The position numbers were made by a program, and so were the translations under genes. Positions 1 to 64,000 of a DNA stretch of 64,000 bases are shown here, one piece after another. Positions within the stretch are counted from its first letter, which is position 1; each line of letters opens with the position of its first letter. The stretch is taken from positions 1 to 64,000 of the IMG/VR virus record IMGVR_UViG_3300003937_000092; one strand, 5' to 3'. The notes under the pieces were generated by a model. The model was not told the DNA's origin, ran no database searches, and saw only the letters and a program-made list of their open reading frames with translations. The DNA comes from an uncultured virus (IMG/VR IMGVR_UViG_3300003937_000092). Its lineage: Duplodnaviria > Heunggongvirae > Uroviricota > Caudoviricetes.

Positions 1-30
1 AAAACCCTCACATTTGTGGGGGTTTTATTT
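1..30. terminator. Intrinsic terminator hairpin
   Basis: aaaaccctcac-attt-gtgggggtttt stem with A/T tails. Confidence 0.7.
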
Positions 31-65
31 ACTTTAGTATATTATACTTAGATATTTGTTATAAT

Positions 66-290
66 ATGGGAAAAACTAAAGTAAATCTTAAAAGACATCT
101 ACTTAAAACTATTACATGGAGAATAATCGGAACAATAGATACCGTTGTTATTGGTTGGGTTGTTTCAGGTGACCCCCTAATTGGTTTAACTATCGGTTCA
201 TTTGAAATAATAACCAAAATGATACTCTATTTTATACATGAACGTGTGTGGTACAAAATTAATTTTGGTACTAAAAGGGTTACCAAATAG
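66..290 (+). CDS. DUF2061-like small membrane protein
   Basis: RHLLKTITWRIIGTIDT...LYFIHERVW signature. Confidence 0.8.
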   Translation: MGKTKVNLKRHLLKTITWRIIGTIDTVVIGWVVSGDPLIGLTIGSFEIITKMILYFIHERVWYKINFGTKRVTK

Positions 291-338
291 AAAAAACTCC
301 GTAAACACGGATATTTATTAGTTATAAAGAAAGATTTA

Positions 339-962
339 ATGGATTGGATAAGAATATTAGAAGTATTAGTTACCTCGGTTAGCTCAATAATTGTAGCTTT
401 AGTAGGTGCTGGTTTCTTTAGACAAATGAGAGACAAACAGGAGAAAAGTAGGTCTAAAGAGAAACTAATGGAACAAATCAAAAAAGACGAGATAGTACAT
501 CTCGCAATAAGAGACGTTAGACGAAGTTATAACGCCGATAGAGTATATATATGGCAATTTCATAATGGGGGTAGTTTTTATACGACCTCACCGATGCAAA
601 AATTATCAATTACTTATGAAAGATGTTCCGATGGATTAGAACGAAAAGCCGAAAAAAATCAAAATCATTTAATAACTAGTTTTACAAGTTACATCAAAGA
701 CACTATGGATGGTAAAATGTACTTCCCTAATGTCGAGGATATGAATGATATAGGTTTAAGGTCATTAGCTTATTCAAGTGGAACAAGAGGTCACTGTGCC
801 GTACCTATATATGATAAAGACAAGCATTTAGTCGCTATACTTTGTTTAGATTGGGTTTTTAGTGAAATACCTAAACAATATTTAAAGAAGGATGGTCAAT
901 TTACCCAAGATTTTATAGACGAATTTAGTACTGATGCTGACACATTAGACCCATACTTATAA
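339..962 (+). CDS. N-terminal TM plus GAF-like domain protein (possible T4 T-type holin)
   Basis: Hydrophobic residues 5-26, then ADRVYIWQFHNG...AVPIYDKDKHLVAILCLDW GAF-like pattern; ATATTTAT upstream. Confidence 0.55.
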   Translation: MDWIRILEVLVTSVSSIIVALVGAGFFRQMRDKQEKSRSKEKLMEQIKKDEIVHLAIRDVRRSYNADRVYIWQFHNGGSFYTTSPMQKLSITYERCSDGLERKAEKNQNHLITSFTSYIKDTMDGKMYFPNVEDMNDIGLRSLAYSSGTRGHCAVPIYDKDKHLVAILCLDWVFSEIPKQYLKKDGQFTQDFIDEFSTDADTLDPYL

Positions 963-963
963 T

Positions 964-1215
964 ATGTTTAATAAACATTTAAAACATTGTCTAAAATATC
1001 AAAAAGTTATATTAATCTTTTTGAGTTTATCATTATTATCTGTGGTAGACACTATAAAAGGTTATATAATAAGTGAATGTGGATACACAAAAGAATTCTG
1101 GATGGTAGAGTCAATTTCTTTACTATTATCTGTATTTTTACTATACTACTTATGGAACAATATCAATGATGGTTATTGTTACACTAAGAAAAAAGAAAGT
1201 AAAAATATAGATTAA
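964..1215 (+). CDS. Hypothetical 2-TM membrane protein
   Basis: ORF abutting neighbours; two hydrophobic segments. Confidence 0.6.
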   Translation: MFNKHLKHCLKYQKVILIFLSLSLLSVVDTIKGYIISECGYTKEFWMVESISLLLSVFLLYYLWNNINDGYCYTKKKESKNID

Positions 1216-1217
1216 AC

Positions 1218-1466
1218 ATGAAATTCACTTTAGACACTACAGAAAAAACAATTACAATAGAGGGTAATTTTACAAAAGTAGAGATGACCCAACTATTCGA
1301 TATACTAGATATCGAAAATATAGAGGAGTATACAATTCAAACAAAATCTCCTGATTTTTGGTATCAAACCAACACGTATAATCCTGATATACAACTATAC
1401 TCAACAAATAACACATTCGATAATAACTTAAAAGTCGTATATAAAAATATAGTAGACTCAATATAG
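1218..1466 (+). CDS. Hypothetical protein
   Basis: ORF in same-strand run. Confidence 0.65.
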   Translation: MKFTLDTTEKTITIEGNFTKVEMTQLFDILDIENIEEYTIQTKSPDFWYQTNTYNPDIQLYSTNNTFDNNLKVVYKNIVDSI

Positions 1467-1497
1467 TATAATTATATTTTAGTTTATATTTATTGTT

Positions 1498-1806
1498 ATG
1501 GGTACTTCAATGGAAAAATTCTTAGATAAAACTAAATCAGACAATAAAATTGTAGATATGTATACTGACGTAAGAAAATGGTTACAGTCAGAAGGTCATA
1601 CCACAATAACATCACAATCTATAAGTAAAGCTCCACACGATATATGGAGATTAATGGAAAATCTTAGAGGTGAAGTTTCAGTCTTAAGAGACACATTAAG
1701 AAGATACGGTATTTTAGAGTCTGACGATGTCTATGAGGAATGGTTGAAAAGTAGACTAAGTAAAATAGATAAACAGTACCCACTAATAGACGAAAGAAAT
1801 GATTAA
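1498..1806 (+). CDS. Hypothetical protein
   Basis: ORF with ATATTTAT just upstream. Confidence 0.65.
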   Translation: MGTSMEKFLDKTKSDNKIVDMYTDVRKWLQSEGHTTITSQSISKAPHDIWRLMENLRGEVSVLRDTLRRYGILESDDVYEEWLKSRLSKIDKQYPLIDERND

Positions 1807-2056
1807 TTTTATAAAAAACTTATTTAAACCTAAATTTGTCCCTCAGGATGAAATACAAGAGTTTCTTGTGAGTATTAATTTTAAACAATGTTCAGTAAAT
1901 AAGAATGAATTAATAAAAGATAATAGTAACCATAAAATTATTTATAATATGGATAAGTTATCTGTTAGTATAACTAAAGATGGTGGTACTATTGTTTTAA
2001 AATCTTTCGGTAACATTACTAAAATTAAGAGATTTATATCTAAATACTCTATTTAA
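1799..2056 (+). CDS. Hypothetical protein
   Basis: ORF overlapping previous stop. Confidence 0.6.
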   Translation: MINFIKNLFKPKFVPQDEIQEFLVSINFKQCSVNKNELIKDNSNHKIIYNMDKLSVSITKDGGTIVLKSFGNITKIKRFISKYSI

Positions 2057-2895
2057 ACACCAGTAAATTTTATTTTATTAACATCGTCTTTAAAGTAAAG
2101 TGGACTAATCTCACTAAAACTTTTAAGATATTCTATTCTAGACGAATCTTTTAAGTCCCAGTAAGGTCCGTGCTCATCTTCAAAGTCACCTATTAATTCA
2201 TGGTCCACTTCAGAATCACTCTTAAGTAATATTACAGCCCCTTTATTTGAATCTAAGACCTCCGTTATTTTATGAGTATAATCCTGATGATTTAATTCGT
2301 TAAGTTTTTCTACCATATTAACGTCCCCAATAACCCATGTAGAACTACCGAAGTGAACTGATTCTTCATCTTCCTCAACCTCACCATCACTACAATCTGG
2401 ACAACTATATGTCCCCATACCGTCACACTGAGTACACTCTATTTCACCTGACCCATTACACATACCACATTCATCATCTTCATCACTATCCCCATAAGGT
2501 TCACCCTCACCTGTACCTTCACATTCATGACACGTTTCTGAACCTGTATTTAAACACTCACGACAGTCTGCATCTCCAAGACCTGCACAATTTTCACATG
2601 AGATATCTCTAGCAAATAATTCATCCACATCACTCAGAGATAACATATATACTTCGTTCTCACTTCTCCATATTGCCGTTTCAATATCGTCACCCTTAAA
2701 CATAAAGAATATGATAAAAGATAATTTTACGATTTCTTTATTTGATAATGTAGTTTTTACTAATCTTTTTGTTGGCGGTAAGGACATGATTTGTCTTAAT
2801 ATATAACTCGCTCCAGGTGTTTCCTTAAATTTATTATTTGAAACTACCTTCTCGATATAAGTTTTAATTATTTTTGCTAGTTGAGCTAAATCCAT
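2053..2895 (-). CDS. DnaJ-type CxxCxGxG zinc-finger repeat protein
   Basis: CENCAGLG, CRECLNTG, CHECEGTG, CGMCNGSG, CTQCDGMG, CPDCSDG; no J-domain HPD motif. Confidence 0.75.
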   Translation of the reverse strand: MDLAQLAKIIKTYIEKVVSNNKFKETPGASYILRQIMSLPPTKRLVKTTLSNKEIVKLSFIIFFMFKGDDIETAIWRSENEVYMLSLSDVDELFARDISCENCAGLGDADCRECLNTGSETCHECEGTGEGEPYGDSDEDDECGMCNGSGEIECTQCDGMGTYSCPDCSDGEVEEDEESVHFGSSTWVIGDVNMVEKLNELNHQDYTHKITEVLDSNKGAVILLKSDSEVDHELIGDFEDEHGPYWDLKDSSRIEYLKSFSEISPLYFKDDVNKIKFTGV

Positions 2896-2946
2896 TGTAT
2901 TACGTTTTAATATAAATATTCAGATATTTATTTAAAAATACAAGAT

Positions 2947-3717
2947 ATGTCAAGCGTTTCAAGAATTAAGAACCTTATGAGAATAACAGAGCAACAAAAA
3001 ATTGTGGCACCTTCGGTTAACATAGATGCGTTAATTACTATGTTATTATTTATAAAGGATAAAAATCCTGAAGTAATTGAGGATATAGAAGACTTTGAGG
3101 ATGTTGATTTTTCTGAATTTACTGGAGTAAGTCTAAGTAATTACATTAGTAAAAATTTACCTTTATTTGGTTTACCTAAATTTGATGGAGCAATTGAAGA
3201 TTTTTATGGGAATTTTATATTAAATAATATTACGTTAATTCGTAATGGTGAAACTGACAAAACTAAGTATACCATACCAACTCTTAAAAAATTTGAAGTA
3301 TTAGGTGAAGAAAGGTATAGTGGTAGAAAAGGTGATTATTATAAATTATTCCTTGAAGGTTACTCAGAAGAGTTTATCACTAGACAAATTGAAACAGGAG
3401 AAATTGATGTATCAATGGGGGAATTCATTGAAGAAGAATGGGGTGATACATGGGATACTGAAAGGTTTGTAGATGATATTAAAGAAGTACCTATGAATAC
3501 CGACACCTCATATAAGACTCCGTCAAATAATTCATTAAAAGAAGATGTAGAGATTCAACCTGAAATTAAATCGGAAGACTTCATGGATTTCGTTAACGGT
3601 GAATACGATATTGAAACATTAGAATTAATGCAGTCAGTAATATCGGGTAGAGTTCGTAAACTAAAAAGTTTAATCGATATCGCCAATCGAAAAGAAATCA
3701 AAGGTTATAGAAAATAA
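2947..3717 (+). CDS. Hypothetical acidic protein
   Basis: 256-aa ORF; ATATTTAT upstream; RIKNLMRITEQ leader. Confidence 0.7.
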   Translation: MSSVSRIKNLMRITEQQKIVAPSVNIDALITMLLFIKDKNPEVIEDIEDFEDVDFSEFTGVSLSNYISKNLPLFGLPKFDGAIEDFYGNFILNNITLIRNGETDKTKYTIPTLKKFEVLGEERYSGRKGDYYKLFLEGYSEEFITRQIETGEIDVSMGEFIEEEWGDTWDTERFVDDIKEVPMNTDTSYKTPSNNSLKEDVEIQPEIKSEDFMDFVNGEYDIETLELMQSVISGRVRKLKSLIDIANRKEIKGYRK

Positions 3718-3785
3718 AAAGGGAGATGGTAGCGAAACCTCTCCCCTTAATCGCTCATAACTATAAGCGGTCCTAAACTCCTACA
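3716..3785 (-). ncRNA. 3'-UTR/terminator element with two arms antisense to 23S rRNA (~1911-1940)
   Basis: Plus strand GGTAGCGAAA (3728-3737) and TAACTATAA(G)CGGTCCTAA (3758-3776) match conserved 23S TAACTATAACGGTCCTAA|GGTAGCGAAA; two hairpins and a U-tract on minus strand. Confidence 0.55.
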
Positions 3786-3793
3786 ACAACAGA

Positions 3794-3925
3794 TTACCTG
3801 TCATACGGAGCCATATGTTTACTCTCTTCAGAGTCATTACCTTTAAACTTACATGTACAGTTTTCACACGTACATCCTTCATTTAGACATTTTTCTTTTT
3901 TACAAGTACAATTTTCACAAGCCAT
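3794..3925 (-). CDS. Metallothionein-like Cys-rich peptide (43 aa, not in ORF track)
   Basis: Manual translation MACENCTCKKEKCLNEGCTCENCTCKFKGNDSEESKHMAPYDR; 8 Cys in first 25 aa; starts 4 nt after upstream stop. Confidence 0.75.
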   Translation of the reverse strand: MACENCTCKKEKCLNEGCTCENCTCKFKGNDSEESKHMAPYDR

Positions 3926-3929
3926 AATT

Positions 3930-4145
3930 TTATTTTTTTACGTTTAGAAATTTTTCAACTTCTTTATTATTAGGGATACCCATTTCACGATTACATTCAC
4001 AACAATACACTCTCATGTTGTTGGTCCCATCTTTAAATTTAACACGAGTCTCTTTATGAGTACACTTTTCTTGTATACTCGTCATTTCAGTCTCTAAATG
4101 TTTAATTTGTTTTTCAATGTTATTAATTTTTTCTGCATTTCCCAT
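3930..4145 (-). CDS. Small coiled-coil/zinc-ribbon protein
   Basis: CTH...CCEC motif. Confidence 0.65.
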   Translation of the reverse strand: MGNAEKINNIEKQIKHLETEMTSIQEKCTHKETRVKFKDGTNNMRVYCCECNREMGIPNNKEVEKFLNVKK

Positions 4146-4173
4146 TCTTCCTATTTAAATTATTTATGGAATA

Positions 4174-4536
4174 CTATTTAAAATCAAATATAATACTTAT
4201 ATTTTGTTTTTCAAAATAGTTGTCAATCTTTTTTTTAAAATCAGGTAAAGCTCTTAAAAACTCTATCAGATTCATAAACTTTTGATTAACCTCCCCCTCA
4301 CTACTCATGTGAGATAATATCAAATTCTCTAAAGAACTGGCTTTTAATGGTAACATATTTTCTTTAATATTCAACTGTTCTTTCAATTCATCAGGTAACT
4401 CAAATGAAAGGGTATGTGAATGGTCACTTGAATCACTTAGAGGTATCACCTCGAAGTCAAAAAGACCACTTGGTCTCTTAGGTCCAAGCATAACGAAAAA
4501 GTCTCTCAATAGTTCTAATGCAACTTTGTTACTCAT
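4174..4536 (-). CDS. Hypothetical protein
   Basis: ORF with ATATTTAT upstream. Confidence 0.65.
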   Translation of the reverse strand: MSNKVALELLRDFFVMLGPKRPSGLFDFEVIPLSDSSDHSHTLSFELPDELKEQLNIKENMLPLKASSLENLILSHMSSEGEVNQKFMNLIEFLRALPDFKKKIDNYFEKQNISIIFDFK

Positions 4537-4584
4537 GTTAATAAATATTAGTACTTTGGTTAAATATAGTTTTTATAACTATTT

Positions 4585-5448
4585 ATGAATATGAGTATCG
4601 ACACACAATATGGAATGTTATTTAAGTTTATGAACCAATCTAGGTCTAAATATATGGGATTAGATTTAACTTATGACTTCGAACTTTTACCTGAAAATAG
4701 AATTTCTGTAGATATCTTCGCTGAAGGTAATTTTGATTTACCCATTAGAACTAAACAAATGTTTCGTAATATGTTTATGGAATTCTTTTTAAAAGATTCC
4801 AAATATTTTAACATACCGAGAAGTACTGTTGGGTTACTTGATTTCAATAATATATTATTAAACGGTGAGAGACTTGGAGATAGAATAACAATGGATGATA
4901 ACTTTAAAAAAGACTTAGTCAATGTTGAATCTAAATTAAAAAAATACTACTCAATTGATATTGCCGATTATCCACAGGGGTCATTTAGATTAGAGTCCTT
5001 CGATAATGATTTAAAAACCTATATTGAAATATTGGATGAAGATTCATTAATGTATACTGTTGATATTAAAGACTCTCAAAAAATAACACTAAATGGTAAT
5101 GAGTTTAATCGAAATACTATAGTGGACTTTTTAGACTCAGTAGATATAGGTTCACCAGATACTGACCCCGATTCAATATTTGAATCTATTTCAAATGCAG
5201 TTTGGGAAAACTCTGTTGAAGGGGATGGTACTTCTTTGGAATTATTTTGGGATAAATTAATGTCAAATGGTATGAACTACCAAAATTACTTTATGGAAAA
5301 TGTGGGGATGTTGTCTGTTGTTAATTTAAATAGTTATGATGGTATGTTTAACGATAATATACATAACTATAATACTGAATCACAATCAGAGGTTCTATCA
5401 ATATTTGTTGGTTGGTTAGAAACTAATAAGGGTAAGTATAAACTTTAA
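4585..5448 (+). CDS. Hypothetical acidic protein
   Basis: 287-aa ORF. Confidence 0.7.
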   Translation: MNMSIDTQYGMLFKFMNQSRSKYMGLDLTYDFELLPENRISVDIFAEGNFDLPIRTKQMFRNMFMEFFLKDSKYFNIPRSTVGLLDFNNILLNGERLGDRITMDDNFKKDLVNVESKLKKYYSIDIADYPQGSFRLESFDNDLKTYIEILDEDSLMYTVDIKDSQKITLNGNEFNRNTIVDFLDSVDIGSPDTDPDSIFESISNAVWENSVEGDGTSLELFWDKLMSNGMNYQNYFMENVGMLSVVNLNSYDGMFNDNIHNYNTESQSEVLSIFVGWLETNKGKYKL

Positions 5449-5960
5449 GAAATCTTTTTCCAAACACTACTATTCTCTGAACCAATGAAAGTATCTAAAT
5501 CTTCATCGTAATTTAGTATTGTCTCACCTCTATGATTAATGAGATTAAAATCAACATAAGGTACGTCCCCTAATGACAAACCCATTAACCTAAGGAATTT
5601 TTGTGAAATATATGGAAATATAACATTTTTAATAAATTCATACCCATTAAATTCTAAGAAACTATCGGCCTCAAGTTCAGGACGTAATTTATATACCTTT
5701 TTTAATTCTGGCATACTATCAGATATTTCATAAAAACCTTCTGTATTTAAAATCACATTAATAACTAGAGTACCCGGTTGTATCATTTCATAACCACCGT
5801 ATTTAATTGGCTCTTTAGAAGGTACAAAGTCTAACTCGATATCCTTTATTTTACCATCTAATACCTCATGGTCCATAACCATATTAGAATATTTAGCAAT
5901 ATCATCATACGACTTAGGCATTATCTTATTAAACATGTTATTCATTAAATTAAAATCCAT
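5445..5960 (-). CDS. Hypothetical protein
   Basis: ORF with ATATTTAT upstream. Confidence 0.7.
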   Translation of the reverse strand: MDFNLMNNMFNKIMPKSYDDIAKYSNMVMDHEVLDGKIKDIELDFVPSKEPIKYGGYEMIQPGTLVINVILNTEGFYEISDSMPELKKVYKLRPELEADSFLEFNGYEFIKNVIFPYISQKFLRLMGLSLGDVPYVDFNLINHRGETILNYDEDLDTFIGSENSSVWKKIS

Positions 5961-5989
5961 ACATATAAATATATGTGACCACCTTATGT

Positions 5990-6755
5990 TTCAAGACTTT
6001 CTTAAAATAGTGTTATTAATACGGGACGAAGGACCCGTTAAAAAAAATTTTTTAGAACAAAAGGACCGACCGAAGGTCGAGAAAAACGGTCCGAAATATC
6101 CGATACCGGCATATGAATGATTAATTAAGTATATTAAATCATTATATTCACACCATCTAAAGGTATTTCCAAAGAGTTTATTCCGACAGATACCTAAAAA
6201 AAACCCTCTTTTCATCGGTGAAATCCCCATTTAGTTATACTTTTAGGTGATTTTATTCACTAATGGTCATAACCCCCTCCCTTACTGTCGGAATCCCCCA
6301 TTTAGAAATAGTTATAAGGCACCATCCCTATATTACTGTTAATGGTGTTCTAAGTGGTGTTTTGTAGGACGTTTCGTAGATGAAACCGTGTTTTTAGGTG
6401 ATTTGGTTATAAGAGGGTGGGTTTATATGAGTCTTTAACCACACTACACTTTGGTTTTCTTCTCCTTACGGAGAATTATAGGTAGTGTATTTTATAATAG
6501 ACTGTTTCTCCACCCTGTTCTATAGGGATTATATGTTTACCCATATAGATACCCCCCTTTCTTATCCTTTATATGTATATCCGTATAATACCCCTTTCTT
6601 TTACTGTGTGTATATAAAGGGTGGGTATTATCTTATGGACTCTATAAAGGAGAATGTCTTATATAATACGTTGAGGAAACTTTGGAGTTATAACCTTGAG
6701 GTTTATAATAGAAAGTTTTATAGAGACCCGCCGCCTGAGAAATGTAGAGACAAAA
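5990..6755. other. Probable non-coding region with short repeats
   Basis: Only implausible ORFs; repeats AATCCCC(C)ATTTAG (~6222, ~6292), TTTTAGGTGATTT (6241, ~6392), near-palindrome TTTCATCGGTGAAA (6210). Confidence 0.5.
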
Positions 6756-6758
6756 AAA

Positions 6759-7055
6759 TTATAGTTTTATTTCCTCCCCGTTAGAATCATACTCCCTTAA
6801 TACGGTTTTATAGTTCCCTTTAAACTTATTACCTTTAATTAGAACTTCTTTAATGAAGTCTTCGGCTTCAAGTACACCACCTTTAAAGTGTAGGGGGAAT
6901 TTCTTTAGATTCTTAATACCTATGGAATCGTGTGTGACATATGTCCACCATTTAAAGAATAGAAATGATTTTTGTTGTTGTACAAAGAAACATACATCGA
7001 AGGATATCCCCTTACCGTTATAGAACTCTTCTCGAATTACTCTGTACTTACTCAT
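6759..7055 (-). CDS. Hypothetical phage protein
   Basis: KYRVIREE...FFVQQQKSFLFFKWW; host-type TATATTTG upstream (~7078-7085). Confidence 0.65.
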   Translation of the reverse strand: MSKYRVIREEFYNGKGISFDVCFFVQQQKSFLFFKWWTYVTHDSIGIKNLKKFPLHFKGGVLEAEDFIKEVLIKGNKFKGNYKTVLREYDSNGEEIKL

Positions 7056-7100
7056 ATAGTTATCTTTAAGTGTTCGACAAATATAGGATATAAAATTTAC

Positions 7101-8177
7101 TTATACAAATGAATTCTTAACCATGTTCTCATAATGTGTTACGGTTTTACCGTCATTAGATACTTTATAGTTTTTGTTTGGGAATACTGCGATGTTTTTA
7201 CCGTTAGAATATAATATGTAATCTATCTCTTTTTTTCTTTGGTACCAGTCTCTCATACCATATGTTTGAACTCTTACTCCTCCGTTCTTTAACCTCTCCA
7301 TCTTGGACGCTGGTTTGGTTTGATACCCTTTACCATTAACTTTAAAGTCTACACCACTCACACGGTCCTCTATGGACCCTAAACAGTATTGTGATATATC
7401 TTCATCAGTTAGTGTTGGGTTCTCTCTCTTAACGATGTCTATGACCTCGGCCTCTGTCTTCCATCCTCTTTCGAATGACTGTAGGTTTCTTTTTACTAAC
7501 GATTGTAGTATTGGGCTATCTTTTCCGAATATCTCTTCTTTGTTTTCTTTTAGATAATCTTTAAACCCTTCTAAAGTTACCTCATCGTTTTCATCTTGGT
7601 ATTTCTCTACTAATATTCTTATCACACCTGGATTGGTATCGAAGAAGTTTAGTATTGACCATCTCTCACCTTCCATCGCTGGAAAGATATCTATTACACC
7701 TTCTAAGGTTTGACAATCAGGTTCAGAAATTTTTCCCCAATTATTTGGGTACACGTCTTTTAATATATCTAATATTAGTTGAGGTATTCCTGAGGCCTTT
7801 GTTTTCAGTGTATTAACTGATAAGTTTTCTGACTTTCTTTTATCAGACTTAACTAATAACGTTTCTAAAAATTTTGGATATAATTGTCTAAGGTCATTAA
7901 CACTAACCCACATTTTATCACCTTTAACTCTAATGTCTTCGGAATCGAAACTTAAATCTTCACCCGTTTTTTTATTGGTAAGTATAACATTAGTGGAATT
8001 GGCTATTTCAGAAGGACTTTTACTTAAGTCGTTAAAATAAACATTAATTGGTTTATCATATTTAGACCATACATTTGCCCTGCCGAATTCTATTTTTGCG
8101 ATATCGGAAGAAACGTCTTGTGAATACATTTCCACAACATTTTCTTTTAATAAATTAACAAGTTTAATATCTTTCAT
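7101..8177 (-). CDS. PD-(D/E)xK-like nuclease domain protein
   Basis: GWKTEAE...GSIEDRVSGVDFKVNGKGYQTK (E...D...QxK). Confidence 0.6.
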   Translation of the reverse strand: MKDIKLVNLLKENVVEMYSQDVSSDIAKIEFGRANVWSKYDKPINVYFNDLSKSPSEIANSTNVILTNKKTGEDLSFDSEDIRVKGDKMWVSVNDLRQLYPKFLETLLVKSDKRKSENLSVNTLKTKASGIPQLILDILKDVYPNNWGKISEPDCQTLEGVIDIFPAMEGERWSILNFFDTNPGVIRILVEKYQDENDEVTLEGFKDYLKENKEEIFGKDSPILQSLVKRNLQSFERGWKTEAEVIDIVKRENPTLTDEDISQYCLGSIEDRVSGVDFKVNGKGYQTKPASKMERLKNGGVRVQTYGMRDWYQRKKEIDYILYSNGKNIAVFPNKNYKVSNDGKTVTHYENMVKNSFV

Positions 8178-8201
8178 ATTATATAAATATCTACGGTATT
8201 C

Positions 8202-8876
8202 TTATTGACAGGTGAAATTTTCCCCATCATAGGATATAGAAAGTGGTGACCTGTCAAAAAGGTCGGACATTATGTCATATAAGTCATCACAAGAAAAATA
8301 TTCTCTTTCTTCAATAGTATCTGTAGATTGACGGTCTCCGTCCCTTAAGGGTGGTTGACCAACATACTCAACTCTCATATATGGATTATCTGTTTCCCCT
8401 TTATATAAATAGTAACCTATATCCGCCTCTCTAATACTGTCATAACTAAGTCCTTCATATTGAGACTGAAGATATAAAATTAATTTATTTTCCAACCTAT
8501 CTATTTCATTATCGACTAATTCGTCATTTACATATGTAAACATTGGCTCATCCATATAATCCTGTAAGTTAACATATCGTAAGGCCCTTCCAATATGGTC
8601 ACCTATTTCATATATGTATTCTCCATATTTTTTATCATATGTAGGTGATGGTTCAAATGTTTTATCAACATCAATATCAACATCAAATTCAAAATAAAAT
8701 GGGATAGTATCTGAAGCTGTGTTCTGCCAATTAGCTCTATTTTTACGTATCATCATTGAATACTCAATACCTCCAAATTTACTAAACACTAACGCATCAA
8801 GAACTTTTACGGCCATTTTACCTTTTTCTTGTGCCTCAACCTTTAATTCACTATCTAAACTATTTTCTAACTCCAT
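8202..8876 (-). CDS. Hypothetical acidic protein
   Basis: 224-aa ORF; TATTTAT upstream. Confidence 0.7.
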   Translation of the reverse strand: MELENSLDSELKVEAQEKGKMAVKVLDALVFSKFGGIEYSMMIRKNRANWQNTASDTIPFYFEFDVDIDVDKTFEPSPTYDKKYGEYIYEIGDHIGRALRYVNLQDYMDEPMFTYVNDELVDNEIDRLENKLILYLQSQYEGLSYDSIREADIGYYLYKGETDNPYMRVEYVGQPPLRDGDRQSTDTIEEREYFSCDDLYDIMSDLFDRSPLSISYDGENFTCQ

Positions 8877-8903
8877 TTAATATAAATAGTTATATTTATA
8901 GTT
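8877..8903. promoter_or_regulatory. Back-to-back phage-type TATTTAT promoter motifs for a divergent gene pair
   Basis: ATAAATA-gtta-TATTTAT within a 27-nt gap between two start codons. Confidence 0.65.
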
Positions 8904-9353
8904 ATGGATAAAGATATAGATAAAATAGTTGAAATAGGTAAAGTACTTTTAAATACACCAACATTAAGGTCAATATATAAAGATAAATTTGAGATTAACT
9001 CTATTGATTTTGAATTTGTAGAAAAAACATCTAATAGTCAATTTACGGCACAATACGAACACTATATTTTTAAGGTAACATTATACACAGATATTTCACT
9101 TAATTTTGATGAAGGGATTAGAAGTGGTGAAATCGAAGGTTATGATGAAATAGAAAATGAAATATGGGAATACGGTATTGACCCATTTTATTTGGCGGAT
9201 GTTATAATACCTGAGCAAATACTAAATATTATTTTACCTAAGGGTAAGAATGGACCTAAAGTGGCCATTGAATTATCTATAATTGGAGATGAAGGTCAAG
9301 TTATTTGGAATGACCATATGTTTGGTAGACCCGCTAGTTCTCAATTTCACTAA
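8904..9353 (+). CDS. Hypothetical protein
   Basis: 149-aa ORF. Confidence 0.7.
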   Translation: MDKDIDKIVEIGKVLLNTPTLRSIYKDKFEINSIDFEFVEKTSNSQFTAQYEHYIFKVTLYTDISLNFDEGIRSGEIEGYDEIENEIWEYGIDPFYLADVIIPEQILNIILPKGKNGPKVAIELSIIGDEGQVIWNDHMFGRPASSQFH

Positions 9354-9976
9354 CTAAAGTTATCGGTTAACCTTTCTTTATCTAAATCAGTTAAAGAACC
9401 CCACCACTCATCATCATCAACTCTAGCTATATTCCACATTTCAGTTTTATCGATTAACCCATTAAACATCAAAGGAAAACTATCTCCGGTTAACTTATCG
9501 ACAACTGAACCATTATTTAGTTCTATCCACGCGTCAGGATTTGCCTTAAAATCATTCGCATCCCTATCTAAACTTCTACCCCATTTATCTTCGAAAGATT
9601 GTAAAGTTCTAAATGTGTTTTCGCCAGGTTTCCACTCAGGACCAACAAGTTGTATTGCTATTTGATTTGGTGATATATATTTAGTTAGATTTTCTAAATT
9701 AAATTGTAAGTCCATAGGTTGAGCGTACTTACCGTATCTAAATAGTGGTTCAATCTTCACATCAAATATTTCAGGAAGTATCTCTTTAGCCCTAACAATA
9801 GCAGTATAATTTTCAGTGTCACCAAAATTAAAGTCCGTAACTTCTTCGCCAGTTTTCTCATCGATAATACTAACCACTTCATATTCACTATCGAACCCAT
9901 AATAGTTCATAGCTAAATTACGACCCACAGTATTGAGTAATTTTTCAAGACTCCACTTAAGTTTATTATCCTCCAT
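9350..9976 (-). CDS. Hypothetical protein
   Basis: 208-aa ORF. Confidence 0.7.
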   Translation of the reverse strand: MEDNKLKWSLEKLLNTVGRNLAMNYYGFDSEYEVVSIIDEKTGEEVTDFNFGDTENYTAIVRAKEILPEIFDVKIEPLFRYGKYAQPMDLQFNLENLTKYISPNQIAIQLVGPEWKPGENTFRTLQSFEDKWGRSLDRDANDFKANPDAWIELNNGSVVDKLTGDSFPLMFNGLIDKTEMWNIARVDDDEWWGSLTDLDKERLTDNFS

Positions 9977-9984
9977 AAAGATTT

Positions 9985-10404
9985 TTACTTATTTTTCTTT
10001 TCGGAACTTTGCATCATTTGTTGTAATGCCTCGATATCTCTCTTAAGTTCGTCATCTCTTTCTTGAGAATCTGCTTTATCTTCTATATCTCTCTCTAAAT
10101 TACCTATGTCTTTTTTATTCTTTTCAGAATAATCTAAACCTGTTCCATATGCTTTTTGATGTGACCCTGCAGTATCTAAACCTTTTTCTAATCTCATTAC
10201 TCTTTTATGTAATTCTTTAATGGCGTTTCCAACATCACTCATTGACTCTAAATCCTTTAAAACTATTACATCCGATAGATATTCAGGTAAATCATAATCG
10301 ACAACATCTGAAGTGTTACCATATAATCCTTGCTCTTTAATTACGTCTTTGATAACTGTCTTTAGTTGTGATTCAGTTATCACATATTTTTTTTCTGTTT
10401 TCAT
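9985..10404 (-). CDS. Hypothetical protein with ITESQL leader (putative virion protein)
   Basis: KYVITESQLKTVIKDVIKEQ N-terminus; coiled-coil. Confidence 0.65.
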   Translation of the reverse strand: MKTEKKYVITESQLKTVIKDVIKEQGLYGNTSDVVDYDLPEYLSDVIVLKDLESMSDVGNAIKELHKRVMRLEKGLDTAGSHQKAYGTGLDYSEKNKKDIGNLERDIEDKADSQERDDELKRDIEALQQMMQSSEKKNK

Positions 10405-10482
10405 TACTTAAATATTGATTTAAATTTATTTCTTTATTATAAATATCATAGTTAATTCAAATATTTTTTGTATCTTTGTAAT

Positions 10483-10866
10483 ATGAAAAGAAAACTAATA
10501 ACCATATTACTCAGTATACTAATGTTGAATGCTGAATATATGGTTAAGAATAATGAGTTATGTCATACCGAAGATAGTGAAACACCTAGTTTTTGGAATC
10601 GATTAATGTTATTCCAAGATAACAGTTATATTGTTGGTAATGAAAATGTTTCCACCGTGTCAATAAATGGTATTGAAGACTCTATAGATAAAATTGCGGA
10701 TAAAATAGTGTACTCATGGAAAACATCTAAAGGTCACAATCGTGCAATGTTAAATAAAGGTTCGACAGTAGGTGCTATAAGTTGTGGTGATGGTATTAAA
10801 ATAAAAGATAACTATACCTTTAAAATAAAATACTCTACTTTTGTACTTTGGAATAATCTACTTTAG
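10483..10866 (+). CDS. Truncated CAP/SCP-domain protein
   Basis: GNENV...IVYSWKTSKGHNRAML; ATG at 10483 follows TATCTTTG promoter element. Confidence 0.6.
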   Translation: MKRKLITILLSILMLNAEYMVKNNELCHTEDSETPSFWNRLMLFQDNSYIVGNENVSTVSINGIEDSIDKIADKIVYSWKTSKGHNRAMLNKGSTVGAISCGDGIKIKDNYTFKIKYSTFVLWNNLL

Positions 10867-10869
10867 TAA

Positions 10870-12183
10870 TTAAACCTCTTTAATGGTAATACACGGGTTA
10901 AATGTACCCATTGATTTTGAAACTCCAGGTTTAACATCTCCTGACCCTTTACCAAATGGTTCTTTAGGTCCATATACGATTCTCTTCGTAGTTTCACCAC
11001 TTACTTCTTCATCAATATAAGCACATACCATAGGTGCCTCTCCGTGATATGTCCCACCTGGTCGTTGTGAAGACCTAGGTCTTAATAAGGTACCTTCAGT
11101 TCCTTTAATAGTCATATACACCTTTCCGTTTTTACTTTTAGATACTATCTTTGCTAACTGTTCTTTACTCACTGAAATCAAACTATAAACTGTATCGCCT
11201 TCTTGTTCAGGTGCCCTACGTTCGACATTTTCTTGATTTAAACCAATCATCGCCCCTTTCTCATTTCTTCGCTCACCATTATTCATGTTTGAAATACCCA
11301 CAGGTATTCCATTACAAGAAACTGTAAATGTTGCGTAATCACATTTATGGTTAGTACTACTTCTTTTCATTGTAATACCCGTATCCATGGCACTCATATC
11401 TTGTTTGAAATATCCAACAATAATTTTAAGTCCTGTGGCACATTCAGTTAATCTAACAATATCGTCTCTATCTAATGGTTTTTGCTCTAATTTTATAAAA
11501 CCGTTAACAATAACATATTGTCCGGGGCCTTTATACTTATTTGAATCTCTTTTCTCATCAGTACAACCACCCGTATCAGTAATACGGTATTCTGTTTTCT
11601 TTGGAGCCTTCAAATCTTTACCAACACCAAAACCTAAACTTTTACCGTTTTTATTAATATATGAGACCATATTCCCCCATCTACTATCGGCATAACCTTT
11701 ATTTTTATTCCAATTACTATCCCCTTCTTTTGGTAGATTCACATATAGTTCTGAAGATAATTTTGACGATTCTATCGGTTTACCACGATAATGAGTAGGT
11801 TGTAAAGGTCCGTTAAGGTAATTACTTGCAGACCCAATAACGTTATCAACTCTAACAAGTACTAAATCATATTTGGCATTTAATTGTTTACTCGACAATT
11901 CATCCTCAACCTGTTGTTTTAGTTGTAATAGTGCGTCTTGATAAACTTCATCACTTGAACCTGCCGTTGGGAAATAAGCTCTTAAATGAAATTTGACTAC
12001 CGCTGGTACATCACCACCTGTACCAAATTTTCCGTTTTCGTCTTTATATCTTATCTCGGTCTTTATAAATGGGGGTTTAATTTCATTAGTGCCCGTACAT
12101 TTATTTGATTCGGCCTGTTCTGAAATTACCTTTTTTACGATATTTTCAATATCTATTTCTGTTAATTTTATTATCTTTCCCAT
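10870..12183 (-). CDS. Hypothetical protein with LTE leader (putative virion protein)
   Basis: MGKIIKLTEIDIENIVKKVISEQ; 437 aa. Confidence 0.7.
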   Translation of the reverse strand: MGKIIKLTEIDIENIVKKVISEQAESNKCTGTNEIKPPFIKTEIRYKDENGKFGTGGDVPAVVKFHLRAYFPTAGSSDEVYQDALLQLKQQVEDELSSKQLNAKYDLVLVRVDNVIGSASNYLNGPLQPTHYRGKPIESSKLSSELYVNLPKEGDSNWNKNKGYADSRWGNMVSYINKNGKSLGFGVGKDLKAPKKTEYRITDTGGCTDEKRDSNKYKGPGQYVIVNGFIKLEQKPLDRDDIVRLTECATGLKIIVGYFKQDMSAMDTGITMKRSSTNHKCDYATFTVSCNGIPVGISNMNNGERRNEKGAMIGLNQENVERRAPEQEGDTVYSLISVSKEQLAKIVSKSKNGKVYMTIKGTEGTLLRPRSSQRPGGTYHGEAPMVCAYIDEEVSGETTKRIVYGPKEPFGKGSGDVKPGVSKSMGTFNPCITIKEV

Positions 12184-12309
12184 TACTTTTTTATTTCATT
12201 TGTATTATGTATAGTGACATTACCATAAACATCCTCCACTTCAAATTTATCTGAAACTTCTTCAATGTTAATAACTTCTATTTCTCTAATATCTTTCTCT
12301 TCGTTTATA

Positions 12310-12552
12310 TTAGTCTTGTTTTGACTCATTTTCTGATTTTTTAGCGAACGCTTTAACTGTTGATACACCTAACATAGTCGCCGAAAATATTAACATAGAG
12401 TTAAATAAATCCTCATTTATTGTGAACCAATGAAAACCGTCACCAATAAAGGCAATACATACTAAAACACCTGAAATAATTCCTAGTGTCTTTTTAGATG
12501 AGTATTTATTGTCTTTTTTATCTTCTGTAAAAATATCTTGTATAAATTTCAT
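12310..12552 (-). CDS. 2-TM holin-like membrane protein
   Basis: YSSKK motif, two TM helices, charged C-terminus. Confidence 0.5.
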   Translation of the reverse strand: MKFIQDIFTEDKKDNKYSSKKTLGIISGVLVCIAFIGDGFHWFTINEDLFNSMLIFSATMLGVSTVKAFAKKSENESKQD

Positions 12553-12598
12553 AACTTATAGTGTTTTACTATAAATATCCGTTTTTTCATTTAAATTC

Positions 12599-12943
12599 TT
12601 ACTTCCAAAATAATTGTATACCTATTAGACTACACGCTAAGAATAAAGAAATGATAGTTTTAGTAGTAATACCTTCACCTAAGAAATACCAAGTTAAAAA
12701 AGTAAAAGAAATAATACCTGAACCAAAGGCGATGAACCTACCTGGCCATAACAGTCCGTCAAAGTGTTCAACCATGAATCTTGTAGCGTAAATTAACACA
12801 TAACTTATACTTGAACCCATAAAAATTGAAATTAAGAGTGGGTTTTTCTTAAACCAAGGCCAAACAAACTGACCGTTGGTCTGAAACCATATTGCCGCTT
12901 GTCCAATAAAGAAAAGAATGAAACCTATTAATAATTTATTCAT
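12599..12943 (-). CDS. 4-TM small membrane protein (DMT/SMR-like)
   Basis: Four hydrophobic segments; WYFLGEGITTK. Confidence 0.55.
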   Translation of the reverse strand: MNKLLIGFILFFIGQAAIWFQTNGQFVWPWFKKNPLLISIFMGSSISYVLIYATRFMVEHFDGLLWPGRFIAFGSGIISFTFLTWYFLGEGITTKTIISLFLACSLIGIQLFWK

Positions 12944-12994
12944 AATTTTTAATTTTATGAGTAAAATAGGTGTTTTTAGGGTAAATTAAAGGTT

Positions 12995-13633
12995 CTATTT
13001 AGTTAATGTTGGTAATTTGCTTACAGCTATGTCTGAATATCGGTCAATTAACCTTTCTATTTCAGAATAATCCCTAAATCCACTTTCAATATTATTACCT
13101 AACCCGTATTTTTTACGAATATACTTAAGTGCCTTGTAAATTTTAGGAAATGTACAACTATCATCATAGGCATCAAAAATATATGTTGTCATCTCATCTT
13201 TAATAAATTTTATAGGGTCCTGATGGTCATCTACCTGTTCAAGAATTTCAATTATTGTTTGGTCCATCCAATCTTTGGGTACATCCCAATCTGAATTATA
13301 ATCATATTTAAATTTCATAGTAGGTTTACCCCCATAACCACCGTATTCTATGGTTACTGGATAGTTTTCAAGATTCCAATCTATCAAATCAATCTTTATA
13401 TCACATTTTTCTCCATTATATTCATGATATTTGTGTTCCGAATCTAAAATTTCTTGAACTTCCTTCATCATATGTTGTTTCATATCACTAATTCCGTAAT
13501 ATTTACCTAAAATATCCAAATATTCTTCCATATTTTGAAATTTCCACCCAAAAAATAAACTATCTTTTATTCTTGGGGTCTCTGTTCGTCCCCAAAATTT
13601 CATTAAAACATTAATCTTATCTTTATAATCCAT
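12995..13633 (-). CDS. Hypothetical protein
   Basis: 212-aa ORF. Confidence 0.7.
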   Translation of the reverse strand: MDYKDKINVLMKFWGRTETPRIKDSLFFGWKFQNMEEYLDILGKYYGISDMKQHMMKEVQEILDSEHKYHEYNGEKCDIKIDLIDWNLENYPVTIEYGGYGGKPTMKFKYDYNSDWDVPKDWMDQTIIEILEQVDDHQDPIKFIKDEMTTYIFDAYDDSCTFPKIYKALKYIRKKYGLGNNIESGFRDYSEIERLIDRYSDIAVSKLPTLTK

Positions 13634-13636
13634 ATC

Positions 13637-14626
13637 TTAGTCTCTATATGTTGATGTTTCATAATTTACACCTTTTACCCACCCATAATCAGATAAAATA
13701 TCTTCAATCTTTTGTTCAAAAATATATGTATCTAACCTATTCCAACCTTGAGTACACTCAGACCTATAACGTGGATGTATTTGAACTTCTATGTCTTCTA
13801 ATTTTTTTCTATATCTAAATACGATAGAATGAACACACGATTTACCTCTAGGTAGATTTTTTATTTCAGGTTTAATCTTCTTGTTAACTACATTTTTAAC
13901 ATAACTATCAAAATCTTCAAATAAAACATATGTGGTTTTAACACTTACAGACTTTTGTCTTGCATCATAATTACTACTATTCGCATTAACTAATCTGTTC
14001 CATATTCTACTTACAAAATCTCTAGTATTCTTGGCTTTTTTTATATTATCACCAGATTCCAATAACTTTTCAAGATTTATTATTGGTTGTACATATAAAT
14101 CCCCCCATCTAATTTCCTTAAAATTTAATTTTAACCAATCGGGGTACATTTTAGGGTTACCTTTTTTATGTATTTCTAAAAATTTTTCTAATGTTGGTAA
14201 TAATTCAGTCGCCCTTTCTTCTTTTTGTTTAGCCTTTATTTTGTATACAACAGAATTAACGTGATTTTTTAAATTTCTAAGATAAATTGCTGATGTTCTT
14301 GGTATTTTCTTATCATTATATTGATTTTTACGTCCTTTATAATAGGTGAACAATTCTGTACGGTCATCCTCATCATATTCTCTAATAAGAGTTAACGCAG
14401 ACGCGATAACTAATTCATCATAAATTTTTACTATTTCATCTAAACTTAAATCTTCAATAGTATTGATATTAAATGATAAGTTATCAATATTAACAATAGG
14501 GTCATTCTCAATACCCGTTAAAGGGTGGTCGTATTCAAAATCACGAGTACTCAATTGAGGGTGGTCCTCATATGGTACCGCATAACCACTTAAACTATCT
14601 ATTAACTTATCGTATATTGACATCAT
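13637..14626 (-). CDS. Hypothetical protein
   Basis: 329-aa ORF; ATATTTAT upstream. Confidence 0.7.
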   Translation of the reverse strand: MMSIYDKLIDSLSGYAVPYEDHPQLSTRDFEYDHPLTGIENDPIVNIDNLSFNINTIEDLSLDEIVKIYDELVIASALTLIREYDEDDRTELFTYYKGRKNQYNDKKIPRTSAIYLRNLKNHVNSVVYKIKAKQKEERATELLPTLEKFLEIHKKGNPKMYPDWLKLNFKEIRWGDLYVQPIINLEKLLESGDNIKKAKNTRDFVSRIWNRLVNANSSNYDARQKSVSVKTTYVLFEDFDSYVKNVVNKKIKPEIKNLPRGKSCVHSIVFRYRKKLEDIEVQIHPRYRSECTQGWNRLDTYIFEQKIEDILSDYGWVKGVNYETSTYRD

Positions 14627-14832
14627 ACTTATAAATATTAGTAGTAAGTAAAAAAAAAATACAATAACTTTTTTAAATCGTTTTTATTTACTACTTTTAT
14701 AAAAAGAAATTATATGTTAAAAAAAATAAGAGTGTTTTTGAATTACCTAAAATGGTTAGAGGAAAAAAGAATCGAAGCCGCAATTAAAACAGGTAGCCCG
14801 GGGGCTTTAATGTAAATCTAAAAGTAAAAAAG

Positions 14833-15075
14833 ATGAAAGAAATAATAAGAAAGGTTAAATCAATGTTTGTAAAAACACCAACCAAACCATTTATATGGCA
14901 CCCTGAAGATTGGGAAGCAGCTAAAAAGTACGCGAAGAGTCAACCCCACCCTGAAAATGATAAAGAATCATTGTGGGAATATGCCCAAAAATCACCATTA
15001 GATGATAGTTCTTATGTCTTATCAAGAATTAATGAATATTTAGAAAAATTAAAAAACCAAAACAAAGATGAGTAA
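14833..15075 (+). CDS. Hypothetical protein
   Basis: ORF in plus-strand small-gene run. Confidence 0.6.
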   Translation: MKEIIRKVKSMFVKTPTKPFIWHPEDWEAAKKYAKSQPHPENDKESLWEYAQKSPLDDSSYVLSRINEYLEKLKNQNKDE

Positions 15076-15238
15076 AATAGAAGATTTAGTTTATAGTGCA
15101 CATGATTTAAATAAACGTAAAGAATTATTTAAAAATGTTTCCTTGATTAAAAGTGAAAAACCTAATATGTTATTAGAAGATGTTTATGAATTGGCGTATC
15201 AAAAAACTATTAAAGAAAATAACACCAAAGAGAGATGA
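15068..15238 (+). CDS. Hypothetical 56-aa protein (not in ORF track)
   Basis: MSKIEDLVYSAHDLNKRKELF...; overlaps both neighbours' start/stop. Confidence 0.6.
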   Translation: MSKIEDLVYSAHDLNKRKELFKNVSLIKSEKPNMLLEDVYELAYQKTIKENNTKER

Positions 15239-15489
15239 CTGAAAAAGACTTAATTAGCTTAGATTTTACTCACAATGATGAAACAGCTGAGAATAGTGGA
15301 GCACCAAATGACTTTCACTACTACACATATGACATAGGTAGTTTCAGTTTAATCTCTCCATCAAGTGACGAGGTTGAGGAAGATGGGTGGTATGTTGAGG
15401 TATTTGAAACTCCGGAGATTAGATTTACTAATCCTACAGAGTTGAGTATTCTATTGACGTTACTAACGAACAATTATACAGAAAGATGA
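15235..15489 (+). CDS. Hypothetical protein
   Basis: MTEKDLISLDF...FHYYTYD. Confidence 0.65.
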   Translation: MTEKDLISLDFTHNDETAENSGAPNDFHYYTYDIGSFSLISPSSDEVEEDGWYVEVFETPEIRFTNPTELSILLTLLTNNYTER

Positions 15490-15565
15490 AAGAAGAAAGA
15501 ATTTATACAATAATTAATATTCTTACAGTGATTGGATTTTTTACTCTAATGATACTCGGCTCAAA

Positions 15566-15805
15566 ATGACAGAAGAGCAAATTGATAGAATTATAGAAAT
15601 GGCTTGGGAGGATAGGACCCCTTTTGAGGCAATAGAATTCCAATTCGGTATCAAAGAAAATGAGGTTCGTAAGATAATGAGGAAAGAACTTAAAGAATCT
15701 TCATTTAAAATGTGGAGAGAACGAGTTAAAGGTAGAAAAACTAAACACTCCAAAAACAGTGATAGTGTTAGATTTAAAAGTAAGAACCAAAGAGCAAATA
15801 ATTAA
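15566..15805 (+). CDS. DUF2805 / TIGR03643-like protein
   Basis: RIIEMAWEDRTPFEAIEFQFG...SFKMWRERVKGRKTKH. Confidence 0.85.
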   Translation: MTEEQIDRIIEMAWEDRTPFEAIEFQFGIKENEVRKIMRKELKESSFKMWRERVKGRKTKHSKNSDSVRFKSKNQRANN

Positions 15806-15810
15806 AAATT

Positions 15811-16092
15811 ATGATTAAAAAGAAATACAAAAAAGAGGATAGAGAACTACTCGACTCAATTAAAGAACTAAACAGAACTGCGGTTGTTTTAGAAATTAAA
15901 TTGGTGGGGACATCAAAAGTTAAAGATAATTTAATTTATGAATGTACTTATCTTGATGGTAAAACAGAAAAGACGGTTTCAATCATCGCACAGGATGTAA
16001 CTCAAGCGTTGGCTAAATTAGAACAATTTACTAATTCAGGAATCCCTCAATCAGTATTAAAATATATGTTAGGAAGTGAAAGATACACATAA
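15811..16092 (+). CDS. Hypothetical protein
   Basis: ORF in operon. Confidence 0.6.
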   Translation: MIKKKYKKEDRELLDSIKELNRTAVVLEIKLVGTSKVKDNLIYECTYLDGKTEKTVSIIAQDVTQALAKLEQFTNSGIPQSVLKYMLGSERYT

Positions 16093-16456
16093 TAAAATAT
16101 TAGTTAAAGTAATAAGGTGGGGGTTAAGACTACACTCCATATTTCATGTAGTTGAGTTTTTCTCCGCACTTTATGAAACCGCATACCTCACTGCAGTTAT
16201 CGCATTTATCGCAACCATAATTGAAATTTTAGCTAGTATATATCTACCTAAGGAGCACGTACACTTTAAAGGTGTAATTAATGAAGTTCACGAAAATTGT
16301 GAAGAAGATGAAAACGAATGGGACGAAGAACATGCATTAGATATGGTACTTAATGATATGATTAAAGATATTGATGAGGATGAATTAGATATACCAAATA
16401 AGCGTATTCTAACATATAGAAGGAGAGATGTCGGTGAAAATTCAAAAACTGATTAA
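16076..16456 (+). CDS. Hypothetical membrane protein
   Basis: TM segment and acidic tail. Confidence 0.55.
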   Translation: MKDTHNKILVKVIRWGLRLHSIFHVVEFFSALYETAYLTAVIAFIATIIEILASIYLPKEHVHFKGVINEVHENCEEDENEWDEEHALDMVLNDMIKDIDEDELDIPNKRILTYRRRDVGENSKTD

Positions 16457-16458
16457 AT

Positions 16459-16490
16459 AAAAAAAACCCAACATTTGTTGGGTTTTTTTA
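16459..16490. terminator. Bidirectional intrinsic terminator
   Basis: aaaaaaacccaac-attt-gttgggttttttt between convergent genes. Confidence 0.85.
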
Positions 16491-16614
16491 TTCTACTTTT
16501 TCTTTATTATTTTACTGATGAGGTATTCACCTAAATGCCAACCTATACTTCCTCCGAGTGTAAGACCGAAACCTCCGATAAACACTCCAATAAATAATTC
16601 TATTAAAAACATAA

Positions 16615-16887
16615 TTATCTGATTTGTACTTTTTGAAATAATCCTTCCATTATTTCTTCAATTGCTCCCATAACATTATATTGGTCATCACCCCAATTAT
16701 GTTTATGATTTTCAATTATCTTATCCATACTTTTTCTTATGTCCATTTCTAATACTTGCCACTTATCTTTTGGTAGTTCTTCTTCCCACCAATTTTCAGA
16801 CAAGTTTACTTTTTTAGTGGACACACTTTCATGTAACCCTAAGATTCTATTTTTTTCAGATTCATTTATGTTAAATAAATCTTTCAT
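16615..16887 (-). CDS. Hypothetical protein with INESEKNRIL leader
   Basis: MKDLFNINESEKNRILGLHES. Confidence 0.65.
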   Translation of the reverse strand: MKDLFNINESEKNRILGLHESVSTKKVNLSENWWEEELPKDKWQVLEMDIRKSMDKIIENHKHNWGDDQYNVMGAIEEIMEGLFQKVQIR

Positions 16888-16889
16888 AT

Positions 16890-17417
16890 TTACTCCTCGT
16901 CTTGATTAAGGTCCATATTCTGAAGTTCACCTTTAATATCTCTTTTGTATAAGTTAGAAATATCTCTAAGTTTTTGGATGTAACCACCGAAGTTGTCAGC
17001 AACTAACTCATCACGTTCTAGTCCACGTACAAAGTCGTTTATCTTTTTTACAAAATCATCGTTATATGAAAGTACGCGAGCTCTTGCACTTCTTTGGTCA
17101 TTTGCTTCATTCTTCTCATCACGTTCTTTTCTTCGAGCTTCTCTTTTCTCCTCACGTTCTTTTCTTCGAGCATCTCTTCTATCTTGACGTTCAGATTTTC
17201 TTACACCTCTGTTTGCCCCGATACCTTTAAGAGCCGCTTTCAACCTGTTTTGTTCATCTAATTCAGATTCAGATTCACTAATTAAAGTTGGAACTTCACC
17301 TAACTTCTTATTTACCATATTAGAGAAATTCTCTACGGTTATCTTTTTACCGCCAGCGTGTTGTTCACGAATAGAGTTCATCTCTTCTTGGCTCATGTCA
17401 TTTAATAAATGTTTCAT
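16890..17417 (-). CDS. Hypothetical charged protein with EEMNSIREQH leader
   Basis: R/E-rich helix; ATATTTAT upstream. Confidence 0.65.
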   Translation of the reverse strand: MKHLLNDMSQEEMNSIREQHAGGKKITVENFSNMVNKKLGEVPTLISESESELDEQNRLKAALKGIGANRGVRKSERQDRRDARRKEREEKREARRKERDEKNEANDQRSARARVLSYNDDFVKKINDFVRGLERDELVADNFGGYIQKLRDISNLYKRDIKGELQNMDLNQDEE

Positions 17418-17460
17418 AGTCTAATTGTTTTATTTATAAATATCGGTTAAATGGAAAAAC

Positions 17461-17928
17461 CTACCTCTGTATTGAATCTATATTACTTATAATAAGACTG
17501 TCAGGAATAATAAGCGGTTTAATCTCAACATGACGCTCTTCACCACCTACAGGTTTTTTTGTATAACAGTAAACCGCTACACCTTCAATATCATAATAAA
17601 AATATTGTTTAGTATTTTTATTTAAAAATGCCCGATAGATACCATTGTTTTCATCAACGTATATAACTTGACCTGATTCCGTATCACTTCTTAATCCAAT
17701 TGAAAAGCTTTTTTTCTTATTTGTTCGGTCTTGCTCATATTGGTCAATGTGTTTATCCATTCTATCTAAGGATTCATTTATTTGTTCGTACTGTTGGACA
17801 AGGTCATTTAAATCATTAGCATAATTAATAACAGGACCAACATAATTGATTAGTGTAATAGTTGCACCAATTGCGGTGACCGCAAAAATTACTTTACTAA
17901 ATTTATCTTTGAATACATTGAACTCCAT
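17461..17928 (-). CDS. Membrane-anchored coiled-coil protein
   Basis: N-terminal TM plus coiled coil; ATATTTAT upstream. Confidence 0.65.
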   Translation of the reverse strand: MEFNVFKDKFSKVIFAVTAIGATITLINYVGPVINYANDLNDLVQQYEQINESLDRMDKHIDQYEQDRTNKKKSFSIGLRSDTESGQVIYVDENNGIYRAFLNKNTKQYFYYDIEGVAVYCYTKKPVGGEERHVEIKPLIIPDSLIISNIDSIQR

Positions 17929-17949
17929 TTCTATAAATATCTTATAAAA

Positions 17950-17982
17950 ATAAAACCCCCATATTTCTATGAGGGTATTTTT
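17950..17982 (-). terminator. Intrinsic terminator
   Basis: aaaacccccata-tttc-tatgagggt hairpin directly after CDGSH ORF. Confidence 0.6.
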
Positions 17983-17983
17983 G

Positions 17984-18067
17984 TTATTTTAGATGTGAAC
18001 CATCACAATAACCGTTAGGGTCTGTTGTGTTCCCACATCCACATTGGGGTCTGTCTGTCGTTTTCAT
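17984..18067 (-). CDS. Minimal CDGSH iron-sulfur-binding peptide (27 aa, not in ORF track)
   Basis: Manual translation MKTTDRPQCGCGNTTDPNGYCDGSHLK. Confidence 0.75.
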   Translation of the reverse strand: MKTTDRPQCGCGNTTDPNGYCDGSHLK

Positions 18068-18143
18068 ATTTAAAGGTCCCATACGGACTTACGTTTTCTT
18101 TTTTTTATGATAAGACGAATAAAAAATATTAACTTTTTAATCA

Positions 18144-18329
18144 TTATCTACTTAGTTCTTCAACTCGACTCATAATATAAGCCTTTTTACGTTCAAGGAA
18201 TTCAACCTTTTGAGTATCTTCGGCATTTAAATCGAATTTATTCATTTTAATCTGATTAATCTGATTTTCCAATCTATGATATTCAGATAAGAACTCATCA
18301 TATCTCGCAGCTTTATTTTCTTGATTCAT
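18144..18329 (-). CDS. Hypothetical coiled-coil protein
   Basis: 61-aa ORF. Confidence 0.6.
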   Translation of the reverse strand: MNQENKAARYDEFLSEYHRLENQINQIKMNKFDLNAEDTQKVEFLERKKAYIMSRVEELSR

Positions 18330-18478
18330 AATTTAATTTTTTAATAATATAATATTATTAATTAATTAGTACAGAGCTAATACGAAAACAACCGTCATGA
18401 TTATAACGTATAGTATGTTGGATATGTCTATTTTTTTATTTTTCATTCCGATAAATAGAACCTATTATCTGAAGAGCA

Positions 18479-18508
18479 TAAAAAATCCCTCTGAATTAGA
18501 GGGATTTA
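18479..18508 (-). terminator. Intrinsic terminator
   Basis: aaaaatccctct-gaatt-agagggattt. Confidence 0.75.
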
Positions 18509-18544
18509 ATAATAATATAATAATTTGTTAATAATTAATTTCCT

Positions 18545-19285
18545 TTACACTGCAACTTTAGTACATCCTGTGTCAATACATCTTTGTATTTTATCAGTTC
18601 TTTTCTTTCGTACACCCACACCAGGCATTTCATTGATGTATTTAGGACATTCTTTACAGTCGATATCATTCACGGGTGTTCTATCTAATGGTTTTTTATC
18701 TAACATTTGACCTTTACACATTCCGTCAGGTATACATATACCTAAACAGTTAGCCAATCCACATGCGTCATTCTTATGTTTCTCAAAACATGATATTGAT
18801 TTCTTACAACCAACTGTAACCTTATCAGTGGGTGCCAAATTTTTTGTTTCGTCCGCACCTACACCAGGTTTGTTCTTAATTGGTTCTTTTTTCTTACAAC
18901 TACATTTTATAGGTTTTAAACATGAACCTGCACCTTCCATTAATTTAGCTAATGTTTTTGGTCCAACAAGACCATCCATAGTTATACTAACTGATTTTTG
19001 GAATGCACGAACAGCTTTAGCCGTTTCAGTGTTAAATTTACCGTCACATTTTGTATGGTCCTTATCACACCCAACTTTCATTCCTCCACCGAAATTCTCT
19101 TTATTAAATCCACATTTAGCCAATGCGTTTTGTATAAGTTTTACATCCTCACCGGCATTACCTTTACCTAATACTTTCGTTTTACACTGTATAGGACAAA
19201 GTGGGCTTTGAGACGATTGTTCATTAAGAACACGTTTAATGATGTTCTCCAAATCTGATTCCGTTAATTTTATTTTCTTTTTCAT
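18545..19285 (-). CDS. Peptidoglycan-binding domain, Cys-rich protein with LTESDL leader
   Basis: GEDVKLIQNAL...DGKFNTETAKAVRAFQ...DGLVGPKT. Confidence 0.8.
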   Translation of the reverse strand: MKKKIKLTESDLENIIKRVLNEQSSQSPLCPIQCKTKVLGKGNAGEDVKLIQNALAKCGFNKENFGGGMKVGCDKDHTKCDGKFNTETAKAVRAFQKSVSITMDGLVGPKTLAKLMEGAGSCLKPIKCSCKKKEPIKNKPGVGADETKNLAPTDKVTVGCKKSISCFEKHKNDACGLANCLGICIPDGMCKGQMLDKKPLDRTPVNDIDCKECPKYINEMPGVGVRKKRTDKIQRCIDTGCTKVAV

Positions 19286-19295
19286 AATATTGTTT

Positions 19296-19655
19296 TTATT
19301 TCTTAGTTAGCGTTATATCAGCCAAAATACCTTTAACCTCTATTTTATTTTTATTATTTTTTATAGAATTAGTGATATAGGTTAATTTTTTATAGGGTAA
19401 TTCATTGGTTTTACCTGTATTATCTGTCATGTAATATTTCCCATCTTTTTTATAAATATATTTAACTCCCACAGGTCCATCATAAAGTGGGGTATCAACC
19501 GTAACTGAATATTTATTTGTAATGTCTTTGTACTTAGTAAGAATTGGACCACCATGTGTAGAGTTAGCCGAGGATAGAGTTACACCATGTAATGTTATCG
19601 ATTCATTGATAGTACCAACATACTCTTTTAATATCTTACTAATTAATTCTTTCAT
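19296..19655 (-). CDS. Hypothetical protein with ILKEY leader
   Basis: MKELISKILKEYVGTINES; ATATTTAT upstream. Confidence 0.65.
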   Translation of the reverse strand: MKELISKILKEYVGTINESITLHGVTLSSANSTHGGPILTKYKDITNKYSVTVDTPLYDGPVGVKYIYKKDGKYYMTDNTGKTNELPYKKLTYITNSIKNNKNKIEVKGILADITLTKK

Positions 19656-19674
19656 AACTTATTTATAAATATAT

Positions 19675-20682
19675 TTAAATACCGTTTAAGTTCTCAGTTT
19701 TATAAACTATTGATTCGTGGTCAATAAACCCTAACCCTTTTGGTGTTGGGAATTTATTAATCGGGGTAGCAACACAAAATAGTGGATTTAAAGTTACCGT
19801 GACTGGCTGATATTTTCTTAAAACTATCATCGACTTTCCTCCTCCATTCTTTTTCGTTACCGGTGCAACTAATATTAAATAATCAATATTATTTTCCATA
19901 ATATATACACCGTTACGAGAATAAACTCGGATACCACCTTTTTTCTTACTATTAAGAATCTCAGGATTGATTTTATCACAACTGGTCTCTTCGACAGAGT
20001 TTAAAGAATTTACCGTTTTTATTTGTATCTTATAAACCTTACCATCTTTAGACATAATAGCGTCGACACCAAGTTTAGTATCAATAGGACTACCTTCCGA
20101 TGCCATGTAATTTAATTCATAACCGAACTTCTCCATTTCACTCACAGCGAATATTTCATTTTCAGTTCCCGTTGAGGTGTTCTTTCTATTATTTAAAACA
20201 TAATCATCAAACCTACCTTCCAAATATTTTGTATAGTAATAGTCAGGGTTGGATAACATTTTATTAGATAACTCTAACATAAATGAACCATTACCATCAT
20301 TTAGGTCATTAAGACGTTTACAAATACATTCACCCTCACCAATTAAAATATCACTAATCAATACAGATAAATCACTATAATTAGTATTTAATTTATTTAT
20401 CGGGACCCAATCATTATTATCATCATACACCATTTTAATATTCATAAGACTATCAACTTTCTTATCAGAATAATTAAAGTAGGTTTTTAATACATCAGCA
20501 TCTTTTTTAAACTGTTCAGATTCGGGGTCGAGTACTTTCCTAACATCTTTCAACATTAAGTCTATAGGCTTTTGAAATGTATTACGAGTTCGAGGGGTGT
20601 TTAATTTCTTCTTAAAGTTATCGATACAACTTTGTTTTAAACAATTCTCTTTGAACTGACTATTTGTGATTATTACATCCAT
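19675..20682 (-). CDS. PD-(D/E)xK-like nuclease domain protein (paralog of 7101-8177)
   Basis: GTENEIFA...GSPIDTKLGVDAIMSKDGKVYKIQIK. Confidence 0.6.
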   Translation of the reverse strand: MDVIITNSQFKENCLKQSCIDNFKKKLNTPRTRNTFQKPIDLMLKDVRKVLDPESEQFKKDADVLKTYFNYSDKKVDSLMNIKMVYDDNNDWVPINKLNTNYSDLSVLISDILIGEGECICKRLNDLNDGNGSFMLELSNKMLSNPDYYYTKYLEGRFDDYVLNNRKNTSTGTENEIFAVSEMEKFGYELNYMASEGSPIDTKLGVDAIMSKDGKVYKIQIKTVNSLNSVEETSCDKINPEILNSKKKGGIRVYSRNGVYIMENNIDYLILVAPVTKKNGGGKSMIVLRKYQPVTVTLNPLFCVATPINKFPTPKGLGFIDHESIVYKTENLNGI

Positions 20683-20705
20683 AATTTATAAATAGGTTAA
20701 TTGTT

Positions 20706-21083
20706 TCATAATTTATTTTGATTAATATATTCACTTGTTTTAACACGAGTCAGGGATGAATCAATGGTAATGTCACTATTAATGGTAATTGAAGTAAAAG
20801 GAAAAGGAACATATGACCATAAACTATAAATCTTCTCCTCCATCTTTATAATAGAAGAATGTTCACCACCCATCTCCTTCCAAACGTTGTAGTTAATTAA
20901 AATATCCAAAACGACCATATGACATTGTTCATGACCATCATTACACATCTTACTTAAAAAATCCCAACCATCGGCTCTGTCATAGACTCTAACACTATAC
21001 TCCTCCATAAGACCATTATCCTTATATAAAGAATTTATTAACTTCTCAACAAACATCTTAATGTTATCTTTCTTACTACCCAT
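20706..21083 (-). CDS. Hypothetical protein
   Basis: Resembles neighbour (INSLYKD/IDGLYKD; MEEKI/MEDKL; YVPFP/YLPYP). Confidence 0.65.
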   Translation of the reverse strand: MGSKKDNIKMFVEKLINSLYKDNGLMEEYSVRVYDRADGWDFLSKMCNDGHEQCHMVVLDILINYNVWKEMGGEHSSIIKMEEKIYSLWSYVPFPFTSITINSDITIDSSLTRVKTSEYINQNKL

Positions 21084-21433
21084 TATAAATTTTTTGTTCT
21101 ATCTTCCCATTTCTTTTTACTGAAATTTTCATGACTCTCACTAATGTATCTTATAATATTCACATTGGAGGGATAAGGTAAGTACTTCAGAATACCTTTA
21201 AGTTTATCTTCCATATCTTGAACAGCCAGATAACCCTCACCTGTATTACGATAAACCTTATCATCCATTAAAACATGGAGGTTAACATCAGGATGGAGTC
21301 GTTTAATTTCTTTGTCATCATAATTAACAATCTCAACCTTATAGTCTAATATAAGACCAGGGTAGGTATCCTTATACAATCCATCAATAAACTTATATAC
21401 CATCTCAGGGGTTATTTGATTACTATCCATCAT
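21083..21433 (-). CDS. Hypothetical protein (start likely 21433, not 21502)
   Basis: ATATTTAT motif at 21438-21445 immediately precedes MMDSNQ. Confidence 0.6.
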   Translation of the reverse strand: MMDSNQITPEMVYKFIDGLYKDTYPGLILDYKVEIVNYDDKEIKRLHPDVNLHVLMDDKVYRNTGEGYLAVQDMEDKLKGILKYLPYPSNVNIIRYISESHENFSKKKWEDRTKNL

Positions 21434-21877
21434 ATACATAAATATCCAACTTTCTACAAAATTTTCCAGAAAATTTGTTTTGACATTTGGACCCCTAATC
21501 ATATAAGGGGGTCCCTTTTAGAAACACAGGTAACACTTACTCCCATACATAGAACAAGGGTAATCCTTTCCAATTTTTCCTAAAAAATTTTATAAACATT
21601 TTTACAACAAAAACAGTACACATTTTAATTAGGGGATTGAACCCCCTTTTGGACCCCAAAACACCCCCAGGGGGAGGGGGGATACGGGACCCCTATAGGA
21701 GGGGGGGACCCTATAAGGGGGGGTTCCATAGGTATTTTGACCCTACCCCCTCCGTATGGACATATCACAGTAGACCTCATCTATGGGGGTGGTGTCAGAA
21801 CAAGTTAACATACAAGTATATGGGGGGAAAGTTATTAACAGTCATTGTGTCATGTTCATAACTTTATGGTGTGGGGA

Positions 21878-22146
21878 TTTGGCAGTGTCAGATATTATTC
21901 GTATCTTTGTACTGATGCCCTAAAGTTTAGGGTGTGACATTATAGGGGGACATATTGTCAGTACAATTATTTGGTGGTCTCATTTATTATATGTATCTTT
22001 GTGTTGGTGCCCTTCCCTGAGGGAGGGAGGAGAGTATAAGGCAGGTTGGAGTCTACTCTCTCAGCTTGTTCCACCAACCATTACAAAGATAAGGATAAAA
22101 AAGTTCTTATACAAGTTGTGTATTAAAAAAGATTGTTGTATCTTTG
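21878..22146. promoter_or_regulatory. Cluster of four Bacteroidota-type sigma70 promoters (3 plus, 1 minus)
   Basis: (T)TTG-N20-TATCTTTG at 21878-21909, 21970-22001, 22116-22146 (+) and 22114-22084 (-). Confidence 0.75.
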
Positions 22147-22266
22147 TGTTGGTGCTTTAGAGTGTGGGGGATTTATTATACATACTTCCCACCCTACTAC
22201 CACCCTAAAGGTACCACTTTTTTTGTTAAGAAACAATATAAATAAGGGAATGTTATCTGCACAGAC

Positions 22267-22584
22267 TTAAATGTTATCCGCACCCTTGGTATGTTTGTCC
22301 ACAGTGTCCATCCCTATGTCAATAAACATTCTTCTTATATCGTGGTAGTTGGACTCATCCAATTGGTAGTATCTATTTAGGAATGTCAGTACATGATTCA
22401 AGTCAGCATCCACAATTATATATTGATTTGTAGATAGGGGTTTCTTACTCCATCCCCTCTTGGCAGGTTCAAACCATATTATCCCATCCCCAACCGTTGA
22501 GGTGAATATTACTTTGATACCATTCATATCCTCAGCTACCCTTGGGGTGAAACTACTCTCTATGAATTCTCTGATTTCTTCCAT
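22267..22584 (-). CDS. Hypothetical protein
   Basis: 105-aa ORF with normal composition. Confidence 0.6.
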   Translation of the reverse strand: MEEIREFIESSFTPRVAEDMNGIKVIFTSTVGDGIIWFEPAKRGWSKKPLSTNQYIIVDADLNHVLTFLNRYYQLDESNYHDIRRMFIDIGMDTVDKHTKGADNI

Positions 22585-23388
22585 ACCCTTAAATATATAA
22601 CCCTTCCCTTAGTTGTGAACACCATATGTTAATAACTTTTAATTAAGGGGTACAGTTAATCCCCCATTAAAATTGTTAATAACTTTTTATAAATTACCTC
22701 TGACACACTGTCAGGGGATATTTTGTTAATAACTTTATCCCATTTTATTAGGATTTGTCAGAATGTCAGTTAGACGTTAGGGACAGCACAATCCCTTTCC
22801 CCACTTTCTACCACCATCCTGTAGTAGTGTAAAACAAGAAAATCCTTTATTTCACCGATGAAATCGACAATAAATCCCTGTTTAGGGGTTAATAGAAGGT
22901 ATTAATTTACTAGTTATATATTCTAGCAAATAATAGAGGTTAATTCCCTATAGCGGGGGAGACGTAGTCTTAAGGAATTAAATAAGTAAACCTCAACGTA
23001 TCTGTAGGACTACTTTTTTAAAACCATGACAAAATGACCTCAACGAATAAGGTCTTAAAATGACTTACAAAAGTGGGAGAAAGTGGTAGAAGTATTGTTA
23101 ATTAACCCTATGGGTTATTGTTTATATACTATAGTATTCTTTCTCTTATAGTATAATGTTTTCATATGTGTGTATATACCCTTTAGGGTACTGTAATGAT
23201 ATTGTTTTATTATACCCTACTAAGTTATGAGTATAAGTCTTTAGATGACCTTCTTCAGGGAAATAGGGGAATGGATTTATTTCAGACACTGAAAGTGAAC
23301 GATAGTGAACGTCCCTTTAGGGTGAGGGGGATGGAATTAATTTATTACCTTTATTTCCTTTCTCTATAAAATAACTTATATTGTATGT

Positions 23389-24018
23389 ATGTTTAAATTT
23401 AATTATAAAGTTGGTAGAGCGATACCTAATGTAGAGTGTCAGATAATACTGAAGGATTTGTATAGACAATCTGAGAAGTTCACTATTACTGATGCCTTTG
23501 GTGATGTCTCCCTTTCTGTTTATGAAACCCCTTATGAGGATGTGGAAGACTGTGATGGTAAGAGACTCATGGATTATAGAATTAAAGAGTTAGAGAAGTC
23601 CTTAGGTGTTAAGTTTAATAGAGATAGGTTTATCATTAAGTATACAGGTGACCGTCTCGAAATGGAACCTCATTATGATGGGAGTTATACTACCACCCTT
23701 ATTTATTTAAACAATAACTTTAGAGGTGGCTCTACTAACTTTCCTCTCGCTCGTTTAGAACATGTACCTCAGAAATATAAGCCAGGTCATTACATACATT
23801 ATAACTCTAACCATATCTTGGCTTATCATGGTGGGATGCCAGTTACAGAAGGAACTAAAACTGTTATAGTACTTAGAAGTATGAAGATAACCCCGTGGAC
23901 TATGTTAACCATATTACCGTGGCGTTTATTTAGAGATGTATTCTTCGAAAGATTTATACTTGATTGGGTCGTAAAGAAATTCTTTACGTGTGTTAACTGT
24001 AAAAGAATTAAGAAATAA
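23389..24018 (+). CDS. 2OG-Fe(II) oxygenase, lysyl/prolyl hydroxylase-like
   Basis: FIIKY...MEPHYD...LIYLNNNFRGGSTNF...YHGGMPVTEGTKTVIV (HxD...H). Confidence 0.8.
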   Translation: MFKFNYKVGRAIPNVECQIILKDLYRQSEKFTITDAFGDVSLSVYETPYEDVEDCDGKRLMDYRIKELEKSLGVKFNRDRFIIKYTGDRLEMEPHYDGSYTTTLIYLNNNFRGGSTNFPLARLEHVPQKYKPGHYIHYNSNHILAYHGGMPVTEGTKTVIVLRSMKITPWTMLTILPWRLFRDVFFERFILDWVVKKFFTCVNCKRIKK

Positions 24019-24097
24019 TGATGTTAGTAGGATTAGTAGGTTGCTCTGTAGTCTATATTGGTTATAGTATAAAAGAAAGATTTGAAGGTAGACATAA

Positions 24098-24787
24098 ATG
24101 GTAAGTATGAAAAATAATGTATTGGTACTTGGTGATGGACTCTTGGGTCGTGAATTGATTAATCAGACTAATTGGGATTATGTTTCCCGTAGTAAGGATG
24201 GTTTCGATATTAACCACCTCGATGAGTTTATATTATCTAATTATGATATTGTTATTAACTGTATTTCACATACTGATACTTACGATAAAGATAGAGAACT
24301 TCATTGGAATGTTAACTGTAAGTTTGTGGATAAGTTAATTGATTACTGTAATGAACACTTTATTAAACTTATTCATATTTCTACTGATTATGTTTATTCT
24401 AATTCCATTCCCTTCGCCAGTGAGAATGATGTCCCTGTTCATTGTAATAATTGGTACGGTTATACTAAGTTATTATCTGACGGTCTTATTCAGTTAAGGT
24501 CTGAGGATTATCTTCTTATACGTTGTTCCCATAAACCCACTCCTTTTGTATATGATAACGCTTGGATTGATTATGTCGGTAACTTCGATTATGTGGATAC
24601 TATCGCCACTCTCATTATTGATTGTATTAATAAAGATTTGTCAGGTGTGTATAACGTAGGTACAGACGTTAAGACGATGTTTGACTTAGCTAATGAGACT
24701 AATGTTGTTGAATCCTCTTTTACCCCCTCACACGTCCCTAATAATCTTTCTATGGACCTAACTAAACTTAAGTCCTCACTCCCTTAA
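24098..24787 (+). CDS. rmlD: dTDP-4-dehydrorhamnose reductase-like SDR
   Basis: VLVLGDGLLG, HISTDYVY, YGYTK. Confidence 0.75.
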   Translation: MVSMKNNVLVLGDGLLGRELINQTNWDYVSRSKDGFDINHLDEFILSNYDIVINCISHTDTYDKDRELHWNVNCKFVDKLIDYCNEHFIKLIHISTDYVYSNSIPFASENDVPVHCNNWYGYTKLLSDGLIQLRSEDYLLIRCSHKPTPFVYDNAWIDYVGNFDYVDTIATLIIDCINKDLSGVYNVGTDVKTMFDLANETNVVESSFTPSHVPNNLSMDLTKLKSSLP

Positions 24788-24790
24788 TGT

Positions 24791-25105
24791 ATGACAACAT
24801 TTGCAGTTCCACATGAAGTGATTGATGTATTGTTTGATAAACTTATTTATCCTAAACATCCTGAGCTTACTGATTGGGATATACACGAAGACACTCTTTT
24901 ATTATTTGTAGACACTAACCTAATTGATTTTACGATGAGTGATGTCATTGAGTTTGAAACTTATATAATGTTGGAAGAAGAATATGATTGTTTCACTTCT
25001 GACTATTTCTATGAGATTCTTTCGTCTGATATCATTGATACCGTTAACCGCTCTTTTGATTTAATTGACAATCATTATAAAATTGAGTTAGTTTTATCTT
25101 CTTAA
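24791..25105 (+). CDS. Hypothetical acidic protein
   Basis: ORF in operon. Confidence 0.6.
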   Translation: MTTFAVPHEVIDVLFDKLIYPKHPELTDWDIHEDTLLLFVDTNLIDFTMSDVIEFETYIMLEEEYDCFTSDYFYEILSSDIIDTVNRSFDLIDNHYKIELVLSS

Positions 25106-25146
25106 ACTATTTATAACAATGTAATCTTTCTGTTAGTGGCTCGCAC

Positions 25147-25485
25147 TTATTCCTCCCAGCCCTCTTCATCTAAACTTCTAATATAATTCCACCTTTCGAT
25201 TTCATCATTAATCGAATCCTGTTTAGTGTAGATATATAATTCACCATCATCGACATACCAATCTAATATATTTGAATCATTATCTAACGAATCCTCATTA
25301 AAAAGTTTATCTTCTTTAGGTACCAAACGTATTGTATCATCGTTGTTAACCGTAGGAATATTATCATCACTTTTTATTATCTCTTCAGTATAAGTAATAC
25401 TTCTATCTTGCATTAAAATTCTTACTACGACTAAACATGAAAGTATTATCGATATTATTGCTAAATTTTTTGATATATTTCCCAT
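25147..25485 (-). CDS. Membrane-anchored hypothetical protein
   Basis: N-terminal hydrophobic segment. Confidence 0.6.
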   Translation of the reverse strand: MGNISKNLAIISIILSCLVVVRILMQDRSITYTEEIIKSDDNIPTVNNDDTIRLVPKEDKLFNEDSLDNDSNILDWYVDDGELYIYTKQDSINDEIERWNYIRSLDEEGWEE

Positions 25486-25486
25486 A

Positions 25487-25942
25487 TTACTTACCTAAAT
25501 TATCTTTTTCTGAAATTATTGGATTATCAGTAAACTCTTCTATAATAGATTTAACTTCAGGAATATCTTTCCACACAATCGAATGTTCTGACTCAGGAGA
25601 GTATTCACCCTTAACCATATAAACAACTATGGTGTCAGGTTCTAAAGTTAAGAACCCATGAGCATACTCATCATGTAAGTAAACCGCATTCCCTTCATTT
25701 ACTATTACGTGTTGTGTTTTATGTGTTTCTAAATCATAAGCTATGTCTATAATTGAACCACGAATAACCTTAACGTATTTCTCTTGTGGTGGGTCTGTTT
25801 GATAGTGTAAACCCCTAAAGGTATATCTACCATCATTAATTGAAATGGAACATTGTGTCCATTCCTTTCCCATTATATCTAACTCCATTGGGGTATAACT
25901 CCCTCGATTATCTTTAAATGTCTTATGGTCTCTTATTATCAT
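25487..25942 (-). CDS. rmlC: dTDP-4-dehydrorhamnose 3,5-epimerase
   Basis: FKDNRG, FRGLHYQ, YAHGFLTL, YSPESEHSIVWKD. Confidence 0.85.
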   Translation of the reverse strand: MIIRDHKTFKDNRGSYTPMELDIMGKEWTQCSISINDGRYTFRGLHYQTDPPQEKYVKVIRGSIIDIAYDLETHKTQHVIVNEGNAVYLHDEYAHGFLTLEPDTIVVYMVKGEYSPESEHSIVWKDIPEVKSIIEEFTDNPIISEKDNLGK

Positions 25943-25948
25943 CTTTTA

Positions 25949-27091
25949 TTATTTATTAATTAATATACTTATCTCTCTTGCTAATTCTTTAAACCACTCC
26001 ACACTATGACCTCTTGTTGTTTCAGCTGCCGTACCTATTCGAATACCACTTGTTTCCACAAAACTTCTAGGGTCGTTAGGTATTCCATTCTTATTAACTG
26101 TAATACCGTTTTCTTCTAACATATCAGCGATTACTCTTCCACTATATTTCTTAGTTGATAAATCAATTAAAATTAAATGTGAATCGGTACCATCGGTTAG
26201 AATCGGTATATCATTTTCTCTGAAGATATCACACATATGTTTTGCATTTTCTTTTACTTTAATACAATACTCCTTAAAATCTCTTGTGTTTGCCTCTATG
26301 AAACATTGGGCCTTTGCTGCGATTATATGCATTAATGGTCCTCCCTGAGTACCAGGAAATATTGCTCCATTTATTTTCTTTGTATAGTCTGAATCGTTCC
26401 AAATAATAATACCACCTCTTGGTCCTCTAAGTGTTTTGTGTGTCGTTGAAGTTACTACATCCGCATATTCAATTGGATTGGGGTACTCACCTCCAGCAAT
26501 AAGACCTGAATAGTGAGCCATATCCACCAAAAGTATCGCTCCTACTTCATCAGCAATCTCTCTAAACTTTTTCCAATCGATTATCCTTGAGTAAGCACTC
26601 GCACCTGCAATAACCATTTTAGGTTTAACTTCTAACGCTTTAGTTCGTATATCATCATAGTTTAAATAACCATTATCATCCACACCATATGAATGAGCGT
26701 CGTATACTTTACCTGAAATATTAGGTTTACTTCCATGAGATAAGTGACCACCACTCGCTAAATCCATTCCAAGTATTGTATCACCTGGTTTTAGGAATGC
26801 TTGAAATACCGCAGTATTAGCGTTTGCACCACAATGTGGTTGAACATTAGCAAAGTTACAATTATATAACTTTTTTAATTCTTCTATTGCAAGTGTCTCC
26901 ACCTCATCCATATGGTCACATCCATTGTAATATCTTTTACCAGGATATCCTTCAGCATATTTGTTAGTGAATATTGAACCCGCCAATTTCATTACTGAAT
27001 CAGACGCAAAGTTCTCACTTGCTATTAATTCAATTGTATTAGATTGTCTAAAATTTTCTTTATCGAGTATCTCTTCTATTCTTTTGTCCAT
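25949..27091 (-). CDS. glyA: Serine hydroxymethyltransferase
   Basis: LIASENF, NKYAEGYPGKRYY, GGHLSHG, TTHKTLRGPRGG. Confidence 0.97.
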   Translation of the reverse strand: MDKRIEEILDKENFRQSNTIELIASENFASDSVMKLAGSIFTNKYAEGYPGKRYYNGCDHMDEVETLAIEELKKLYNCNFANVQPHCGANANTAVFQAFLKPGDTILGMDLASGGHLSHGSKPNISGKVYDAHSYGVDDNGYLNYDDIRTKALEVKPKMVIAGASAYSRIIDWKKFREIADEVGAILLVDMAHYSGLIAGGEYPNPIEYADVVTSTTHKTLRGPRGGIIIWNDSDYTKKINGAIFPGTQGGPLMHIIAAKAQCFIEANTRDFKEYCIKVKENAKHMCDIFRENDIPILTDGTDSHLILIDLSTKKYSGRVIADMLEENGITVNKNGIPNDPRSFVETSGIRIGTAAETTRGHSVEWFKELAREISILINK

Positions 27092-27103
27092 TTTTAAGAT
27101 ATC

Positions 27104-27979
27104 TTAATTTTTTCTACGATTATTAGTAGTGTTATTTCTACTTGGATTATTGTTCGTTCTTGTCGGTGTACTTCGATTAATTACAGGACGACTATTATTA
27201 ACTCTTGGTCTTGTATTATTATTAACTCTTGGTCTTGTATTATTATTAATGGTCGGTCTATTATTATTAATGGTAGACCTATTATTATTTGGTCTATTAT
27301 TGTTAATGGTAGGTCGACTGTTATTATTAATATAAATCTTTTCTCTTTTATTATCAACCTTAACACTACGTTTAGTTGATTCTATCATTGAAGATTGTCC
27401 TATTCTGTCTCGTATAGTCATAGTACTACCTCTTCGACCGTTGATATACGACACATTATTTCTACCTCGTCTTCCGTACCAACCATTTTGACCGTAATTG
27501 TTCCACCCGTAATAATTATTCCATCCATTACCATAGTACCCATTATATCCCCATCCGTGGTTATTCCAACCATAGTAGATTCCATATCCCCATCTATCAT
27601 ATCCAAATGGTGACCATCTATGAGGAGAACCCCAAGAATTCCACCCTGTATAACCCCAAGCCCAATCATTCCACATTTGGTCTCTATTCCAATAATAAGA
27701 ATTATATCGGTAATCATACTGTCTCCCTAACAATCGGTTATTCCAATCAAATGATACTGGTTGACTCAAGGCATATCTTGCAAAGTCTAATCTAAAACCT
27801 ATATCTGTTCTTAGTTTATTTCTAAATTGAAATTCATTTAAAGTATCCACCCTTAAATTGTCTCCAACTACATAATAATTTTCGTCATCATATATAGGGT
27901 CATGGTTTAATGTTGATACTGTAAATGTCGCACAACTTGTCGTTAGAAGTACGATTAATAATAGTAATGAATTTTTCAT
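27104..27979 (-). CDS. Lipoprotein with Y/G/W/N-rich and NNxRP low-complexity regions
   Basis: Lipobox LTTSC; 24-bp tandem duplication at 27193-27240. Confidence 0.7.
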   Translation of the reverse strand: MKNSLLLLIVLLTTSCATFTVSTLNHDPIYDDENYYVVGDNLRVDTLNEFQFRNKLRTDIGFRLDFARYALSQPVSFDWNNRLLGRQYDYRYNSYYWNRDQMWNDWAWGYTGWNSWGSPHRWSPFGYDRWGYGIYYGWNNHGWGYNGYYGNGWNNYYGWNNYGQNGWYGRRGRNNVSYINGRRGSTMTIRDRIGQSSMIESTKRSVKVDNKREKIYINNNSRPTINNNRPNNNRSTINNNRPTINNNTRPRVNNNTRPRVNNSRPVINRSTPTRTNNNPSRNNTTNNRRKN

Positions 27980-27991
27980 ATTTTTTATTGT

Positions 27992-28369
27992 TTAAAAGTT
28001 GTAATTATAAATCTTACATTCAGGATTTAAATTACTAAGATTTGGAAACGTTACATCTCCAATTTTATTATTATCAATATGAGATATGTGTAATTCCGTA
28101 AACTTATCACAGAATCTCTCATATGTTTTTTTACCTCCGATACACCAATCACAATTATAGTAGTGAAAAACGGAATGGTCCCTTTTATCAACAATCATTA
28201 ACTCTCTGTTGGGTAAAAAGGGTAGGGCTTGAGCGGTACGATAACCGACTAATAACGTATCACCATAAGTCATACGTTTGAAATGATTTAAATCTTTTTT
28301 ATTGTGCCATAAAAGTTTATCACCTTTACCGATAAAACCAAGATTGTTTACTGCTATAATTGCTTTCAT
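27992..28369 (-). CDS. folA: Dihydrofolate reductase (short)
   Basis: IIAVNNLGFIG..LLW...DLNHFKRMT, GYRT, LPNR, IGG, GDVTFP. Confidence 0.85.
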   Translation of the reverse strand: MKAIIAVNNLGFIGKGDKLLWHNKKDLNHFKRMTYGDTLLVGYRTAQALPFLPNRELMIVDKRDHSVFHYYNCDWCIGGKKTYERFCDKFTELHISHIDNNKIGDVTFPNLSNLNPECKIYNYNF

Positions 28370-28372
28370 AAC

Positions 28373-28657
28373 CTACACATCAACATTCACGCCGAAACAT
28401 CCGTTTTCGGAAATTAAGTTCTCTTTAATTAATTTTATCTTTAGGTTATCCACATCTAATATAAACGCATCATAGTCAGATGTTAAATATTTACTATATA
28501 CTTCGAGTAACTTAAAACGCATTAAAAAGTCACCATCTATATAGTGACCAATAATTTTACTAGCCTCTTCTCGACAATCAGGCCCCACTACTTCGTTGAT
28601 GATTTCGGTGAAGTTAATCTCCTGAATATCCGATAATTTTAATATTAATTCACTCAT
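28373..28657 (-). CDS. Hypothetical protein
   Basis: First gene of folA-glyA-rmlC run; TATATTTG upstream. Confidence 0.6.
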   Translation of the reverse strand: MSELILKLSDIQEINFTEIINEVVGPDCREEASKIIGHYIDGDFLMRFKLLEVYSKYLTSDYDAFILDVDNLKIKLIKENLISENGCFGVNVDV

Positions 28658-28772
28658 ACTACAAATATATAAATTATTATTTAATAATCGAGTTATTAAC
28701 CGTTTTTTATCTTAATATTACAGATAACTGAATGTCAGTTACAACCTCATATCCATAAATATGGTTATAAAA

Positions 28773-28806
28773 GAAAACCCCTCACCATTTCTGATGAGAG
28801 GTCTTA
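28773..28806 (-). terminator. Intrinsic terminator
   Basis: aaaacccctca-ccatttctga-tgagaggt downstream of the GH7-like gene. Confidence 0.55.
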
Positions 28807-28826
28807 ATTTTCATAATCAATTGAAC

Positions 28827-30224
28827 TTATATTTGTGATTCTGCTGTTACTACTAAATTAGAGAAACTCCATCCACCACCCTTATGTTCAACTGAACCTT
28901 CAGTCCAATTACATAATGTACCGTGTGAACATTCTCCACCCGTATCTTTGTACCACTTAGTTGGTTCATCATCACCAGGTGACCAATCACCGTGATATGA
29001 AGGTGTAAACCACCATCCTACTTCCATACCATCTTTTAATAAAGACATATCTAAAGTAGAACCATCACCAATAGATGGGTCAGTCATATCAAAAACTTTA
29101 ACACTACTATCTCCTTGAGAAAGTGTAATCACCATATTAGTATAATCACCATTAAAGACAGTAACCATATGAAATGGTTTAGTAGGGTCAATCTTACCAA
29201 CTAAACTGTGTACACCTCCAAGTGTTGATGATGTCATTTCATCCCAATTCCAACAATCAGTATTCGCAGCTTCAGTATATGAAACTTCCCACCTTTGTTT
29301 ACCCTTTTTAATTGTGTCTAAATGTAACGTATGTTGGAACATTTTATTACCGTTAGTCTCTAATAAATCAATTTCATTACAGAAGTCACATTGTTCGTAT
29401 TCCGCATCACAGTATTTATCACCAATAGGTTGTACGTCTCTAGTAACTAAGTACATCGCCGCGTTTAAGTAATCCGCGGTCCACCCTTTATTTTGTTGTA
29501 ACCCCGATAAGTCAATGTCAACTTCAATTTTACTGATATTTTTATATCCATTTTTTGAACACACTCTACCTGCCGCAGGATTTCCTTCTGTACCAAAACT
29601 TACACCACCAGAACTAACTATAGGGTTAGGTCCACATTTTTGATAATCAACATCAAATTCAGGTATAAAAGTTGTTTGAGTTGTCTCCTCAGGACATATA
29701 CATGGGTCTTTAAACGGACATGGACAACCCTCTATACCTACAGGACTCACTTTACCTGTAGTAGCATCAACACTCACAAAACCTTTACTAGTCGTGAAAA
29801 TGTACTGTGCAAAGTTAAATCCTGGTTCTAACGGTCTTCTTAAGACTACTTCAGACCAATCAGCAACTCCTTCAACTCCTGTACCATATCCCGCGTCCAA
29901 TAATAATTGTTCAGCATCCTCTAAAGTAAGTTTTACAGGTAATTTTATTACCTCATCTTCCATAAATGGAGAATTAATCACTTTAGATTTTGTCTTCCCA
30001 TTAGAATCACACAACACCTCAATAGTAGTGTTGTTAACACCCGCGAATACCGATTTAACACCCGTTAATTCTTTAGTTGCAGTTGATTCATAAAATAAAG
30101 CGGTAGTATCAATACTTTTTGCCGCTTCCTGTGTTTGATTTACCATCTCATTGAAAGTTAAATCGTTTTGTTGAGTACATCCAATTAAGAGTAATCCCAA
30201 CATCATTGTTAATAGTTTTTTCAT
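28827..30224 (-). CDS. Lipoprotein with PepSY-like region and clan GH-B (GH7-like) glycoside hydrolase domain
   Basis: Lipobox LLIGC; VSVDATTGKV; VDIDLSGL, LNAAMYLV, YCDA, CNEIDLLETN, IDPTKPFHMVTVF, SFSNL. Confidence 0.7.
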   Translation of the reverse strand: MKKLLTMMLGLLLIGCTQQNDLTFNEMVNQTQEAAKSIDTTALFYESTATKELTGVKSVFAGVNNTTIEVLCDSNGKTKSKVINSPFMEDEVIKLPVKLTLEDAEQLLLDAGYGTGVEGVADWSEVVLRRPLEPGFNFAQYIFTTSKGFVSVDATTGKVSPVGIEGCPCPFKDPCICPEETTQTTFIPEFDVDYQKCGPNPIVSSGGVSFGTEGNPAAGRVCSKNGYKNISKIEVDIDLSGLQQNKGWTADYLNAAMYLVTRDVQPIGDKYCDAEYEQCDFCNEIDLLETNGNKMFQHTLHLDTIKKGKQRWEVSYTEAANTDCWNWDEMTSSTLGGVHSLVGKIDPTKPFHMVTVFNGDYTNMVITLSQGDSSVKVFDMTDPSIGDGSTLDMSLLKDGMEVGWWFTPSYHGDWSPGDDEPTKWYKDTGGECSHGTLCNWTEGSVEHKGGGWSFSNLVVTAESQI

Positions 30225-30358
30225 TTTTGTTTTTTTGTTTTATCTTTATTTATTATATTGCCGTACTCATCACATAAAGGTGCGGTTATAATTTCATAAA
30301 TTATAAATATCCATGAAATTAAGAATGAACCTATGATTATTTTGATTAACATATTATT

Positions 30359-31972
30359 CTATTTTTCCGTATTCTTTTTTTCGTTTATATCAAAATTCTC
30401 CTTCTCATAACCCTCTATATCATTGTAAGCATAAGTCTCAAAATTAGGATTTGTTTCAACCCAAGTTTTATATTCATATTGGTTATTTTTATTAACAAAT
30501 ATCTCATTAACTCTTAATTTTCTTTCTTCTAATTCCATCAACTGTTGATGTAAGTATTCCCTTTGTTCTCTATATTCAGGTTTATAAGCTAAATTATGTG
30601 ATTCCTCAATATCGTTAACTAAGTCGTATAACTCATATTCTTTTTGATATCTACCTAATGAATCGAAATAATATGTGTACTTCCAATCATGTGTACGGAT
30701 TGCCCTTAATCTATTAGTTGCTTTAACAGAAGATGGTAAATTATTCGAACCCGACTTAGTATCATCAAAAGTAAATAATATAGAATCTTGAACTGATTTA
30801 CCTTCCTCAATTATTGGTATTAAACTCTCACCTCTTGAGTTACTGTCTTTAGGTACACCAACAATCTCAGATATCGTTGGGAATATATCAATAAGTGTTG
30901 CTAATTCATCTGACGATTCTTTTTTGTTAAACACAATAGGGTTTGATATCACCATAGGTATTCTTAACGCCTCTTCATAAGCAACAAAAGCCTTTTGTCT
31001 CATACCACCATGTGACATCCCCATCTCTCCGTGGTCCGCCAATCTTATAACCACCGCATCATCAGCGAGTCTACTACCTTTGGTATCATCATAAAGTACA
31101 TCAATAAATTTACCAATTTCACCATCAATCTTAGTTAGTAGGTATGCGTAAAAATTTAAGTAATTCAATTTCATATCATCATTTCGTAAGACACCTAATA
31201 AACCATCAGCAGCAATGTTTGTTTGTAATTGAGCCATAGGTTTACCATTTTTAAGTAATTGTTCCGTAACTGTAGGTGGTAAGTCGGTAATAGTTCTACC
31301 AGTATATTCATCGGGAGTATAACCAAATTGTACTGACTTTGGATAACCTAACACATCATGAGGATTTACTAAACTTAATACTAAACAATAAGGTTTTCTT
31401 GGTTCACCCTTTTGTCTACTGATTCTTACCTGTTCTAAATACTCTATACCTTCTTTCACATACCTTGCATCAGCATTTGGATAACCCCCACCAAAGTTTT
31501 CAGGTTTCGCATCTTCACCCGCATCAGGTCCAACCCAACCTTTAAACCCATAAAGTGATATTTCTTTAGCTAATGGGTCACCACCATCAGCACCTTTACT
31601 TAAATGCCATTTACCTCTGTATTGTACATCGTAACCGATACTATCTAACATCTTACCAATGTTATTACTTTTATTATTTAATTGTATTTCACCAGGTGAG
31701 TATATACCACCTGTTGTTAAGGTTTCAGTACATTGATGTTGTGATGGGTACGTACCAGTAAATAAAGTAGCTCTACTCGGTGTACACATACAACTATTAC
31801 AGAAGGCTTTATCAAATGTGAAACCATTATCTTTTAATTTAGTTAGTGTTGGTAGATTTTCTTGTTCCCATCCTTCAGGAAAGTACTGAGTGGCTCTCTC
31901 TTGGTCTGTTATTATTATTACAATATCAGGTTTATCAACAAGTAATTCTTTAAATTTGTTTTGTTTTTTCAT
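30359..31972 (-). CDS. Formylglycine-dependent (S1) sulfatase
   Basis: IITDQER, CTPSRATLFTG, GKWHL, NPHD, ADHGEMG..HG, ELYDLVND. Confidence 0.92.
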   Translation of the reverse strand: MKKQNKFKELLVDKPDIVIIITDQERATQYFPEGWEQENLPTLTKLKDNGFTFDKAFCNSCMCTPSRATLFTGTYPSQHQCTETLTTGGIYSPGEIQLNNKSNNIGKMLDSIGYDVQYRGKWHLSKGADGGDPLAKEISLYGFKGWVGPDAGEDAKPENFGGGYPNADARYVKEGIEYLEQVRISRQKGEPRKPYCLVLSLVNPHDVLGYPKSVQFGYTPDEYTGRTITDLPPTVTEQLLKNGKPMAQLQTNIAADGLLGVLRNDDMKLNYLNFYAYLLTKIDGEIGKFIDVLYDDTKGSRLADDAVVIRLADHGEMGMSHGGMRQKAFVAYEEALRIPMVISNPIVFNKKESSDELATLIDIFPTISEIVGVPKDSNSRGESLIPIIEEGKSVQDSILFTFDDTKSGSNNLPSSVKATNRLRAIRTHDWKYTYYFDSLGRYQKEYELYDLVNDIEESHNLAYKPEYREQREYLHQQLMELEERKLRVNEIFVNKNNQYEYKTWVETNPNFETYAYNDIEGYEKENFDINEKKNTEK

Positions 31973-32329
31973 GATGTATTTTTTTCTATTTTACACTCTA
32001 AATCATCCGCTAAAAAGTTTGGTGGGAAACCTGAAGATTATTTACATATACATAATTGGTTTGATGAAACTAAATCATGGATTGGAACATCTTTTCATCG
32101 AATATTTAGACACCATTCAGAAGGTATCTTTGAATGTGAGAAAACCTTTGGTGAGTCATTCTTAAATTCAGACGGTAAAGAAGTTTTTGTTCGTTACATA
32201 GGTGAACAACACGTTAAAGAAGATTGTAATAACTATATTCCATCAGCAAAAGAATGGGTAGATGCTTTAAATAATAAAGAAAAACCCTTATGGATGATGA
32301 AAACTATGAAATTAAAGTTTACTGACTAA
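31961..32329 (+). CDS. DUF6915-like protein, 5' end apparently missing
   Basis: HSKSSAKKFGGKPEDYLHIHNWFDETK...RHHSEGIF...IGEQHVKED; no in-frame ATG at the start. Confidence 0.7.
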   Translation: MFFHDVFFSILHSKSSAKKFGGKPEDYLHIHNWFDETKSWIGTSFHRIFRHHSEGIFECEKTFGESFLNSDGKEVFVRYIGEQHVKEDCNNYIPSAKEWVDALNNKEKPLWMMKTMKLKFTD

Positions 32330-32350
32330 TATTTATATATAAAAACTATC

Positions 32351-33022
32351 ATGGAACAGAAATACAAAGTACTATTTAATTTAATTAATCCGGCATTCTT
32401 AAAATCAGGGTGTAAAAAAGCCGTTATGGAGTTTGATGAAGCCTTCTCAATCTATCAAGATGGGTATTATTGTGGTTATCAAAATAGTGGTAGTCCAAAA
32501 AGTTTCTTAATTCCTATTGAACGTGAACTTAGTGAGTATGTTGAAGAGGCTGTCGGTGATAATACTTGGCACGAAGAGACAGGTAGTGAATACTACACTT
32601 ATGAAGTTGAAATTAACTCTGAATATAGAAGTGTTGAAATATTCGGAACCTACACAGTTTACGGTACCGAACCCATTAATGAAGTAGTAATAGATGAGGA
32701 AGAAGAACCAGAAGAATTTAAACCTATCTTTGATTACTTAAACGATGAAGGGTCCGACATATTAGAAGTTAATGTAGACGCTGGTGGAGATAGTGGTTGG
32801 ATTCACGACACAAACGATGACGTTAATGGTAATACTATACAAACTTCAGACCAAATGGAAGAAGTATGTTATAGACTATTAAACCAACATCCTGGATGGG
32901 AAATTAATGAAGGTTCTTACGCTAAGTTTACATTTGACCCACATAGACGTATTTTGATATGGGAATTCGCTTACAATACTGAAGAACAGGCAAGAGAATT
33001 AGTGTCTTCTGAAAAGTTTTAA
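32351..33022 (+). CDS. DUF6878-like protein
   Basis: DAGGDSGWI...PGWEINEGSYAKFTFD. Confidence 0.6.
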   Translation: MEQKYKVLFNLINPAFLKSGCKKAVMEFDEAFSIYQDGYYCGYQNSGSPKSFLIPIERELSEYVEEAVGDNTWHEETGSEYYTYEVEINSEYRSVEIFGTYTVYGTEPINEVVIDEEEEPEEFKPIFDYLNDEGSDILEVNVDAGGDSGWIHDTNDDVNGNTIQTSDQMEEVCYRLLNQHPGWEINEGSYAKFTFDPHRRILIWEFAYNTEEQARELVSSEKF

Positions 33023-33423
33023 GTTAATTTTTCACCAATTTTATCACCAAACATTAACTCACGTTTCCACTTTAAATCTTTGGATTTATAACTGAGGTAA
33101 CTCTCCACACCTGAAATTAATGCCCCTTCAAACGTATCGTAATCCAAATCAGAAACACCTAAGTTAGTTTCGTCACAAAGAATATCCTCCTCCTGTCCAA
33201 AATCATTTAAGTCTATAACTGAGTAATAATAAGAAAGTTCAGGACCTTCGCTCGCATCTCTAAAAGGTAAGGCGGTAATATAAATGTGTTGGTTACGTAA
33301 CCACGATAAAACATCATCCATATCAGGATATTTGTTCAAAGCGGTAACATCACCGACTTTTACGGTCTCAAAGGGGTAAACACATGTTTGTAGGTAGTTG
33401 AAGATTGTTTCAGTAATTCGCAT
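33019..33423 (-). CDS. Hypothetical phage protein
   Basis: WLRNQHIYI...YDTFEGALISG; TAAGTTTG promoter element upstream. Confidence 0.65.
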   Translation of the reverse strand: MRITETIFNYLQTCVYPFETVKVGDVTALNKYPDMDDVLSWLRNQHIYITALPFRDASEGPELSYYYSVIDLNDFGQEEDILCDETNLGVSDLDYDTFEGALISGVESYLSYKSKDLKWKRELMFGDKIGEKLT

Positions 33424-33464
33424 AAGATTATTTATTTTCTACAAACTTAAAATAAATAATGGAA

Positions 33465-34373
33465 TTAATCAACCTTTTTTGTTCGATTTTCACTAAAAGT
33501 AGTGCTATGTCCTAATTTAGGATGGTTAGACAGCGATTTAGAGTTGTAAATGGATTTGAAACTATTTTCATTAACTATGTTGTAATCGATACTATCTGAA
33601 TCTAAACCATATGGCTGTGTTATACTATCCACATAATCTCTAAGTACATCACCAATTTCATAACCTATTTCATCCAAAACACCCTTAACACTCTCAGGTA
33701 CATTATCGTTATTACTCCATAAATCACCTAACATATAAGTTTCACCATCATTCATTAAAGTTACAGATGAGTTTTCACCATTAATTGTAACCATAACATC
33801 ATAATACGCAACATATTCCGATGTGTCTGATAAGATATGATTGGTCTGACCCGTATAAATATCCATAGTCACCTCACTAATAATTCCCTCAATCTCATAA
33901 CCGGCTTGAGTATAATTAAATGGTTCACCAACCTTTAACTCTTTTTTAATTTTCTCATAAACATTATAAATCCCACCAAAGTATTCAATTTTATAAGCTA
34001 ATATTTTAGCTTTATCCTCCCTATTAGAACTGTCTAAACCTAAGTAATGGTAAATAGGTGTAGATTCAACACCTTTGTCGTCCCAATACTTAAATAATAA
34101 ATCTTTTTGCTTTTCGTTTTCCTGTAACGATTCCTCTTCCTTTGAGAAATAATCTTTATTCTTAATAAGAAAATCGTAGAAATATTCTAATGGTAGTTGT
34201 TTTTTTGTTCCTTCGTACTTTTGTGATAAGTCTTGATATACCTCATCTAACATACCCATCTTTAGACCTTTAATCAAGTCGCTAAATATATCAGCAAATA
34301 GTGCAAACATTTTTATGTCAACACCACTGTATCGTTCGTGAACTATATTTTCTAAGAGTTTAAGTAGTTTCAT
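33465..34373 (-). CDS. Hypothetical protein with LLKLLE leader
   Basis: MKLLKLLENIVHE; ATATTTAT upstream. Confidence 0.7.
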   Translation of the reverse strand: MKLLKLLENIVHERYSGVDIKMFALFADIFSDLIKGLKMGMLDEVYQDLSQKYEGTKKQLPLEYFYDFLIKNKDYFSKEEESLQENEKQKDLLFKYWDDKGVESTPIYHYLGLDSSNREDKAKILAYKIEYFGGIYNVYEKIKKELKVGEPFNYTQAGYEIEGIISEVTMDIYTGQTNHILSDTSEYVAYYDVMVTINGENSSVTLMNDGETYMLGDLWSNNDNVPESVKGVLDEIGYEIGDVLRDYVDSITQPYGLDSDSIDYNIVNENSFKSIYNSKSLSNHPKLGHSTTFSENRTKKVD

Positions 34374-34388
34374 TACAGATAAATATAT

Positions 34389-34979
34389 CTAAAATGTAGT
34401 TTGCCACTCTTTAAATTCTTTTCGGTCTTCTTTACTAATCCATAATTCATGACCTTCCAAAGAACTATGACTAACTTCTACCCAATTCGGTATTAATACT
34501 CGTTGATGGTTTTCCCATATATGATAGGTTAATTGTTCAATACTTTTTCTCAAATACTGAGCACTTTCAGGGAAATCTTCCATAACCATCTGTCTATAGA
34601 CCCCCCATTCATATTTATGACTTTGGTCTTTAACAAATTTATTTCTTTCAGAATATCTTTCAATACTATCCATATCTTTATACATAAAAACAACTAAAAC
34701 ATCTTGTAAGTAATCTGTTATTCTATGTAAATGTCCCGATTGTGAAGGACCAAAAGATGAGTACTTATCGTTCATATGATTTTTATGAAATGTTCTTATA
34801 CCATCTTCTTCATTATACCCATTTAAATCCCACGCATATTCACCTCTAACTTCAGGTAAATTAAAATCTTTAGATATTATTTTTGTCATTATCTTATTAC
34901 CCGCACCATGAGGTCCAGTGACAATAACTTTATTGTATTTACTAATAACTGACTTTAAATCTTTATATTCCTTACTCAT
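34389..34979 (-). CDS. P-loop / sulfotransferase-like protein
   Basis: VIVTGPHGAGNKIMTKII; VLVVFMYKD. Confidence 0.45.
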   Translation of the reverse strand: MSKEYKDLKSVISKYNKVIVTGPHGAGNKIMTKIISKDFNLPEVRGEYAWDLNGYNEEDGIRTFHKNHMNDKYSSFGPSQSGHLHRITDYLQDVLVVFMYKDMDSIERYSERNKFVKDQSHKYEWGVYRQMVMEDFPESAQYLRKSIEQLTYHIWENHQRVLIPNWVEVSHSSLEGHELWISKEDRKEFKEWQTTF

Positions 34980-35373
34980 CTTTTTTTATGTTTTCTAAAA
35001 TTATACCATTAATATTATCACCATATAAATTAGGGAACTCATGTTTTAAATCCTTTAACGGTATAACTAAACCTTCCCATTCTTCCTGTTCATGTATTTC
35101 ATTAACCATAAAATTATAAAAGTCTATACTCTGTTTAGACCTAAAAACTTCTCTTATTATTTTTTGTATATGAGTAAACTCTTTATTACGTAAATCAACA
35201 CCCGTAACGTTTTTAGCTCTACCCCATACAAATTTAACCCTTGAGTTTATATCCACCGTATGTGTTTCAACATTATCTTCAAACACATCTCTTAAATATA
35301 TTTCTTTATTGCCCTTTATCTCAAAAGTATAGTATCTTTGGATGAAGTTAATTACGTTTTTCTCCATTAACAT
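34972..35373 (-). CDS. Hypothetical protein
   Basis: ORF in operon. Confidence 0.6.
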   Translation of the reverse strand: MLMEKNVINFIQRYYTFEIKGNKEIYLRDVFEDNVETHTVDINSRVKFVWGRAKNVTGVDLRNKEFTHIQKIIREVFRSKQSIDFYNFMVNEIHEQEEWEGLVIPLKDLKHEFPNLYGDNINGIILENIKKDE

Positions 35374-35551
35374 CCTCTTTTAAGATAGAACAATAATAGT
35401 AATCACCAGTGTCTTTAAACTTATTAAATAAAAACTTTCTTACCGAATCAGAATCATATTCTTTAAGTAAGGTAGACGCGTAAAGGTGTTTAGCACTATC
35501 CCACACATCATCTCTTTCAATATTATCAATAAGAATTTGTTTACTTAACAT
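35348..35551 (-). CDS. Hypothetical protein
   Basis: ORF in operon. Confidence 0.55.
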   Translation of the reverse strand: MLSKQILIDNIERDDVWDSAKHLYASTLLKEYDSDSVRKFLFNKFKDTGDYYYCSILKEDVNGEKRN

Positions 35552-35554
35552 CGT

Positions 35555-36613
35555 TTAATTACTTAATGGAGCTTTAATAGTTGGTTTATAATTATAATTT
35601 ATTAATTCATAGTTGAATTCACCACCTAATAAATTAACACCTTTAAAGTTAATATGTGGTAAATCGTAACCTTCTCTCTTAATCTGTTCTTTAGCCTGAT
35701 TTAAATGATTTTGATATAAATGGACATCACCTAAATTACCTATTAATTGGTCTGGTATCATATGTACCTCTTTTGCAATTAACATAAGTAAAGTAGCATA
35801 TGAAGAAATGTTAAATGGTAACCCTAAGAATGTGTCTACAGACCTTTGGTTCCACATTAATGATATAGCTCTCTTTGGTGTTGGTTCGTGTCTTTTATCA
35901 TCAAAATCAGGTAGGTTTTTAGGGTCGAAATATCTTTCCATACCTGTCTCATAATTATTTTTGAACCAGTATTCATATCTCTCTTTATCAGTTAATAATC
36001 TAGTGTATATTTGAAACCCATAATGACATGGAGGTAAAGTCATTAAATCTAACTCCCCAACATTCCAAGCACTAACCATTAACCTTCTTGAGTCTGGATT
36101 CCTTTTAAGTTGTTCAAGTAAATTTTTAATTTGGTCAACACTTTTTTCGTTATAAACTTGTAACGTATCCCCTTCAAATACTTGCTCACCTTCTTGAAAC
36201 CATCCTCTCCACTGAGCACCATATACAGGACCTAACTCACCCCATGTCTTTGCAAATTCATCATCGGTTTTGATTCGTTCAATAAACTCATCCATAGTAT
36301 CAGGCCAATTACCTTTATACTCATTAGTTTTACTAATATAGTTTTTGAAAGCATCACCATTCCAAATGTTACATCCGTTGTCCACCAAGTACTTGATGTT
36401 GGTATCTCCTTTTAAGAACCACTTCAATTCAGTCATCATTGTTTTGACTGCCATCTTCTTTGTGGTAAGAAGAGGAAACCCTTCTTTCATATTATGTCTT
36501 ATAGTATAACCAAAAATAGACTTAGTACCCGTACCAGTCCTATCTGATTTATCTACACCATGTTCTAAAATAGTAGATAGTAATTCGTTATATTGTTTAT
36601 CAATACTATTCAT
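35555..36613 (-). CDS. thyA: Thymidylate synthase
   Basis: DRTGTGT, LGPVYGAQWR, LPPCHY, QRSVDTFLGLPFN, GDVHLYQNH. Confidence 0.97.
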   Translation of the reverse strand: MNSIDKQYNELLSTILEHGVDKSDRTGTGTKSIFGYTIRHNMKEGFPLLTTKKMAVKTMMTELKWFLKGDTNIKYLVDNGCNIWNGDAFKNYISKTNEYKGNWPDTMDEFIERIKTDDEFAKTWGELGPVYGAQWRGWFQEGEQVFEGDTLQVYNEKSVDQIKNLLEQLKRNPDSRRLMVSAWNVGELDLMTLPPCHYGFQIYTRLLTDKERYEYWFKNNYETGMERYFDPKNLPDFDDKRHEPTPKRAISLMWNQRSVDTFLGLPFNISSYATLLMLIAKEVHMIPDQLIGNLGDVHLYQNHLNQAKEQIKREGYDLPHINFKGVNLLGGEFNYELINYNYKPTIKAPLSN

Positions 36614-36618
36614 TTTAC

Positions 36619-36834
36619 TTATGAGTGTAAGTATTCAATAATAGTTGATTGTTGTGGTACTCTAATAATTGGAACACTCGGACCCGCAGGTTCTTGTTTT
36701 TGTCTAACTTCGTAATAGTTATTCCCATCATCTTTAATTGTTGTCACATTTGGATATTCAACAACATGAGTCTTTTCCATGTCAGGTTTATAAACCAAAG
36801 TATGTTTTTTTGTATTAAACGTTAATTTTATCAT
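36619..36834 (-). CDS. Hypothetical protein
   Basis: ORF upstream of thyA. Confidence 0.6.
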   Translation of the reverse strand: MIKLTFNTKKHTLVYKPDMEKTHVVEYPNVTTIKDDGNNYYEVRQKQEPAGPSVPIIRVPQQSTIIEYLHS

Positions 36835-36924
36835 CTTATATTATTTTTTAGTATTTTTAAGGCATTAAAAAACCTTTCTCCTAAAATAGAAGAAAGGTTA
36901 GTATTTGTCAATATATTATTTAAA

Positions 36925-37224
36925 TTAAGTTCCGATAACTAACTCGTCATAATTCAGTTTTTCCATACCTTTTAGCTCTTCCTCAGCCTCATCGTACATG
37001 AAAGATTTTACAACTGAAACAACACTCTGTTCTGATTGAGCAATTTTACTTTCCATCCAATCATCAAGTTGTTCACCTTCTTCCATTTGTTCCCACATTT
37101 TATATGCTAGTGTGGCTATTGTAAATAATTGTTGTTTTGCCATATAAGAACCATCATGAGAACCCTCTTTAATGTTTGACTTTAATTTACGTAATTGTGA
37201 TTCAGTTATTATTATGTTTGACAT
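36925..37224 (-). CDS. Hypothetical protein with ITESQL leader
   Basis: MSNIIITESQLRKLKSNIKEG...YMAKQQL...LDDWMESKI. Confidence 0.7.
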   Translation of the reverse strand: MSNIIITESQLRKLKSNIKEGSHDGSYMAKQQLFTIATLAYKMWEQMEEGEQLDDWMESKIAQSEQSVVSVVKSFMYDEAEEELKGMEKLNYDELVIGT

Positions 37225-37281
37225 ATCCGTTGGTATTTTATTATAAATATAGTTATATTAGTAAAATTGTAGATTATTAAT

Positions 37282-37311
37282 TAAAAAAGGTGAAGATTTC
37301 TCTCCACCTTT
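37282..37311 (-). terminator. Intrinsic terminator
   Basis: aaaaaaggtgaaga-tttc-tctccacctt. Confidence 0.65.
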
Positions 37312-37386
37312 AGGGACCGACTTTGGCTATCGGACTACTCCACCATCTCATTTAATCTAATAAGAAAATCTATCTTTCCTTCACCT

Positions 37387-37536
37387 CTAAACCATTTCTT
37401 CAATGATTCCTATTACTTCACTAACTATAAGTATAATACAAGCGGTAATCAAGTTAAAAGGAATAAAACCGTAACCAATAATTCTAACACCTGATTTAAT
37501 AAAACTTATAATTTTGTGCCACTTTTGATTTGGCAT
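37387..37536 (-). CDS. 49-aa membrane peptide (not in ORF track)
   Basis: MPNQKWHKIISFIKSGVRIIGYGFIPFNLITACIILIVSEVIGIIEEMV. Confidence 0.6.
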   Translation of the reverse strand: MPNQKWHKIISFIKSGVRIIGYGFIPFNLITACIILIVSEVIGIIEEMV

Positions 37537-37549
37537 ATGTTTAATATCA

Positions 37550-38029
37550 TCAATCATCCATACCTAATTTACGTTCAAAATAATTTGCATCTTCAATAAC
37601 CTCAGGGTTCTGTTTAATAGTTTGCATCGCAATCATATCTTTCATTCTTGTTGTTGACCATCCATGTGCTCTACTCGTGTAGATTACCTTTGGTGGTAAG
37701 TCATCACCCGTAAATGATTTACCAATATAATCTTCACCAAGAATTCTAATATCAGGTTCAAAGAATTTAATTAAATCATACAATTCTTCTTCAGTTTGAT
37801 ACACATAAACCTCATCAATATATTGAATTGCCATTAAGGTTCTATATCTTTCATATAATGGAACCACTGGTTTGTACTTGGATTTTCTATGTAACGATGG
37901 GTCTCTTTGTAAAAACACAATGAATTTATCACAATGTTTTCTTGCGTCTTCAAATGTGTAAATGTAACCCGGATGCATTAAATCAAAATTACCTGCTGTG
38001 AACCCTACAATTTCTTTTTTTTCACTCAT
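37550..38029 (-). CDS. Cytidylyltransferase (TagD/RfaE-like)
   Basis: GNFDLMHPG, LGEDY, RAHGWSTT. Confidence 0.85.
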   Translation of the reverse strand: MSEKKEIVGFTAGNFDLMHPGYIYTFEDARKHCDKFIVFLQRDPSLHRKSKYKPVVPLYERYRTLMAIQYIDEVYVYQTEEELYDLIKFFEPDIRILGEDYIGKSFTGDDLPPKVIYTSRAHGWSTTRMKDMIAMQTIKQNPEVIEDANYFERKLGMDD

Positions 38030-38217
38030 AATTTAAAACTTTCTTTATAATGTTTATCTTTTTTTACCACTTCATTTAAAGTTAGTAGTTGTGAAATATG
38101 ATAAGAACTATTATCTGTCATGTAAATAATAAATTGGTTTTCAATTTCTTCTATCTCATTAATTACCTTTATAGTTTTACTATCTCGTGGTATTACATAA
38201 TCACCTACCTTAAACAT
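38026..38217 (-). CDS. Hypothetical protein
   Basis: Overlapping start/stop with neighbours. Confidence 0.55.
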   Translation of the reverse strand: MFKVGDYVIPRDSKTIKVINEIEEIENQFIIYMTDNSSYHISQLLTLNEVVKKDKHYKESFKL

Positions 38218-38563
38218 TTTTAAGTTGTTTTAGTTTAATACCTAATAGGTCTAAAGTATTCTTATCCTTAACAGTTTTTTTAGCTTTTTTCTTAATCTCG
38301 TTGATTAAACCTTCAATATATTTAATCTCAGGATTAATTTCCTCAACAACCTTAACGGTCTTATCCATTTTAACCCCGTTTATCTTGTTTTTAAGGTACA
38401 CAGATAATAATTCTATGAGTTTATATGAGAAGTAGAATCCAAGACAAATAAGACCTGTTTCTACTAGTTTTTCTGTCCCTACAAAATGAACACCTACTAA
38501 CATAAAGATTAAAATAATAACCATTTTAATCATACTCCATAAATTATTAATTATTTTTACCAT
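38210..38563 (-). CDS. Hypothetical membrane protein
   Basis: Two TM segments. Confidence 0.6.
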   Translation of the reverse strand: MVKIINNLWSMIKMVIILIFMLVGVHFVGTEKLVETGLICLGFYFSYKLIELLSVYLKNKINGVKMDKTVKVVEEINPEIKYIEGLINEIKKKAKKTVKDKNTLDLLGIKLKQLKNV

Positions 38564-38565
38564 TT

Positions 38566-38823
38566 TTATTGTGTTTTAGATTTTTGAATTGCGTACTCGG
38601 CTAAACTAATTTTTTGAACGTTACCAATTACCATTGAAGACCTTAATAAATCATATGGTATGTGAAGAAGAAAATCATTACCGTTTGATGTGGTTAAATC
38701 CTCTTTAAGTTCCAAACAAGAATGAACCATTTTAAGATATATTTTAAACTGTATATCATCATCAAAACTTTTTTCTTGAAGGATTCCAAACTTTGGGTGT
38801 TCTATTTTAATTGTCTTCATCAT
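38566..38823 (-). CDS. Hypothetical protein
   Basis: ORF in operon. Confidence 0.6.
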   Translation of the reverse strand: MMKTIKIEHPKFGILQEKSFDDDIQFKIYLKMVHSCLELKEDLTTSNGNDFLLHIPYDLLRSSMVIGNVQKISLAEYAIQKSKTQ

Positions 38824-38829
38824 ATACCT

Positions 38830-39090
38830 TTAGTCTTCATTAAAATTAATACCATATTTTTCATTCATAGTTTTTCTAAAGTCTTCACTAACTTTTTTCA
38901 AACCTTCATTGATTCCGTTTACACATAAATCACTATATGATTCTACTATATTCATGACAGAAACTTGTTCCATAGGTAAACATTTACTGTCCTCAGTAAA
39001 AATTACAGTGTCTTCACCAAATGATTCAATAGATTCAATAATGTGTGTTGAACCGATTTTATTATCTTTTATTTTATCTCCTTTTTTCAT
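38830..39090 (-). CDS. Hypothetical protein
   Basis: TATATTTG upstream; resembles 38026-38217. Confidence 0.6.
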   Translation of the reverse strand: MKKGDKIKDNKIGSTHIIESIESFGEDTVIFTEDSKCLPMEQVSVMNIVESYSDLCVNGINEGLKKVSEDFRKTMNEKYGINFNED

Positions 39091-39134
39091 ATTACAAATA
39101 TAATTAAATTTTTTGATTTAAACTAATATTATGT

Positions 39135-39365
39135 TTAAAAGTCTTCGTTAGTTAATGTTTTCATTTCCGTATTATTTGGTGGAGTTACAGATTCGGGTGT
39201 TGAACTAAAAACTAATGTTTTTAATAAGAACACAACTAAGATAATTCCAACTATCCAACCGCCAACCCTACCTGACGCGGCAAAGATATTTCCAATACCT
39301 TTTAGTAATTGTGAACCAAATGTTAAAACGAAACCGATAATGACTAATGTGATAATTCCTTCCAT
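39135..39365 (-). CDS. Hypothetical 2-TM protein
   Basis: Hydrophobic; TATATTTG upstream. Confidence 0.6.
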   Translation of the reverse strand: MEGIITLVIIGFVLTFGSQLLKGIGNIFAASGRVGGWIVGIILVVFLLKTLVFSSTPESVTPPNNTEMKTLTNEDF

Positions 39366-39428
39366 AATTTTATTTTTTTATTTATACAAATATAGTGAAT
39401 AATATTCACTTACACAAATTATTGAGCA

Positions 39429-39462
39429 TAAAAAAAACCTCAGTCGGTTAGAACTGAGGTTA
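39429..39462 (-). terminator. Intrinsic terminator of the large ncRNA
   Basis: Minus strand aacctcagtt-ctaacc-gactgaggtt followed by a U-tract. Confidence 0.85.
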
Positions 39463-39484
39463 AGGAAGATATATAATAGAGTAT

Positions 39485-40305
39485 AGAACGCTGAGATTAC
39501 ACGTTTATGGTGACTTGTCTTTAGTGAGATTACCCTATATCGGTTGCTCATGTATCCACTCTCGTTGCCGAAAGTATCAAGTCAGTGTCGGTTATTTGAG
39601 TGAACCACTCTTTTCGTTAACAACTACTCAACTACTACTTTACTCTGTCAAACCTTGCGAGTTCACTAAGGGACGGCCATCCCACCAGGTATTTGATAAT
39701 TGACATCAGGAGACTTGCGGTCTACCGATGACTTCGTTAGTCTATTGACTCGAAGTGTTAGACACCTTTCGTTGTCAACGCCCGAAGAACTTTTGCTCTC
39801 TTTTAGTTTTAGTAAAAGTAACGATGGAAATGAGAAAGATGTGCTTCGGGAGAAGTTTCGTTTCTTTTGAAAACAAAATGCTTCACACCTCTCTGTAAGT
39901 CTGTCAACTTACGGTACTTCAGGAATACGTTAACTTATCGTATCGGAATTCCTTTGTACTGGTACTCAGCCCTACAACACCTGACAGGGTGTGTCGAACC
40001 GTCACCTGTAGCTTTTCCTATTGATATCACTATCTCAACTCTGATATTCCACGGACTCAGAGTGGTCTCGTCCCTTTAGCAGTTGCCCTTAGGGTCTTGA
40101 CCGTAGCCACTTTGTTTAGTTGTCAGAGTAAACTCTGCGAATATTCACGATGTACTATTCTCGTTTCAATCCCTTTAGTCCCATTGCTGGGGTTATCTAA
40201 CGACGCTAAACCGCCGTCAAATGTCATACTTAACCGTTTAAGAAAAAGGGGTTAATCTTTTGTATTCCTTTCACAAACTGTGATGGTTAAGGTGACACTT
40301 ACTAA
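39485..40305 (-). ncRNA. Large structured non-coding RNA, GOLLD-like
   Basis: ~820 nt, raised GC, no ORF on transcribed strand, many hairpins with GCAA/GAAA loops, bounded by promoters, boxA and terminator; ends approximate. Confidence 0.75.
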
Positions 40306-40307
40306 TA

Positions 40308-40482
40308 TTTTCAAAGAACGTCTTCAGTACTCTTACTGAATTGTTTTACAAAACTACAACAAATTTTTTAATCTGTCAAACTTTTTTTTAAAAACTTTCT
40401 GATTTTCTGTTGGGTAAGATATAAATACTCCAATAAATCTCAAAAGTTATACAAATATACAAAAAAATTACTCTCAGACAAG
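40308..40482 (-). promoter_or_regulatory. Tandem promoters plus boxA-like antitermination site
   Basis: TTG-N19-TATATTTG (40481-40452), TATTTAT (40427-40421), TTTG-N20-TAGTTTTG (40380-40349), CGTTCTTTGAAAA (40320-40308). Confidence 0.75.
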
Positions 40483-40527
40483 CCCTTTAAGGGTTTTTTT
40501 GTGTTTTGTATTAAAATTATTGGATAT

Positions 40528-40752
40528 TTACCCTATAATTACTCCATTAGAATCAAAATACTTATCTAAAGCACTTAATCTATCGTCCGCGTCTACTAAC
40601 ATTACTAACGCCTCTTCAGCGTTTTTATAGAAGTCCCCTGTTGAGTGGTCTCCGATTCCTACTGCTTTACTACCAAGTAGTTCAAGTGATAATAATGCCT
40701 TTGCTTTATCTGCCTGTGCAGATGTTTTTAACATATTTACTAATTTGTTCAT
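40528..40752 (-). CDS. Hypothetical phage protein
   Basis: AVGIGDHS motif. Confidence 0.7.
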   Translation of the reverse strand: MNKLVNMLKTSAQADKAKALLSLELLGSKAVGIGDHSTGDFYKNAEEALVMLVDADDRLSALDKYFDSNGVIIG

Positions 40753-41156
40753 TTTAAAATTATTTTTATAAGTTTATTAAATTGTTTTGTCATTGGTTCG
40801 GGTAATTCATCTTTACCAAAATACCCACATTCCGTGTGTTCGTCCCCATCATAAGCGTTTTCTAAATCAGGAAACATCTCTTCTTCAACATCCATAAGGT
40901 AGGTATAAAACATACCTTTAACTTTACTTCCGTCTCTGTTATACCTTTTTATTACCGCGGCAAACTCTATGTCTCCTAACACAGGTAAATCAGTCTCTTC
41001 TATAAACTCTCTAATCGCAGCGTCTTTAGTTGGCTCATCTTCTTCCACACTACCTGCGGGACATGACCAAAAACCTGGTAGAGTTGTTTGTGAGTTTCTT
41101 TTACAAAGTAACACCTTATTATCACATCTTACGATTATTCCTGCGTATTTTTTCAT
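40749..41156 (-). CDS. Nudix hydrolase
   Basis: GSVEEDEPTKDAAIREFIEETD Nudix box. Confidence 0.9.
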   Translation of the reverse strand: MKKYAGIIVRCDNKVLLCKRNSQTTLPGFWSCPAGSVEEDEPTKDAAIREFIEETDLPVLGDIEFAAVIKRYNRDGSKVKGMFYTYLMDVEEEMFPDLENAYDGDEHTECGYFGKDELPEPMTKQFNKLIKIILK

Positions 41157-41183
41157 TATTAGTTTTATTGGATATTTATTAGT

Positions 41184-41540
41184 ATGAAAGTAATCATAGA
41201 AAATAATATTTTAAAAGTCAAAGTTTCTTCCACTAAAAAATCCATAACTGATGGAATGATGGGAAAAAGATTTGATGAGTCCTTTGATGGTATGTTATTT
41301 TTTATGCCTGAACGTACCGAACAAAGTTTTTGGATGTATAATTGTATTATACCATTAGACATTATTTTCATAGATGGAACAACAATAACTAAAATTCATT
41401 CTAACTGTCAACCATGTAATGATAAGAAAAATTGTGAATCATATCAAGGATTTGGTGATACAGTTTTAGAGGTCTTTGGTGGTTTTTGTGAAGAACAAGG
41501 CATAAAAAAAGGAGACATCGTCTCCTTATCTTTATTTTAA
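41184..41540 (+). CDS. DUF192 family protein
   Basis: GMM...DGMLF...SFWMYNCIIPLDIIFID...VLEVFGG. Confidence 0.85.
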   Translation: MKVIIENNILKVKVSSTKKSITDGMMGKRFDESFDGMLFFMPERTEQSFWMYNCIIPLDIIFIDGTTITKIHSNCQPCNDKKNCESYQGFGDTVLEVFGGFCEEQGIKKGDIVSLSLF

Positions 41541-41556
41541 AGTTGTCTTAATTGTT

Positions 41557-43935
41557 TTAAGCTATATCAAATTTTTGTAATTCTTCAATTGAGTGTTCTC
41601 TAGCTCTTCTCTTAGGACTTCCTGAATTAACATCAGCAAAATATAATGTAGACTCTTTAGGGTTACTAAACTCAGGTACACCTTTACTAATTAAGAATTT
41701 TACAGCAACTTCGGCAGCTGTTTTATCATCTAACATCTTATCAGGGTCACTAACGATATCAATACCAACTTTATTTCCATATTTTTGATAATTAGCTTTA
41801 CCCGTTAATTGGTTATAACCTCTACCAACGTATTTTGAACCATCATTTTTATTATTATTACCAATTCTACCATTATATACTAAATTAAAAAACTTATCAT
41901 AGTCTCTCTTTAAATCATTTAATTCTGAATCAGACATCTTTCTAGTTTTTGAAAATATTTTATTAATTCTACGATTAGATGTATTATGATAACCTCTTTC
42001 TTTTTTATTAATAAAATGAGTTTCTTTACCTATTACCGCTAACATACCAATTTGTGCGACTGGGTCTGTAATACCGTTCTCAATCATAGTATCAATTAAT
42101 CTTTGTATTCCTTTAGATGCTTTACCTGAGTACGTATGAGTTATCTTACCATCTAATGTAGTAAACTCCTTACTTGAATATGTATATTTTTCTATATCCT
42201 TATCTTCTATATTTTCATTTTTTAATTTATTATACATTAAATCTTTAGTTCCTGTAGAAAAAATCCCGTTTTCCTCTAATTTGTTGTCTCTCTTAAATTT
42301 ATTTAACGCTCTTTCTGTTTCGGGTCCGAATAACCCATCGACACCATACACCGGTAATTCATAACCTAATAAAGATAATCCAATCTGAAATGACTCAACA
42401 TCTTGTTTAAATCTCATATTTTTACGGTCACTTCTTTCGATGTCACCTTCAATATTGTTAATATTAACTAATAATTGATTACTATCAGCATCGACTAATT
42501 CAGCCTTGTCTGCTTGTTCATTTAATCCTTTTGATTCATTTATTTTTTCTTTAAGTTTTCTTACGAACTCTTTTTGAATCATCTTAACAAACTTAACATA
42601 TGGTGAATCACCTCTATCTTTACTATACTTGTACTTACCTTCAGGTTTTCTCTTACCTCTTCCGAAGTAATTTAACGCAGATATGTTTGTAATACATTTG
42701 TGTCCACCTGAGTTAGCTTGAATCATTTCCCATGCCGGTACACCTAACTTATCTAATATAGCCCACTCATCTTCAGTTAACTTAGTAGATGGTTTGTCCA
42801 TAATATCTTTTAATTTTTCCATATAGTCATCACCCCCATCCATTGAACGAACCTTATCACCATAAAAGGCTTCTAAATCCGCATTAGTGAAACCAACTGA
42901 CTCATCTCCAAATTGTTTATTACCTTCTGATATCCATTTGATAGTAGATAAAGGAATTATCTTTTCTCTTAATTGACTCTCCCATTTACTTAATACTTCT
43001 TGAGCTATATCACCTAAGTTAACACCTTTCAATTCTCTCTCACCTTTAAATGGGTTACATGACGCTTGTACTAACCCCATTGGCCAAGCGATTACTATAA
43101 AGTCAGCTTCAGGATTATTTTTAAATGGAGTATAACGGTCATAAGAACCTGGTTTAAACATTGAACCTCCTCCGTATTGTACTATAATTCCGTCATCAAC
43201 ATAAACTTTATCACTATCTTTTTGTTTCTGTACATAATCTTTTTGATTTAAAGCCATCTCTTCAGGTAACGCATACCCCTTTTCAGCAGCTAATCTATTA
43301 ATGTTTTGAAATATGTTTAATAGTGATGGTTGAGATGTCATTACTAAATCTTCCATAAAACCTGGTTTATTCTTATAAGCTAACATAAGTTTGTTAGTTG
43401 CTAAACCTAAGGCCATTTTATTTTTCTGTAATGACTTATCTTTTTGTAATTTAAATACAAAATTCATTATATCTTGTGGTTCTAACCCATACTTAGCAAA
43501 ATCTGCAGAATCGACTGTAGATATTAATCTAATATCATCGGCAGTAAAGATATCACTTGGTGACATTATTTGAGATAAAGTCTCAACATTTGAACGTGAC
43601 GACCTGAATGATGTTGATGTGTCGCCTTCCACACCTGTTTGACTATCATGATGGTCTGTATGTACAACAAACATCGGCTTTCCATGTGCGAAATCAACTA
43701 AAACCGGCATCGTATCACCTTTAGCATCTTGTTTCTTTACCGCAAATTCCTTATCACCGTATTGTATTATTTCAGAATCAACAACTTTAATTCCATTATT
43801 CTCTAAATAATTTTTCATAGCTAAGGCAGTCGTAACACCGTCTAAATCTTGATGAAAATATATTTTAGCTTTCTCATATCTCTTAGATAAATCGTTGATA
43901 TTTCTTAATCCTGATTCTTTAATTAATTTTTTCAT
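41557..43935 (-). CDS. DHH-like phosphoesterase + peptidoglycan-binding + GH19-like muramidase fusion
   Basis: HQDLDG, VDF, TDHH, SGGH; VDGLFGPETERALNKFK; YVGRGYNQLTGKANY. Confidence 0.8.
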   Translation of the reverse strand: MKKLIKESGLRNINDLSKRYEKAKIYFHQDLDGVTTALAMKNYLENNGIKVVDSEIIQYGDKEFAVKKQDAKGDTMPVLVDFAHGKPMFVVHTDHHDSQTGVEGDTSTSFRSSRSNVETLSQIMSPSDIFTADDIRLISTVDSADFAKYGLEPQDIMNFVFKLQKDKSLQKNKMALGLATNKLMLAYKNKPGFMEDLVMTSQPSLLNIFQNINRLAAEKGYALPEEMALNQKDYVQKQKDSDKVYVDDGIIVQYGGGSMFKPGSYDRYTPFKNNPEADFIVIAWPMGLVQASCNPFKGERELKGVNLGDIAQEVLSKWESQLREKIIPLSTIKWISEGNKQFGDESVGFTNADLEAFYGDKVRSMDGGDDYMEKLKDIMDKPSTKLTEDEWAILDKLGVPAWEMIQANSGGHKCITNISALNYFGRGKRKPEGKYKYSKDRGDSPYVKFVKMIQKEFVRKLKEKINESKGLNEQADKAELVDADSNQLLVNINNIEGDIERSDRKNMRFKQDVESFQIGLSLLGYELPVYGVDGLFGPETERALNKFKRDNKLEENGIFSTGTKDLMYNKLKNENIEDKDIEKYTYSSKEFTTLDGKITHTYSGKASKGIQRLIDTMIENGITDPVAQIGMLAVIGKETHFINKKERGYHNTSNRRINKIFSKTRKMSDSELNDLKRDYDKFFNLVYNGRIGNNNKNDGSKYVGRGYNQLTGKANYQKYGNKVGIDIVSDPDKMLDDKTAAEVAVKFLISKGVPEFSNPKESTLYFADVNSGSPKRRAREHSIEELQKFDIA

Positions 43936-44501
43936 GATATAAACATATTTTTTTCTTTTGTTCTTCTATTCTTAAGACCATCATTCGAGGACTTATATGA
44001 TAAAATACTTTCTGCCGCTTTTTTATTTTGACCAGATTTAACATATTGTATAAATCTTGACATTCTAACTGAATCACATCCAGTATTAAAAACTAATGAT
44101 ATTAACGAATCAAATTGTCCTTGAGTTAACATATACGTTTTTAATCCTTTATCTTTCCATTCCCCTAAAAATCTTCTAACGCAGTCGGCAGCCTCCGAAG
44201 CATCTTTATAAAGTAACTCTAACGCAGTTTTTTTATCTATCACTAAACCACGTTTTACATCACTACCAGTGTGTCCATAACCGATAGTTAAAACTCCACT
44301 TGTGTCTTTATAAGCCTTTAATACTGGCGCCTTTATGTTACCAATTGGTTTTTTGGGGTCACCTTCTTCAAATTTAATATGGTCCCAAAAGTTTTGACTG
44401 GCCTTCATTATCGTACCATCTTTTTTGTCAGAGTCACTTTCAATTAAATACATTTTACGTATTTGAGACTCTTCCGATTCATTTATAAATAACTTTGACA
44501 T
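43932..44501 (-). CDS. GH24 phage lysozyme with INESEE leader
   Basis: FEEG...AYKDTSGVLTIGYGHT...QFDSLISLVFNTG...GLKNRRTKE. Confidence 0.9.
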   Translation of the reverse strand: MSKLFINESEESQIRKMYLIESDSDKKDGTIMKASQNFWDHIKFEEGDPKKPIGNIKAPVLKAYKDTSGVLTIGYGHTGSDVKRGLVIDKKTALELLYKDASEAADCVRRFLGEWKDKGLKTYMLTQGQFDSLISLVFNTGCDSVRMSRFIQYVKSGQNKKAAESILSYKSSNDGLKNRRTKEKNMFIS

Positions 44502-44543
44502 AAAAACTTTTATTAATAAATATCTATAATAACAAAAAACCCC

Positions 44544-44714
44544 TCACTTTGTAGGGGTTTCACTCATTAATGATATTGAACATGCGATGATATTATCAAA
44601 CCACACTTTTTTAGGGTTACTTAGACTTCCTTTTTTAAATGTTTTTACATGACCATCAGTTGTTACTATAGTGATTGAGTCGTGGTTCTTAATACTAATT
44701 TCTCGTATGTTCAT
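44544..44714 (-). CDS. Hypothetical 56-aa protein (not in ORF track)
   Basis: MNIREISIKNHDSITIVTTDGHVKTF... Confidence 0.5.
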   Translation of the reverse strand: MNIREISIKNHDSITIVTTDGHVKTFKKGSLSNPKKVWFDNIIACSISLMSETPTK

Positions 44715-45573
44715 CTAAAACTAACTTCAACTGTTTTTGTTCAGTTTGATACTCTTTTAGTCTTTCTCTGGCAACTTCACAGTAATTTTTACTGATATCC
44801 ATACCAATCCAAGGTCTACCTAACATTTCCGCAGCTAAACAAGTAGTCCCACTTCCGTTGAATGGGTCCATAACTACATCTTCTTTATATGAAAGAATTT
44901 TAATCGCCCTATATGGTATATCCAATGAAAATGTCGCCTTTGTTTTTTGTCTTGTATCCGCAAAATAATTCCACTGACCAAAGACTAAAGACATAAAATC
45001 TTTTTTATCTTTATCCTCATAGACTAACTTCTTTCTAAACTCACCTTCAATTTTTTCATTAGGAACCATTTGAAACTCACCTTTCCATTGAGGGGTTCCT
45101 TTAATATCTTTCTTATGTTTTTTCTTATAAGCAAGAATCACACACTCCTTAGGATTATAGATATATGGTGAAGACGGGCTCATCCAACTACCCCAAGCAG
45201 TTGTTTTTGAACGATGTGGGGAATCTTCTTCTAAATCTACAATACCAAAGAAACCAAACCCAATCTCTTTCATTATCATCCAAAATTCAGCAGAAAAATA
45301 TATTCTACCACCTTTTTTTTGTCTGTTAATTTCGTAAGGAATGTTTAGTGCTATACGACCATCGTCTTTAAGTACTCGATAAGTCTCTCTTAACCATTCT
45401 CTTGTAAATTTCCAGTACTCGGCTATTTCTTTATCATCATCCCAACTATCATAATCAATACCAACACCATAAGGTGGACTAGTAACAACTAAGTCTACAG
45501 TTTTTTCGGACATCTCCGACATAAGTTTACGGCCATCACCGCAATAAATTTTATTCTTCTCCATTTTGTTCAA
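44695..45573 (-). CDS. Amino DNA methyltransferase (N4-C/N6-A, beta class), orphan
   Basis: VTSPPY N-terminal, DPFNGSGTT C-terminal. Confidence 0.92.
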   Translation of the reverse strand: MNKMEKNKIYCGDGRKLMSEMSEKTVDLVVTSPPYGVGIDYDSWDDDKEIAEYWKFTREWLRETYRVLKDDGRIALNIPYEINRQKKGGRIYFSAEFWMIMKEIGFGFFGIVDLEEDSPHRSKTTAWGSWMSPSSPYIYNPKECVILAYKKKHKKDIKGTPQWKGEFQMVPNEKIEGEFRKKLVYEDKDKKDFMSLVFGQWNYFADTRQKTKATFSLDIPYRAIKILSYKEDVVMDPFNGSGTTCLAAEMLGRPWIGMDISKNYCEVARERLKEYQTEQKQLKLVLDEHTRN

Positions 45574-45787
45574 TTGTTTTAATTCTTCTATCTAAATAAA
45601 ATAACGCTTTTTTTAAATCTTGTACAGGTGGGTTGTCATCTTTTTTTCCACTTCTAACTATATACTTTAATACGTTAAATAGATATGCATCTTCATCTAA
45701 CCCTGTAGCTTCTGCTATTTTTATAACCTCATATGGGTTATCTTCACCACCATAATGGTCAGGGTGTGATACTAATTCTTTACTCAT
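45551..45787 (-). CDS. DUF3310-like protein
   Basis: VSHPDHY...NVLKYIVRSGKK...DLKKALFYL. Confidence 0.85.
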   Translation of the reverse strand: MSKELVSHPDHYGGEDNPYEVIKIAEATGLDEDAYLFNVLKYIVRSGKKDDNPPVQDLKKALFYLDRRIKTIEQNGEE

Positions 45788-45995
45788 TACCTTTAGCTTT
45801 TAAAACATAATAGTCATCAGCGTGTTTACTAACCTCTATTAAGTCTCTATTAATTAATTGTTTTAAAATTATTCTAGTTTTTTCTGTAGACTCACATAAA
45901 ATATAATCCGATATGTAATTGATATGAATAGGTACCCTAAGTTTACCTGTTAACATATTCATACGTTCTGTTGGTATTTCAAATTTTTCACTCAT
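45780..45995 (-). CDS. Small winged-helix-like hypothetical protein
   Basis: ILKQLINRDLIE...YYVL. Confidence 0.55.
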   Translation of the reverse strand: MSEKFEIPTERMNMLTGKLRVPIHINYISDYILCESTEKTRIILKQLINRDLIEVSKHADDYYVLKAKGNE

Positions 45996-46006
45996 AGTAT
46001 TATCAT

Positions 46007-46969
46007 TTAATTATTAATTTTCCATTTATTGTAAGGTATCATACTATAAGGATGTCTTTCAAAAAAACTTTCATGAATAAAAGTATACTCATTTTCTTGT
46101 TTTTTATCAAGATACGCACCCCAAAATGATAACGTTGAATTTGATAATATGTGTTTATCACACATACTCATCATATGAACCGCAATATACGGGTCTTCAT
46201 CAATATAAACAAACTTTTCCTTAGGAAACCCTAATTTGTTTACGAAATTTTTGGCAGATTCTAAATTATCTGAAAACACAAGTACTTTATGTCCCTCACT
46301 CTCATTATTTAAAATTTTAATAACCCATTCTTCAGGTATTAATTTTATATCAAAAAAATTATCTTGTCTACCTCCACCCATTCTTAGATGTAAGGATATA
46401 CTATTTTTAAATAAACTACCATAATTGTATTCAATATAATTTGTTATATTTTCATCAGGTTCGAATATTTCTAAAATATAATCCCTCTCGTGATGCCAAT
46501 ACAATTTATTAAAAAAGTAACCCTGAAATAGGTAAGGTGGTTTTACTTTTTGTTTTAAATCGTAGTACACTCCACCTTCACCAGTATCTATATCCCACCC
46601 TAAACTTTGGTCAAACCACCATTCAAAGGCATTAGGTCTACTATCGAACCACGGTAATTTAGGGTAAACATCACCAAATGATATATGTGGGTCTTTTAAT
46701 ATGTGTCCACCCCATGGGTCAAAATGTATATTTCTACCATTTCGATTAAGATGTTTATTAAATTTAGAACTCTCTGATTGATGTGTAGTCCAATAACCAA
46801 CAATTGGGTCATAACCCATTTCTTTAGCGTAGACCATTAAGGTTGCTGTCTGAAACATCATATTACCCAAACCACCCGCTAAAAGAACTGATACAGTTTT
46901 ATCTGTAATATTAACGTCTATAGGGTTTTGAAGTTTCATTAGTTTTGAGGTTTTTTTATTAAGACCCAT
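46007..46969 (-). CDS. GT11 alpha-1,2-fucosyltransferase-like glycosyltransferase
   Basis: GGLGNMMFQ, SLHLRMG, VFSDN, SNSTLSFWGAYL; true start may be an internal Met. Confidence 0.85.
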   Translation of the reverse strand: MGLNKKTSKLMKLQNPIDVNITDKTVSVLLAGGLGNMMFQTATLMVYAKEMGYDPIVGYWTTHQSESSKFNKHLNRNGRNIHFDPWGGHILKDPHISFGDVYPKLPWFDSRPNAFEWWFDQSLGWDIDTGEGGVYYDLKQKVKPPYLFQGYFFNKLYWHHERDYILEIFEPDENITNYIEYNYGSLFKNSISLHLRMGGGRQDNFFDIKLIPEEWVIKILNNESEGHKVLVFSDNLESAKNFVNKLGFPKEKFVYIDEDPYIAVHMMSMCDKHILSNSTLSFWGAYLDKKQENEYTFIHESFFERHPYSMIPYNKWKINN

Positions 46970-47361
46970 TTATGTTCAGAATTTAGTTCAACACTTAGAA
47001 CAAATTCTTGATTCCACATTTCAGGTTCTATTAATGATAAGAAATATTTTCCATCATCTCCATAATAAAGATAATAAATATGACCTATTATCGGCTCAAA
47101 AGAAAATTTAGACTCATACACTATTTGATTTAATTTAACTTCATCAACTAAATTATTATATTCATCTACTAATTCTTGGTATTTTTTATTGAATTTTTTC
47201 TGTATCTTTTGTACATTCCTTTGTTTGTAGGATGAAATATCTTCTATTTTAATAACGGGCGCCGATACGCTACTCCCATAAGGTAATATATTTGCGTTAT
47301 ATTTTTGAGTTTCTTCGTCCCATACAATATGGTCAGGTTTTTTAAGTTTAATGTTACTCAT
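46939..47361 (-). CDS. DUF2452-like protein
   Basis: LPYGSSVSAPVI...FSFEPIIGHIYYLY...FLSLIEPEMW. Confidence 0.75.
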   Translation of the reverse strand: MSNIKLKKPDHIVWDEETQKYNANILPYGSSVSAPVIKIEDISSYKQRNVQKIQKKFNKKYQELVDEYNNLVDEVKLNQIVYESKFSFEPIIGHIYYLYYGDDGKYFLSLIEPEMWNQEFVLSVELNSEHKWVLIKKPQN

Positions 47362-47362
47362 C

Positions 47363-48166
47363 TTAGGACTTTAATTCTTGAATTTTAATTGTTTGAAAAA
47401 TATAGTTCATAACCTTTCTCTTAGCTATAGATAAAATAGAACCTTCTAACGGAAATTTTTCTTCATACCTAACCCTAAAAATAGGATATGAATCTTCTAT
47501 CTGTTTTAAAAACTTTTCTGATTTTTTTTCATTGAAAATAATAGCTTTACTTCTAATTAAATTAATTAGACTTTTTTTATCGGTTACGTCTATCACGTCA
47601 CCTTTATAAATTAAATCTACTTTACATTTATTTTCATTAGTTGTTTTAGTGTAGGTATTAATTCTATATTGATAAACATGTAATAACTCATCATACACAA
47701 TATAAAAAAACCCTATACCTGGTTTAGTATTTGTTTTTTTAAGGTCATTAAAGACAATTCGTATTGAAACATTATCATATAGTAATGTCCATATAGACTT
47801 ACCTATTAAAAATAAATCCGTTAATCTACTCTGAGAAAACTTTATAATCTTTGATATTTCTTCTTTAGTTTCTTTACTATGTCTTAAATTATTATACACC
47901 AAGTCGTCTAATAATATTTCATCATCAATATCGTCTGGTTCCCTATTAAGTGTAATATATCTAGAACGGTCCTTAATTGAACCAACGTTAGCTAAATGTA
48001 ACGACAATTCTTGGAAGGATGGGTATAACTTAAATTCATCAAAGTCCTTATCAACTTTGGTAATATAGTCCATTAGAACATATTGTTTATGCTCTAAATC
48101 TATAGGTTCTTGTAAAATCCAATTGGTATCTAATCTCATATTCTCTTTAGTCTTCCTTTTTCCCAA
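47363..48166 (-). CDS. Hypothetical protein
   Basis: WILQEPIDLEHKQYVLMDY; likely start ~48139. Confidence 0.7.
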   Translation of the reverse strand: MGKRKTKENMRLDTNWILQEPIDLEHKQYVLMDYITKVDKDFDEFKLYPSFQELSLHLANVGSIKDRSRYITLNREPDDIDDEILLDDLVYNNLRHSKETKEEISKIIKFSQSRLTDLFLIGKSIWTLLYDNVSIRIVFNDLKKTNTKPGIGFFYIVYDELLHVYQYRINTYTKTTNENKCKVDLIYKGDVIDVTDKKSLINLIRSKAIIFNEKKSEKFLKQIEDSYPIFRVRYEEKFPLEGSILSIAKRKVMNYIFQTIKIQELKS

Positions 48167-49566
48167 ACACTGTGGTTGGGCCCAAGCCTGTACCTAAAAT
48201 AAGGCGAAGTATTGGCTCTGTAAAGACTAACGAGTCCAGCATCTTTCATTGAACTGAACATTGTTGAGAGATATCCTGAAAATACTACGTCTTCAGGGTC
48301 TTTTTCTAAGACATTAATTAAGAAATCTCTCTTACTGGCTGGTTCCCCTTCATTTGTTTTTTGAGTTATATAATTTAAAAATTTAATGTAAGCATTATCA
48401 GGATTTCTACTTTCAAAACGGTAATTTGAATGTGAGTTTACAGGGTTCCAAAACTTAAAACCTTCTTGATTACCCACACTTAACTCTTCATGTAATTCTT
48501 CAATAAAGAAATTAAATATATCTCTAATAACTTTATAATTAGTATGTATAGTATTTTGACTTAATAAATGTGCTAAATCATATGGGTCCGATTTAGACTC
48601 AAGATATTCTACCATTTCATATAGAGGTCTCCTATCATAAACATAATTTGGAGTACTGTTTCTTAATTCCCTAAATTCTATTTCCTCATCGTTATCACTT
48701 ACTTTAATCATAATACGTTTTTCACCATACCAACCGACTACAAGTGGTCTCGTACCTTTATCATCACCAATTATATTAACTAACTTATCGTATAAAACAT
48801 ATTTTCTAATTTTACTAAAATTAAACTTATTTTCTCTAATAAGTTTAATTAACATAATCTCTAAACTTTTAGATTCATCAACTTTATGATTTTCTTCAAT
48901 ATCTTTTTCAATCGAATTGAAAGCTGAATTTGTTTTTAAAAAACCTAACAGATTAGAATTAAAATTATCTTTAGCATCAAAAAGTGAGTACCTATCCTCA
49001 GCTACATTATAATGAATGGCGATTTTATAATAATCATTATCTTTATTTAAATTTTTAAATATAAAATAATACAAAGGACCTCTATCATTATAGGCTCTAA
49101 ATGCGTTACCACCAGATGTGGCTGACGTACACCATTTGGTACCCTGACCATAATAACATGATGATTTTTGAGTAAGTGGTTTAACTATTAAAACTTCAGA
49201 GTCCTCATATATCTTTGAGGTGCCCGATTCTACTTTAGTTTTTTCTTCACTTTTTGTGTCACCGTAAACTTCTAACGCATCGATAAGGTCATGAAGGTTT
49301 TTATATTGATTAATATCTTTGTATTGTAAGTTTTTCCTTACTCTATCAAATTTTTCAATCCAATTAATTACACTATCTAAAGAAATAATTGTATTACCAA
49401 AGTCATCAAAATTTCTTTTAAGTACCCAATTTACATATTTATAATTTGTTTTCTTATTGAATTCATGGTCTAAGAACTCCTCTATTGTTTTGCGTAACTC
49501 AGGGTTCTCATCAAAACGATTGAGTATATCTTCTCTTCTACCTTCTATTAAATTTAATAACTTCAT
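48136..49566 (-). CDS. Hypothetical protein with SCYYGxGTKWCT domain
   Basis: KDINQY...SSCYYGQGTKWCTS; MKLLNLIEG leader. Confidence 0.75.
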   Translation of the reverse strand: MKLLNLIEGRREDILNRFDENPELRKTIEEFLDHEFNKKTNYKYVNWVLKRNFDDFGNTIISLDSVINWIEKFDRVRKNLQYKDINQYKNLHDLIDALEVYGDTKSEEKTKVESGTSKIYEDSEVLIVKPLTQKSSCYYGQGTKWCTSATSGGNAFRAYNDRGPLYYFIFKNLNKDNDYYKIAIHYNVAEDRYSLFDAKDNFNSNLLGFLKTNSAFNSIEKDIEENHKVDESKSLEIMLIKLIRENKFNFSKIRKYVLYDKLVNIIGDDKGTRPLVVGWYGEKRIMIKVSDNDEEIEFRELRNSTPNYVYDRRPLYEMVEYLESKSDPYDLAHLLSQNTIHTNYKVIRDIFNFFIEELHEELSVGNQEGFKFWNPVNSHSNYRFESRNPDNAYIKFLNYITQKTNEGEPASKRDFLINVLEKDPEDVVFSGYLSTMFSSMKDAGLVSLYRANTSPYFRYRLGPNHSVWEKGRLKRI

Positions 49567-51185
49567 TATTCTGTTCTAAAAACGTGAAACCAAGTATCAC
49601 CTATCATTACTTCATTATCTAACCCATCGTAACTACTAAGAGAATTACCCACACCATCGCTATCAATTGCTGACTCAAATAACGCATCTTTATCGACATA
49701 GTCACTTATATCTAAACCATAATCGGTCATACTAGCCATCATATCATACATGACATCATTAACTCTACTATTTACCATATCTTCAATTTGTTCCTCTGTC
49801 GGTTCACCTTCAGGGTCAGATTCAATATATGTTATTTCATCATCTATTTCATTCCATCTATCTTCAGCTAATTCTACCTCATCTTCATTATATACGTCAT
49901 CTACATTTCTAGTTATCTCATCTAACTCTTCTGCCTCTTCTTTTAATTTGGCTACTTGAGATTCTTGTTCGTCTGATAGTGGTAATTCGTCTGTATCAAA
50001 ATATGATTCATAATTATTATTTACATCATCTTCAAACATATCATAAAAATAATCTCTAACTTCCTGCTCATCAATATGACTTTCAATAAACGAGCTACTC
50101 CATCCGTCAGCCCCTTGGTCATCCCATAGTCCTTCCATATATTCTTTAGCCGCTTGCCATACTTCATCCCACGTACCAACAGCAAAGGTTATTCCAGTAT
50201 CATCATCACCTACCCATTCAAATGTTGGTAAATCATAATGATTATACTGTGACGGGATTAAATCATATATAGACTCACCTTCTTCTTCTAAAACAGATAC
50301 GCCGTACTCATCAACCATAACTTCAAATACCGCATTAGCCTCCAGCGCTTGTTGGTCAGGTTCGTTTTCTAAATTCCATGAATCCTCTTCTTTTCTTTCA
50401 TCCGCATCAGCCCTTAACTGAGCAATTCTACGTCTTTCAGCCACTCTTCTTAATCTTTCTCTTTCAAGTCTAGCCGCCTCTTTATCTTTAAAGATATTAA
50501 TCTCTCTTTGGTAGTTAGTATTAATGTATTTATCAATCGCGTTTTGAATTTCATCATATTCTGGAGTACCTAATATCCACCCATCTTTAAAAGATTTATC
50601 AGGTGCATCATAGAATGTTTTATCTCCATCATATTTTTGTAATAAAGCCACTTTATAATATTTGTCATTACTTTTTGCTTTTTTATCTAAGATATAGAAA
50701 AGTTTACCATCTACATTGTAGTTATCGAAATGTGAAGAACCATTCATAGAGGCAGTACACCACTTAGTACCAGCACCATAATAACAACTCGCCTTATGTG
50801 TTTGAGGAGTTACAACCGTAAATCGGTCATCTTCATAAACAACATCAGCACCATCAACAGATTTAACTGTACGTCTAACTTTATTCTCATGATTATTAAT
50901 AGCAGTTATTATCTCATCTAAAGTTTTAAATTGATTAATATCTTTTTGTTGTAGAGCTTGTTGGTACTTAATAAATTTCTCAACTACTTTTTCAGCTTTA
51001 CTTAAATTCTCATCAAAATTTTCTGTAGGTATAACTTTACCTAAAAATGTAAGGAATTTTTGATTAGGGGCTAATTGTCTAGATAGGGTAAAAACTTTTT
51101 TAAGTTGTTCGTCAGAAAACTTGTCTCTAAACATTCTTAAAAAATCATCCTTCCTACTTTCTAATAAAACTTGACTAAGATTCAT
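49566..51185 (-). CDS. Paralogous SCYYGxGTKWCT-domain protein with acidic C-terminus
   Basis: KDINQF...ASCYYGAGTKWCTA; MNLSQVLLES leader. Confidence 0.75.
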   Translation of the reverse strand: MNLSQVLLESRKDDFLRMFRDKFSDEQLKKVFTLSRQLAPNQKFLTFLGKVIPTENFDENLSKAEKVVEKFIKYQQALQQKDINQFKTLDEIITAINNHENKVRRTVKSVDGADVVYEDDRFTVVTPQTHKASCYYGAGTKWCTASMNGSSHFDNYNVDGKLFYILDKKAKSNDKYYKVALLQKYDGDKTFYDAPDKSFKDGWILGTPEYDEIQNAIDKYINTNYQREINIFKDKEAARLERERLRRVAERRRIAQLRADADERKEEDSWNLENEPDQQALEANAVFEVMVDEYGVSVLEEEGESIYDLIPSQYNHYDLPTFEWVGDDDTGITFAVGTWDEVWQAAKEYMEGLWDDQGADGWSSSFIESHIDEQEVRDYFYDMFEDDVNNNYESYFDTDELPLSDEQESQVAKLKEEAEELDEITRNVDDVYNEDEVELAEDRWNEIDDEITYIESDPEGEPTEEQIEDMVNSRVNDVMYDMMASMTDYGLDISDYVDKDALFESAIDSDGVGNSLSSYDGLDNEVMIGDTWFHVFRTE

Positions 51186-51287
51186 AATATTGTACTTTTA
51201 TCATAAATATAAATAAAAACCGATTATTACACTAATTCATGGTTACTTATATTTATTATTATAAACTTTACTAAAAAAATATCAACT

Positions 51288-51419
51288 ATGGGATGCGGAT
51301 GTAAAAACAAAAACAAAAACCAAACAAAACAAAGTTCACAAACTGTTAAAAGTACAAACACTCAAACTGTTAAAGAAGCCATCAAAAAGACGGTTGAAAA
51401 GTATTACGATAAGAAGTAA
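51288..51419 (+). CDS. 43-aa basic MGCGCK peptide (not in ORF track)
   Basis: MGCGCKNKNKNQTKQSSQTVKSTNTQTVKEAIKKTVEKYYDKK; own ATATTTAT and terminator. Confidence 0.7.
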   Translation: MGCGCKNKNKNQTKQSSQTVKSTNTQTVKEAIKKTVEKYYDKK

Positions 51420-51447
51420 TTAAACAAAATAAGGGATTGGGGTAAAT

Positions 51448-51474
51448 AGGTGAGGTAAAACTCACCTTTTTTTA
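51448..51474 (+). terminator. Intrinsic terminator
   Basis: aggtgag-gtaaaa-ctcacct-T-tract. Confidence 0.75.
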
Positions 51475-51497
51475 TATTTATATGTAAATAACGTGTT

Positions 51498-52553
51498 ATG
51501 AAAGAAAAAATTATCAATATACTATCGGGAGGTTCAGGTGAGGTTGAAGACTTTATCAACCGTTATCTCAATGGAGATAAGGATAGTTTTTTTGATTTGT
51601 TAGAAAGGTTTGGGTTACTTCAAAACTCCGACACATACGAAAGTGTTATTGAAATGTTTCCAATGACTTATCTAAGAAAGAGTTATATTGATGACCGTAA
51701 AAAAACTATCGATAACATTGTTTCCACTTATAGTGATATAACTAAGAAAGGTGATAAATATTTTTTAACTCTTGGTGAAAGGTCAGACTTAAGTATTTTT
51801 TTTAAATCAGATGACGGTAATCGTGAAATGTCATCATCGGAAATGGTTAAAAATATTTTAGGTGAAGATGATTGGTTCGAACCATTTAGCGATGTTACTC
51901 AAAATTTGTATACCGATGTTATTGAAGAGTTAAATGAAAAAAATAAATTCTTACTTGCCAAATCAATATCTGAAGAATTATCAGGAACTCAAATTTCACC
52001 CGAAACTGAGTTATTAGAAAATATGGCTAAAGACCAAGGTCACCCCGATTATGTTGATGTTAAAGACCCTATGTTAGTAATGGATATTTTAGAAGAAGAT
52101 GAAACATCTACTAAAGTTTTATTAGATGAAGCTTCTGAAGTTTCAAGTAATTTATATTCACTTCACCATAACTCATATAATACAGCATATACCGATGAAA
52201 AGTATAATGAAATAATGAGTGAAGTTAGAAGTTTATTGGAGATAGATAATAGTGGTGATTGGGAATCTAAGACCATAAAGAATAGTAAAGGTGAGGAGAA
52301 AACTATATATAACTACATCATTGAAGTTACCAAATTCATACCTTTTTTATTTAGTTCAATTTTTAATGATGACTATCAATTAGATGATTATAGAAATGCA
52401 TTTGACTATTATGGTGACTTTGAAGACCTCACTAAAGAAATGATTACTGAGGAAGTAATTGAAGGTGCATCAATGAGTAGAAGTTATTATGATTATGCCG
52501 ACCATACTTTAGTTAAAAAGTATTTAAATGATATGATTATTGATTACGTTTAA
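51498..52553 (+). CDS. Hypothetical acidic protein
   Basis: 351-aa ORF; ATATTTAT upstream. Confidence 0.7.
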   Translation: MKEKIINILSGGSGEVEDFINRYLNGDKDSFFDLLERFGLLQNSDTYESVIEMFPMTYLRKSYIDDRKKTIDNIVSTYSDITKKGDKYFLTLGERSDLSIFFKSDDGNREMSSSEMVKNILGEDDWFEPFSDVTQNLYTDVIEELNEKNKFLLAKSISEELSGTQISPETELLENMAKDQGHPDYVDVKDPMLVMDILEEDETSTKVLLDEASEVSSNLYSLHHNSYNTAYTDEKYNEIMSEVRSLLEIDNSGDWESKTIKNSKGEEKTIYNYIIEVTKFIPFLFSSIFNDDYQLDDYRNAFDYYGDFEDLTKEMITEEVIEGASMSRSYYDYADHTLVKKYLNDMIIDYV

Positions 52554-55500
52554 ACTTTCCCTCTAACTCAGTTAGTTCACCATCTTTATCCTTTAAGATT
52601 AATTCTTGTTCCTTAATTGCTTCAAATAATACTGAGATTAATTGTTCATAACTAACTTTATAACCTCTTTCTTCTGAACCACCAATTAATTCAGGTAAAA
52701 CTTCTTTTACCTCTTGAGCAATAACTCCAATATCTTTTCTACCACCATCAAGTAAAACGGTACCATCGAGATTTTCTTCTTTCCATATAAATTCAACACC
52801 ACGTAGATTTAAAACTTTCTGTAAAGGTGTATCAATTTTTTTAATATTTTCCTTTAATCTTTTATCGGAAAAAGAACCCGCCGGACCTTGGGCTCCTGCC
52901 GGTCCTTGAGTTCCTTGAATACCTTGTGAGCCTTGACTTGAAGTTCGTCCTTTTAAACCTTTTTCTCCGGTTCTACCTTTAATCCCTTTAAGTCCTTTTG
53001 GTCCTTTTTGTCCTGCTGGCCCTGTTGGTCCGCCAGAACCTGTAGGTCCTTTTGGACCTTGCGGACCTTGTGGTCCATCTTTACCAAGTACACCTTTTGG
53101 ACCTTTAGGTCCTTTATAACCTTTATGTCCTTTTAGGCCTTTTGGTCCTTTAGCTCCTTTAGGACCTTTAGGTCCTTTAAGACCTTTTTCAGTACTTGCC
53201 GGTCCTTGTGGTCCTGTATCACCTACGTCTCCTGACCCTTGAGATAATCTTGGTCCTTTTAAACCTTGGGGTCCTTGCGGTCCTCTAGGACCTTTGTAAC
53301 CTTTTGGACCTTTAAATCCTTTTTCCCCTGTATTCCCCTTATGACCTTTAGGTCCTTTGGGTCCTTGTCCACCTTTGAACCCTTTAGGTCCTTTTGGTCC
53401 TTGACTACCTACATTTCCTCTTGGTCCCTTTTCTGAACTTGCCGGACCTTCTTTACCTGTCGGACCTGTCGCCCCTCCAGAGGCTTTGGGTCCTTGTGGA
53501 CCTGTAGGCCCTTGCGGTCCTCGTGGTCCTTGGGGTCCTCGTGGTCCTGGCTCATTACCATCAGCACCTACAGCCCCTTTAGGTCCTTGTGGACCTTGTC
53601 CAGGTTGATAACCTGTAGGTCCTTGTGGACCTTGTCCACCTCTCGGACCTTTAATACCTTTATTACCTTTATCCGTACTTGCCGGACCTTGTGGTCCTGT
53701 AGGTCCATTAAGACCTTGACTAGCTTTAGGTCCTTGTGGTCCTTGTGAACCCTGAGGCCCTCTTGGACCCTTATTACCTTCTGGTCCCCTAACAGAACTT
53801 GCCGGTCCTTGTGGACCTTGTTGACCCGTTGCCGCTCTCGGCCCTTTGTAACCCTTAATACCTTTATCTGATGTTTGTGATTTAAGACCACCTTTTAAAC
53901 CTTTATTACCTTTATCAGTACTTGATGGACCTGTCGGTCCTTGTGGACCTGTATCACCACCAGAACCTTGTGTTGCCTTAGGCCCTTGTGGTCCTAAATC
54001 ACCTTTAATACCTTTATTACCTTGTGGACCTCTATCTGTACTTGCCGGACCTTGTGGTCCTGTAGGTCCATTAGTACCTTGACTAGCTTTAGAACCTTGT
54101 GGTCCTTGCGAGCCTTGGCTTTGTCGTGGACCTATAGCTCCTTTTGGTCCTGCAGTATTACCTGCCGGTCCTTTGGGTCCTGTTGGTCCTTGAATACCTG
54201 TACCTGACGCACTACCTTGGGGACCTCGGTTACCATCATTACCTTGTGGTCCTTTTGGTCCTATTGGACCTCTATCAGTACTTGCAGGTCCTTTTGGTCC
54301 TGTAGGACCTGTTGCCCCATTAGATGCTTTAGGTCCTTGTGACCCTTGTGTACCTCTCCCTGTCTGTAAACCTTTTGGTCCTTTATAACCTTTTAAACCT
54401 TTATCTGTTGAAGATGGTCCCTTATCACCTTGTGTGGTATTTTTAGTACCTTTTGGTCCTGTAGGACCGGTGGGGCCATTTGGTCCTTTAGTACCTTTAT
54501 AACCTTTTTGCCCTTTAATACCTTTATCAGTACTTGATGGACCTGTCGGTCCTTGTCCACCGGTAGTTCCCTTTGGTCCTGTCGGACCTTGAGGTCCTTG
54601 TCCACCTTGATTACCTCTAGGACCTTTTGGTCCTTGTGTTCCTTTATCAGTATTAGTTGGACCTGTTGGTCCTTGTGGACCTTTAAGTCCTTTATCGGCA
54701 TTATTAGGTCCTGTTGGTCCGTTGGGTCCTGTTGGTCCCGTTATACTATTTCCAATAGTTCCTCTCGGTCCATCTGTACCTTTCGGTCCTTTGATACCTT
54801 TGATACCTTTATTACCTTTATTTGTGGACGTACCACTCGGACCTTTTTCAGCTGTTGGACCTGTTGGTCCTTGTGTTCCTCTCGCCCCTTTAGGTGAAGT
54901 ACCAATTGTACCTCTCGGTCCTTGAAAACCTTTAGGTCCCTTATCACCTGTAGGTCCTTGTAGTCCTTTATCTGTATTTGTTGGTCCAATATCTCCACCA
55001 ACGGCAACATCACCTATAAGTCCCTTTTCATTATTACCTTGAGGTCCCTGAGGCCCTTGTGGTCCTCTTAACCCTTTAGTACCTTCTGGTCCTTTTAAAC
55101 CTTTGTCAGAACTTGCAGGTCCAATTGGTCCTTGTGGACCTGTAGGTCCTTGTGACCCTGAACTAGTTGATGATTGTGGTCCGATTAATCCTTTAATACC
55201 TTTGATACCAATTAATCCCTTTAACCCTTTCGTACCTTTATCAGTACTTGCCGGTCCTTGAGGTCCGTTATCTCCACCAGAACCTGTAGGTCCTTTTAGT
55301 GAATCACCCTGCAACCCTCTATCTCCATCAAATCCTTTTGGTCCTGTCGGTCCTTGTGGACCTATTGGTCCTTTAACGGCTGCTGGTCCACCTGGACCTG
55401 TTGGACCTTGTGGTCCGATAAATCCTTTTTCACCTTGTGTACCTATTACACCTCTACCTTGTTTAGGTCCTTTAATACCCTTGATACCTTTAATACCCTT

Positions 55501-56508
55501 GATACCTTTATCACCTTTGTCTGTAGATTGTGGACCTCTTGGTCCTAAATCACCATCAGGTCCTTGTACACCTACAATACCATCAGGACCTTGCGGACCT
55601 TGTGGTCCTGTAAGACCTTTTATACCTTTGTTACCAATAGGTCCTTTATCAGCGGTAGGTCCTGTTGGTCCTTGTGGTCCATTATCCCCATCTGTCGACC
55701 TAACACCTTTATCACCTTGTGGACCTTGATTTCCAAGAATACCTTTTTGTCCCTTTACACCTTTTATACCTTTTGGTCCTTTTTGACCTTTATCTGATGA
55801 TGTCGGCCCTTTTAAACCTGTTGGCCCTTGAGGTGAATCACCACCTATACTACCTTTTGGTCCTTGTTCAGGTTTTAGACCCTTATTTCCTTTAACACCT
55901 TTAAGACCTGTCGGACCTTTAGTTCCTTTATCTGAAGATGTTAACCCTTTTAGACCTGTTGGTCCTTTAAGACCTTTTGTTGAGTCTGACGGCTTTAACC
56001 CTTTTAACCCTTTAGGTCCAACAATACCTTTCTCACCTTGTGGTCCTCGGTTACCTTTATCCCCTTTGACTGAAAGCTCACCTTTGATTCCTTTTTCTCC
56101 GTCAGAACCAATACCACCTTTGATACCGAAGTCACCTTTATCACCTGTAGGTCCAACGATTCCCTGAATACCTTTATTACCTTTTAAACCTTTATCACCG
56201 TCAACACCTTGTAGTCCTTTGAGACCTTTTTGACCTTTAAGACCTTCTGTCTGCCCAACCCAATGACCTCCAGAGTCAACTACCATCATACTACCAACAT
56301 AAAGTTCACTATTAATAACATTAACCTCACCTGGTAATGATAATGGAGTAGCACTATCAGATATTTTAAAAATATTTGTAGAAGACTTAAATACTAAATC
56401 ACCTGTAGTATCTATTTCAATAGTATAATCAACACCTGTACCACTAAAAATTATATGTGGATTGGTGTTTAATGTACTTCCCGTAGGATATATTATAATA
56501 TTAGCCAT
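52537..56508 (-). CDS. Collagen-like tail fibre with C-terminal S74 intramolecular chaperone
   Basis: >1000 aa of interrupted Gly-[11 protein letters not shown]...IGVIAQEV. Confidence 0.9.
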
Positions 56509-59500
56509 TAATCTATTTGTGTTCTTAACCAGTTTATTTGTTCCTCTATGTCTTCAATAAATACTTGTTGACTTTTAATCGCTTCAATAATTAATGCATT
56601 TAATTTATAATACTTAATAGCTAAATAACCATCATCCCTTCTATAAACTACTTCAGGATATAATAAGTTTATTTCTTGTGCTATCATACCAATTGAATGT
56701 AATTTTTGTCTTTCCTTTAAGAAGTCATATCCTGTATAATTTTCATTCCAATCATATTCCGTAACATTAATTTTTAGTAACTTATTCAAAGAGTCACTTA
56801 ATGTTTTAGTACCATGTTTAAGTCTACTATCAGAAGCCCTACAATCGGCACAAGCATATATTTCACAAGCATTTACTACTGATTTAGGTGGTGGTGTAAT
56901 TACCCATGAAAATAAAACTCCACCTAAGTTGACCGCGTCCCATATAGTTATAAAATCTGTAGATAGATTTCTCATACATGGTAATCCCTCAAATTCTCTA
57001 CAATCTTTACAATCTGGGTCAGTATAGAGGATATCACCCTGAGCTAATGGTTGTATATCACCTTTATATACAGTCAAATTTACCTTATCTCCACATGGGC
57101 TACTTCTACCATTACAATACGCACAATCTTCACCTGCTCTTACCGCAATGTCATGAGCGAAACAAAACGCACCACCTGTGGGTCCTTTTATACCTTTATT
57201 ACCTTTTAAACCTTTTGGTCCTGTTGGTCCAGATAACGCTGCTGGTCCATCTGACCCTTGTGGGCCTCTTGGTCCTTGTGGACCTTGAAGACCTTGTGGA
57301 CCACTACCACCTTGTCGACCTTTATACCCTTTAGGTCCTTTATAACCTTTATAACCTTTTGGTCCTGTTGGTCCTTGTGGTCCGGGATTTCCAGCGATAC
57401 CTGTTTGACCCTTATCTGTAGAAGCATTACCTCTCGGACCTTGTGGTCCTCTTGGTCCTGTTTTAGATGATTGTGACCCTTTCGACCCTTGAGGTCCTCT
57501 TGGGCCCTTGTAACCTTTAATTCCTTTATGTCCTTTTAAACCTTTTGGTCCTAATGGTCCTATTGGTCCTGTCGGTCCTTGAGATGTGCTTTGGGTACCT
57601 ATTAGTCCTCTACCACCTTGTGGACCTCTACCACCTTGTGGACCTTTTGGTCCTTTTGGTCCTTTAGTTGTATTAGTTGTTCCTTGTGGACCACGAGTAC
57701 CTTTATCACTATTTGCTGGCCCTGTAGGTCCTAACTGACCCTTTAAACCTTTCTCACCTGTAATACCTTTTAGTCCTTTGAAAGCGGCTGGACCTCCAAT
57801 ACCTACAGCACCTTTTGGTCCTTTTGAAGTACTTTGAGGACCTGTCGGTCCTTGTGGACCTTTTGGTCCTTTTAGTCCTGTTGGACCTGTATCACCATTT
57901 TGAGCGGTCGGTCCATTTGGCCCTCTTTCTCCTTTATAACCTTTAACTGAACTACCAGTTCCTTGTGGTCCTAAAGGTCCTTTATACCCTTTATGTCCTT
58001 TTAACCCTTTTAACCCTTTGAATGCTGCGGGTCCACCTGCACCTGTTGGACCTGTTGGACCACTTTGTGTTCCTTGATTTCCTGTCGGTCCTTTAGGTCC
58101 TATTAAACCTTTTGTACCTTTTAATCCTTTGAATGCTGTCGGTCCTGTCTGTCCTTGAGGACCTCGTGGTCCTTTATCACCAGCAACACCTGTTGTCGCT
58201 CCTTGTGGTCCTAAAGGTCCCTTATATCCTTTAGGTCCTTTAGTCCCTTTTTTACCTTTAATACCTTTAAATGCTGCCGGACCTGTTGGACCTTGTGGTC
58301 CTCCATCGGCAGTTGATGGTCCTTGTGGTCCCTTAGGTCCTTTATACCCTTTATGTCCTTTTAACCCTTTTAACCCTTTGAATGCTGTCGGTCCATTATC
58401 CCCTGTTGGACCTTGAGGTCCACCATCTCCTGTCGCTGAACCTATTGGACCTTTTGGTCCATAAGCCCCTTTAATACCTTTTTGACCTTTAAGTCCTTTA
58501 TAGGCTGTTGGTCCATTATCTCCTCCAGGTCCTGTAGGTCCTTGAGATGTACTTTGTGTTCCTTTCGGCCCTTTAGGTCCTTTAGGTCCTTTATAACCTT
58601 TTATTCCTTTTAGTCCTTTAAATGCTGCCGGACCTGTTGGACCTTGTGGTCCTTGTTCTCCACCAGTACCTGTTGTTGTTCCTCTTCCACCCTGTGGTCC
58701 TCTTGGTCCCTTAATACCTATTAATCCTTTACTACCTTTTACTCCATCAGTTGCTCTTAATCCTTTGAGACCTTTTTGACCCTTAAGACCTTTAACTGTT
58801 GAAGTAGTACCTCTACTACCATCTGGACCTTTATAACCTTTTTGACCTTTTATACCTTTATCACCATCAGTGGCTCTAAAACCTTTTTGACCTTTAATTC
58901 CTTTGTCACCTGCAGATACACTTATTAAACCTTTATCACCAGTAACACCTTTTAACCCTTTTAAACCTTTAGGTCCTTTATTACCTTGTGGTCCTTTATA
59001 ACCTTTTTGACCTTTGATACCTTTATAACCCTTTTGCCCTTTGATACTTTCAGGACCTTGTGGGCCCGCATCACCTTGACTGGCTTTAAGTCCTTTATTT
59101 CCTTGAGGCCCTATTAAACCTTTTAACCCTTTAAAACCTTTATTACCTTTTAATCCTTTAAGTCCTTTATTACCTTGGTCCGCCACTGGTCCCGTTGGTC
59201 CTTGTGGTCCTCCATCACCTTGACTCGCGATTAAACCTTTAGGTCCTTTAGGTCCCTTAACACCTTTCTTACCTTTTAATCCTTTATAACCTTTATTACC
59301 TTTATCTCCCTGTGGTCCTCTTTGACCCTTTTCCCCTGTAGGTCCTAACTCATTACCTTGGCTTGTTGGCCCTTGAGGTCCTTTTGTCCCATCAATACCC
59401 TTTTTACCTTTTAACCCTTTTAATCCTTTAAGTCCTTTAAGACCTTTATCCGCTCCCTCACCATCTTGTGAAACTGGACCTTGAGCTCCTTGGTCAGCAA

Positions 59501-61829
59501 TTGCTCCTTGTGGTCCTTGTGGACCAAGTAATCCTTTTCGACCTTTTAAACCTTTGAGACCTTTATCACCTTTATTACCGGTCAGACCTTTATCGGATTG
59601 AGGACCTGTTGGTCCCGTATCTCCTTGGCTAGCTATTAGACCTTTGACACCTTTAATACCTTTAAGACCTTTATTACCTCTTCTACCTTTAATACCTTTT
59701 TCACCTTTATCGGTAGAAGTTTCACCTCTACCACCTGTAGGTCCTTGGTCACCATCAGGACCTATTTGACCTTTGGGTGAAACACCTATGGAACCATCAG
59801 GTCCTTTAATACCTTTTGGTCCAACAACTCCAACTTCACCTTTTGGACCTTTTAAATCACCAACAGGTCCATCAACACCGATAGGTCCCTTTTCACCTAC
59901 CACACCTTTTGTTCCACTATCGGTATCAGGTCCTTTAGCCCCTTTTAAACCTTTTAATCCTTTTAATCCTTTTAATCCTTTAGTTCCTTTATCGTCACCA
60001 GCGATTCCTTTATTACCTTCGTCACCAGTTTCACCTTGTTGTCTTAGAAAAGACGTTAAAGCGTTTGTAACAACGGATTCCGTAAAATTACTAACAGTAG
60101 GGTCAACATCAAATCCAAAATGTTTTAGTCCTGAACCATTTTTAAAACTACTTTCTAAATTTGTATAACAAGTTTCAGACGTTAAACCTGAATATACATT
60201 TGTTCTTGTTAATGCACTTAAATTTAAGTTTTCAGGACCAACTGAAGTTATGTTATCACCATATCTGTTTAAAAACTCATTACTAGTGATGGTACTACCC
60301 TCAATTGCTGCTACTGCATGTTGAACAAACGCATAAGTTGAAGTACCTCTAAGTGGGTTTACAACTGGATAAACTAAACCTTGAGCATTACCCCCTCTAT
60401 TGGATATAATATCTTCATATACTTGAACATAAGAACAGTAATCGTGTAAATACCTATTCGTATATTCATCACCCGCATTATTATTCCAATAATTACCATT
60501 TAATTCAAATGGTTTATTATACAAATCACTCTTAGTTGGATTACTATTAGTCCCACCTACCTGTCCATGATATAAACCAACAAGACCATCTGACTCATCA
60601 GCAACAATAATTACCAAATAGTTAGTATTATCACCACCAAATGAACCTTGTCCCGATGTTTCCGTATTATTTAAATCACTATGGTCAAAAGGTACACCCT
60701 GAGATATTGTTTCAGCGGCACCTGTATCTAAATTAACACCTCTGTTAATTCTTCTATATATCGTTTCACCATCATTAAATTGTGAGTTTCTTGGTACACA
60801 ATTACCACCTGAGTTAGACTTACAATAATCAGATTGATAAGTTGCATTAGGTACAGCACTATTAAATTCATTAATTTGTGTGTTATCAGATAAGGTACCT
60901 CCGGATAGTGAACCAAGATATGGGTAAGATGCCCACCATAACCAGTTTTCACCATTATGAGAATTTTTACCAATTACCCCCTCGTATAGTTTATTAATAT
61001 CACCATCACCATTTACCGTTTGGAACCAATCTCTAACACTCTGCGAAGCTTCTTTAGCTTTATCACTTGGCATTGATGTCGCGTCATAGAAAACATAAAC
61101 ATCTACATTTGCAGTAATCCCAATTGGTCCTTGAGGTCCTTTTACACCTACCTCACCTTTTGGACCAATTGGTCCTTTATTAGTACCTGTGGGTCCTTGG
61201 TTACCTTTACTCGCCGATAATCCTGTAGGACCTTTCAGTGAGTCACCAATTAATCCCTTTATACCTTTATTACCTTTGAAACCTTTAAACCCTTGTGGTC
61301 CTACTGGACCTTTTAAAGATGTCGGACCTATTGGTCCTGTATTACCCTGAGGACCTATTTGACCTTTGACACCTGTTGGCCCTATAGGTCCTTGGTTAGC
61401 CTTTTCTCCTTTGATACCTTTTAACCCCTTAGTACCTTGGTCACCCTGTGGACCTTGTTCAGTAGAAGTTATACCTTTTAAACCTTTTTTACCTTTTAAA
61501 CCTTTTTCTCCATCAACCGCTCTACTACCCTTAAGACCTGTAGGTCCATTTGGACCTTGTGTACCAGTCGGTCCAATCATATTCATAGGGTAACCCTTCC
61601 ACTTACCTAAGTCATCAATTAGTTCGTTACTATTCTCTTTCTTTACTGAAACAGACGGCATAAACTTTATATTATCTAACTCTAAGTTTGAAGTAATTTT
61701 AAAATCATTACCTAAGTGGGTGTTGAAATTTAATTCACCACTATTATAGTCAATATTAATCATAGTACTATTAGTACCTGAAAAACTGATTGTCCCACCC
61801 GTTGGATTTATTTTAATGTCTCTACCCAT
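56508..61829 (-). CDS. Collagen-like tail fibre with vWA-like insert, Cys-rich domain and S74 chaperone
   Basis: Gly-X-Y tracts; VYVFYDATS...LVIIVADES insert; SDSRLKH...IGMIAQEI. Confidence 0.9.
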
Positions 61830-64000
61830 TTAAAATTTTTGATTTTAATATGTTAATTCTATCTGTTATATTTTCAATACGTGTGTTTTGTTCTTGTATA
61901 GAACCTATACCAATCGCAACTAATTTACCGTACTCAAGTTTTAGATAACCACTCTCACTATTAAATACAACTTCAGGTATAACTTTTTCAATATCTTGAG
62001 CGATAAATCCAAAATCTTCACCATAATTATTTTCAAATTTAGTTGACCCACCTTTCCATGTAAACTTTACACCGTCAATTAATTTTAACTTACTTAGATT
62101 ACCTTTTAAAGATTTAATATTATTTTTTAATCTTTTATCTGATGCTGGACCTTGTAGTCCCTGTGGTCCTTGTAAACCTCTTGGTCCTTTTGGACCTTTA
62201 GGTCCTTGTCCACCAGTTGGCCCTGTCGCACCACCACTACCAGCCGGTCCTTGTGGTCCTGTCGGTCCCTGTGGTCCACTTGTTCCTTGTCCTCCTCTTG
62301 GTCCCGTACTACCAATTGGCCCTCTTAGTCCTTTTACCCCCTTTACTGTTGATGTTGGTCCTTTTGGTCCTATCGGACCTTTATCCGTACTTGCCGGACC
62401 TTGTGGTCCTGTTGGACCTGTTGGTCCAAGGTCATTACCAATTGGCCCTGTTGGTCCTTTTACTGTTGAAGTATTACCTTGCGGACCTATTGGTCCTTGA
62501 CTACCTTGTTTTTCAATAGGGCCTTTTAGTCCTTTAAGACCCTTTAACCCTTTTTCAGTACCTGCTGGTCCTTGTGGTCCCGTTGGTCCATTTGAACCTC
62601 CACCACCTGTTGGCCCTGTTGGACCACCTGACCCATTTGACCCACCTGGACCTGTTGGTCCATTTGAACCTCTTGGTCCTTTATAACCTTTTATACCTTT
62701 ATCTGTAGATTGTAGACCTCTTGGTCCTTGTGAGCCTTGTGGTCCTCTATTTCCTTTAGGTCCTTTACTACCTTGTAGACCTTTAAGACCTTTATCTGTA
62801 CCTATAAAACCTTTTTGACCTTTATCTGTAGATTGAGAACCTTGTGGTCCCTTAATACCTTTACGTCCCTTTGGCCCTTTTCGCCCTTTTAATCCTTTAA
62901 CACCCTGTAGACCCCTTTCTGAACTTGACGGTCCTATTGGTCCTTTTACTGTTGAATCATTTCCTCTTGACCCTTGAGGTCCTTGATTACCTCTATTACC
63001 CTTCGGCCCTTTTGGCCCTTTAAGTCCCTTTAAACCTTTTTCAGTACTTGGCTGTCCTTTTAATCCTTTTACTGTTGAATCATTTCCTCTTGGTCCTTGC
63101 GGTCCTCGTATACCTTTATCACCTTTTATTCCTGAATCACCAACTGCACCTTTTTGACCTTTAGTATTATTAGTTGGACCTTTTGGTCCTTGTGTAGTTG
63201 AAGCTGAACCTCTTGGTCCTTGCGGTCCTTGCGACCCCTGATTTCCTCGATTACCTTTAACTCCTTTTAAACCTTTTGGACCTTTAGTTGTATTATCTAT
63301 CCCTTTAAACCCTTTAACCGTTGAATTGGCTCCTCTAACACCTTGTGGTCCTTGGTTACCTCTATTACCCTTTGGCCCTTTTAAACCTTTTAGTCCTTTT
63401 AGCCCTTTTTCAGAATTATTTGGTCCTTTCGCCCCTTTTACTATTGATGTCGCACCTTGTGCCCCTCTATTACCAACAGAACCTCTTGGCCCTTTAGGTC
63501 CTTTATAACCTTTCTGTCCTTTAATACCTTTAGTAGTACTGGTTATACCTTTATACCCCTTTACGGTTGATGTTGCTCCTTGTGGTCCTCTTGGACCTTG
63601 ACTACCTCTATTACCTTTAACTCCTTTTAAACCCTTTAACCCTTTATGACCTTTAGTGTCATTGGTTGGACCTTGTGGACCCGTTGGTCCTGCAGCGGCT
63701 TGGTCCCCCTGTGGTCCCTGTGGACCTTTTTGACCTTTATCAGTAGATTGTTTTCCTTGTTGTCCTCTATTACCAACCGGACCTCTATCGGTACTTGCCG
63801 GTCCTGTTGGTCCTTGTGCGGCTTGACTCCCTCTACTTCCTTGTGGACCTTTTTGACCCTTATCAGTAGATTGTGAACCTCTATCGCCTTGAGGACCCTT
63901 AAGTCCTTTTTCCTCAGACTGTGGACCTCTATTACCTTTGTCGGATGATACACCAATATTACCTCTGTTACCTGTTGGCCCTTGCGGTCCTTTACCTCCT
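61822..64000 (-). CDS. Third collagen-like tail fibre with S74 chaperone (5' end beyond window; not in ORF track)
   Basis: Gly-X-Y codons to window edge; [12 protein letters not shown]...[16 protein letters not shown]...ILNG-stop at 61822. Confidence 0.88.

What the first reader, a model, noticed from the sequence alone, without database searches (positions are those of the whole stretch)
3716..3785. Permuted, bipartite antisense element to 23S rRNA helix 69 and the adjacent segment in a phage 3'-UTR
Seen: the minus strand reads GGAGU-UUAGGACCG(C)UUAUAGUUA-ugagcgauuaaggggaga-GGUUUCGCUACC-AUCUCCC-UUUUU. Known: bacterial 23S has conserved UAACUAUAACGGUCCUAA|GGUAGCGAAAUU (E. coli ~1911-1940; H69 forms bridge B2a; this is also the I-CeuI site, whose top-strand cut is at the bar). 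Arm 1 pairs with 1911-1928 (18 bp, one bulge) and arm 2 with 1929-1940 (10 WC + 2 G-U). About 30 contiguous rRNA nt are thus covered, in swapped order. Each arm is sequestered in its own hairpin (CGCUUAU/AUGAGCG and the terminator), and flanking GGAG/CUCC could close a three-way junction at 1928/1929. Inference: an undescribed ribosome-targeting phage RNA (inhibitor, guide, or splint/shield against an rRNA-cleaving defence), or a DNA decoy for a 23S-targeting nuclease.
Basis: partly seen in the sequence, partly recalled or inferred. Interest (0 to 1): 0.9.

Follow-up and report, generated by a model that had tools for sequence, protein, structure and literature searches.

The report
Phage RNA family mirroring 23S rRNA
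The flagged stretch is a real, conserved three-hairpin RNA at the end of a phage message, one member of a large phage-only RNA family whose exposed bases complement a universally conserved part of the bacterial large ribosomal RNA, so it probably pairs with host ribosomal RNA, which nobody has tested.

Summary
The window's minus strand carries the complement of E. coli 23S 1911-1928 (one extra C) and of 1929-1940, in swapped order. Within this one window the match is weak statistically (arm 1 BLAST E=0.95; 48 of 2000 shuffles reach it).

The element is a conserved island: 83-89% identical where flanking DNA is 48-64%. It is present in 27 of 28 related loci. It folds on the minus strand as P1, a single-stranded UUAGGACCG, P2, and a terminator P3 with UUCGCUACC in its loop.

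It belongs to a large family. The swapped-order pattern has at least 120 hits in IMG/VR (tool estimate about 430), with spacing peaked at 29-30 nt. The collinear order has 4 hits. Bacterial and archaeal genomes (596 Gb) give 60 matches with flat spacing. Stems covary strongly. The family is not in Rfam, and five literature searches found no description.

Best reading, about 55%: the RNA pairs with host 23S rRNA at helix 69-70. The effect is unknown. Earlier notes of this scan describe similar RNAs on other DNA.

The parts
3776..3812 (-). P1: hairpin GGCUCC.UAUGACAG[GUAAUCUG]UUGUUGUAGGAGUU. Its loop holds the stop codon (3794-3796) of the small Cys-rich ORF.
   Evidence: MFE fold. Relatives have a short CCUC-loop-GAGG hairpin at the same place, and wider family members have a covarying 5' hairpin (sequences; read by eye, not counted formally).
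3768..3776 (-). Motif 1, UUAGGACCG: complement of 23S 1920-1928 (3' strand of helix 69 plus junction). UAGGAC is predicted unpaired.
   Evidence: Identical in 11 of 13 distinct variants of the local family; the other two are UUAGGGCCG (G-U with U1923) and CUAGGACCG. Unpaired probability 0.92 in the window, mean 0.60 over 26 members, against 0.38 for the rest of the RNA.
3752..3769 (-). P2: hairpin CGCUUAU[AGUU]AUGAGCG. Its 5' strand and loop (UUAUAGUUA, 3758-3766) complement the helix 69 loop 1911-1919. C at 3767 is the extra base.
   Evidence: RNAalifold: 7 pairs, and variation is U-A/U-G and C-G/U-G only, which pairs on the minus strand and not on the plus strand. Covariation in the wider family, (helix 1: 5 of 7 pairs changed on both sides).
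3719..3748 (-). P3: intrinsic-terminator hairpin AAGGGGAGAGGU[UUCGCU]ACC(A)UCUCCCUU. Motif 3, (GG)UUUCGCUACC (3728-3739), lies in the loop and upper stem and complements 23S 1929-1940 (10 Watson-Crick pairs plus 2 G-U).
   Evidence: Wider-family helix 2: 9 of 11 pairs changed on both sides, 95.6% of cells paired. Loop unpaired probability 1.0 in the window, mean 0.90.
3711..3720 (-). U-run UUUUUAUUUU after P3. It overlaps the stop codon (3715-3717) of the convergent plus-strand gene.
   Evidence: Sequence. The simple terminator scan did not call it; I put this down to the bulged stem, which I did not check.
3794..3925 (-). Upstream gene whose 3' UTR is the element: a 43-aa Cys-rich peptide (CxxCxC repeats).
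   Evidence: ORF; sequence. Conserved in relatives, and the same peptide type lies upstream of the element in L181.
2947..3717 (+). Convergent 256-aa gene of no known family. It was used as the anchor to find relatives.

Best explanation
The element is the 3' end of the minus-strand message for two small ORFs. It is a three-hairpin RNA: P1, a single-stranded UUAGGACCG, P2, a short linker, then P3. P3 doubles as the intrinsic terminator. It belongs to a large, uncatalogued, phage-only RNA family (here called type B). The family keeps two unpaired words, UUAGGACCG and UUCGCUACC, in this order. These words complement the adjacent 23S rRNA segments 1920-1928 and 1929-1937. P2 resembles the antisense of helix 69.

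I infer that the RNA, as the mRNA tail or as a processed 3'-UTR small RNA, base-pairs with host 23S rRNA at the helix 69 / helix 70 core. The proposed path is contact through the free word and the P2 and P3 loops, then spreading of the duplex, as in loop-presenting antisense RNAs. The most plausible targets are nascent or assembling 50S, or free 50S, where this stretch is not yet locked (from general knowledge). Pairing there would stop helix 69-70 from folding or from forming intersubunit bridge B2a. That would hold back new or free large subunits.

**Shown:** the sequence complementarity, the conservation, the strand, the fold, family membership and the restriction to phages.

**Inferred:** that rRNA is the target, and what the consequence is.
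For: 1. **Complementarity is verified** against E. coli rrlH. The 32-nt site is identical (0 mismatches in 22 matches) in 18 of 41 genomes sampled from the phylum of G004, the genome of a Leeuwenhoekiella record.
2. **Conserved island.** The element is 83-89% identical to L024, L045, L041 and L038. Flanking DNA is 51-79% identical on the coding side and 48-57% on the other side. It is present in 27 of 28 loci that reach the site. There is one copy per contig in 4 of 4 records searched.
3. **Strand and fold.** All variation in P2 and P3 keeps pairing on the minus strand (U-A/U-G, C-G/U-G, one G-C to A-U). On the plus strand it gives C-A mismatches.
4. **Family.**
The spacer is 29-30 nt in 78 of 120.
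   - The opposite order gave 4 hits in the same collection.
   - The same pattern in 596 Gb of bacterial and archaeal genomes gave 61 loci and 60 matches with a flat spacer spread. Only L195 looks like the family.
   - A model built only from the window's relatives matches 29 further pattern loci over its full length.
   - On that alignment 14 of 18 pairs change on both sides. The covariation score is 0.545 against 0.170, and 0 of 500 shuffles reach it.
5. **Bases outside the search pattern also follow 23S.**
   - The 14 nt after motif 1 in 25 type B sequences align to the antisense of 1906-1919 with mean score 6.48, against 3.72 for shuffles.
   - UU follows motif 1 in 17 of 24.
   - In the sister type A, CC precedes motif 1 in 63 of 63 distinct sequences, which complements G1929-G1930.
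6. **The same base change arose twice.** The one internal substitution seen in motif 1, A to G, appears in two clades ascertained without the motif: L043, L049, L050 and L267. It keeps a G-U pair with U1923.
7. **Both words are predicted accessible:** 0.60 and 0.90 unpaired, against 0.38 for the rest, over 26 members.
8. **Predicted energetics.** Co-folding with 23S fragments gains -15 to -23 kcal/mol. Shuffled targets give a mean of -4.5 and a best of -12.2 (200 shuffles).
9. **Independent collinear versions.** L061 and L062/L063 carry 19-21 nt of perfect antisense to 1920-1940, followed by a hairpin and a T-run.
10. **Expression hint.** The region sits in contigs of 4 marine metatranscriptomes from 4 studies at 100% identity. 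All of them stop at 4296-4329.
Against: - **No interaction data.** Nothing here shows RNA-RNA contact.
- **The wide family was collected by requiring both words,** so their invariance in that set is by construction. Unbiased samples are small: 13 variants here and 5 loci (4 distinct sequences) in the RNR clade.
- **In the local family the match erodes.**
  - Motif 3 is UACGCUACC in 6 of 13 variants, which leaves 7 contiguous pairs.
  - The helix-69-loop complement gains mismatches in L030 (U-U), in L037/L038/L041 (U-C), and through the indel in L024/L045.
- **Topology.** Part of motif 3 lies in the P3 stem and in a closed loop, which limits pairing.
- **Target accessibility.** In mature ribosomes 1906-1937 is folded and partly buried (general knowledge).
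- **Conserved positions that 23S does not explain.** GA precedes motif 3 in 63 of 63 type A sequences, where the complement would be U.
- **Energetic specificity is not unique.** For the window's own sequence, 16S 301-331 scores -16 to -17.8 kcal/mol, nearly as good as the 23S site.
- **The element is sporadic,** hence dispensable. It is present in 4 of 67 distinct regions downstream of one RNR clade, and it is replaced by another terminator in L052.
- **RNA-library contigs cannot show strand, ends or level**.
Confidence: 0.55

Rival explanations
1. The RNA is a conserved structured element whose two invariant words are contact sites for a protein (a phage or host RNA-binding protein, or an RNase) or make tertiary contacts. 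The likeness to antisense 23S would then reflect origin from an antisense rDNA fragment, or mimicry, and not pairing with rRNA.
For: - Conserved positions that 23S pairing does not explain: GA before motif 3 in 63 of 63 type A sequences, and the tail AGUGAGC in 58 of 63.
- Motif 3 sits in a closed hairpin loop, as protein-bound loops often do.
- The match to 23S erodes in parts of the local family.
Against: - Two words that map to directly adjacent rRNA segments, plus a P2 that resembles anti-helix-69, plus a third loop in type A that complements 16S 519-527, are hard to explain without rRNA as the reference.
- The only recurrent internal substitution in motif 1 is the one that keeps a G-U pair with 23S.
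- No partner protein is known, and gene neighbours differ between members.
Confidence: 0.2
2. The RNA acts on the rRNA genes, not on rRNA. It would act as a guide or R-loop former at the 23S rDNA of the host, to block rrn transcription or to direct a nuclease to a multi-copy, universally conserved site.
For: - The same complementarity applies to the non-template DNA strand.
- The site is the classic target of rDNA homing endonucleases (from the finding's text and my own knowledge).
- Swapped bipartite guides exist in group II introns (EBS2 before EBS1; recalled, not tested).
Against: - No conserved partner gene sits next to the element, and neighbours differ: a Cys-rich peptide, an RNR large subunit, and others.
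- Nothing in the 10 nearest ORFs matches a nuclease or reverse transcriptase family.
- At 65-100 nt, with a terminator inside it, the element is small for known guide scaffolds.
Confidence: 0.1
3. The element is an ordinary intrinsic terminator with an extra stabilising hairpin between convergent genes. The rRNA likeness is chance, picked out because the scan read very many windows.
For: - Within the window the statistics allow it: arm 1 E=0.95, and 48 of 2000 shuffles reach the cluster score.
- P3 is a terminator by form.
- L052 carries a different terminator at the same place.
Against: - Swapped order at least 120 hits (estimate about 430) against 4 for the opposite order in the same collection.
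- Flat background in 596 Gb of cellular genomes.
- A conserved island against diverged flanks.
- Words invariant while stems covary.
- Unselected flanking bases also follow 23S.
Confidence: 0.04
4. The element works at the DNA level, as a decoy or remnant of a 23S-rDNA nuclease or recombinase site (I-CeuI-like), or as an attachment site.
For: - The words are those of the I-CeuI region (finding text).
- Other viral contigs hold 41-45 nt sense fragments of 23S 1916-1960 (L058, L060), and one contig runs into 23S from position 1917 (L059).
Against: - The swapped order and the 20-nt spacer destroy a contiguous site.
- Stem variation is of the RNA type (G-U) and strand-specific.
- The structure covaries.
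Confidence: 0.03

Closest known systems
Loop-presenting antisense RNAs of plasmids and phages (CopA/CopT of R1, RNA I/RNA II of ColE1, Sok/hok); recalled, not tested
   Same: - A small structured RNA with a terminator hairpin.
- Complementary bases are presented in hairpin loops and in a single-stranded stretch next to a stem.
- P2 mirrors a target hairpin (helix 69), so loop-loop contact followed by spreading is conceivable.
   Different: - The target would be ribosomal RNA in trans, not a cis-encoded message.
- Complementarity is short (9+9 nt core) and split in swapped order.
- No partner locus is encoded opposite.
3'-UTR-derived base-pairing small RNAs of bacteria (such as CpxQ, DapZ and SroC; a paper on such RNAs, PMC7398697, appeared in a search listing only)
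   Same: It lies at the end of a coding message, shares the mRNA's intrinsic terminator, and has a short conserved unpaired seed.
   Different: - The seed complements rRNA rather than mRNA leaders.
- The family occurs after unrelated genes in many phages, like a portable module.
- Processing and Hfq or ProQ dependence are unknown.
rRNA-complementary guide RNAs of archaea and eukaryotes (box C/D and H/ACA)
   Same: Short bipartite complementarity to conserved rRNA; helix 69 is a heavily modified region.
   Different: - No C/D boxes (RUGAUGA, CUGA), and no ACA at the 3' end, in the sequence printed.
- Their bipartite guides are collinear with a hairpin inserted between, not swapped.
- No snoRNA family matched in Rfam.
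- Bacteria lack the partner proteins (general knowledge).
Collinear anti-23S small-RNA-like loci in other viral contigs (L061, L062/L063), and this scan's earlier notes on phage RNAs antisense to helix 69-71
   Same: - The same 23S core (1920-1938/40) is complemented, followed by a terminator hairpin.
- L062 reads GGTTTCGCTACC+TTAGGACCGC, which is the window's arm 2 joined to the start of arm 1, including the non-23S bases GG and C.
   Different: - In those loci the antisense is one continuous stretch. Here it is split and swapped, with P2 between.
- Homology between the two layouts is not shown.

Membership tests
Swapped-order anti-23S phage RNA, type B (defined here; no published name found) | UUAGGACCG, or a one-base variant, lying 5' of a hairpin and largely unpaired | tested here: met
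   Window 3768-3776. Unpaired probability 0.92.
Swapped-order anti-23S phage RNA, type B (defined here; no published name found) | P2 hairpin directly after the word, then a short A/U-rich linker | tested here: met
   Model R1 aligns the window and 29 pattern loci over positions 1-65. P2 covaries.
Swapped-order anti-23S phage RNA, type B (defined here; no published name found) | Terminator hairpin P3 with (U)UUCGCUA in the loop, closed by G..CC, followed by a U-run | tested here: met
   Window 3711-3748. The same layout is seen in 31 of 120 pattern loci with a T-run, plus 4 without one.
Swapped-order anti-23S phage RNA, type B (defined here; no published name found) | Spacing of 25-33 nt between the two words | tested here: met
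   The window's spacer is 31 nt. Type B spacers are 25-33 nt in 30 of 31.
Intrinsic (rho-independent) terminator | G+C-rich stem-loop followed by a U-run at the end of a transcription unit | tested here: met
   - The P3 stem is about 11 pairs with one bulge, followed by UUUUUAUUUU.
- The consensus scanner missed it.
- Termination itself was not measured; RNA contigs run past it, but strands cannot be told.
Any Rfam 15 family | Match at or near a family's gathering score | tested here: not met
   - Window scan: only GOLLD, elsewhere in the window.
- 12 family loci at E up to 1: only neighbouring tRNAs and a weak STnc390 hit (25.3 bits against 50).
I-CeuI-type rDNA homing site | A contiguous copy of the 23S 1911-1940 sequence | tested here: not met
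   The two halves are swapped and 20 nt apart, and one base is inserted.
Box C/D or H/ACA guide RNA | C/D boxes or an ACA/H box; collinear bipartite guide around a hairpin | tested here: not met
   No such boxes in the sequence printed. The order of the arms is swapped. No Rfam match.
Trans-acting antisense RNA that binds 23S rRNA | A physical RNA-rRNA duplex, in vivo or in vitro | not testable with these tools
   Only predicted energies are available.

The most novel reading that the evidence does not exclude
Tailed phages of water and soil carry a widespread RNA family, in at least two layouts. Its conserved exposed bases hybridise to the universally conserved helix 69-70 core of 23S rRNA. 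In the sister layout a third loop also complements the 530 loop of 16S rRNA. That would be an RNA-only, host-independent way for a virus to seize, stall or dismantle host ribosomes or their assembly. The window's copy rides on the terminator of a small-peptide message.
Probability: 0.5. Interest if true: 0.9.

Novelty: new variant of a known kind. Interest (0 to 1): 0.82.

Why it matters
Phages are known to reshape host translation with proteins and tRNAs. I found no description of a phage RNA that addresses ribosomal RNA itself. I searched Rfam and ran five full-text searches. The target stretch is identical from E. coli to the Bacteroidota sampled, so one RNA could work in any host, and the host cannot easily escape by mutation. 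If pairing is real, it opens a testable route to how large marine and lake phages control ribosome supply. It would also point to a natural antisense design against helix 69, a site already explored with synthetic antisense oligomers (recalled).

Tried and rejected
- **Chance plus plain terminator.** This was my reading up to (about 80%). I dropped it.
- **The plus strand as a helix-69 mimic.** Rejected because relatives break the plus-strand stem (C-A) while keeping the minus-strand stem (U-G).
- **GGAG/CUCC closing helix.** Not supported.
- **Host covariation for the phage GGGCC variant.** A 23S with C at 1923 was found in 0 of 301 and 0 of 301 genomes of two phyla. The wild-type site was found in 18 of 41 of the first sample, so many of these genomes lack assembled rRNA. 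The variant reads as a G-U wobble.
- **Complement of 16S 326-345 in the window** (GUAGGAGU...GGACCG). It is not kept in relatives, so I treat it as incidental.
- **Second targets inside the window for either word.** None beyond chance.
- **BLAST of the window region and of two family members against cultured phages.** No match. The two family queries are too short for that tool; the 1601-base window query simply found no cultured relative.
- **Earlier notes looked up by place and by sequence.** Nothing.
- **Bacterial Schlafen paper (PMC13056530, passages read).** It describes a tRNase and is not relevant.
- **The RNR-anchored census** gave only 5 loci with the element out of 80 loci (67 distinct regions). 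That is too few for an unbiased profile.
- **Read laying** used contigs only, so ends, strand and level stay open.
- **** were tool errors of usage, corrected with the same tool.
Full report
**What is there.** The window is the first 64 kb of a 72-kb IMG/VR virus record. G+C is about 31%. Its genes are those of a tailed phage: collagen-like tail fibres, thymidylate synthase, methyltransferase and endolysin. Relatives come from marine metagenomes.

The flagged stretch lies between two convergent genes:
- a 256-aa plus-strand gene at 2947-3717;
- a 43-aa Cys-rich minus-strand ORF at 3794-3925.

None of the ten nearest ORFs has an informative Pfam or PHROG match.

**The observation.** E. coli rrlH (L001) reads TAACTATAACGGTCCTAAGGTAGCGAAATT at 1911-1940. 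The window's plus strand has:
- GGTAGCGAAA at 3728-3737;
- TAACTATAA at 3758-3766, then an extra G;
- CGGTCCTAA at 3768-3776.

So the minus strand complements 1911-1938/40 in swapped order. Taken alone this is not beyond chance. Arm 1 has BLAST E=0.95 against E. coli rRNA. In 48 of 2000 dinucleotide shuffles of the window, some rRNA cluster of 28 nt or more appears under a permissive rule. Up to I therefore read it as a terminator with a chance likeness.

**Relatives found through the neighbouring gene.** The 256-aa protein recovered 4 viral and 29 metagenome loci.
- Of 28 loci that reach the site, 27 carry the element. One (L052) has an unrelated terminator.
- There are 13 distinct variants.
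- Against the most diverged relatives the element is 83-89% identical. The adjacent coding DNA is 51-79% identical, and the other flank 48-57%. The conserved block starts exactly at UAGGACCG.
- RNAalifold gives two hairpins on the minus strand. Every variable pair changes as U-A/U-G or C-G/U-G, with one G-C to A-U double change. These changes would be C-A mismatches on the plus strand, so the functional strand is the minus strand.
- With upstream sequence included, a third hairpin (P1) forms, with the ORF's stop codon in its loop.
- The layout in window coordinates is:
  - P1, 3776-3812
  - UAGGAC, unpaired
  - P2, 3752-3769
  - linker
  - P3 terminator, 3719-3748
  - U-run
- Within this family the invariant core is UUAGGACCG plus CGCUACC. 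The rest of the rRNA match drifts:
  - motif 3 is UACGCUACC in 6 of 13 variants;
  - the helix-69-loop complement acquires U-U or U-C mismatches, or an indel, in 6 variants.
- The element is single-copy in each of 4 phage records searched.

**The wider family.** Earlier notes of this scan spoke of phage RNAs antisense to helix 69-71 on other DNA. I treated them as a lead and tested the idea independently.
- The continuous 18-mer of 23S 1920-1937 occurs in 8 viral loci:
  - 2 are true 23S;
  - 1 runs into 23S at a contig end;
  - 2 are 41-45-nt fragments;
  - 3 (two kinds) are 19-21 nt of antisense followed by a hairpin and a T-run.
  - the tool estimates about 430 stored stretches;
  - the spacer is 29-30 nt in 78 of 120.
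- The opposite order gave 4 loci in the same collection.
- The same pattern in 596 Gb of bacterial and archaeal genomes gave 60 matches, with spacers spread flat from 10 to 39 nt. Nearly all lie in unrelated contexts, and only L195 resembles the family. So the layout is real and essentially confined to viral contigs.

**Two architectures.** Of the 120 loci:
- 84 (63 distinct) are type A. These are three hairpins with loops CCUUAGGACCG, CGGCUGCUG and GAUUCGCUACC.
- 35 (24 or more distinct) are type B. These have a free word, P2, and a terminator with the second word in its loop.
- 1 looks like chance.

CGGCUGCUG is the complement of 16S 519-527. It is exact in 48 of 63 type A sequences and carries one mismatch in 10.

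The window is type B.
- A covariance model built only from its gene-anchored relatives matches 29 pattern-found loci end to end, with E from 3e-12 to 0.05.
- On the resulting alignment:
  - 92.4% of cells pair, against 71.4% in shuffles;
  - 14 of 18 pairs change on both sides;
  - the covariation score is 0.545 against 0.170, and 0 of 500 shuffles reach it;
  - slid controls score 0.148 or less.
- That alignment was fitted to the model, which favours the structure.

Type B copies sit directly after stop codons of unrelated genes:
- the same Cys-rich peptide (L181);
- an RNR large subunit (6 loci);
- others.

In an RNR-anchored sample the element is present in only 5 of 80 loci, which is 4 of 67 distinct downstream regions. 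So it behaves as a portable, dispensable module.

**Does selection follow 23S?** The two words were required by the search, so their constancy in that set proves nothing. The informative evidence is what was not required.
- The 14 nt after motif 1 in 25 type B sequences align to the antisense of 1906-1919 with mean score 6.48, against 3.72 for shuffles. Type A and the rest score 4.05 against 3.48.
- UU follows the word in 17 of 24 type B sequences. CC precedes it in 63 of 63 type A sequences. Both fit 23S.
- In the two samples ascertained without the motif, the only internal change in motif 1 is A to G: L043, L049 and L050 here, and L267 in the RNR clade. That change keeps a G-U pair with U1923. 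No sampled host 23S has C at that position (0 of 301 and 0 of 301), while the wild-type site was found in 18 of 41 genomes of the first sample.
- Both words are predicted to be more exposed than the rest: 0.60 and 0.90 unpaired against 0.38, over 26 members.
- Against this, GA before motif 3 is invariant in type A where 23S would call for U. The local family also tolerates a 7-pair arm 2.

**Energetics and expression.**
- Co-folding the window's RNA with 23S fragments gains -15.3 to -22.8 kcal/mol after paying for P2 and helix 69. Shuffled targets give a mean of -4.5 and a best of -12.2.
- Along real rRNA the best windows contain the site (-18.7 and -18.1). 16S 301-331 comes close (-16 to -17.8), through bases that relatives do not keep.
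- Thirteen marine RNA-library runs hold the region. Contigs of four of them, from four studies, cover 3300 to about 4325 at 100% identity, and all stop at 4296-4329. Two bridge the element. Contigs cannot give strand, ends or level, so this is only a hint of transcription.

**Known families.**
- Rfam has no match.
- Five full-text searches found no phage RNA described as complementary to 23S or rRNA. From these I saw listings and abstract starts only. The one exception is PMC13056530, where I read passages and found it irrelevant.
- The closest working analogues are loop-presenting antisense RNAs and 3'-UTR-derived small RNAs. Guide snoRNAs share the rRNA complementarity but not the boxes or the arm order.
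- Statements about helix 69, bridge B2a, late folding of this region and the I-CeuI site rest on the finding's text and my own knowledge, not on a call.

**Verdict.** The element is a real member of a large, uncatalogued, phage-only structured RNA family, with about 0.9 confidence. That it works by pairing with host 23S rRNA is the best-supported reading, at about 0.55, and is untested. The rivals are:
- a protein-binding or tertiary role of the words (0.2);
- action on rDNA (0.1);
- chance (0.04);
- a DNA-level site (0.03).

Noticed in passing
window 39488-39893 (-): A full-length GOLLD RNA (Rfam RF02032, 293 bits, E 8e-83) lies in the same phage contig.
   Followed up: no
window 3794-3925 (-); L019 about 3830-3935; L181 upstream flank: A 43-aa peptide rich in CxxCxC repeats (MACENCTCKKEKCLNEGCTCENCTCKF...) is conserved in relatives. 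The same type precedes the RNA in the unrelated pattern hit L181. It has no Pfam or PHROG family. It may be a metal-binding or modified peptide.
   Followed up: partly
L066-L185 (84 of 120 loci), e.g. L066, L074, L076: Sister 'type A' RNA: three hairpins whose loops complement 23S 1920-1930, 16S 519-527 (the 530 loop) and 23S 1929-1937. A conserved AGUGAGC tail follows, often running into a CATAAATA-like box.
   Followed up: partly
L061, L062, L063 (viral contigs): Small-RNA-like loci with 19-21 nt of continuous perfect antisense to 23S 1920-1940, followed by a hairpin and a T-run. L061 sits next to a tRNA gene. L062 reads as the window's arm 2 fused to arm 1.
   Followed up: partly
L058, L060, L059 (viral contigs): Fragments of 41-45 nt identical or nearly so to 23S 1916-1960 sit inside otherwise unrelated phage DNA. 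One contig switches into 23S exactly at position 1917 and runs to its end. This could be an insertion junction or a chimeric assembly.
   Followed up: no
G004:C5:262872-262955 (Leeuwenhoekiella record, L193/L252): The 32-nt helix 69-70 site occurs twice, 52 nt apart, in a 23S gene about 565 bases from a contig end. This is a short tandem duplication or an assembly artefact.
   Followed up: no
window about 4296-4329: RNA-library contigs from four studies all end here, inside the predicted ORF 4174-4536 (-). That suggests a transcript boundary, so this ORF may be mis-called or may have an internal start.
   Followed up: no
window 52000-64000: G+C rises from about 31% to 40-43% over two giant collagen-like tail-fibre genes (1323 and 1773 aa). 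They contain repeated units; for example TGGTCCTAA recurs every 240 nt at 57726-58206.
   Followed up: no
window 2947-3717 (+) and relatives: The last 60 or so residues of the 256-aa protein are nearly invariant in proteins that are otherwise 43-52% identical. The gene's last 25 nt are conserved together with the RNA. This points either to mosaic exchange of the block or to joint constraint.
   Followed up: partly

Follow-up and report, generated by a model that had tools for sequence, protein, structure and literature searches.

The window, a stretch of 64,000 nucleotides, is the opening part of a virus record of 72 kb that CheckV estimates to be 25% complete, which places the whole genome near 290 kb. 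A gene on its minus strand (28827..30224) encodes a predicted bacterial lipoprotein of 465 amino acids (P0001), with a signal peptide II and lipobox cysteine (Cys16; 30177..30224, minus strand) recognized by sequence reading and a regular expression; a lipobox-like start is likewise found by regular expression in 44 of 51 distinct full-length viral members of the family described below. The signal peptide is followed, on the same strand, by an N-terminal domain of ~150 residues with no assigned function (residues 17–165; 29730..30176), a Cys-Pro linker (residues 167–178; 29691..29726), and a predicted GH7-like catalytic domain of 280 residues (residues 186–465; 28830..29669), assigned as a β-jelly roll from its model, fold matches, and profile. 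This last domain is 100% identical in four IMG/VR contigs. In a related phage, the segment at 28834..29688 (minus strand) is exchanged for a different clan GH-B module, as established by blastn and a base-by-base reading of the junctions, and the swap junction lies at the linker end.

A preliminary description of this DNA had placed the GH7-like domain at 28827..29640. The gene is longer, reaching 30224, and the domain begins near residue 186 (29669), about 10 residues before the edge at 29640. The motifs on which that description relied all lie in one minus-strand open frame and in the order given: VDIDLSGL (residues 235–242), LNAAMYLV (253–260), YCDA (271–274), CNEIDLLETN (282–291), TLH (299–301), IDPTKPFHMVTVF (345–357), DGM..GWWFTPS (398–409), and SFSNL (453–457).

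Directly 3′ of the gene is a terminator-like hairpin with a 14-pair stem and T tail (28774..28805, minus strand), which is also present in the swapped allele; two terminator-like hairpin sites were found against 0.4 expected. The motif ATATTTAT (30303..30310, minus strand), a candidate phage promoter, lies 86 nt upstream of the gene, and the same motif stands upstream of 20 of the 59 window ORFs in coding orientation, mostly 12–28 nt before the start. A scan for sigma-70 promoters stayed at chance level (6 found, 8.8 expected). The adjoining gene (30359..31972, minus strand) encodes a sulfatase (PF00884, E 1e-37) without an evident signal peptide.

Elsewhere, the window carries genes for collagen-like tail fibers, endolysin, and thymidylate synthase. 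A metabolic cluster (23389-28369 and 35555-36613) encodes a 2OG-Fe(II) oxygenase, RmlD- and RmlC-like sugar enzymes, and thymidylate synthase, together with ORFs resembling serine hydroxymethyltransferase and DHFR, both named by eye. A lipoprotein-like ORF of 291 residues (27104-27979, minus strand), rich in Trp, Gly, Tyr, and Asn and with an Asn/Arg/Pro tail, gave no family in a Pfam scan, PHROGs, or NCBIfam, and related phages also have it near their cassette. The region 52537-64000 encodes three collagen-like proteins in a row (1323, 1773, and 1325 residues), the first matching tail-fiber PHROGs and the last running past the window end. Next to a lysozyme-like endolysin gene lies that for a 792-residue protein (41557-43935, minus strand), whose C-terminal domains resemble endolysins and whose N-terminal half is unassigned.

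The host is probably a Bacteroidota bacterium. An SD core was found before none of 59 genes (3.0 expected), the regions before the starts are A-rich, and a close relative encodes nearby a TonB-dependent receptor whose SusC-like N-terminus scores below the cut-off; these features fit Bacteroidota without proving it. Searches with two other window proteins revealed no cultured close relative and hence no host match. Outer-membrane transporters encoded near the GH7-like gene include a TonB-dependent receptor (L005:9186-11612) and a Gram-negative porin (L029:11000-11899). The stretch is present in 18 sequencing runs from 13 studies, marine where labelled, of which nine are recorded as RNA; in all four RNA runs examined, a single contig spans the head and linker junction, contigs of this kind showing neither transcription nor its level.

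Predicted fold and active site of the GH7-like domain

The domain was modeled with high confidence (pLDDT 93.5, pTM 0.92), and the model and Foldseek indicate the β-jelly roll of clan GH-B, the fold on which the preliminary description had made its assignment depend. Every match listed by Foldseek down to rank 40 is a GH7 enzyme, and the first GH16 enzyme appears at rank 41. A wide structural search returned 8POF at Z 18.2 (rmsd 3.6, 240 residues aligned), two further GH7s at 17.4 and 16.4, and then EG16 at 14.7, and a second examination of the fold placed 46 GH7 entries at Z 16.4–18.2 before the first GH16, again EG16, at 15.1. Carrageenases, agarases, and porphyranases ranked lower in the fold search (Z ≤12.6), and a viral structure library gave weak matches to the model (best E 4e-6). 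The solved GH7 structures share 14–20% identity with the domain at rmsd 3.1–3.6 and are too distant for a substrate to be transferred from them; since most GH7 entries tied within one Z unit, the fold picks neither an endo- nor an exo-type enzyme.

The putative active site is defined by the motif E284-x-D286-x-x-E289 (29358..29375, minus strand), whose acidic residues align with E212, D214, and E217 of TrCel7A and by this homology are the predicted nucleophile, helper, and acid/base. In TrCel7A these residues act in a two-step retaining mechanism, as laid out in the available text of PMC8987026. The triad, described earlier as intact, is invariant in all 43 rows of alignment A2 (hand-picked and mostly full-length), as are Y271, C272, and D273 of the GH7-type YCD motif (29406..29414, minus strand), Q297, and H301. 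The YCD position is a gap in 12 of 14 GH16 rows, and C272 likely pairs with C282. β-Bulge GH16 enzymes also have ExDxxE, according to the accessible portion of PMC6827312, so other positions are more telling: N254, Y258, C282, N291, and S409 are GH7-like in 30–32 of 33 family rows and unlike GH16, and with R220 and W424 included the agreement with GH7 columns is 28–32 of 33, in an alignment whose rows were cut around a match to YCD plus ExDxxE and which therefore contains YCD by construction. The GH7 motif set is present throughout (YCD, N-x-x-x-Y, Cys before the nucleophile, ExN after the acid/base, and T-x-H). The GH16_3 pattern WPA...WXX...WPX, as given in the same portion of PMC6827312, is absent; most GH16 rows have W-P-A at the WPA columns, whereas the family has N-A-A, part of a GH7-type NAA-x-Y column.

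The spacer between YCD and the nucleophile is 8–19 residues long in the family and 23–38 in canonical GH7. This agrees with the earlier term "loop-less", and from the short spacer and the 280-residue domain length the tunnel-forming loops of the GH7 cellobiohydrolase type are predicted to be absent. The GH7-type positions compared above presumably line the minus subsites. Residue 411, at the conserved GH7 Trp platform after the last core Ser (W367 of TrCel7A), is His in P0001 and Trp in 35 of 35 GH7 rows, so the minus subsites would differ from those of GH7; the 33 family rows have Trp in 25 cases and His in 6. The head is under purifying selection, with dN/dS of 0.03–0.18 for the domain in four pairs.

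Family membership, distribution, and phylogeny

Searched alone, P0001 matched no Pfam family even at E ≤1, no GH7 chain among PDB sequences at E ≤10, and nothing useful in PHROGs or NCBIfam. The GH7 profile PF00840 gave no match at E ≤1 in P0001, in any of 30 family members, or in the genome itself, P0001 and the family members stayed below the PF00722 (GH16) cut-off, and a profile built here from 42 bacterial GH16 domains scored P0001 at 3.7 bits. Among 50,697 annotated phage records, a collection that may lack those nearest to this phage, no match to the GH7-like head was found.

The family of P0001 was drawn from 686 candidates, 46 of which belong, and has 50 cluster representatives at E ≤0.001. 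Pfam GH7 was detected in three of 22 scanned members (P0088 and P0089 above the cut-off, P0095 below) and GH16 in none, these three being among the weakest of the 50 representatives. Searched against 177,635 PDB sequences, a 43-row family profile matched GH7 8POF at E 5.1e-13 and the fungal GH7 5W0A at 0.0039, with the best GH16 at 0.15. By hhalign, the family profile gave 98.9% with small GH7s (E 1.5e-17), 97.8–98.0% with canonical GH7s, and 13.1% with 40 bacterial GH16 domains, and in a set of 121 proteins the top family-profile scores went to small eukaryotic GH7-like proteins (E 1e-9 to 1e-38). The ESM Atlas, taken as a lead only, placed two unnamed viral clusters first (0.95 and 0.93) and GH7 and GH16 clusters tied at 0.88.

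Given the 8POF profile match and best fold matches that are GH7 enzymes, the GH7 likeness of the domain is more than chance, and by profiles, model, and fold searches it is much nearer to GH7 than to GH16. A distant GH7 relative in a phage is well supported, and the profile, fold, and residue tests all bear out the idea that a bacterial virus encodes a GH7-like enzyme free of loops. By its predicted mode of action the head would resemble a small GH7 endoglucanase. We assign it to an unnamed family of clan GH-B adjoining GH7 and do not file it as GH7, because PF00840 does not match it, His stands at the conserved Trp position, and its branch lies outside the sampled GH7 clade. A literature search, with most subscription papers outside its reach, found no bacterial or viral GH7 or GH7-like family.

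One search pattern yielded 83 matches at 75 viral loci, and viral and bacterial loci together form 20 groups at 80% identity. The viral carriers are low-GC large phages like that of the window, T4-like phages with the gene placed between the two ribonucleotide reductase genes, and at least two giant-virus loci (L057, from a GVMAG record, and L075, beside an Rpb1 gene), whose copies are without a signal peptide. Bacterial copies are rare, comprising four loci in Halieaceae MAGs (L079 amid housekeeping genes) and one in a planctomycete; five of 301 genomes sampled from the family of the Haliea genome matched, one of them only partly. With the protist members Biecheleria P0066 and, more distant, Pirum P0095, the family is conserved across giant viruses, protists, and phages of marine and fresh waters that are unrelated to one another. 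A Bacteroidetes locus (L081, E 3e-4) was dropped as a member, none of its ORFs matching the family profile. At several loci from unrelated phage groups (L021, L029, L061, L066, and L070), the GH7-like gene sits between the genes for the large and small ribonucleotide reductase subunits. Two small GH7s from JGI (P0163 and P0164, 322 and 295 residues) are close to the chytrid ones, which go unmentioned in the available part of PMC6690862; scans of two small GH7s against viral contigs, which reach close relatives only, found nothing.

In three trees (86, 44, and 32 rows), rooted on GH16 by assumption, with long branches meeting at that point and RsSymEG1 absent, the Pfam-GH7 rows lie on one side of a branch that excludes the family, supported at 95 (SH-aLRT), 99/96, and 99/96 (two models). 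One family row and two GH7 rows missed by the motif pattern and one poorly aligned GH16 row had been dropped. Monophyly of the family is weaker (90, not recovered, and 35/15) because the eukaryote-like P0062 wanders. Mean paths are 2.95 between family and GH7, 4.29 between family and GH16, and 5.32 between GH7 and GH16. The preliminary description had suggested a GH7/GH16 intermediate as one possible origin, and the family is indeed nearer to GH16 than the Pfam-GH7 rows are, but it is much nearer to GH7 than to GH16. It falls outside the 5–13 GH16 rows used, mostly bacterial and laminarinase-like, so that the placement within a bacterial GH16 subfamily against which the assignment was to be judged did not appear among these sampled sequences.

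The other suggested origin, horizontal acquisition, fares less well in its simplest form: a Pfam-GH7 branch that excludes the family at 99/96 does not favor recent capture of a eukaryotic GH7. It is also unlikely that the phage family arose by horizontal uptake and reduction of a eukaryotic GH7, such as a short GH7 of the dinoflagellate type. Forcing the family together with the two short GH7 domains of P0089 was not rejected (p-AU 0.10), and Pirum P0095 and Biecheleria P0066 lie near or inside the family; against such an uptake are the separation of the Pfam-GH7 rows under both models, the rejection of nesting with chytrid-type small GH7s (p-AU 0.007), and a diversity within the family close to that of the sampled GH7s (mean path 1.45 versus 1.61). 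That the domain is instead an unrecognized GH16 subfamily or a dead lectin-like jelly roll with a superficial GH7 likeness is highly improbable and largely refuted. GH16 does share ExDxxE and the following His, and plant EG16 is the next fold match (Z 14.7–15.1), but hhalign gives 13% to GH16 versus 98–99% to GH7, a GH7-type NAA-x-Y column replaces the GH16_3 WPA, and the catalytic residues are invariant.

Exchange of catalytic heads on a shared scaffold

The N-terminal domain has no Pfam or PHROG family and gave a weak PepSY lead in the Atlas (score 0.76), and a scan with it recovered 21 viral loci with four architectures. In L137/L234, blastn identity to the window holds at 96.4% as far as the Cys-Pro linker's end (29689) and picks up again in the last codons of the GH7-like gene (28833), with flanks 96% identical on both sides; the ~430 residues encoded between the flanks are different and finish with a domain that contains a separate ExDxxE and that we term type B (2950-4779 in L137). 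Type B is also carried on the scaffold in L140 and L146–L148, the scaffold stands by itself in L138, L150, and L151, and it is fused to a Cys-rich domain in L152–L154. The L138 record, 297 kb long and 99% complete, has neither head, so that the head is dispensable in this relative, and none of five records searched has both. The two catalytic head types found at the locus both belong to clan GH-B. The type B swap in L137/L234 and the headless L138 record establish the head as an optional, exchangeable accessory cartridge on a shared scaffold. Neither this exchangeability nor the spread of the family to a few bacteria, giant viruses, and protists had been recognized in the preliminary description.

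Type B occurs at at least 60 metagenome loci (including L140, L146–L148, L235, and L239–L298), and its E, D, and E residues are invariant in 38 of 38 rows. It has no Pfam match and no match among the 50,697 annotated phage records. Its model is a jelly roll (pLDDT 87), for which Foldseek lists EG16 and laminarinases first and the wide structural search gives laminarinases at Z 15.0–15.1 with 8POF tied at 14.5; on the model, type B is a second unnamed clan GH-B family with a predicted GH16-like fold. An unassigned domain of ~130 residues precedes it, and its carriers are mostly low-GC lipoproteins, with some high-GC contigs and some long multidomain proteins (L261 and L286).

Other modules recur at the cassette. 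A Cys-rich exported "FCGAS" domain (L005:4703-5422, L066:6866-7414, P0031, L061:5899-7434, and L152–L154), with no Pfam or PDB match and none among the 50,697 annotated phage records, is present in at least 512 viral stretches; fusions place it on either side of the GH7-like head or join it to the N-terminal scaffold. It was rejected as an obligate partner: it lies beside or fused to the head in 8 of 20 groups, yet the 72-kb contig studied here is without it, and only 9 of the 79 best FCGAS loci have a head within ~5 kb. The sulfatase was rejected as a fixed partner, being present in L138 without a GH head and absent beside GH heads in L005 and L146. Small modules of 125–180 residues, likewise unassigned, recur at L005:4136-4672, L015:8404-8781, L058:4690-5202, and the C terminus of L070, where the module is fused to the GH7-like head. 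A window gene at 13637-14642 has a 71% identical copy at L150:1403-2390, just upstream of the cassette, and nearby genes therefore appear to move as well.

The precise replacement of one unnamed clan GH-B head by another provides a testable mechanism. As a broader account, which we put forward tentatively, aquatic jumbo phages would carry a cassette in which one lipid-anchored scaffold receives, by recombination at the Cys-Pro linker, a head from one of two clan GH-B families, both undescribed; the GH7-like one would be a surviving, mostly viral sister of GH7 that keeps the small loop-less ancestral state that gave rise to the GH7 cellulases of eukaryotes, with viruses as its main reservoir and as a shuttle between bacteria and protists.

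Proposed function and comparison with known systems

Taking the evidence together, we lean toward a lipid-anchored envelope endo-β-glucanase of the infected cell that acts on soluble β-glucan, serves feeding, and has a swappable head. The infected cell, probably a Bacteroidota bacterium, would export the protein and lipidate it to the envelope. The head, in a clan GH-B family next to GH7, is very probably an active retaining glycanase and is envisaged as an open-cleft endo-β-glycanase. By analogy with GH7, E284 would attack the anomeric carbon in a double displacement, and E289 would protonate the leaving group and then activate water, with D286 and H301 assisting. Without tunnel loops, the enzyme would make internal cuts in soluble chains rather than travel along crystalline cellulose. 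A widespread β-glucan with β-1,4 links, of the mixed-linkage or soluble cellulose type, is a reasonably likely substrate, and its cleavage outside the cytoplasm would supply oligosaccharides to the infected cell, though feeding taken on its own is a tentative assignment. Recombination at the end of the Cys-Pro linker would bring in the second clan GH-B module or leave the scaffold empty. A widespread glucan and feeding are favored because one conserved family serves very different viruses, and a spread over unrelated viruses would fit a common polymer better than a strain-specific capsule.

A serious rival, less probable but with the same chemistry, is that the enzyme trims an envelope glycan of the host (capsule, exopolysaccharide, receptor, or periplasmic glucan), blocking superinfection or freeing progeny at lysis, with heads swapped to follow host glycan types. 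The swap fits both roles. Several observations lean toward trimming: the lipobox-like anchor in 44 of 51 viral members, the exact head swap in a 96% identical phage, the range of other exported modules that this locus carries, and the want of a steady transport partner, genes for uptake or for exo-glycosidases being absent from the steady neighbors of the GH7-like gene in the 20 family groups. Host-interaction genes, too, typically swap modules, and many family members are in T4-like phages with a Gram-negative porin, whose hosts need not be glycan foragers; both points count against feeding. Trimming, in turn, is at odds with selection within the head that is purifying, not diversifying, with one conserved family across phages of apparently different hosts and giant viruses without signal peptides, and with just two catalytic head types at the locus.

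It is rather improbable that the active clan GH-B head works mainly as a transglycosylase or on a non-glucan such as chitosan, xylan, or sulfated galactan, activities that some GH7 and GH16 enzymes have. The low identity to characterized GH7s, the Trp-to-His change at 411, the sulfatase adjoining the gene here and at a Halioglobus locus, and a chitosanase activity within GH7 (noted in the available part of PMC12323267) would be consistent with it, but GH7-type minus-subsite residues are retained, carrageenases, agarases, and porphyranases reach only Z ≤12.6, and the sulfatase does not co-vary with the head.

Among industrial cellulases GH7 is the main family; it is described from eukaryotes, and the presence of a compact relative in phages and, rarely, in bacteria bears on the divergence of GH7 and GH16. 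In ocean metatranscriptomes GH7 is read as a fungal signal, according to the accessible text of PMC12323267. Both phage families are missed by standard Pfam annotation, and the glycan-degrading capacity of marine viruses is therefore undercounted. A small scaffold made by bacterial machinery should be easy to express, and the natural swap supplies two alleles on one scaffold in near-identical phages, so that their substrates can be compared directly.

Among known systems, GH16 enzymes (EG16 5DZG; the GH16_3 laminarinases 4BOW and 8XPH) resemble the phage domain in their clan GH-B fold, similar small size, β-bulge ExDxxE, and His on the next strand; they differ in their lower fold scores (Z 12.6–15.1), in hhalign (13%), in having no YCD, and in a WPA pattern that is absent from the phage family. 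According to the portion of PMC7571853 available, GH7 is described from eukaryotes, fungi among them, and prokaryotes rely on GH48 for the same task. Canonical GH7 enzymes (PF00840; TrCel7A and TrCel7B) share with the phage domain the jelly-roll core (Z 16.4–17.8), triad, YCD, N-x-x-x-Y strand, T-x-H, C272/C282 pair, and W424 column. Unlike them, the phage domain is ~90–155 residues shorter than the solved chains (371–437 residues) and is predicted to be without tunnel loops, and its family has no Pfam GH7 match and lies outside the sampled GH7 clade.

Closer in size are the eukaryotic Pirum gemmata P0095, the short tandem GH7 P0089, and the chytrid GH7s P0166–P0169, for which no tested activity was found; they have an equally short loop and the highest family-profile scores but lie on separate branches and have no lipobox. 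The nearest solved counterpart is RsSymEG1 (8POF, 321 residues), a small GH7 endoglucanase of a termite-gut protist known here from its PDB title and alignments, which gives the best profile match (E 5.1e-13), ranks first by fold (Z 18.2, a tie with many other GH7s that lie within 1 of it), and shares the short YCD-to-nucleophile loop and the order of motifs. The phage domain differs from it at 20% identity, in its length of 280 residues, and in the His at the conserved Trp, and it forms part of a predicted viral lipoprotein with an extra N-terminal domain.

What the first reader, a model, noticed from the sequence alone, without database searches (positions are those of the whole stretch)
39429..40482. 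~0.85-kb ornate ncRNA expressed like an rRNA operon (tandem promoters, boxA, terminator)
Seen on minus strand: two host-type promoters and one phage-type motif, then CGTTCTTTGAAAA, then ~820 nt without ORF but dense in helices, e.g. ccca-GCAA-uggg, cagag/cucug, acucuga/ucagagu, cuaca/uguag, guaagu/acuuac, cccgaag/cuucggg, acuucg/cgaagu, ucg-GCAA-cga, ending GUGUAAUCUCAGCG before a strong terminator. Known: boxA recruits Nus antitermination/folding factors at rRNA operons; GOLLD and ROOL are large phage-associated RNAs of unknown function. Inference: a GOLLD-like or new giant RNA made abundantly throughout infection using the host rRNA antitermination machinery. No tRNA is seen adjacent.
Basis: partly seen in the sequence, partly recalled or inferred. 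Interest (0 to 1): 0.85.

Follow-up and report, generated by a model that had tools for sequence, protein, structure and literature searches.

The report
GOLLD phage RNA with rRNA-style leader
This is a copy of the already known giant phage RNA called GOLLD, carried by a marine phage, and it is preceded by the same short signal that bacteria place in front of their ribosomal RNA genes, which hints at how the RNA is made in bulk.

Summary
The locus is real, and it is a GOLLD RNA gene. Rfam RF02032 matches window 39488-39893 (minus strand) over the full model at 293 bits, against a cut-off of 150. Upstream lies a covarying 5' domain of about 400 nt. So this is not a new RNA class.

CGTTCTTTGAAAA (40320-40308) lies 24 nt downstream of a predicted start site. 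It follows a 5' hairpin and a Bacteroidota-type promoter (TTGAC-N19-20-TAnnTTTG).

- All 45 unique leaders of this GOLLD clade in IMG/VR carry CGTTCTT-type boxes. 34 of the 45 are strict GTTCTTT[AG]A.
- 40 of the 45 have a hairpin just 5' of the box, with about 20 different stems.
- The same box sits in leaders of Bacteroidota-like 16S genes. 19 of 21 match a relaxed motif, and one shares an identical 19-mer.
- Nine GOLLDs of other clades lack it.
- In four seawater or marine RNA libraries, contigs over the RNA have far higher depth than flanking contigs. Contig depth is weak evidence.

Nus-factor recruitment is inferred, not shown. The verdict is a known family with an undescribed, testable, rRNA-like expression leader.

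The parts
40452..40481 (-). Distal promoter-like site P1. TTGTCT (40481-40476), a 16-nt spacer, then the -7 box TATATTTG (40459-40452). Predicted +1 is about 40447.
   Evidence: Sequence. The block is conserved in relatives, for example as CTTGACA...TACCTTTG. The Flavobacterium sigma-A -7 box is TAnnTTTG at -12 to -5 (PMC9723704, passages). TATNTTTGTA occurs 11 times in the window against 3.3 expected. No start site was mapped.
40412..40430 (-). Conserved upstream block B (GAGTATTTATATCTTACCC), role unknown.
   Evidence: Conserved as (G/A)TATTTAT-N4-5-(T)(C)AC(C) in relatives. There is no second good copy in the window. 21 matches with up to 2 mismatches are seen against 22.5 expected.
40349..40380 (-). 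Proximal promoter-like site P2. TTTGACA, a 17-nt spacer, then the -7 box TAGTTTTG (40356-40349). Predicted +1 is about 40344.
   Evidence: TTGAC-N19-20-TAnnTTTG sits at the same place in the unique leaders. The -7 box position comes from PMC9723704.
40323..40340 (-). 5'-terminal hairpin TTCAGT-aagagt-ACTGAA (boxB-like position).
   Evidence: RNAfold gives -6.0 kcal/mol, z about -4. A hairpin ends no more than 5 nt before the box in 40 of 45 unique clade leaders, with about 20 different stem sequences.
40308..40320 (-). boxA-like element CGTTCTTTGAAAA.
   Evidence: 34 of 45 unique clade leaders have GTTCTTT[AG]A and the other 11 have CGTTCTT variants. In the 22-leader set the background was 3 hits in 142,394 nt. 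The 19-mer GACGTTCTTTGAAAATATT is identical in the 16S leader L179.
40219..40300 (-). First long stem of the RNA, between the box and the conserved core, with ACCCC (40252-40248) in an unpaired loop.
   Evidence: RNAfold gives -20.6 kcal/mol, z -3.2. The equivalent segment in 11 lineages folds into a closing stem of unrelated sequence, with CCCC unpaired or at the loop edge. It was not resolved by MAFFT plus RNAalifold.
39894..40215 (-). Conserved core of the GOLLD 5' domain (starts GGCGGTTTAGCGTCG).
   Evidence: Alignment A1 and RNAalifold covariation. nhmmer matches to relatives.
39488..39893 (-). GOLLD 3' domain (Rfam RF02032 match). It includes the A/U-rich linker (about 39834-39789) and a loop with self-complementary GGCC (39678-39675).
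   Evidence: 293.2 bits, model 1-416 of 416. Coordinates. A GGCC-type palindromic loop is the kind of element that forms symmetric kissing loops in the solved GOLLD cage (PMC12286853, passages). The correspondence to that loop is inferred.
39429..39461 (-). Intrinsic terminator (10-bp stem, 6-nt loop, U run).
   Evidence: Conserved in relatives with a changed stem in L018/L120.

Best explanation
The locus is a GOLLD RNA gene of a large marine phage whose host is probably a member of the Bacteroidota.

The RNA proper runs from about 40300 to about 39488, roughly 810 nt. It has a variable but covarying 5' domain, an A/U-rich linker and the conserved 3' domain. By homology with the solved GOLLD RNAs it should assemble into an RNA-only multimeric cage. 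That step is inferred.

The gene is transcribed from one or two host sigma-A-type promoters (TTGAC-N19-20-TAnnTTTG). Its transcript begins like a host ribosomal RNA operon, with a short 5' hairpin followed within 2-3 nt by a boxA element, CGUUCUUUGAAAA.

The proposed mechanism is as follows. The nascent boxA is bound by host NusB-S10, which converts RNA polymerase into the rRNA-type antitermination and chaperone complex. The long untranslated transcript then escapes Rho-dependent termination, is made fast and in bulk, and folds co-transcriptionally. It ends at the strong terminator at 39461-39429.

Shown here: family membership, covariation, conservation of the leader architecture, and identity of the box with 16S-leader boxes. 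Inferred: Nus binding, antitermination, cage formation, and the host.
For: Identity and context:
- Rfam GOLLD, full-length, 293 bits against a cut-off of 150.
- 195 consensus pairs, 73 with compensatory change, across both domains in 19 distinct relatives.
- Phage context: tail fibres, endolysins, thymidylate synthase and methyltransferases. G000 is a virus record.

Leader architecture:
- In a first set of 22 unique leaders, 19 have GTTCTTT[AG]A within 200 nt of the core. The background is 3 hits in 142,394 nt.
- In a second, wider set of 54 evaluable unique leaders, 45 belong to this clade and 45 of 45 carry a CGTTCTT-type box. 34 are strict.
- 40 of the 45 have a hairpin ending no more than 5 nt before the box, with about 20 different stems.
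- The box-to-core spacing varies (20, about 50, about 100 nt) while the box stays.
- In relatives, the phage tRNA-Met gene upstream of GOLLD is preceded by the same box.

Match to rRNA leaders:
- Among 115 metagenomic 16S starts, 21 are Bacteroidota-like with at least 150 nt of leader.
- 14 of the 21 have G[CT]TCTTTGA, and 19 of the 21 match a relaxed motif, 77-223 nt before the 16S start and behind TAnnTTTG promoters.
- One (L179) shares the 19-mer GACGTTCTTTGAAAATATT with the window.

Published parallels (passages read):
- B. subtilis rrn operons start with a small 5' hairpin immediately followed by a boxA-like AUGAUCUUUGAAA that binds NusB. The E. coli box is UGCUCUUUAACA (PMC13753749).
- The gamma-proteobacterial consensus is GYTCTTTAANA (PMC5725501).
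- rrn sites have the order boxB then boxA. boxA is the main determinant, and the complex acts as an RNA chaperone ring (PMC8632103).

Host clues:
- TATNTTTGTA occurs 11 times against 3.3 expected.
- Shine-Dalgarno-like motifs lie before 2 of 70 ORFs, against 9% in the control.
- Bacteroidetes lack Shine-Dalgarno sequences (PMC6847099, abstract in listing).

Abundance hint: in 4 of 4 RNA libraries from 4 studies, error-free contigs over 39486-40417 have a word depth of 49-1777. Contigs on the flanks in the same runs have 2-45.
Against: - No experiment shows that NusB-S10 binds this RNA, or that Bacteroidota use boxA antitermination at all.
- The 45 leaders are related sequences, so the counts are not independent events.
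- The box alone occurs at chance frequency in the window.
- Nine unique GOLLDs of other clades have nothing within 2 substitutions of GTTCTTTGAAA at -900 to -300 from the 3' domain. The L312 type has no G[CT]TCTTT-like box at all. The box is therefore not a requirement of GOLLD as such.
- Five of the 45 clade leaders lack the hairpin.
- No boxC was identified.
- Calling the 21 rRNA leaders 'Bacteroidota-like' rests on a recalled 13-nt 16S signature and on their promoter type, not on a taxonomic tool.
- The RNA evidence is from assembled contigs of runs chosen because they hold this stretch. The tool warns that such depth cannot rank genes and that contig ends are not transcript ends. High-end contig coordinates (40380, 40417, 40670, 40682) fit neither predicted start site.
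Confidence: 0.7

Rival explanations
1. It is a GOLLD RNA, but the conserved CGUUCUUUGAAA element is not a Nus-factor site. It could be part of the RNA's own architecture, for example a tertiary partner or the 5' edge of P1. It could also be a processing signal or the binding site of a phage protein, and its likeness to rRNA boxA would then be coincidental or mimicry for another purpose.
For: The box abuts the first structured stem of the RNA. GOLLDs of other clades do without it. The motif is short and A/T-rich in an A/T-rich genome, and one copy in the window is expected by chance. No Nus binding was tested.
Against: - The box keeps its place next to the promoter and 5' hairpin rather than next to the RNA core. 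The box-to-core distance is 20, about 50 or about 100 nt.
- It also precedes tRNA-Met genes in related phages, where no GOLLD structure follows directly.
- Its consensus equals that of 16S leaders with the same promoter type, including an identical 19-mer.
- The hairpin-then-box order is that of rrn leaders (PMC13753749; PMC8632103).
Confidence: 0.22
2. It is a new class of giant RNA that only resembles GOLLD.
For: The 5' half is outside the Rfam model. No GenBank phage matched by blastn.
Against: The Rfam match is full-length at about twice the gathering score. [quoted passage not shown] That is what is seen here.
Confidence: 0.01
3. The region encodes small proteins, and the apparent structure is incidental.
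For: Mechanical ORFs of 31-70 aa overlap the region on both strands.
Against: 73 base pairs have compensatory changes. There is a covariance-model match. No ORF is conserved as such, and the substitutions in A1 follow pairing rather than codon positions.
Confidence: 0.01

Closest known systems
GOLLD RNA (Rfam RF02032). Solved examples: env-38 14-mer cage and Streptococcus agalactiae 12-mer.
   Same: Full covariance-model match of the 3' domain. A covarying 5' domain of about 400 nt. An A/U-rich linker. A total of about 810 nt. Phage context. Relatives sit downstream of tRNA-Met, as reported for env-38 (PMC12286853 and PMC12990946, passages).
   Different: There is no tRNA within 64 kb here. 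The papers I could read say nothing about a promoter, boxA or antitermination leader. 'antitermination' and 'Nus' have 0 occurrences in PMC12286853, and 'boxA' has 0 in PMC5737381. The founding paper (Weinberg 2009) and Morgado 2020 are not held.
rRNA operon leader nut-like site (boxB hairpin, boxA, boxC) and the Nus-factor antitermination/chaperone complex.
   Same: A promoter-proximal 5' hairpin is followed at once by a boxA of the host rRNA type. There are possibly tandem promoters. The product is a long, untranslated, highly structured RNA (PMC13753749, PMC8632103).
   Different: The product is a phage RNA, not rRNA. No boxC was recognised. No leader-trailer helix was seen. Binding of Nus factors is untested.
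Phage lambda nut sites (boxA then boxB, read by protein N).
   Same: A phage uses a boxA in a nascent transcript to alter host RNA polymerase.
   Different: The order here is hairpin then boxA, the reverse of lambda (PMC8632103). No N-like protein was identified. The target is a stable RNA gene, not a delayed-early operon.
ROOL and OLE RNAs (other large ornate bacterial or phage RNAs).
   Same: Large, structured, multimer-forming RNAs. ROOL is also phage-associated and often near tRNAs (PMC12286853; PMC5737381).
   Different: No Rfam match to either, even with a permissive scan of 39000-41000. Their sequences and folds are distinct.

Membership tests
GOLLD RNA (RF02032) | Match to the family covariance model above its gathering score. 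| tested here: met
   293.2 bits against 150, model 1-416 of 416, E 8e-83.
GOLLD RNA (RF02032) | A conserved 3' domain joined by a linker to a larger, less conserved, structured 5' domain. Total around 800 nt. | tested here: met
   5' core 40215-39894 plus stem 40300-40219. 195 consensus pairs, 73 compensatory, in both halves. Not compared helix by helix with the published P1-P27.
GOLLD RNA (RF02032) | Phage or prophage context, often beside tRNA genes. | tested here: met
   Phage genes all around and a virus record. The tRNA adjacency is NOT met in this window (0 tRNAs), but it is 'often', not always. Relatives L120, L140 and L145 have tRNA-Met upstream.
GOLLD RNA (RF02032) | Self-assembly into a closed RNA-only multimer (12- or 14-mer cage). 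| not testable with these tools
   The only evidence is a self-complementary GGCC in a hairpin loop (39678-39675). This is consistent with a symmetric kissing loop (PMC12286853).
rrn-type antitermination leader | A boxA sequence matching that of the host's rRNA leaders. | tested here: met
   The consensus aCGTTCTTTGAAAtaTT compares with aaGTTCTTTGAAAgatt in 18 distinct Bacteroidota-like 16S leaders. L179 has an identical 19-mer. The host itself is not known. The taxon label of those leaders rests on a recalled signature.
rrn-type antitermination leader | Position in the 5' leader of the transcript, sense strand, close to the promoter. | tested here: met
   The box starts 24 nt after the predicted +1 of P2. 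The arrangement is the same in the clade. Start sites are predicted, not mapped.
rrn-type antitermination leader | boxB-like hairpin upstream of boxA (rrn order). | tested here: met
   40 of 45 unique leaders, with about 20 different stems. Five lack it. boxB is reported as dispensable in rrn (PMC8632103).
rrn-type antitermination leader | boxC downstream of boxA. | not tested
   No conserved GU-rich element was noticed after the box. No consensus for Bacteroidota was available to search with.
rrn-type antitermination leader | NusB-S10 binding and resistance to Rho or intrinsic terminators. | not testable with these tools
   Needs biochemistry or genetics.
Lambda-type nut site | Order boxA then boxB, with an N-type protein. 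| tested here: not met
   The hairpin precedes the box. No N-like protein was sought or found.

The most novel reading that the evidence does not exclude
Marine Bacteroidota phages present their GOLLD cage RNA, and the tRNA genes beside it, to the host as if they were ribosomal RNA. A host-type boxA at the 5' end of the transcript recruits NusB-S10 and the rRNA antitermination/chaperone complex. This is what allows an 800-nt untranslated RNA to be completed, folded co-transcriptionally and accumulated to very high levels. A bolder extension is that the abundant boxA-bearing leader also titrates Nus factors away from host rRNA synthesis during infection.
Probability: 0.45. Interest if true: 0.7.

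Novelty: new member of a known kind. Interest (0 to 1): 0.55.

Why it matters
GOLLD is one of the largest and most elaborate bacterial or phage RNAs. Its cage structure was solved in 2025, yet its function and biogenesis remain unknown (PMC12286853; PMC12990946).

A conserved rRNA-type leader gives a concrete, testable handle on how such an RNA is produced and folded in cells. It links GOLLD to the ribosome-biogenesis machinery. It also extends boxA-dependent control to a phage non-coding RNA and to a phylum, the Bacteroidota, where this machinery is hardly studied.

The finding supplies a sequence-defined set of natural variants: 45 leaders, three spacing classes, and hairpin-less forms. It also points to seawater metatranscriptomes in which the RNA seems abundant.

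If the box proves non-functional, the finding reduces to one more GOLLD copy.

Tried and rejected
- **GenBank phages.** blastn (distant mode) of 39400-40500 found no match.
- **Relatives.** No bacterial host genome could therefore be reached that way.
- **Genome contigs.** The single scan with the GOLLD pattern gave one locus (L164, in an archaeal MAG). It is not GOLLD: there was no nhmmer hit and no Rfam hit, so it is a chance match. No prophage copy of this clade was found among species representatives by that exact pattern.
- **First viral scan.** The 14 specified bases were too unspecific. Only 10 of 116 loci were GOLLD by nhmmer.
- **Leader alignment.** MAFFT plus RNAalifold on 8 leaders gave no leader structure because the alignment was too poor. 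I folded each leader singly instead.
- **Block B as a phage promoter.** It is not recurrent in the window.
- **The box by itself in the window.** It is not significant.
- **RNA contig ends as transcript ends.** Low ends are at 39486, 39491, 39508 and 39510. High ends are at 40380, 40417, 40670 and 40682. They do not coincide with the predicted starts or the terminator, and unitigs also break at strain variants. I take them as no evidence for starts. At most they are a weak hint that the abundant species ends near the conserved 3' motif rather than at the terminator. Stretches without contig cover are not interpreted.
- **Generality across GOLLD.** Nine unique loci of other clades have no box within 2 substitutions. 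L312, L296 and L319 have none by a looser pattern. L294 (GATCATTCAAAA) and L308 (TTGTTCTTACACAG) have only candidate boxes.
- **Partial Rfam scan.** In one search only 20 of the 30 loci that nhmmer had not recognised were scanned with Rfam.
- **Literature.**
  - GOLLD plus boxA returned 4 papers, all plant papers and irrelevant.
  - GOLLD plus ROOL plus phage returned 7 papers, of which 6 were listed. I opened only PMC12286853 and PMC5737381 and saw no leader, Nus or boxA statement in the passages read.
  - boxA, NusB, phage-encoded and noncoding RNA returned 21 papers, 15 listed, none on GOLLD by title.
  - boxA plus Bacteroidetes plus antitermination plus rRNA returned 2 papers, neither opened for this point.
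  - Weinberg 2009 (PMC4140389) and Morgado 2020 (PMC7549688) are not held. Whether they mention the leader is unknown to me.
  - The supplements of PMC12286853, which include the env-38 sequence, were not opened.
Full report
**What is there.** On the minus strand of window 39429-40482 lies a non-coding RNA gene. Rfam's GOLLD model (RF02032) matches 39488-39893 over all 416 model positions at 293.2 bits, against a gathering score of 150. It was the only family above threshold in the 64 kb window. The match was confirmed on the sub-region with its alignment and on the whole 72,156-base virus record G000, which holds one copy. ARAGORN finds no tRNA in the window. Mechanical ORFs over the locus are at most 70 aa. 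PHROGs annotate the surroundings as a phage: giant collagen-like tail fibres, two endolysin-like proteins, thymidylate synthase, methyltransferases and a NUDIX hydrolase. The RNA sits between small minus-strand ORFs (40752-40528 upstream, 39365-39135 downstream). No GenBank phage matched by blastn.

**Structure.** Pattern scans of IMG/VR gave relatives that nhmmer recognises over the whole length, including the half that the Rfam model does not cover. An alignment of 19 distinct sequences (A1) gives an RNAalifold consensus of 195 pairs. 73 of these have at least one compensatory double change, and they are spread over both domains.

- Six are in that consensus.
- cccgaag/cuucggg is paired in 19 of 19 sequences with one C-G to U-A double change.
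- cuaca/uguag conflicts with a strongly covarying pairing of the same bases with columns 124-129.

The conserved core starts at 40215 (GGCGGTTTAGCGTCG). The 82 nt before it (40300-40219) fold into a long stem whose sequence differs in every lineage, while an ACCCC stays in an unpaired loop. The RNA proper is therefore about 810 nt. That is in the range of the published 833-nt env-38 GOLLD, which has a 5' region of 420 nt and a 3' region of 413 nt (PMC12286853, passages). A hairpin loop carries a self-complementary GGCC (39678-39675). Its correspondence to the symmetric kissing loops of the solved cage is inferred.

**The leader.** Upstream elements, with coordinates:
- Distal promoter-like site P1: TTGTCT, 16 nt, then TATATTTG (40481-40452).
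- A conserved block of unknown role (40430-40412).
- Proximal site P2: TTTGACA, 17 nt, then TAGTTTTG (40380-40349).
- A hairpin, TTCAGT-aagagt-ACTGAA (40340-40323).
- The box, CGTTCTTTGAAAA (40320-40308).

TAnnTTTG at -12 to -5 is the sigma-A -7 box of flavobacteria (PMC9723704, passages). This places +1 at about 40344 for P2, 4 nt before the hairpin, and at about 40447 for P1. TATNTTTGTA occurs 11 times in the window against 3.3 expected, with 0 of 100 shuffles reaching 11. Several copies sit directly before ORF starts. Shine-Dalgarno-like motifs precede only 2 of 70 ORFs. That fits a Bacteroidota host (PMC6847099, abstract in listing). The host assignment is an inference.

**Conservation of the leader.** In the first set (the window plus 46 loci, giving 22 unique upstream regions), 19 of 22 have GTTCTTT[AG]A within 200 nt of the core. 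The other three have GTTCTTACAC, GTTCTTTTAT and GTTCTTTACA. Elsewhere in these loci the motif occurs 3 times in 142,394 nt.

A wider scan anchored in the 3' domain (88 loci, 59 unique upstream regions, 54 long enough to judge) gave these results:
- 45 unique members of this clade. 34 have the strict motif and 11 have variants that all keep CGTTCTT.
- A hairpin of at least 4 bp ends no more than 5 nt before the box in 40 of the 45. About 20 different stem sequences occur, for example TCAGT/ACTGA, GATGA/TCATC, GGTGA/TCACC, CGGGG/CCCCG, GTCAGG/CCTGAC, and a long ATCAGAAAC...GTTTCTGAT. Five lack a hairpin.
- The box-to-core distance falls in three classes (20, about 50, about 100 nt), while the promoter-hairpin-box unit stays together.

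In relatives with a tRNA-Met gene upstream of GOLLD, that tRNA is itself preceded by (C)GTTCTTTAAAATA. These sequences are related, so the counts are not independent events. Even so, the contrast between the invariant box and the diverged flanks argues for selection on the box.

I therefore fetched 115 metagenomic 16S starts with the 27F primer. Of these, 21 have at least 150 nt of leader and begin with the 16S signature that I recall as typical of Bacteroidota. They also have TAnnTTTG-type promoters.
- 14 of the 21 carry G[CT]TCTTTGA.
- 19 of the 21 carry a relaxed form, 77-223 nt before the 16S start.
- Their consensus is aaGTTCTTTGAAAgatt, against aCGTTCTTTGAAAtaTT for the GOLLD leaders.
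- L179 shares the 19-mer GACGTTCTTTGAAAATATT with the window, and it has a hairpin directly before the box.
- The rarer GOLLD variant GTTCTTACAC resembles the GTTCTTAAAAG of two such rRNA leaders.

Leaders of other phyla in the same sample carry their own forms: GTTCTTTGAAAACT, GATCTTTGAAAACT, GCTCTTTGACAA and GCTCTTTAACAA.

Published work agrees (passages read):
- E. coli has UGCUCUUUAACA. B. subtilis has AUGAUCUUUGAAA directly after a small 5'-terminal hairpin, and it binds NusB (PMC13753749).
- The gamma-proteobacterial consensus is GYTCTTTAANA (PMC5725501).
- In rrn sites the hairpin precedes boxA, boxA is the main determinant, and the resulting complex forms a chaperone ring at the RNA exit (PMC8632103).

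**Limits of generality.** Other GOLLD clades do not show the box. Nine unique loci have nothing within 2 substitutions of GTTCTTTGAAA at -900 to -300. Of five Rfam-confirmed divergent GOLLDs (which scanned 20 of the 30 unrecognised loci):
- Three (L312, L296, L319, all with tRNA arrays downstream) have none.
- L294 has GATCATTCAAAA behind a TTGACG-17-TACTCT promoter.
- L308 has TTGTTCTTACACAG.

The leader is thus a feature of this clade, not of GOLLD as a family.

**Expression.** The stretch is held by public runs. 18 rows hold at least half of its sampled words, 7 of them on record as RNA, from 11 studies, labelled seawater, marine or viral metagenome (four have no organism label). Only assembled contigs were available. 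In 4 of 4 RNA libraries from 4 studies, contigs without a single difference cover the RNA:
- X1: 39491-40670, in three pieces.
- X3: 39510-39798 and 40032-40682.
- X8: 39486-40380.
- X9: 39508-40417.

Their mean word depths are 49-1777. Contigs on the flanks in the same runs have 2-45. Equal DNA contamination cannot give such a contrast, so the RNA is probably far more abundant than its neighbours' transcripts. However, the tool warns that contig depth cannot rank genes, that these runs were picked for holding this stretch, and that contig ends are not transcript ends. I use this as a hint only. The timing of expression was not addressed.

**Mechanism, known versus inferred.**
- Shown: GOLLD membership, covariation, the conserved promoter-hairpin-box unit, and its identity with 16S-leader boxes.
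- Inferred from established knowledge of rrn antitermination (PMC8632103, PMC13753749): the nascent box binds NusB-S10, and RNA polymerase becomes Rho-resistant, fast and chaperoning. A long untranslated RNA needs exactly this.
- Inferred from homology: assembly into a cage like the solved 12- and 14-mers (PMC12286853; PMC12990946).

**Novelty.** In the held library I found no statement linking GOLLD to boxA, Nus factors or antitermination (searches; word counts). The founding paper and one later paper could not be read. I rate the finding as a new member of a known kind that carries an apparently undescribed, testable expression signal.

Noticed in passing
window 52537-63999 (-): Three very large ORFs (1323 aa, 1773 aa and more than 725 aa, open-ended) match many tail-fibre and collagen-like PHROGs in 10-15 repeated stretches. 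Their region has 39-45% G+C against about 31% elsewhere.
   Followed up: partly
window 40412-40430 (-): A conserved block, GAGTATTTATATCTTACCC, lies between the two promoter-like sites. It is kept in relatives as (G/A)TATTTAT-N4-5-(T)(C)AC(C) but has no second copy in the window. Its reverse complement contains TATAAATA. The role is unknown.
   Followed up: partly
L120, L140, L145 (upstream 330 nt): In related phages the order is: promoter, a terminator-like hairpin (CCCACAAC...GTTGTGGGATTTTTTT), boxA-like box, tRNA-Met(CAT), second promoter, hairpin, box, then GOLLD 20 nt later. A terminator-like hairpin before the box and tRNA looks like an attenuator that a boxA complex might read through.
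   Followed up: no
L294:1249-1689 (-): A divergent GOLLD (226 bits) has a tRNA (Rfam, 55 bits, 1547-1619) inside its linker, as reported for Mycolicibacterium GOLLD. A GATCATTCAAAA element follows a TTGACG-17-TACTCT promoter about 366 nt before the 3' domain.
   Followed up: partly
L312, L296, L319: Another GOLLD clade (G+C 0.45) is followed by arrays of 3-4 tRNAs. It is preceded by four tandem GGTTGC(A/G)-type repeats (GTTGCAAAACGGTTGCAAAATGGTTGCGGATTAGGTGCAAAAAGGTTGCG) and has no boxA-like box.
   Followed up: no
window 40248-40252 (-) and equivalents in relatives: An ACCCC(C) stays unpaired in the loop of the otherwise unconserved first stem, in 11 lineages. It is a candidate tertiary or pseudoknot partner of one of the conserved GGGG/AAAGGG stretches.
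   Followed up: partly
window, all ORF starts: Only 2 of 70 ORFs have a Shine-Dalgarno-like motif at -20 to -5. TATNTTTGTA is enriched (11 against 3.3 expected) and sits 4-22 nt before several start codons, suggesting very short or absent 5' UTRs.
   Followed up: partly
window 40480-40496 (+): The hairpin between the upstream ORF and P1 reads as a terminator only on the plus strand (T run). On the GOLLD strand it has no U run, and it is not conserved in relatives. RNA-library contigs of two runs cross it.
   Followed up: partly
L339 (contig of 297,164 bases); G000: One member of the GOLLD clade lies on a 297-kb viral contig. G000 (72 kb) is rated 25% complete. These RNAs may therefore belong to jumbo phages.
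   Followed up: no
window 39486-39510: RNA-library contigs of four studies stop 25-80 nt before the terminator's end, just after the conserved GUAAUCUCAGCG. This could reflect 3' trimming, or merely strain variation breaking the assembly.
   Followed up: no
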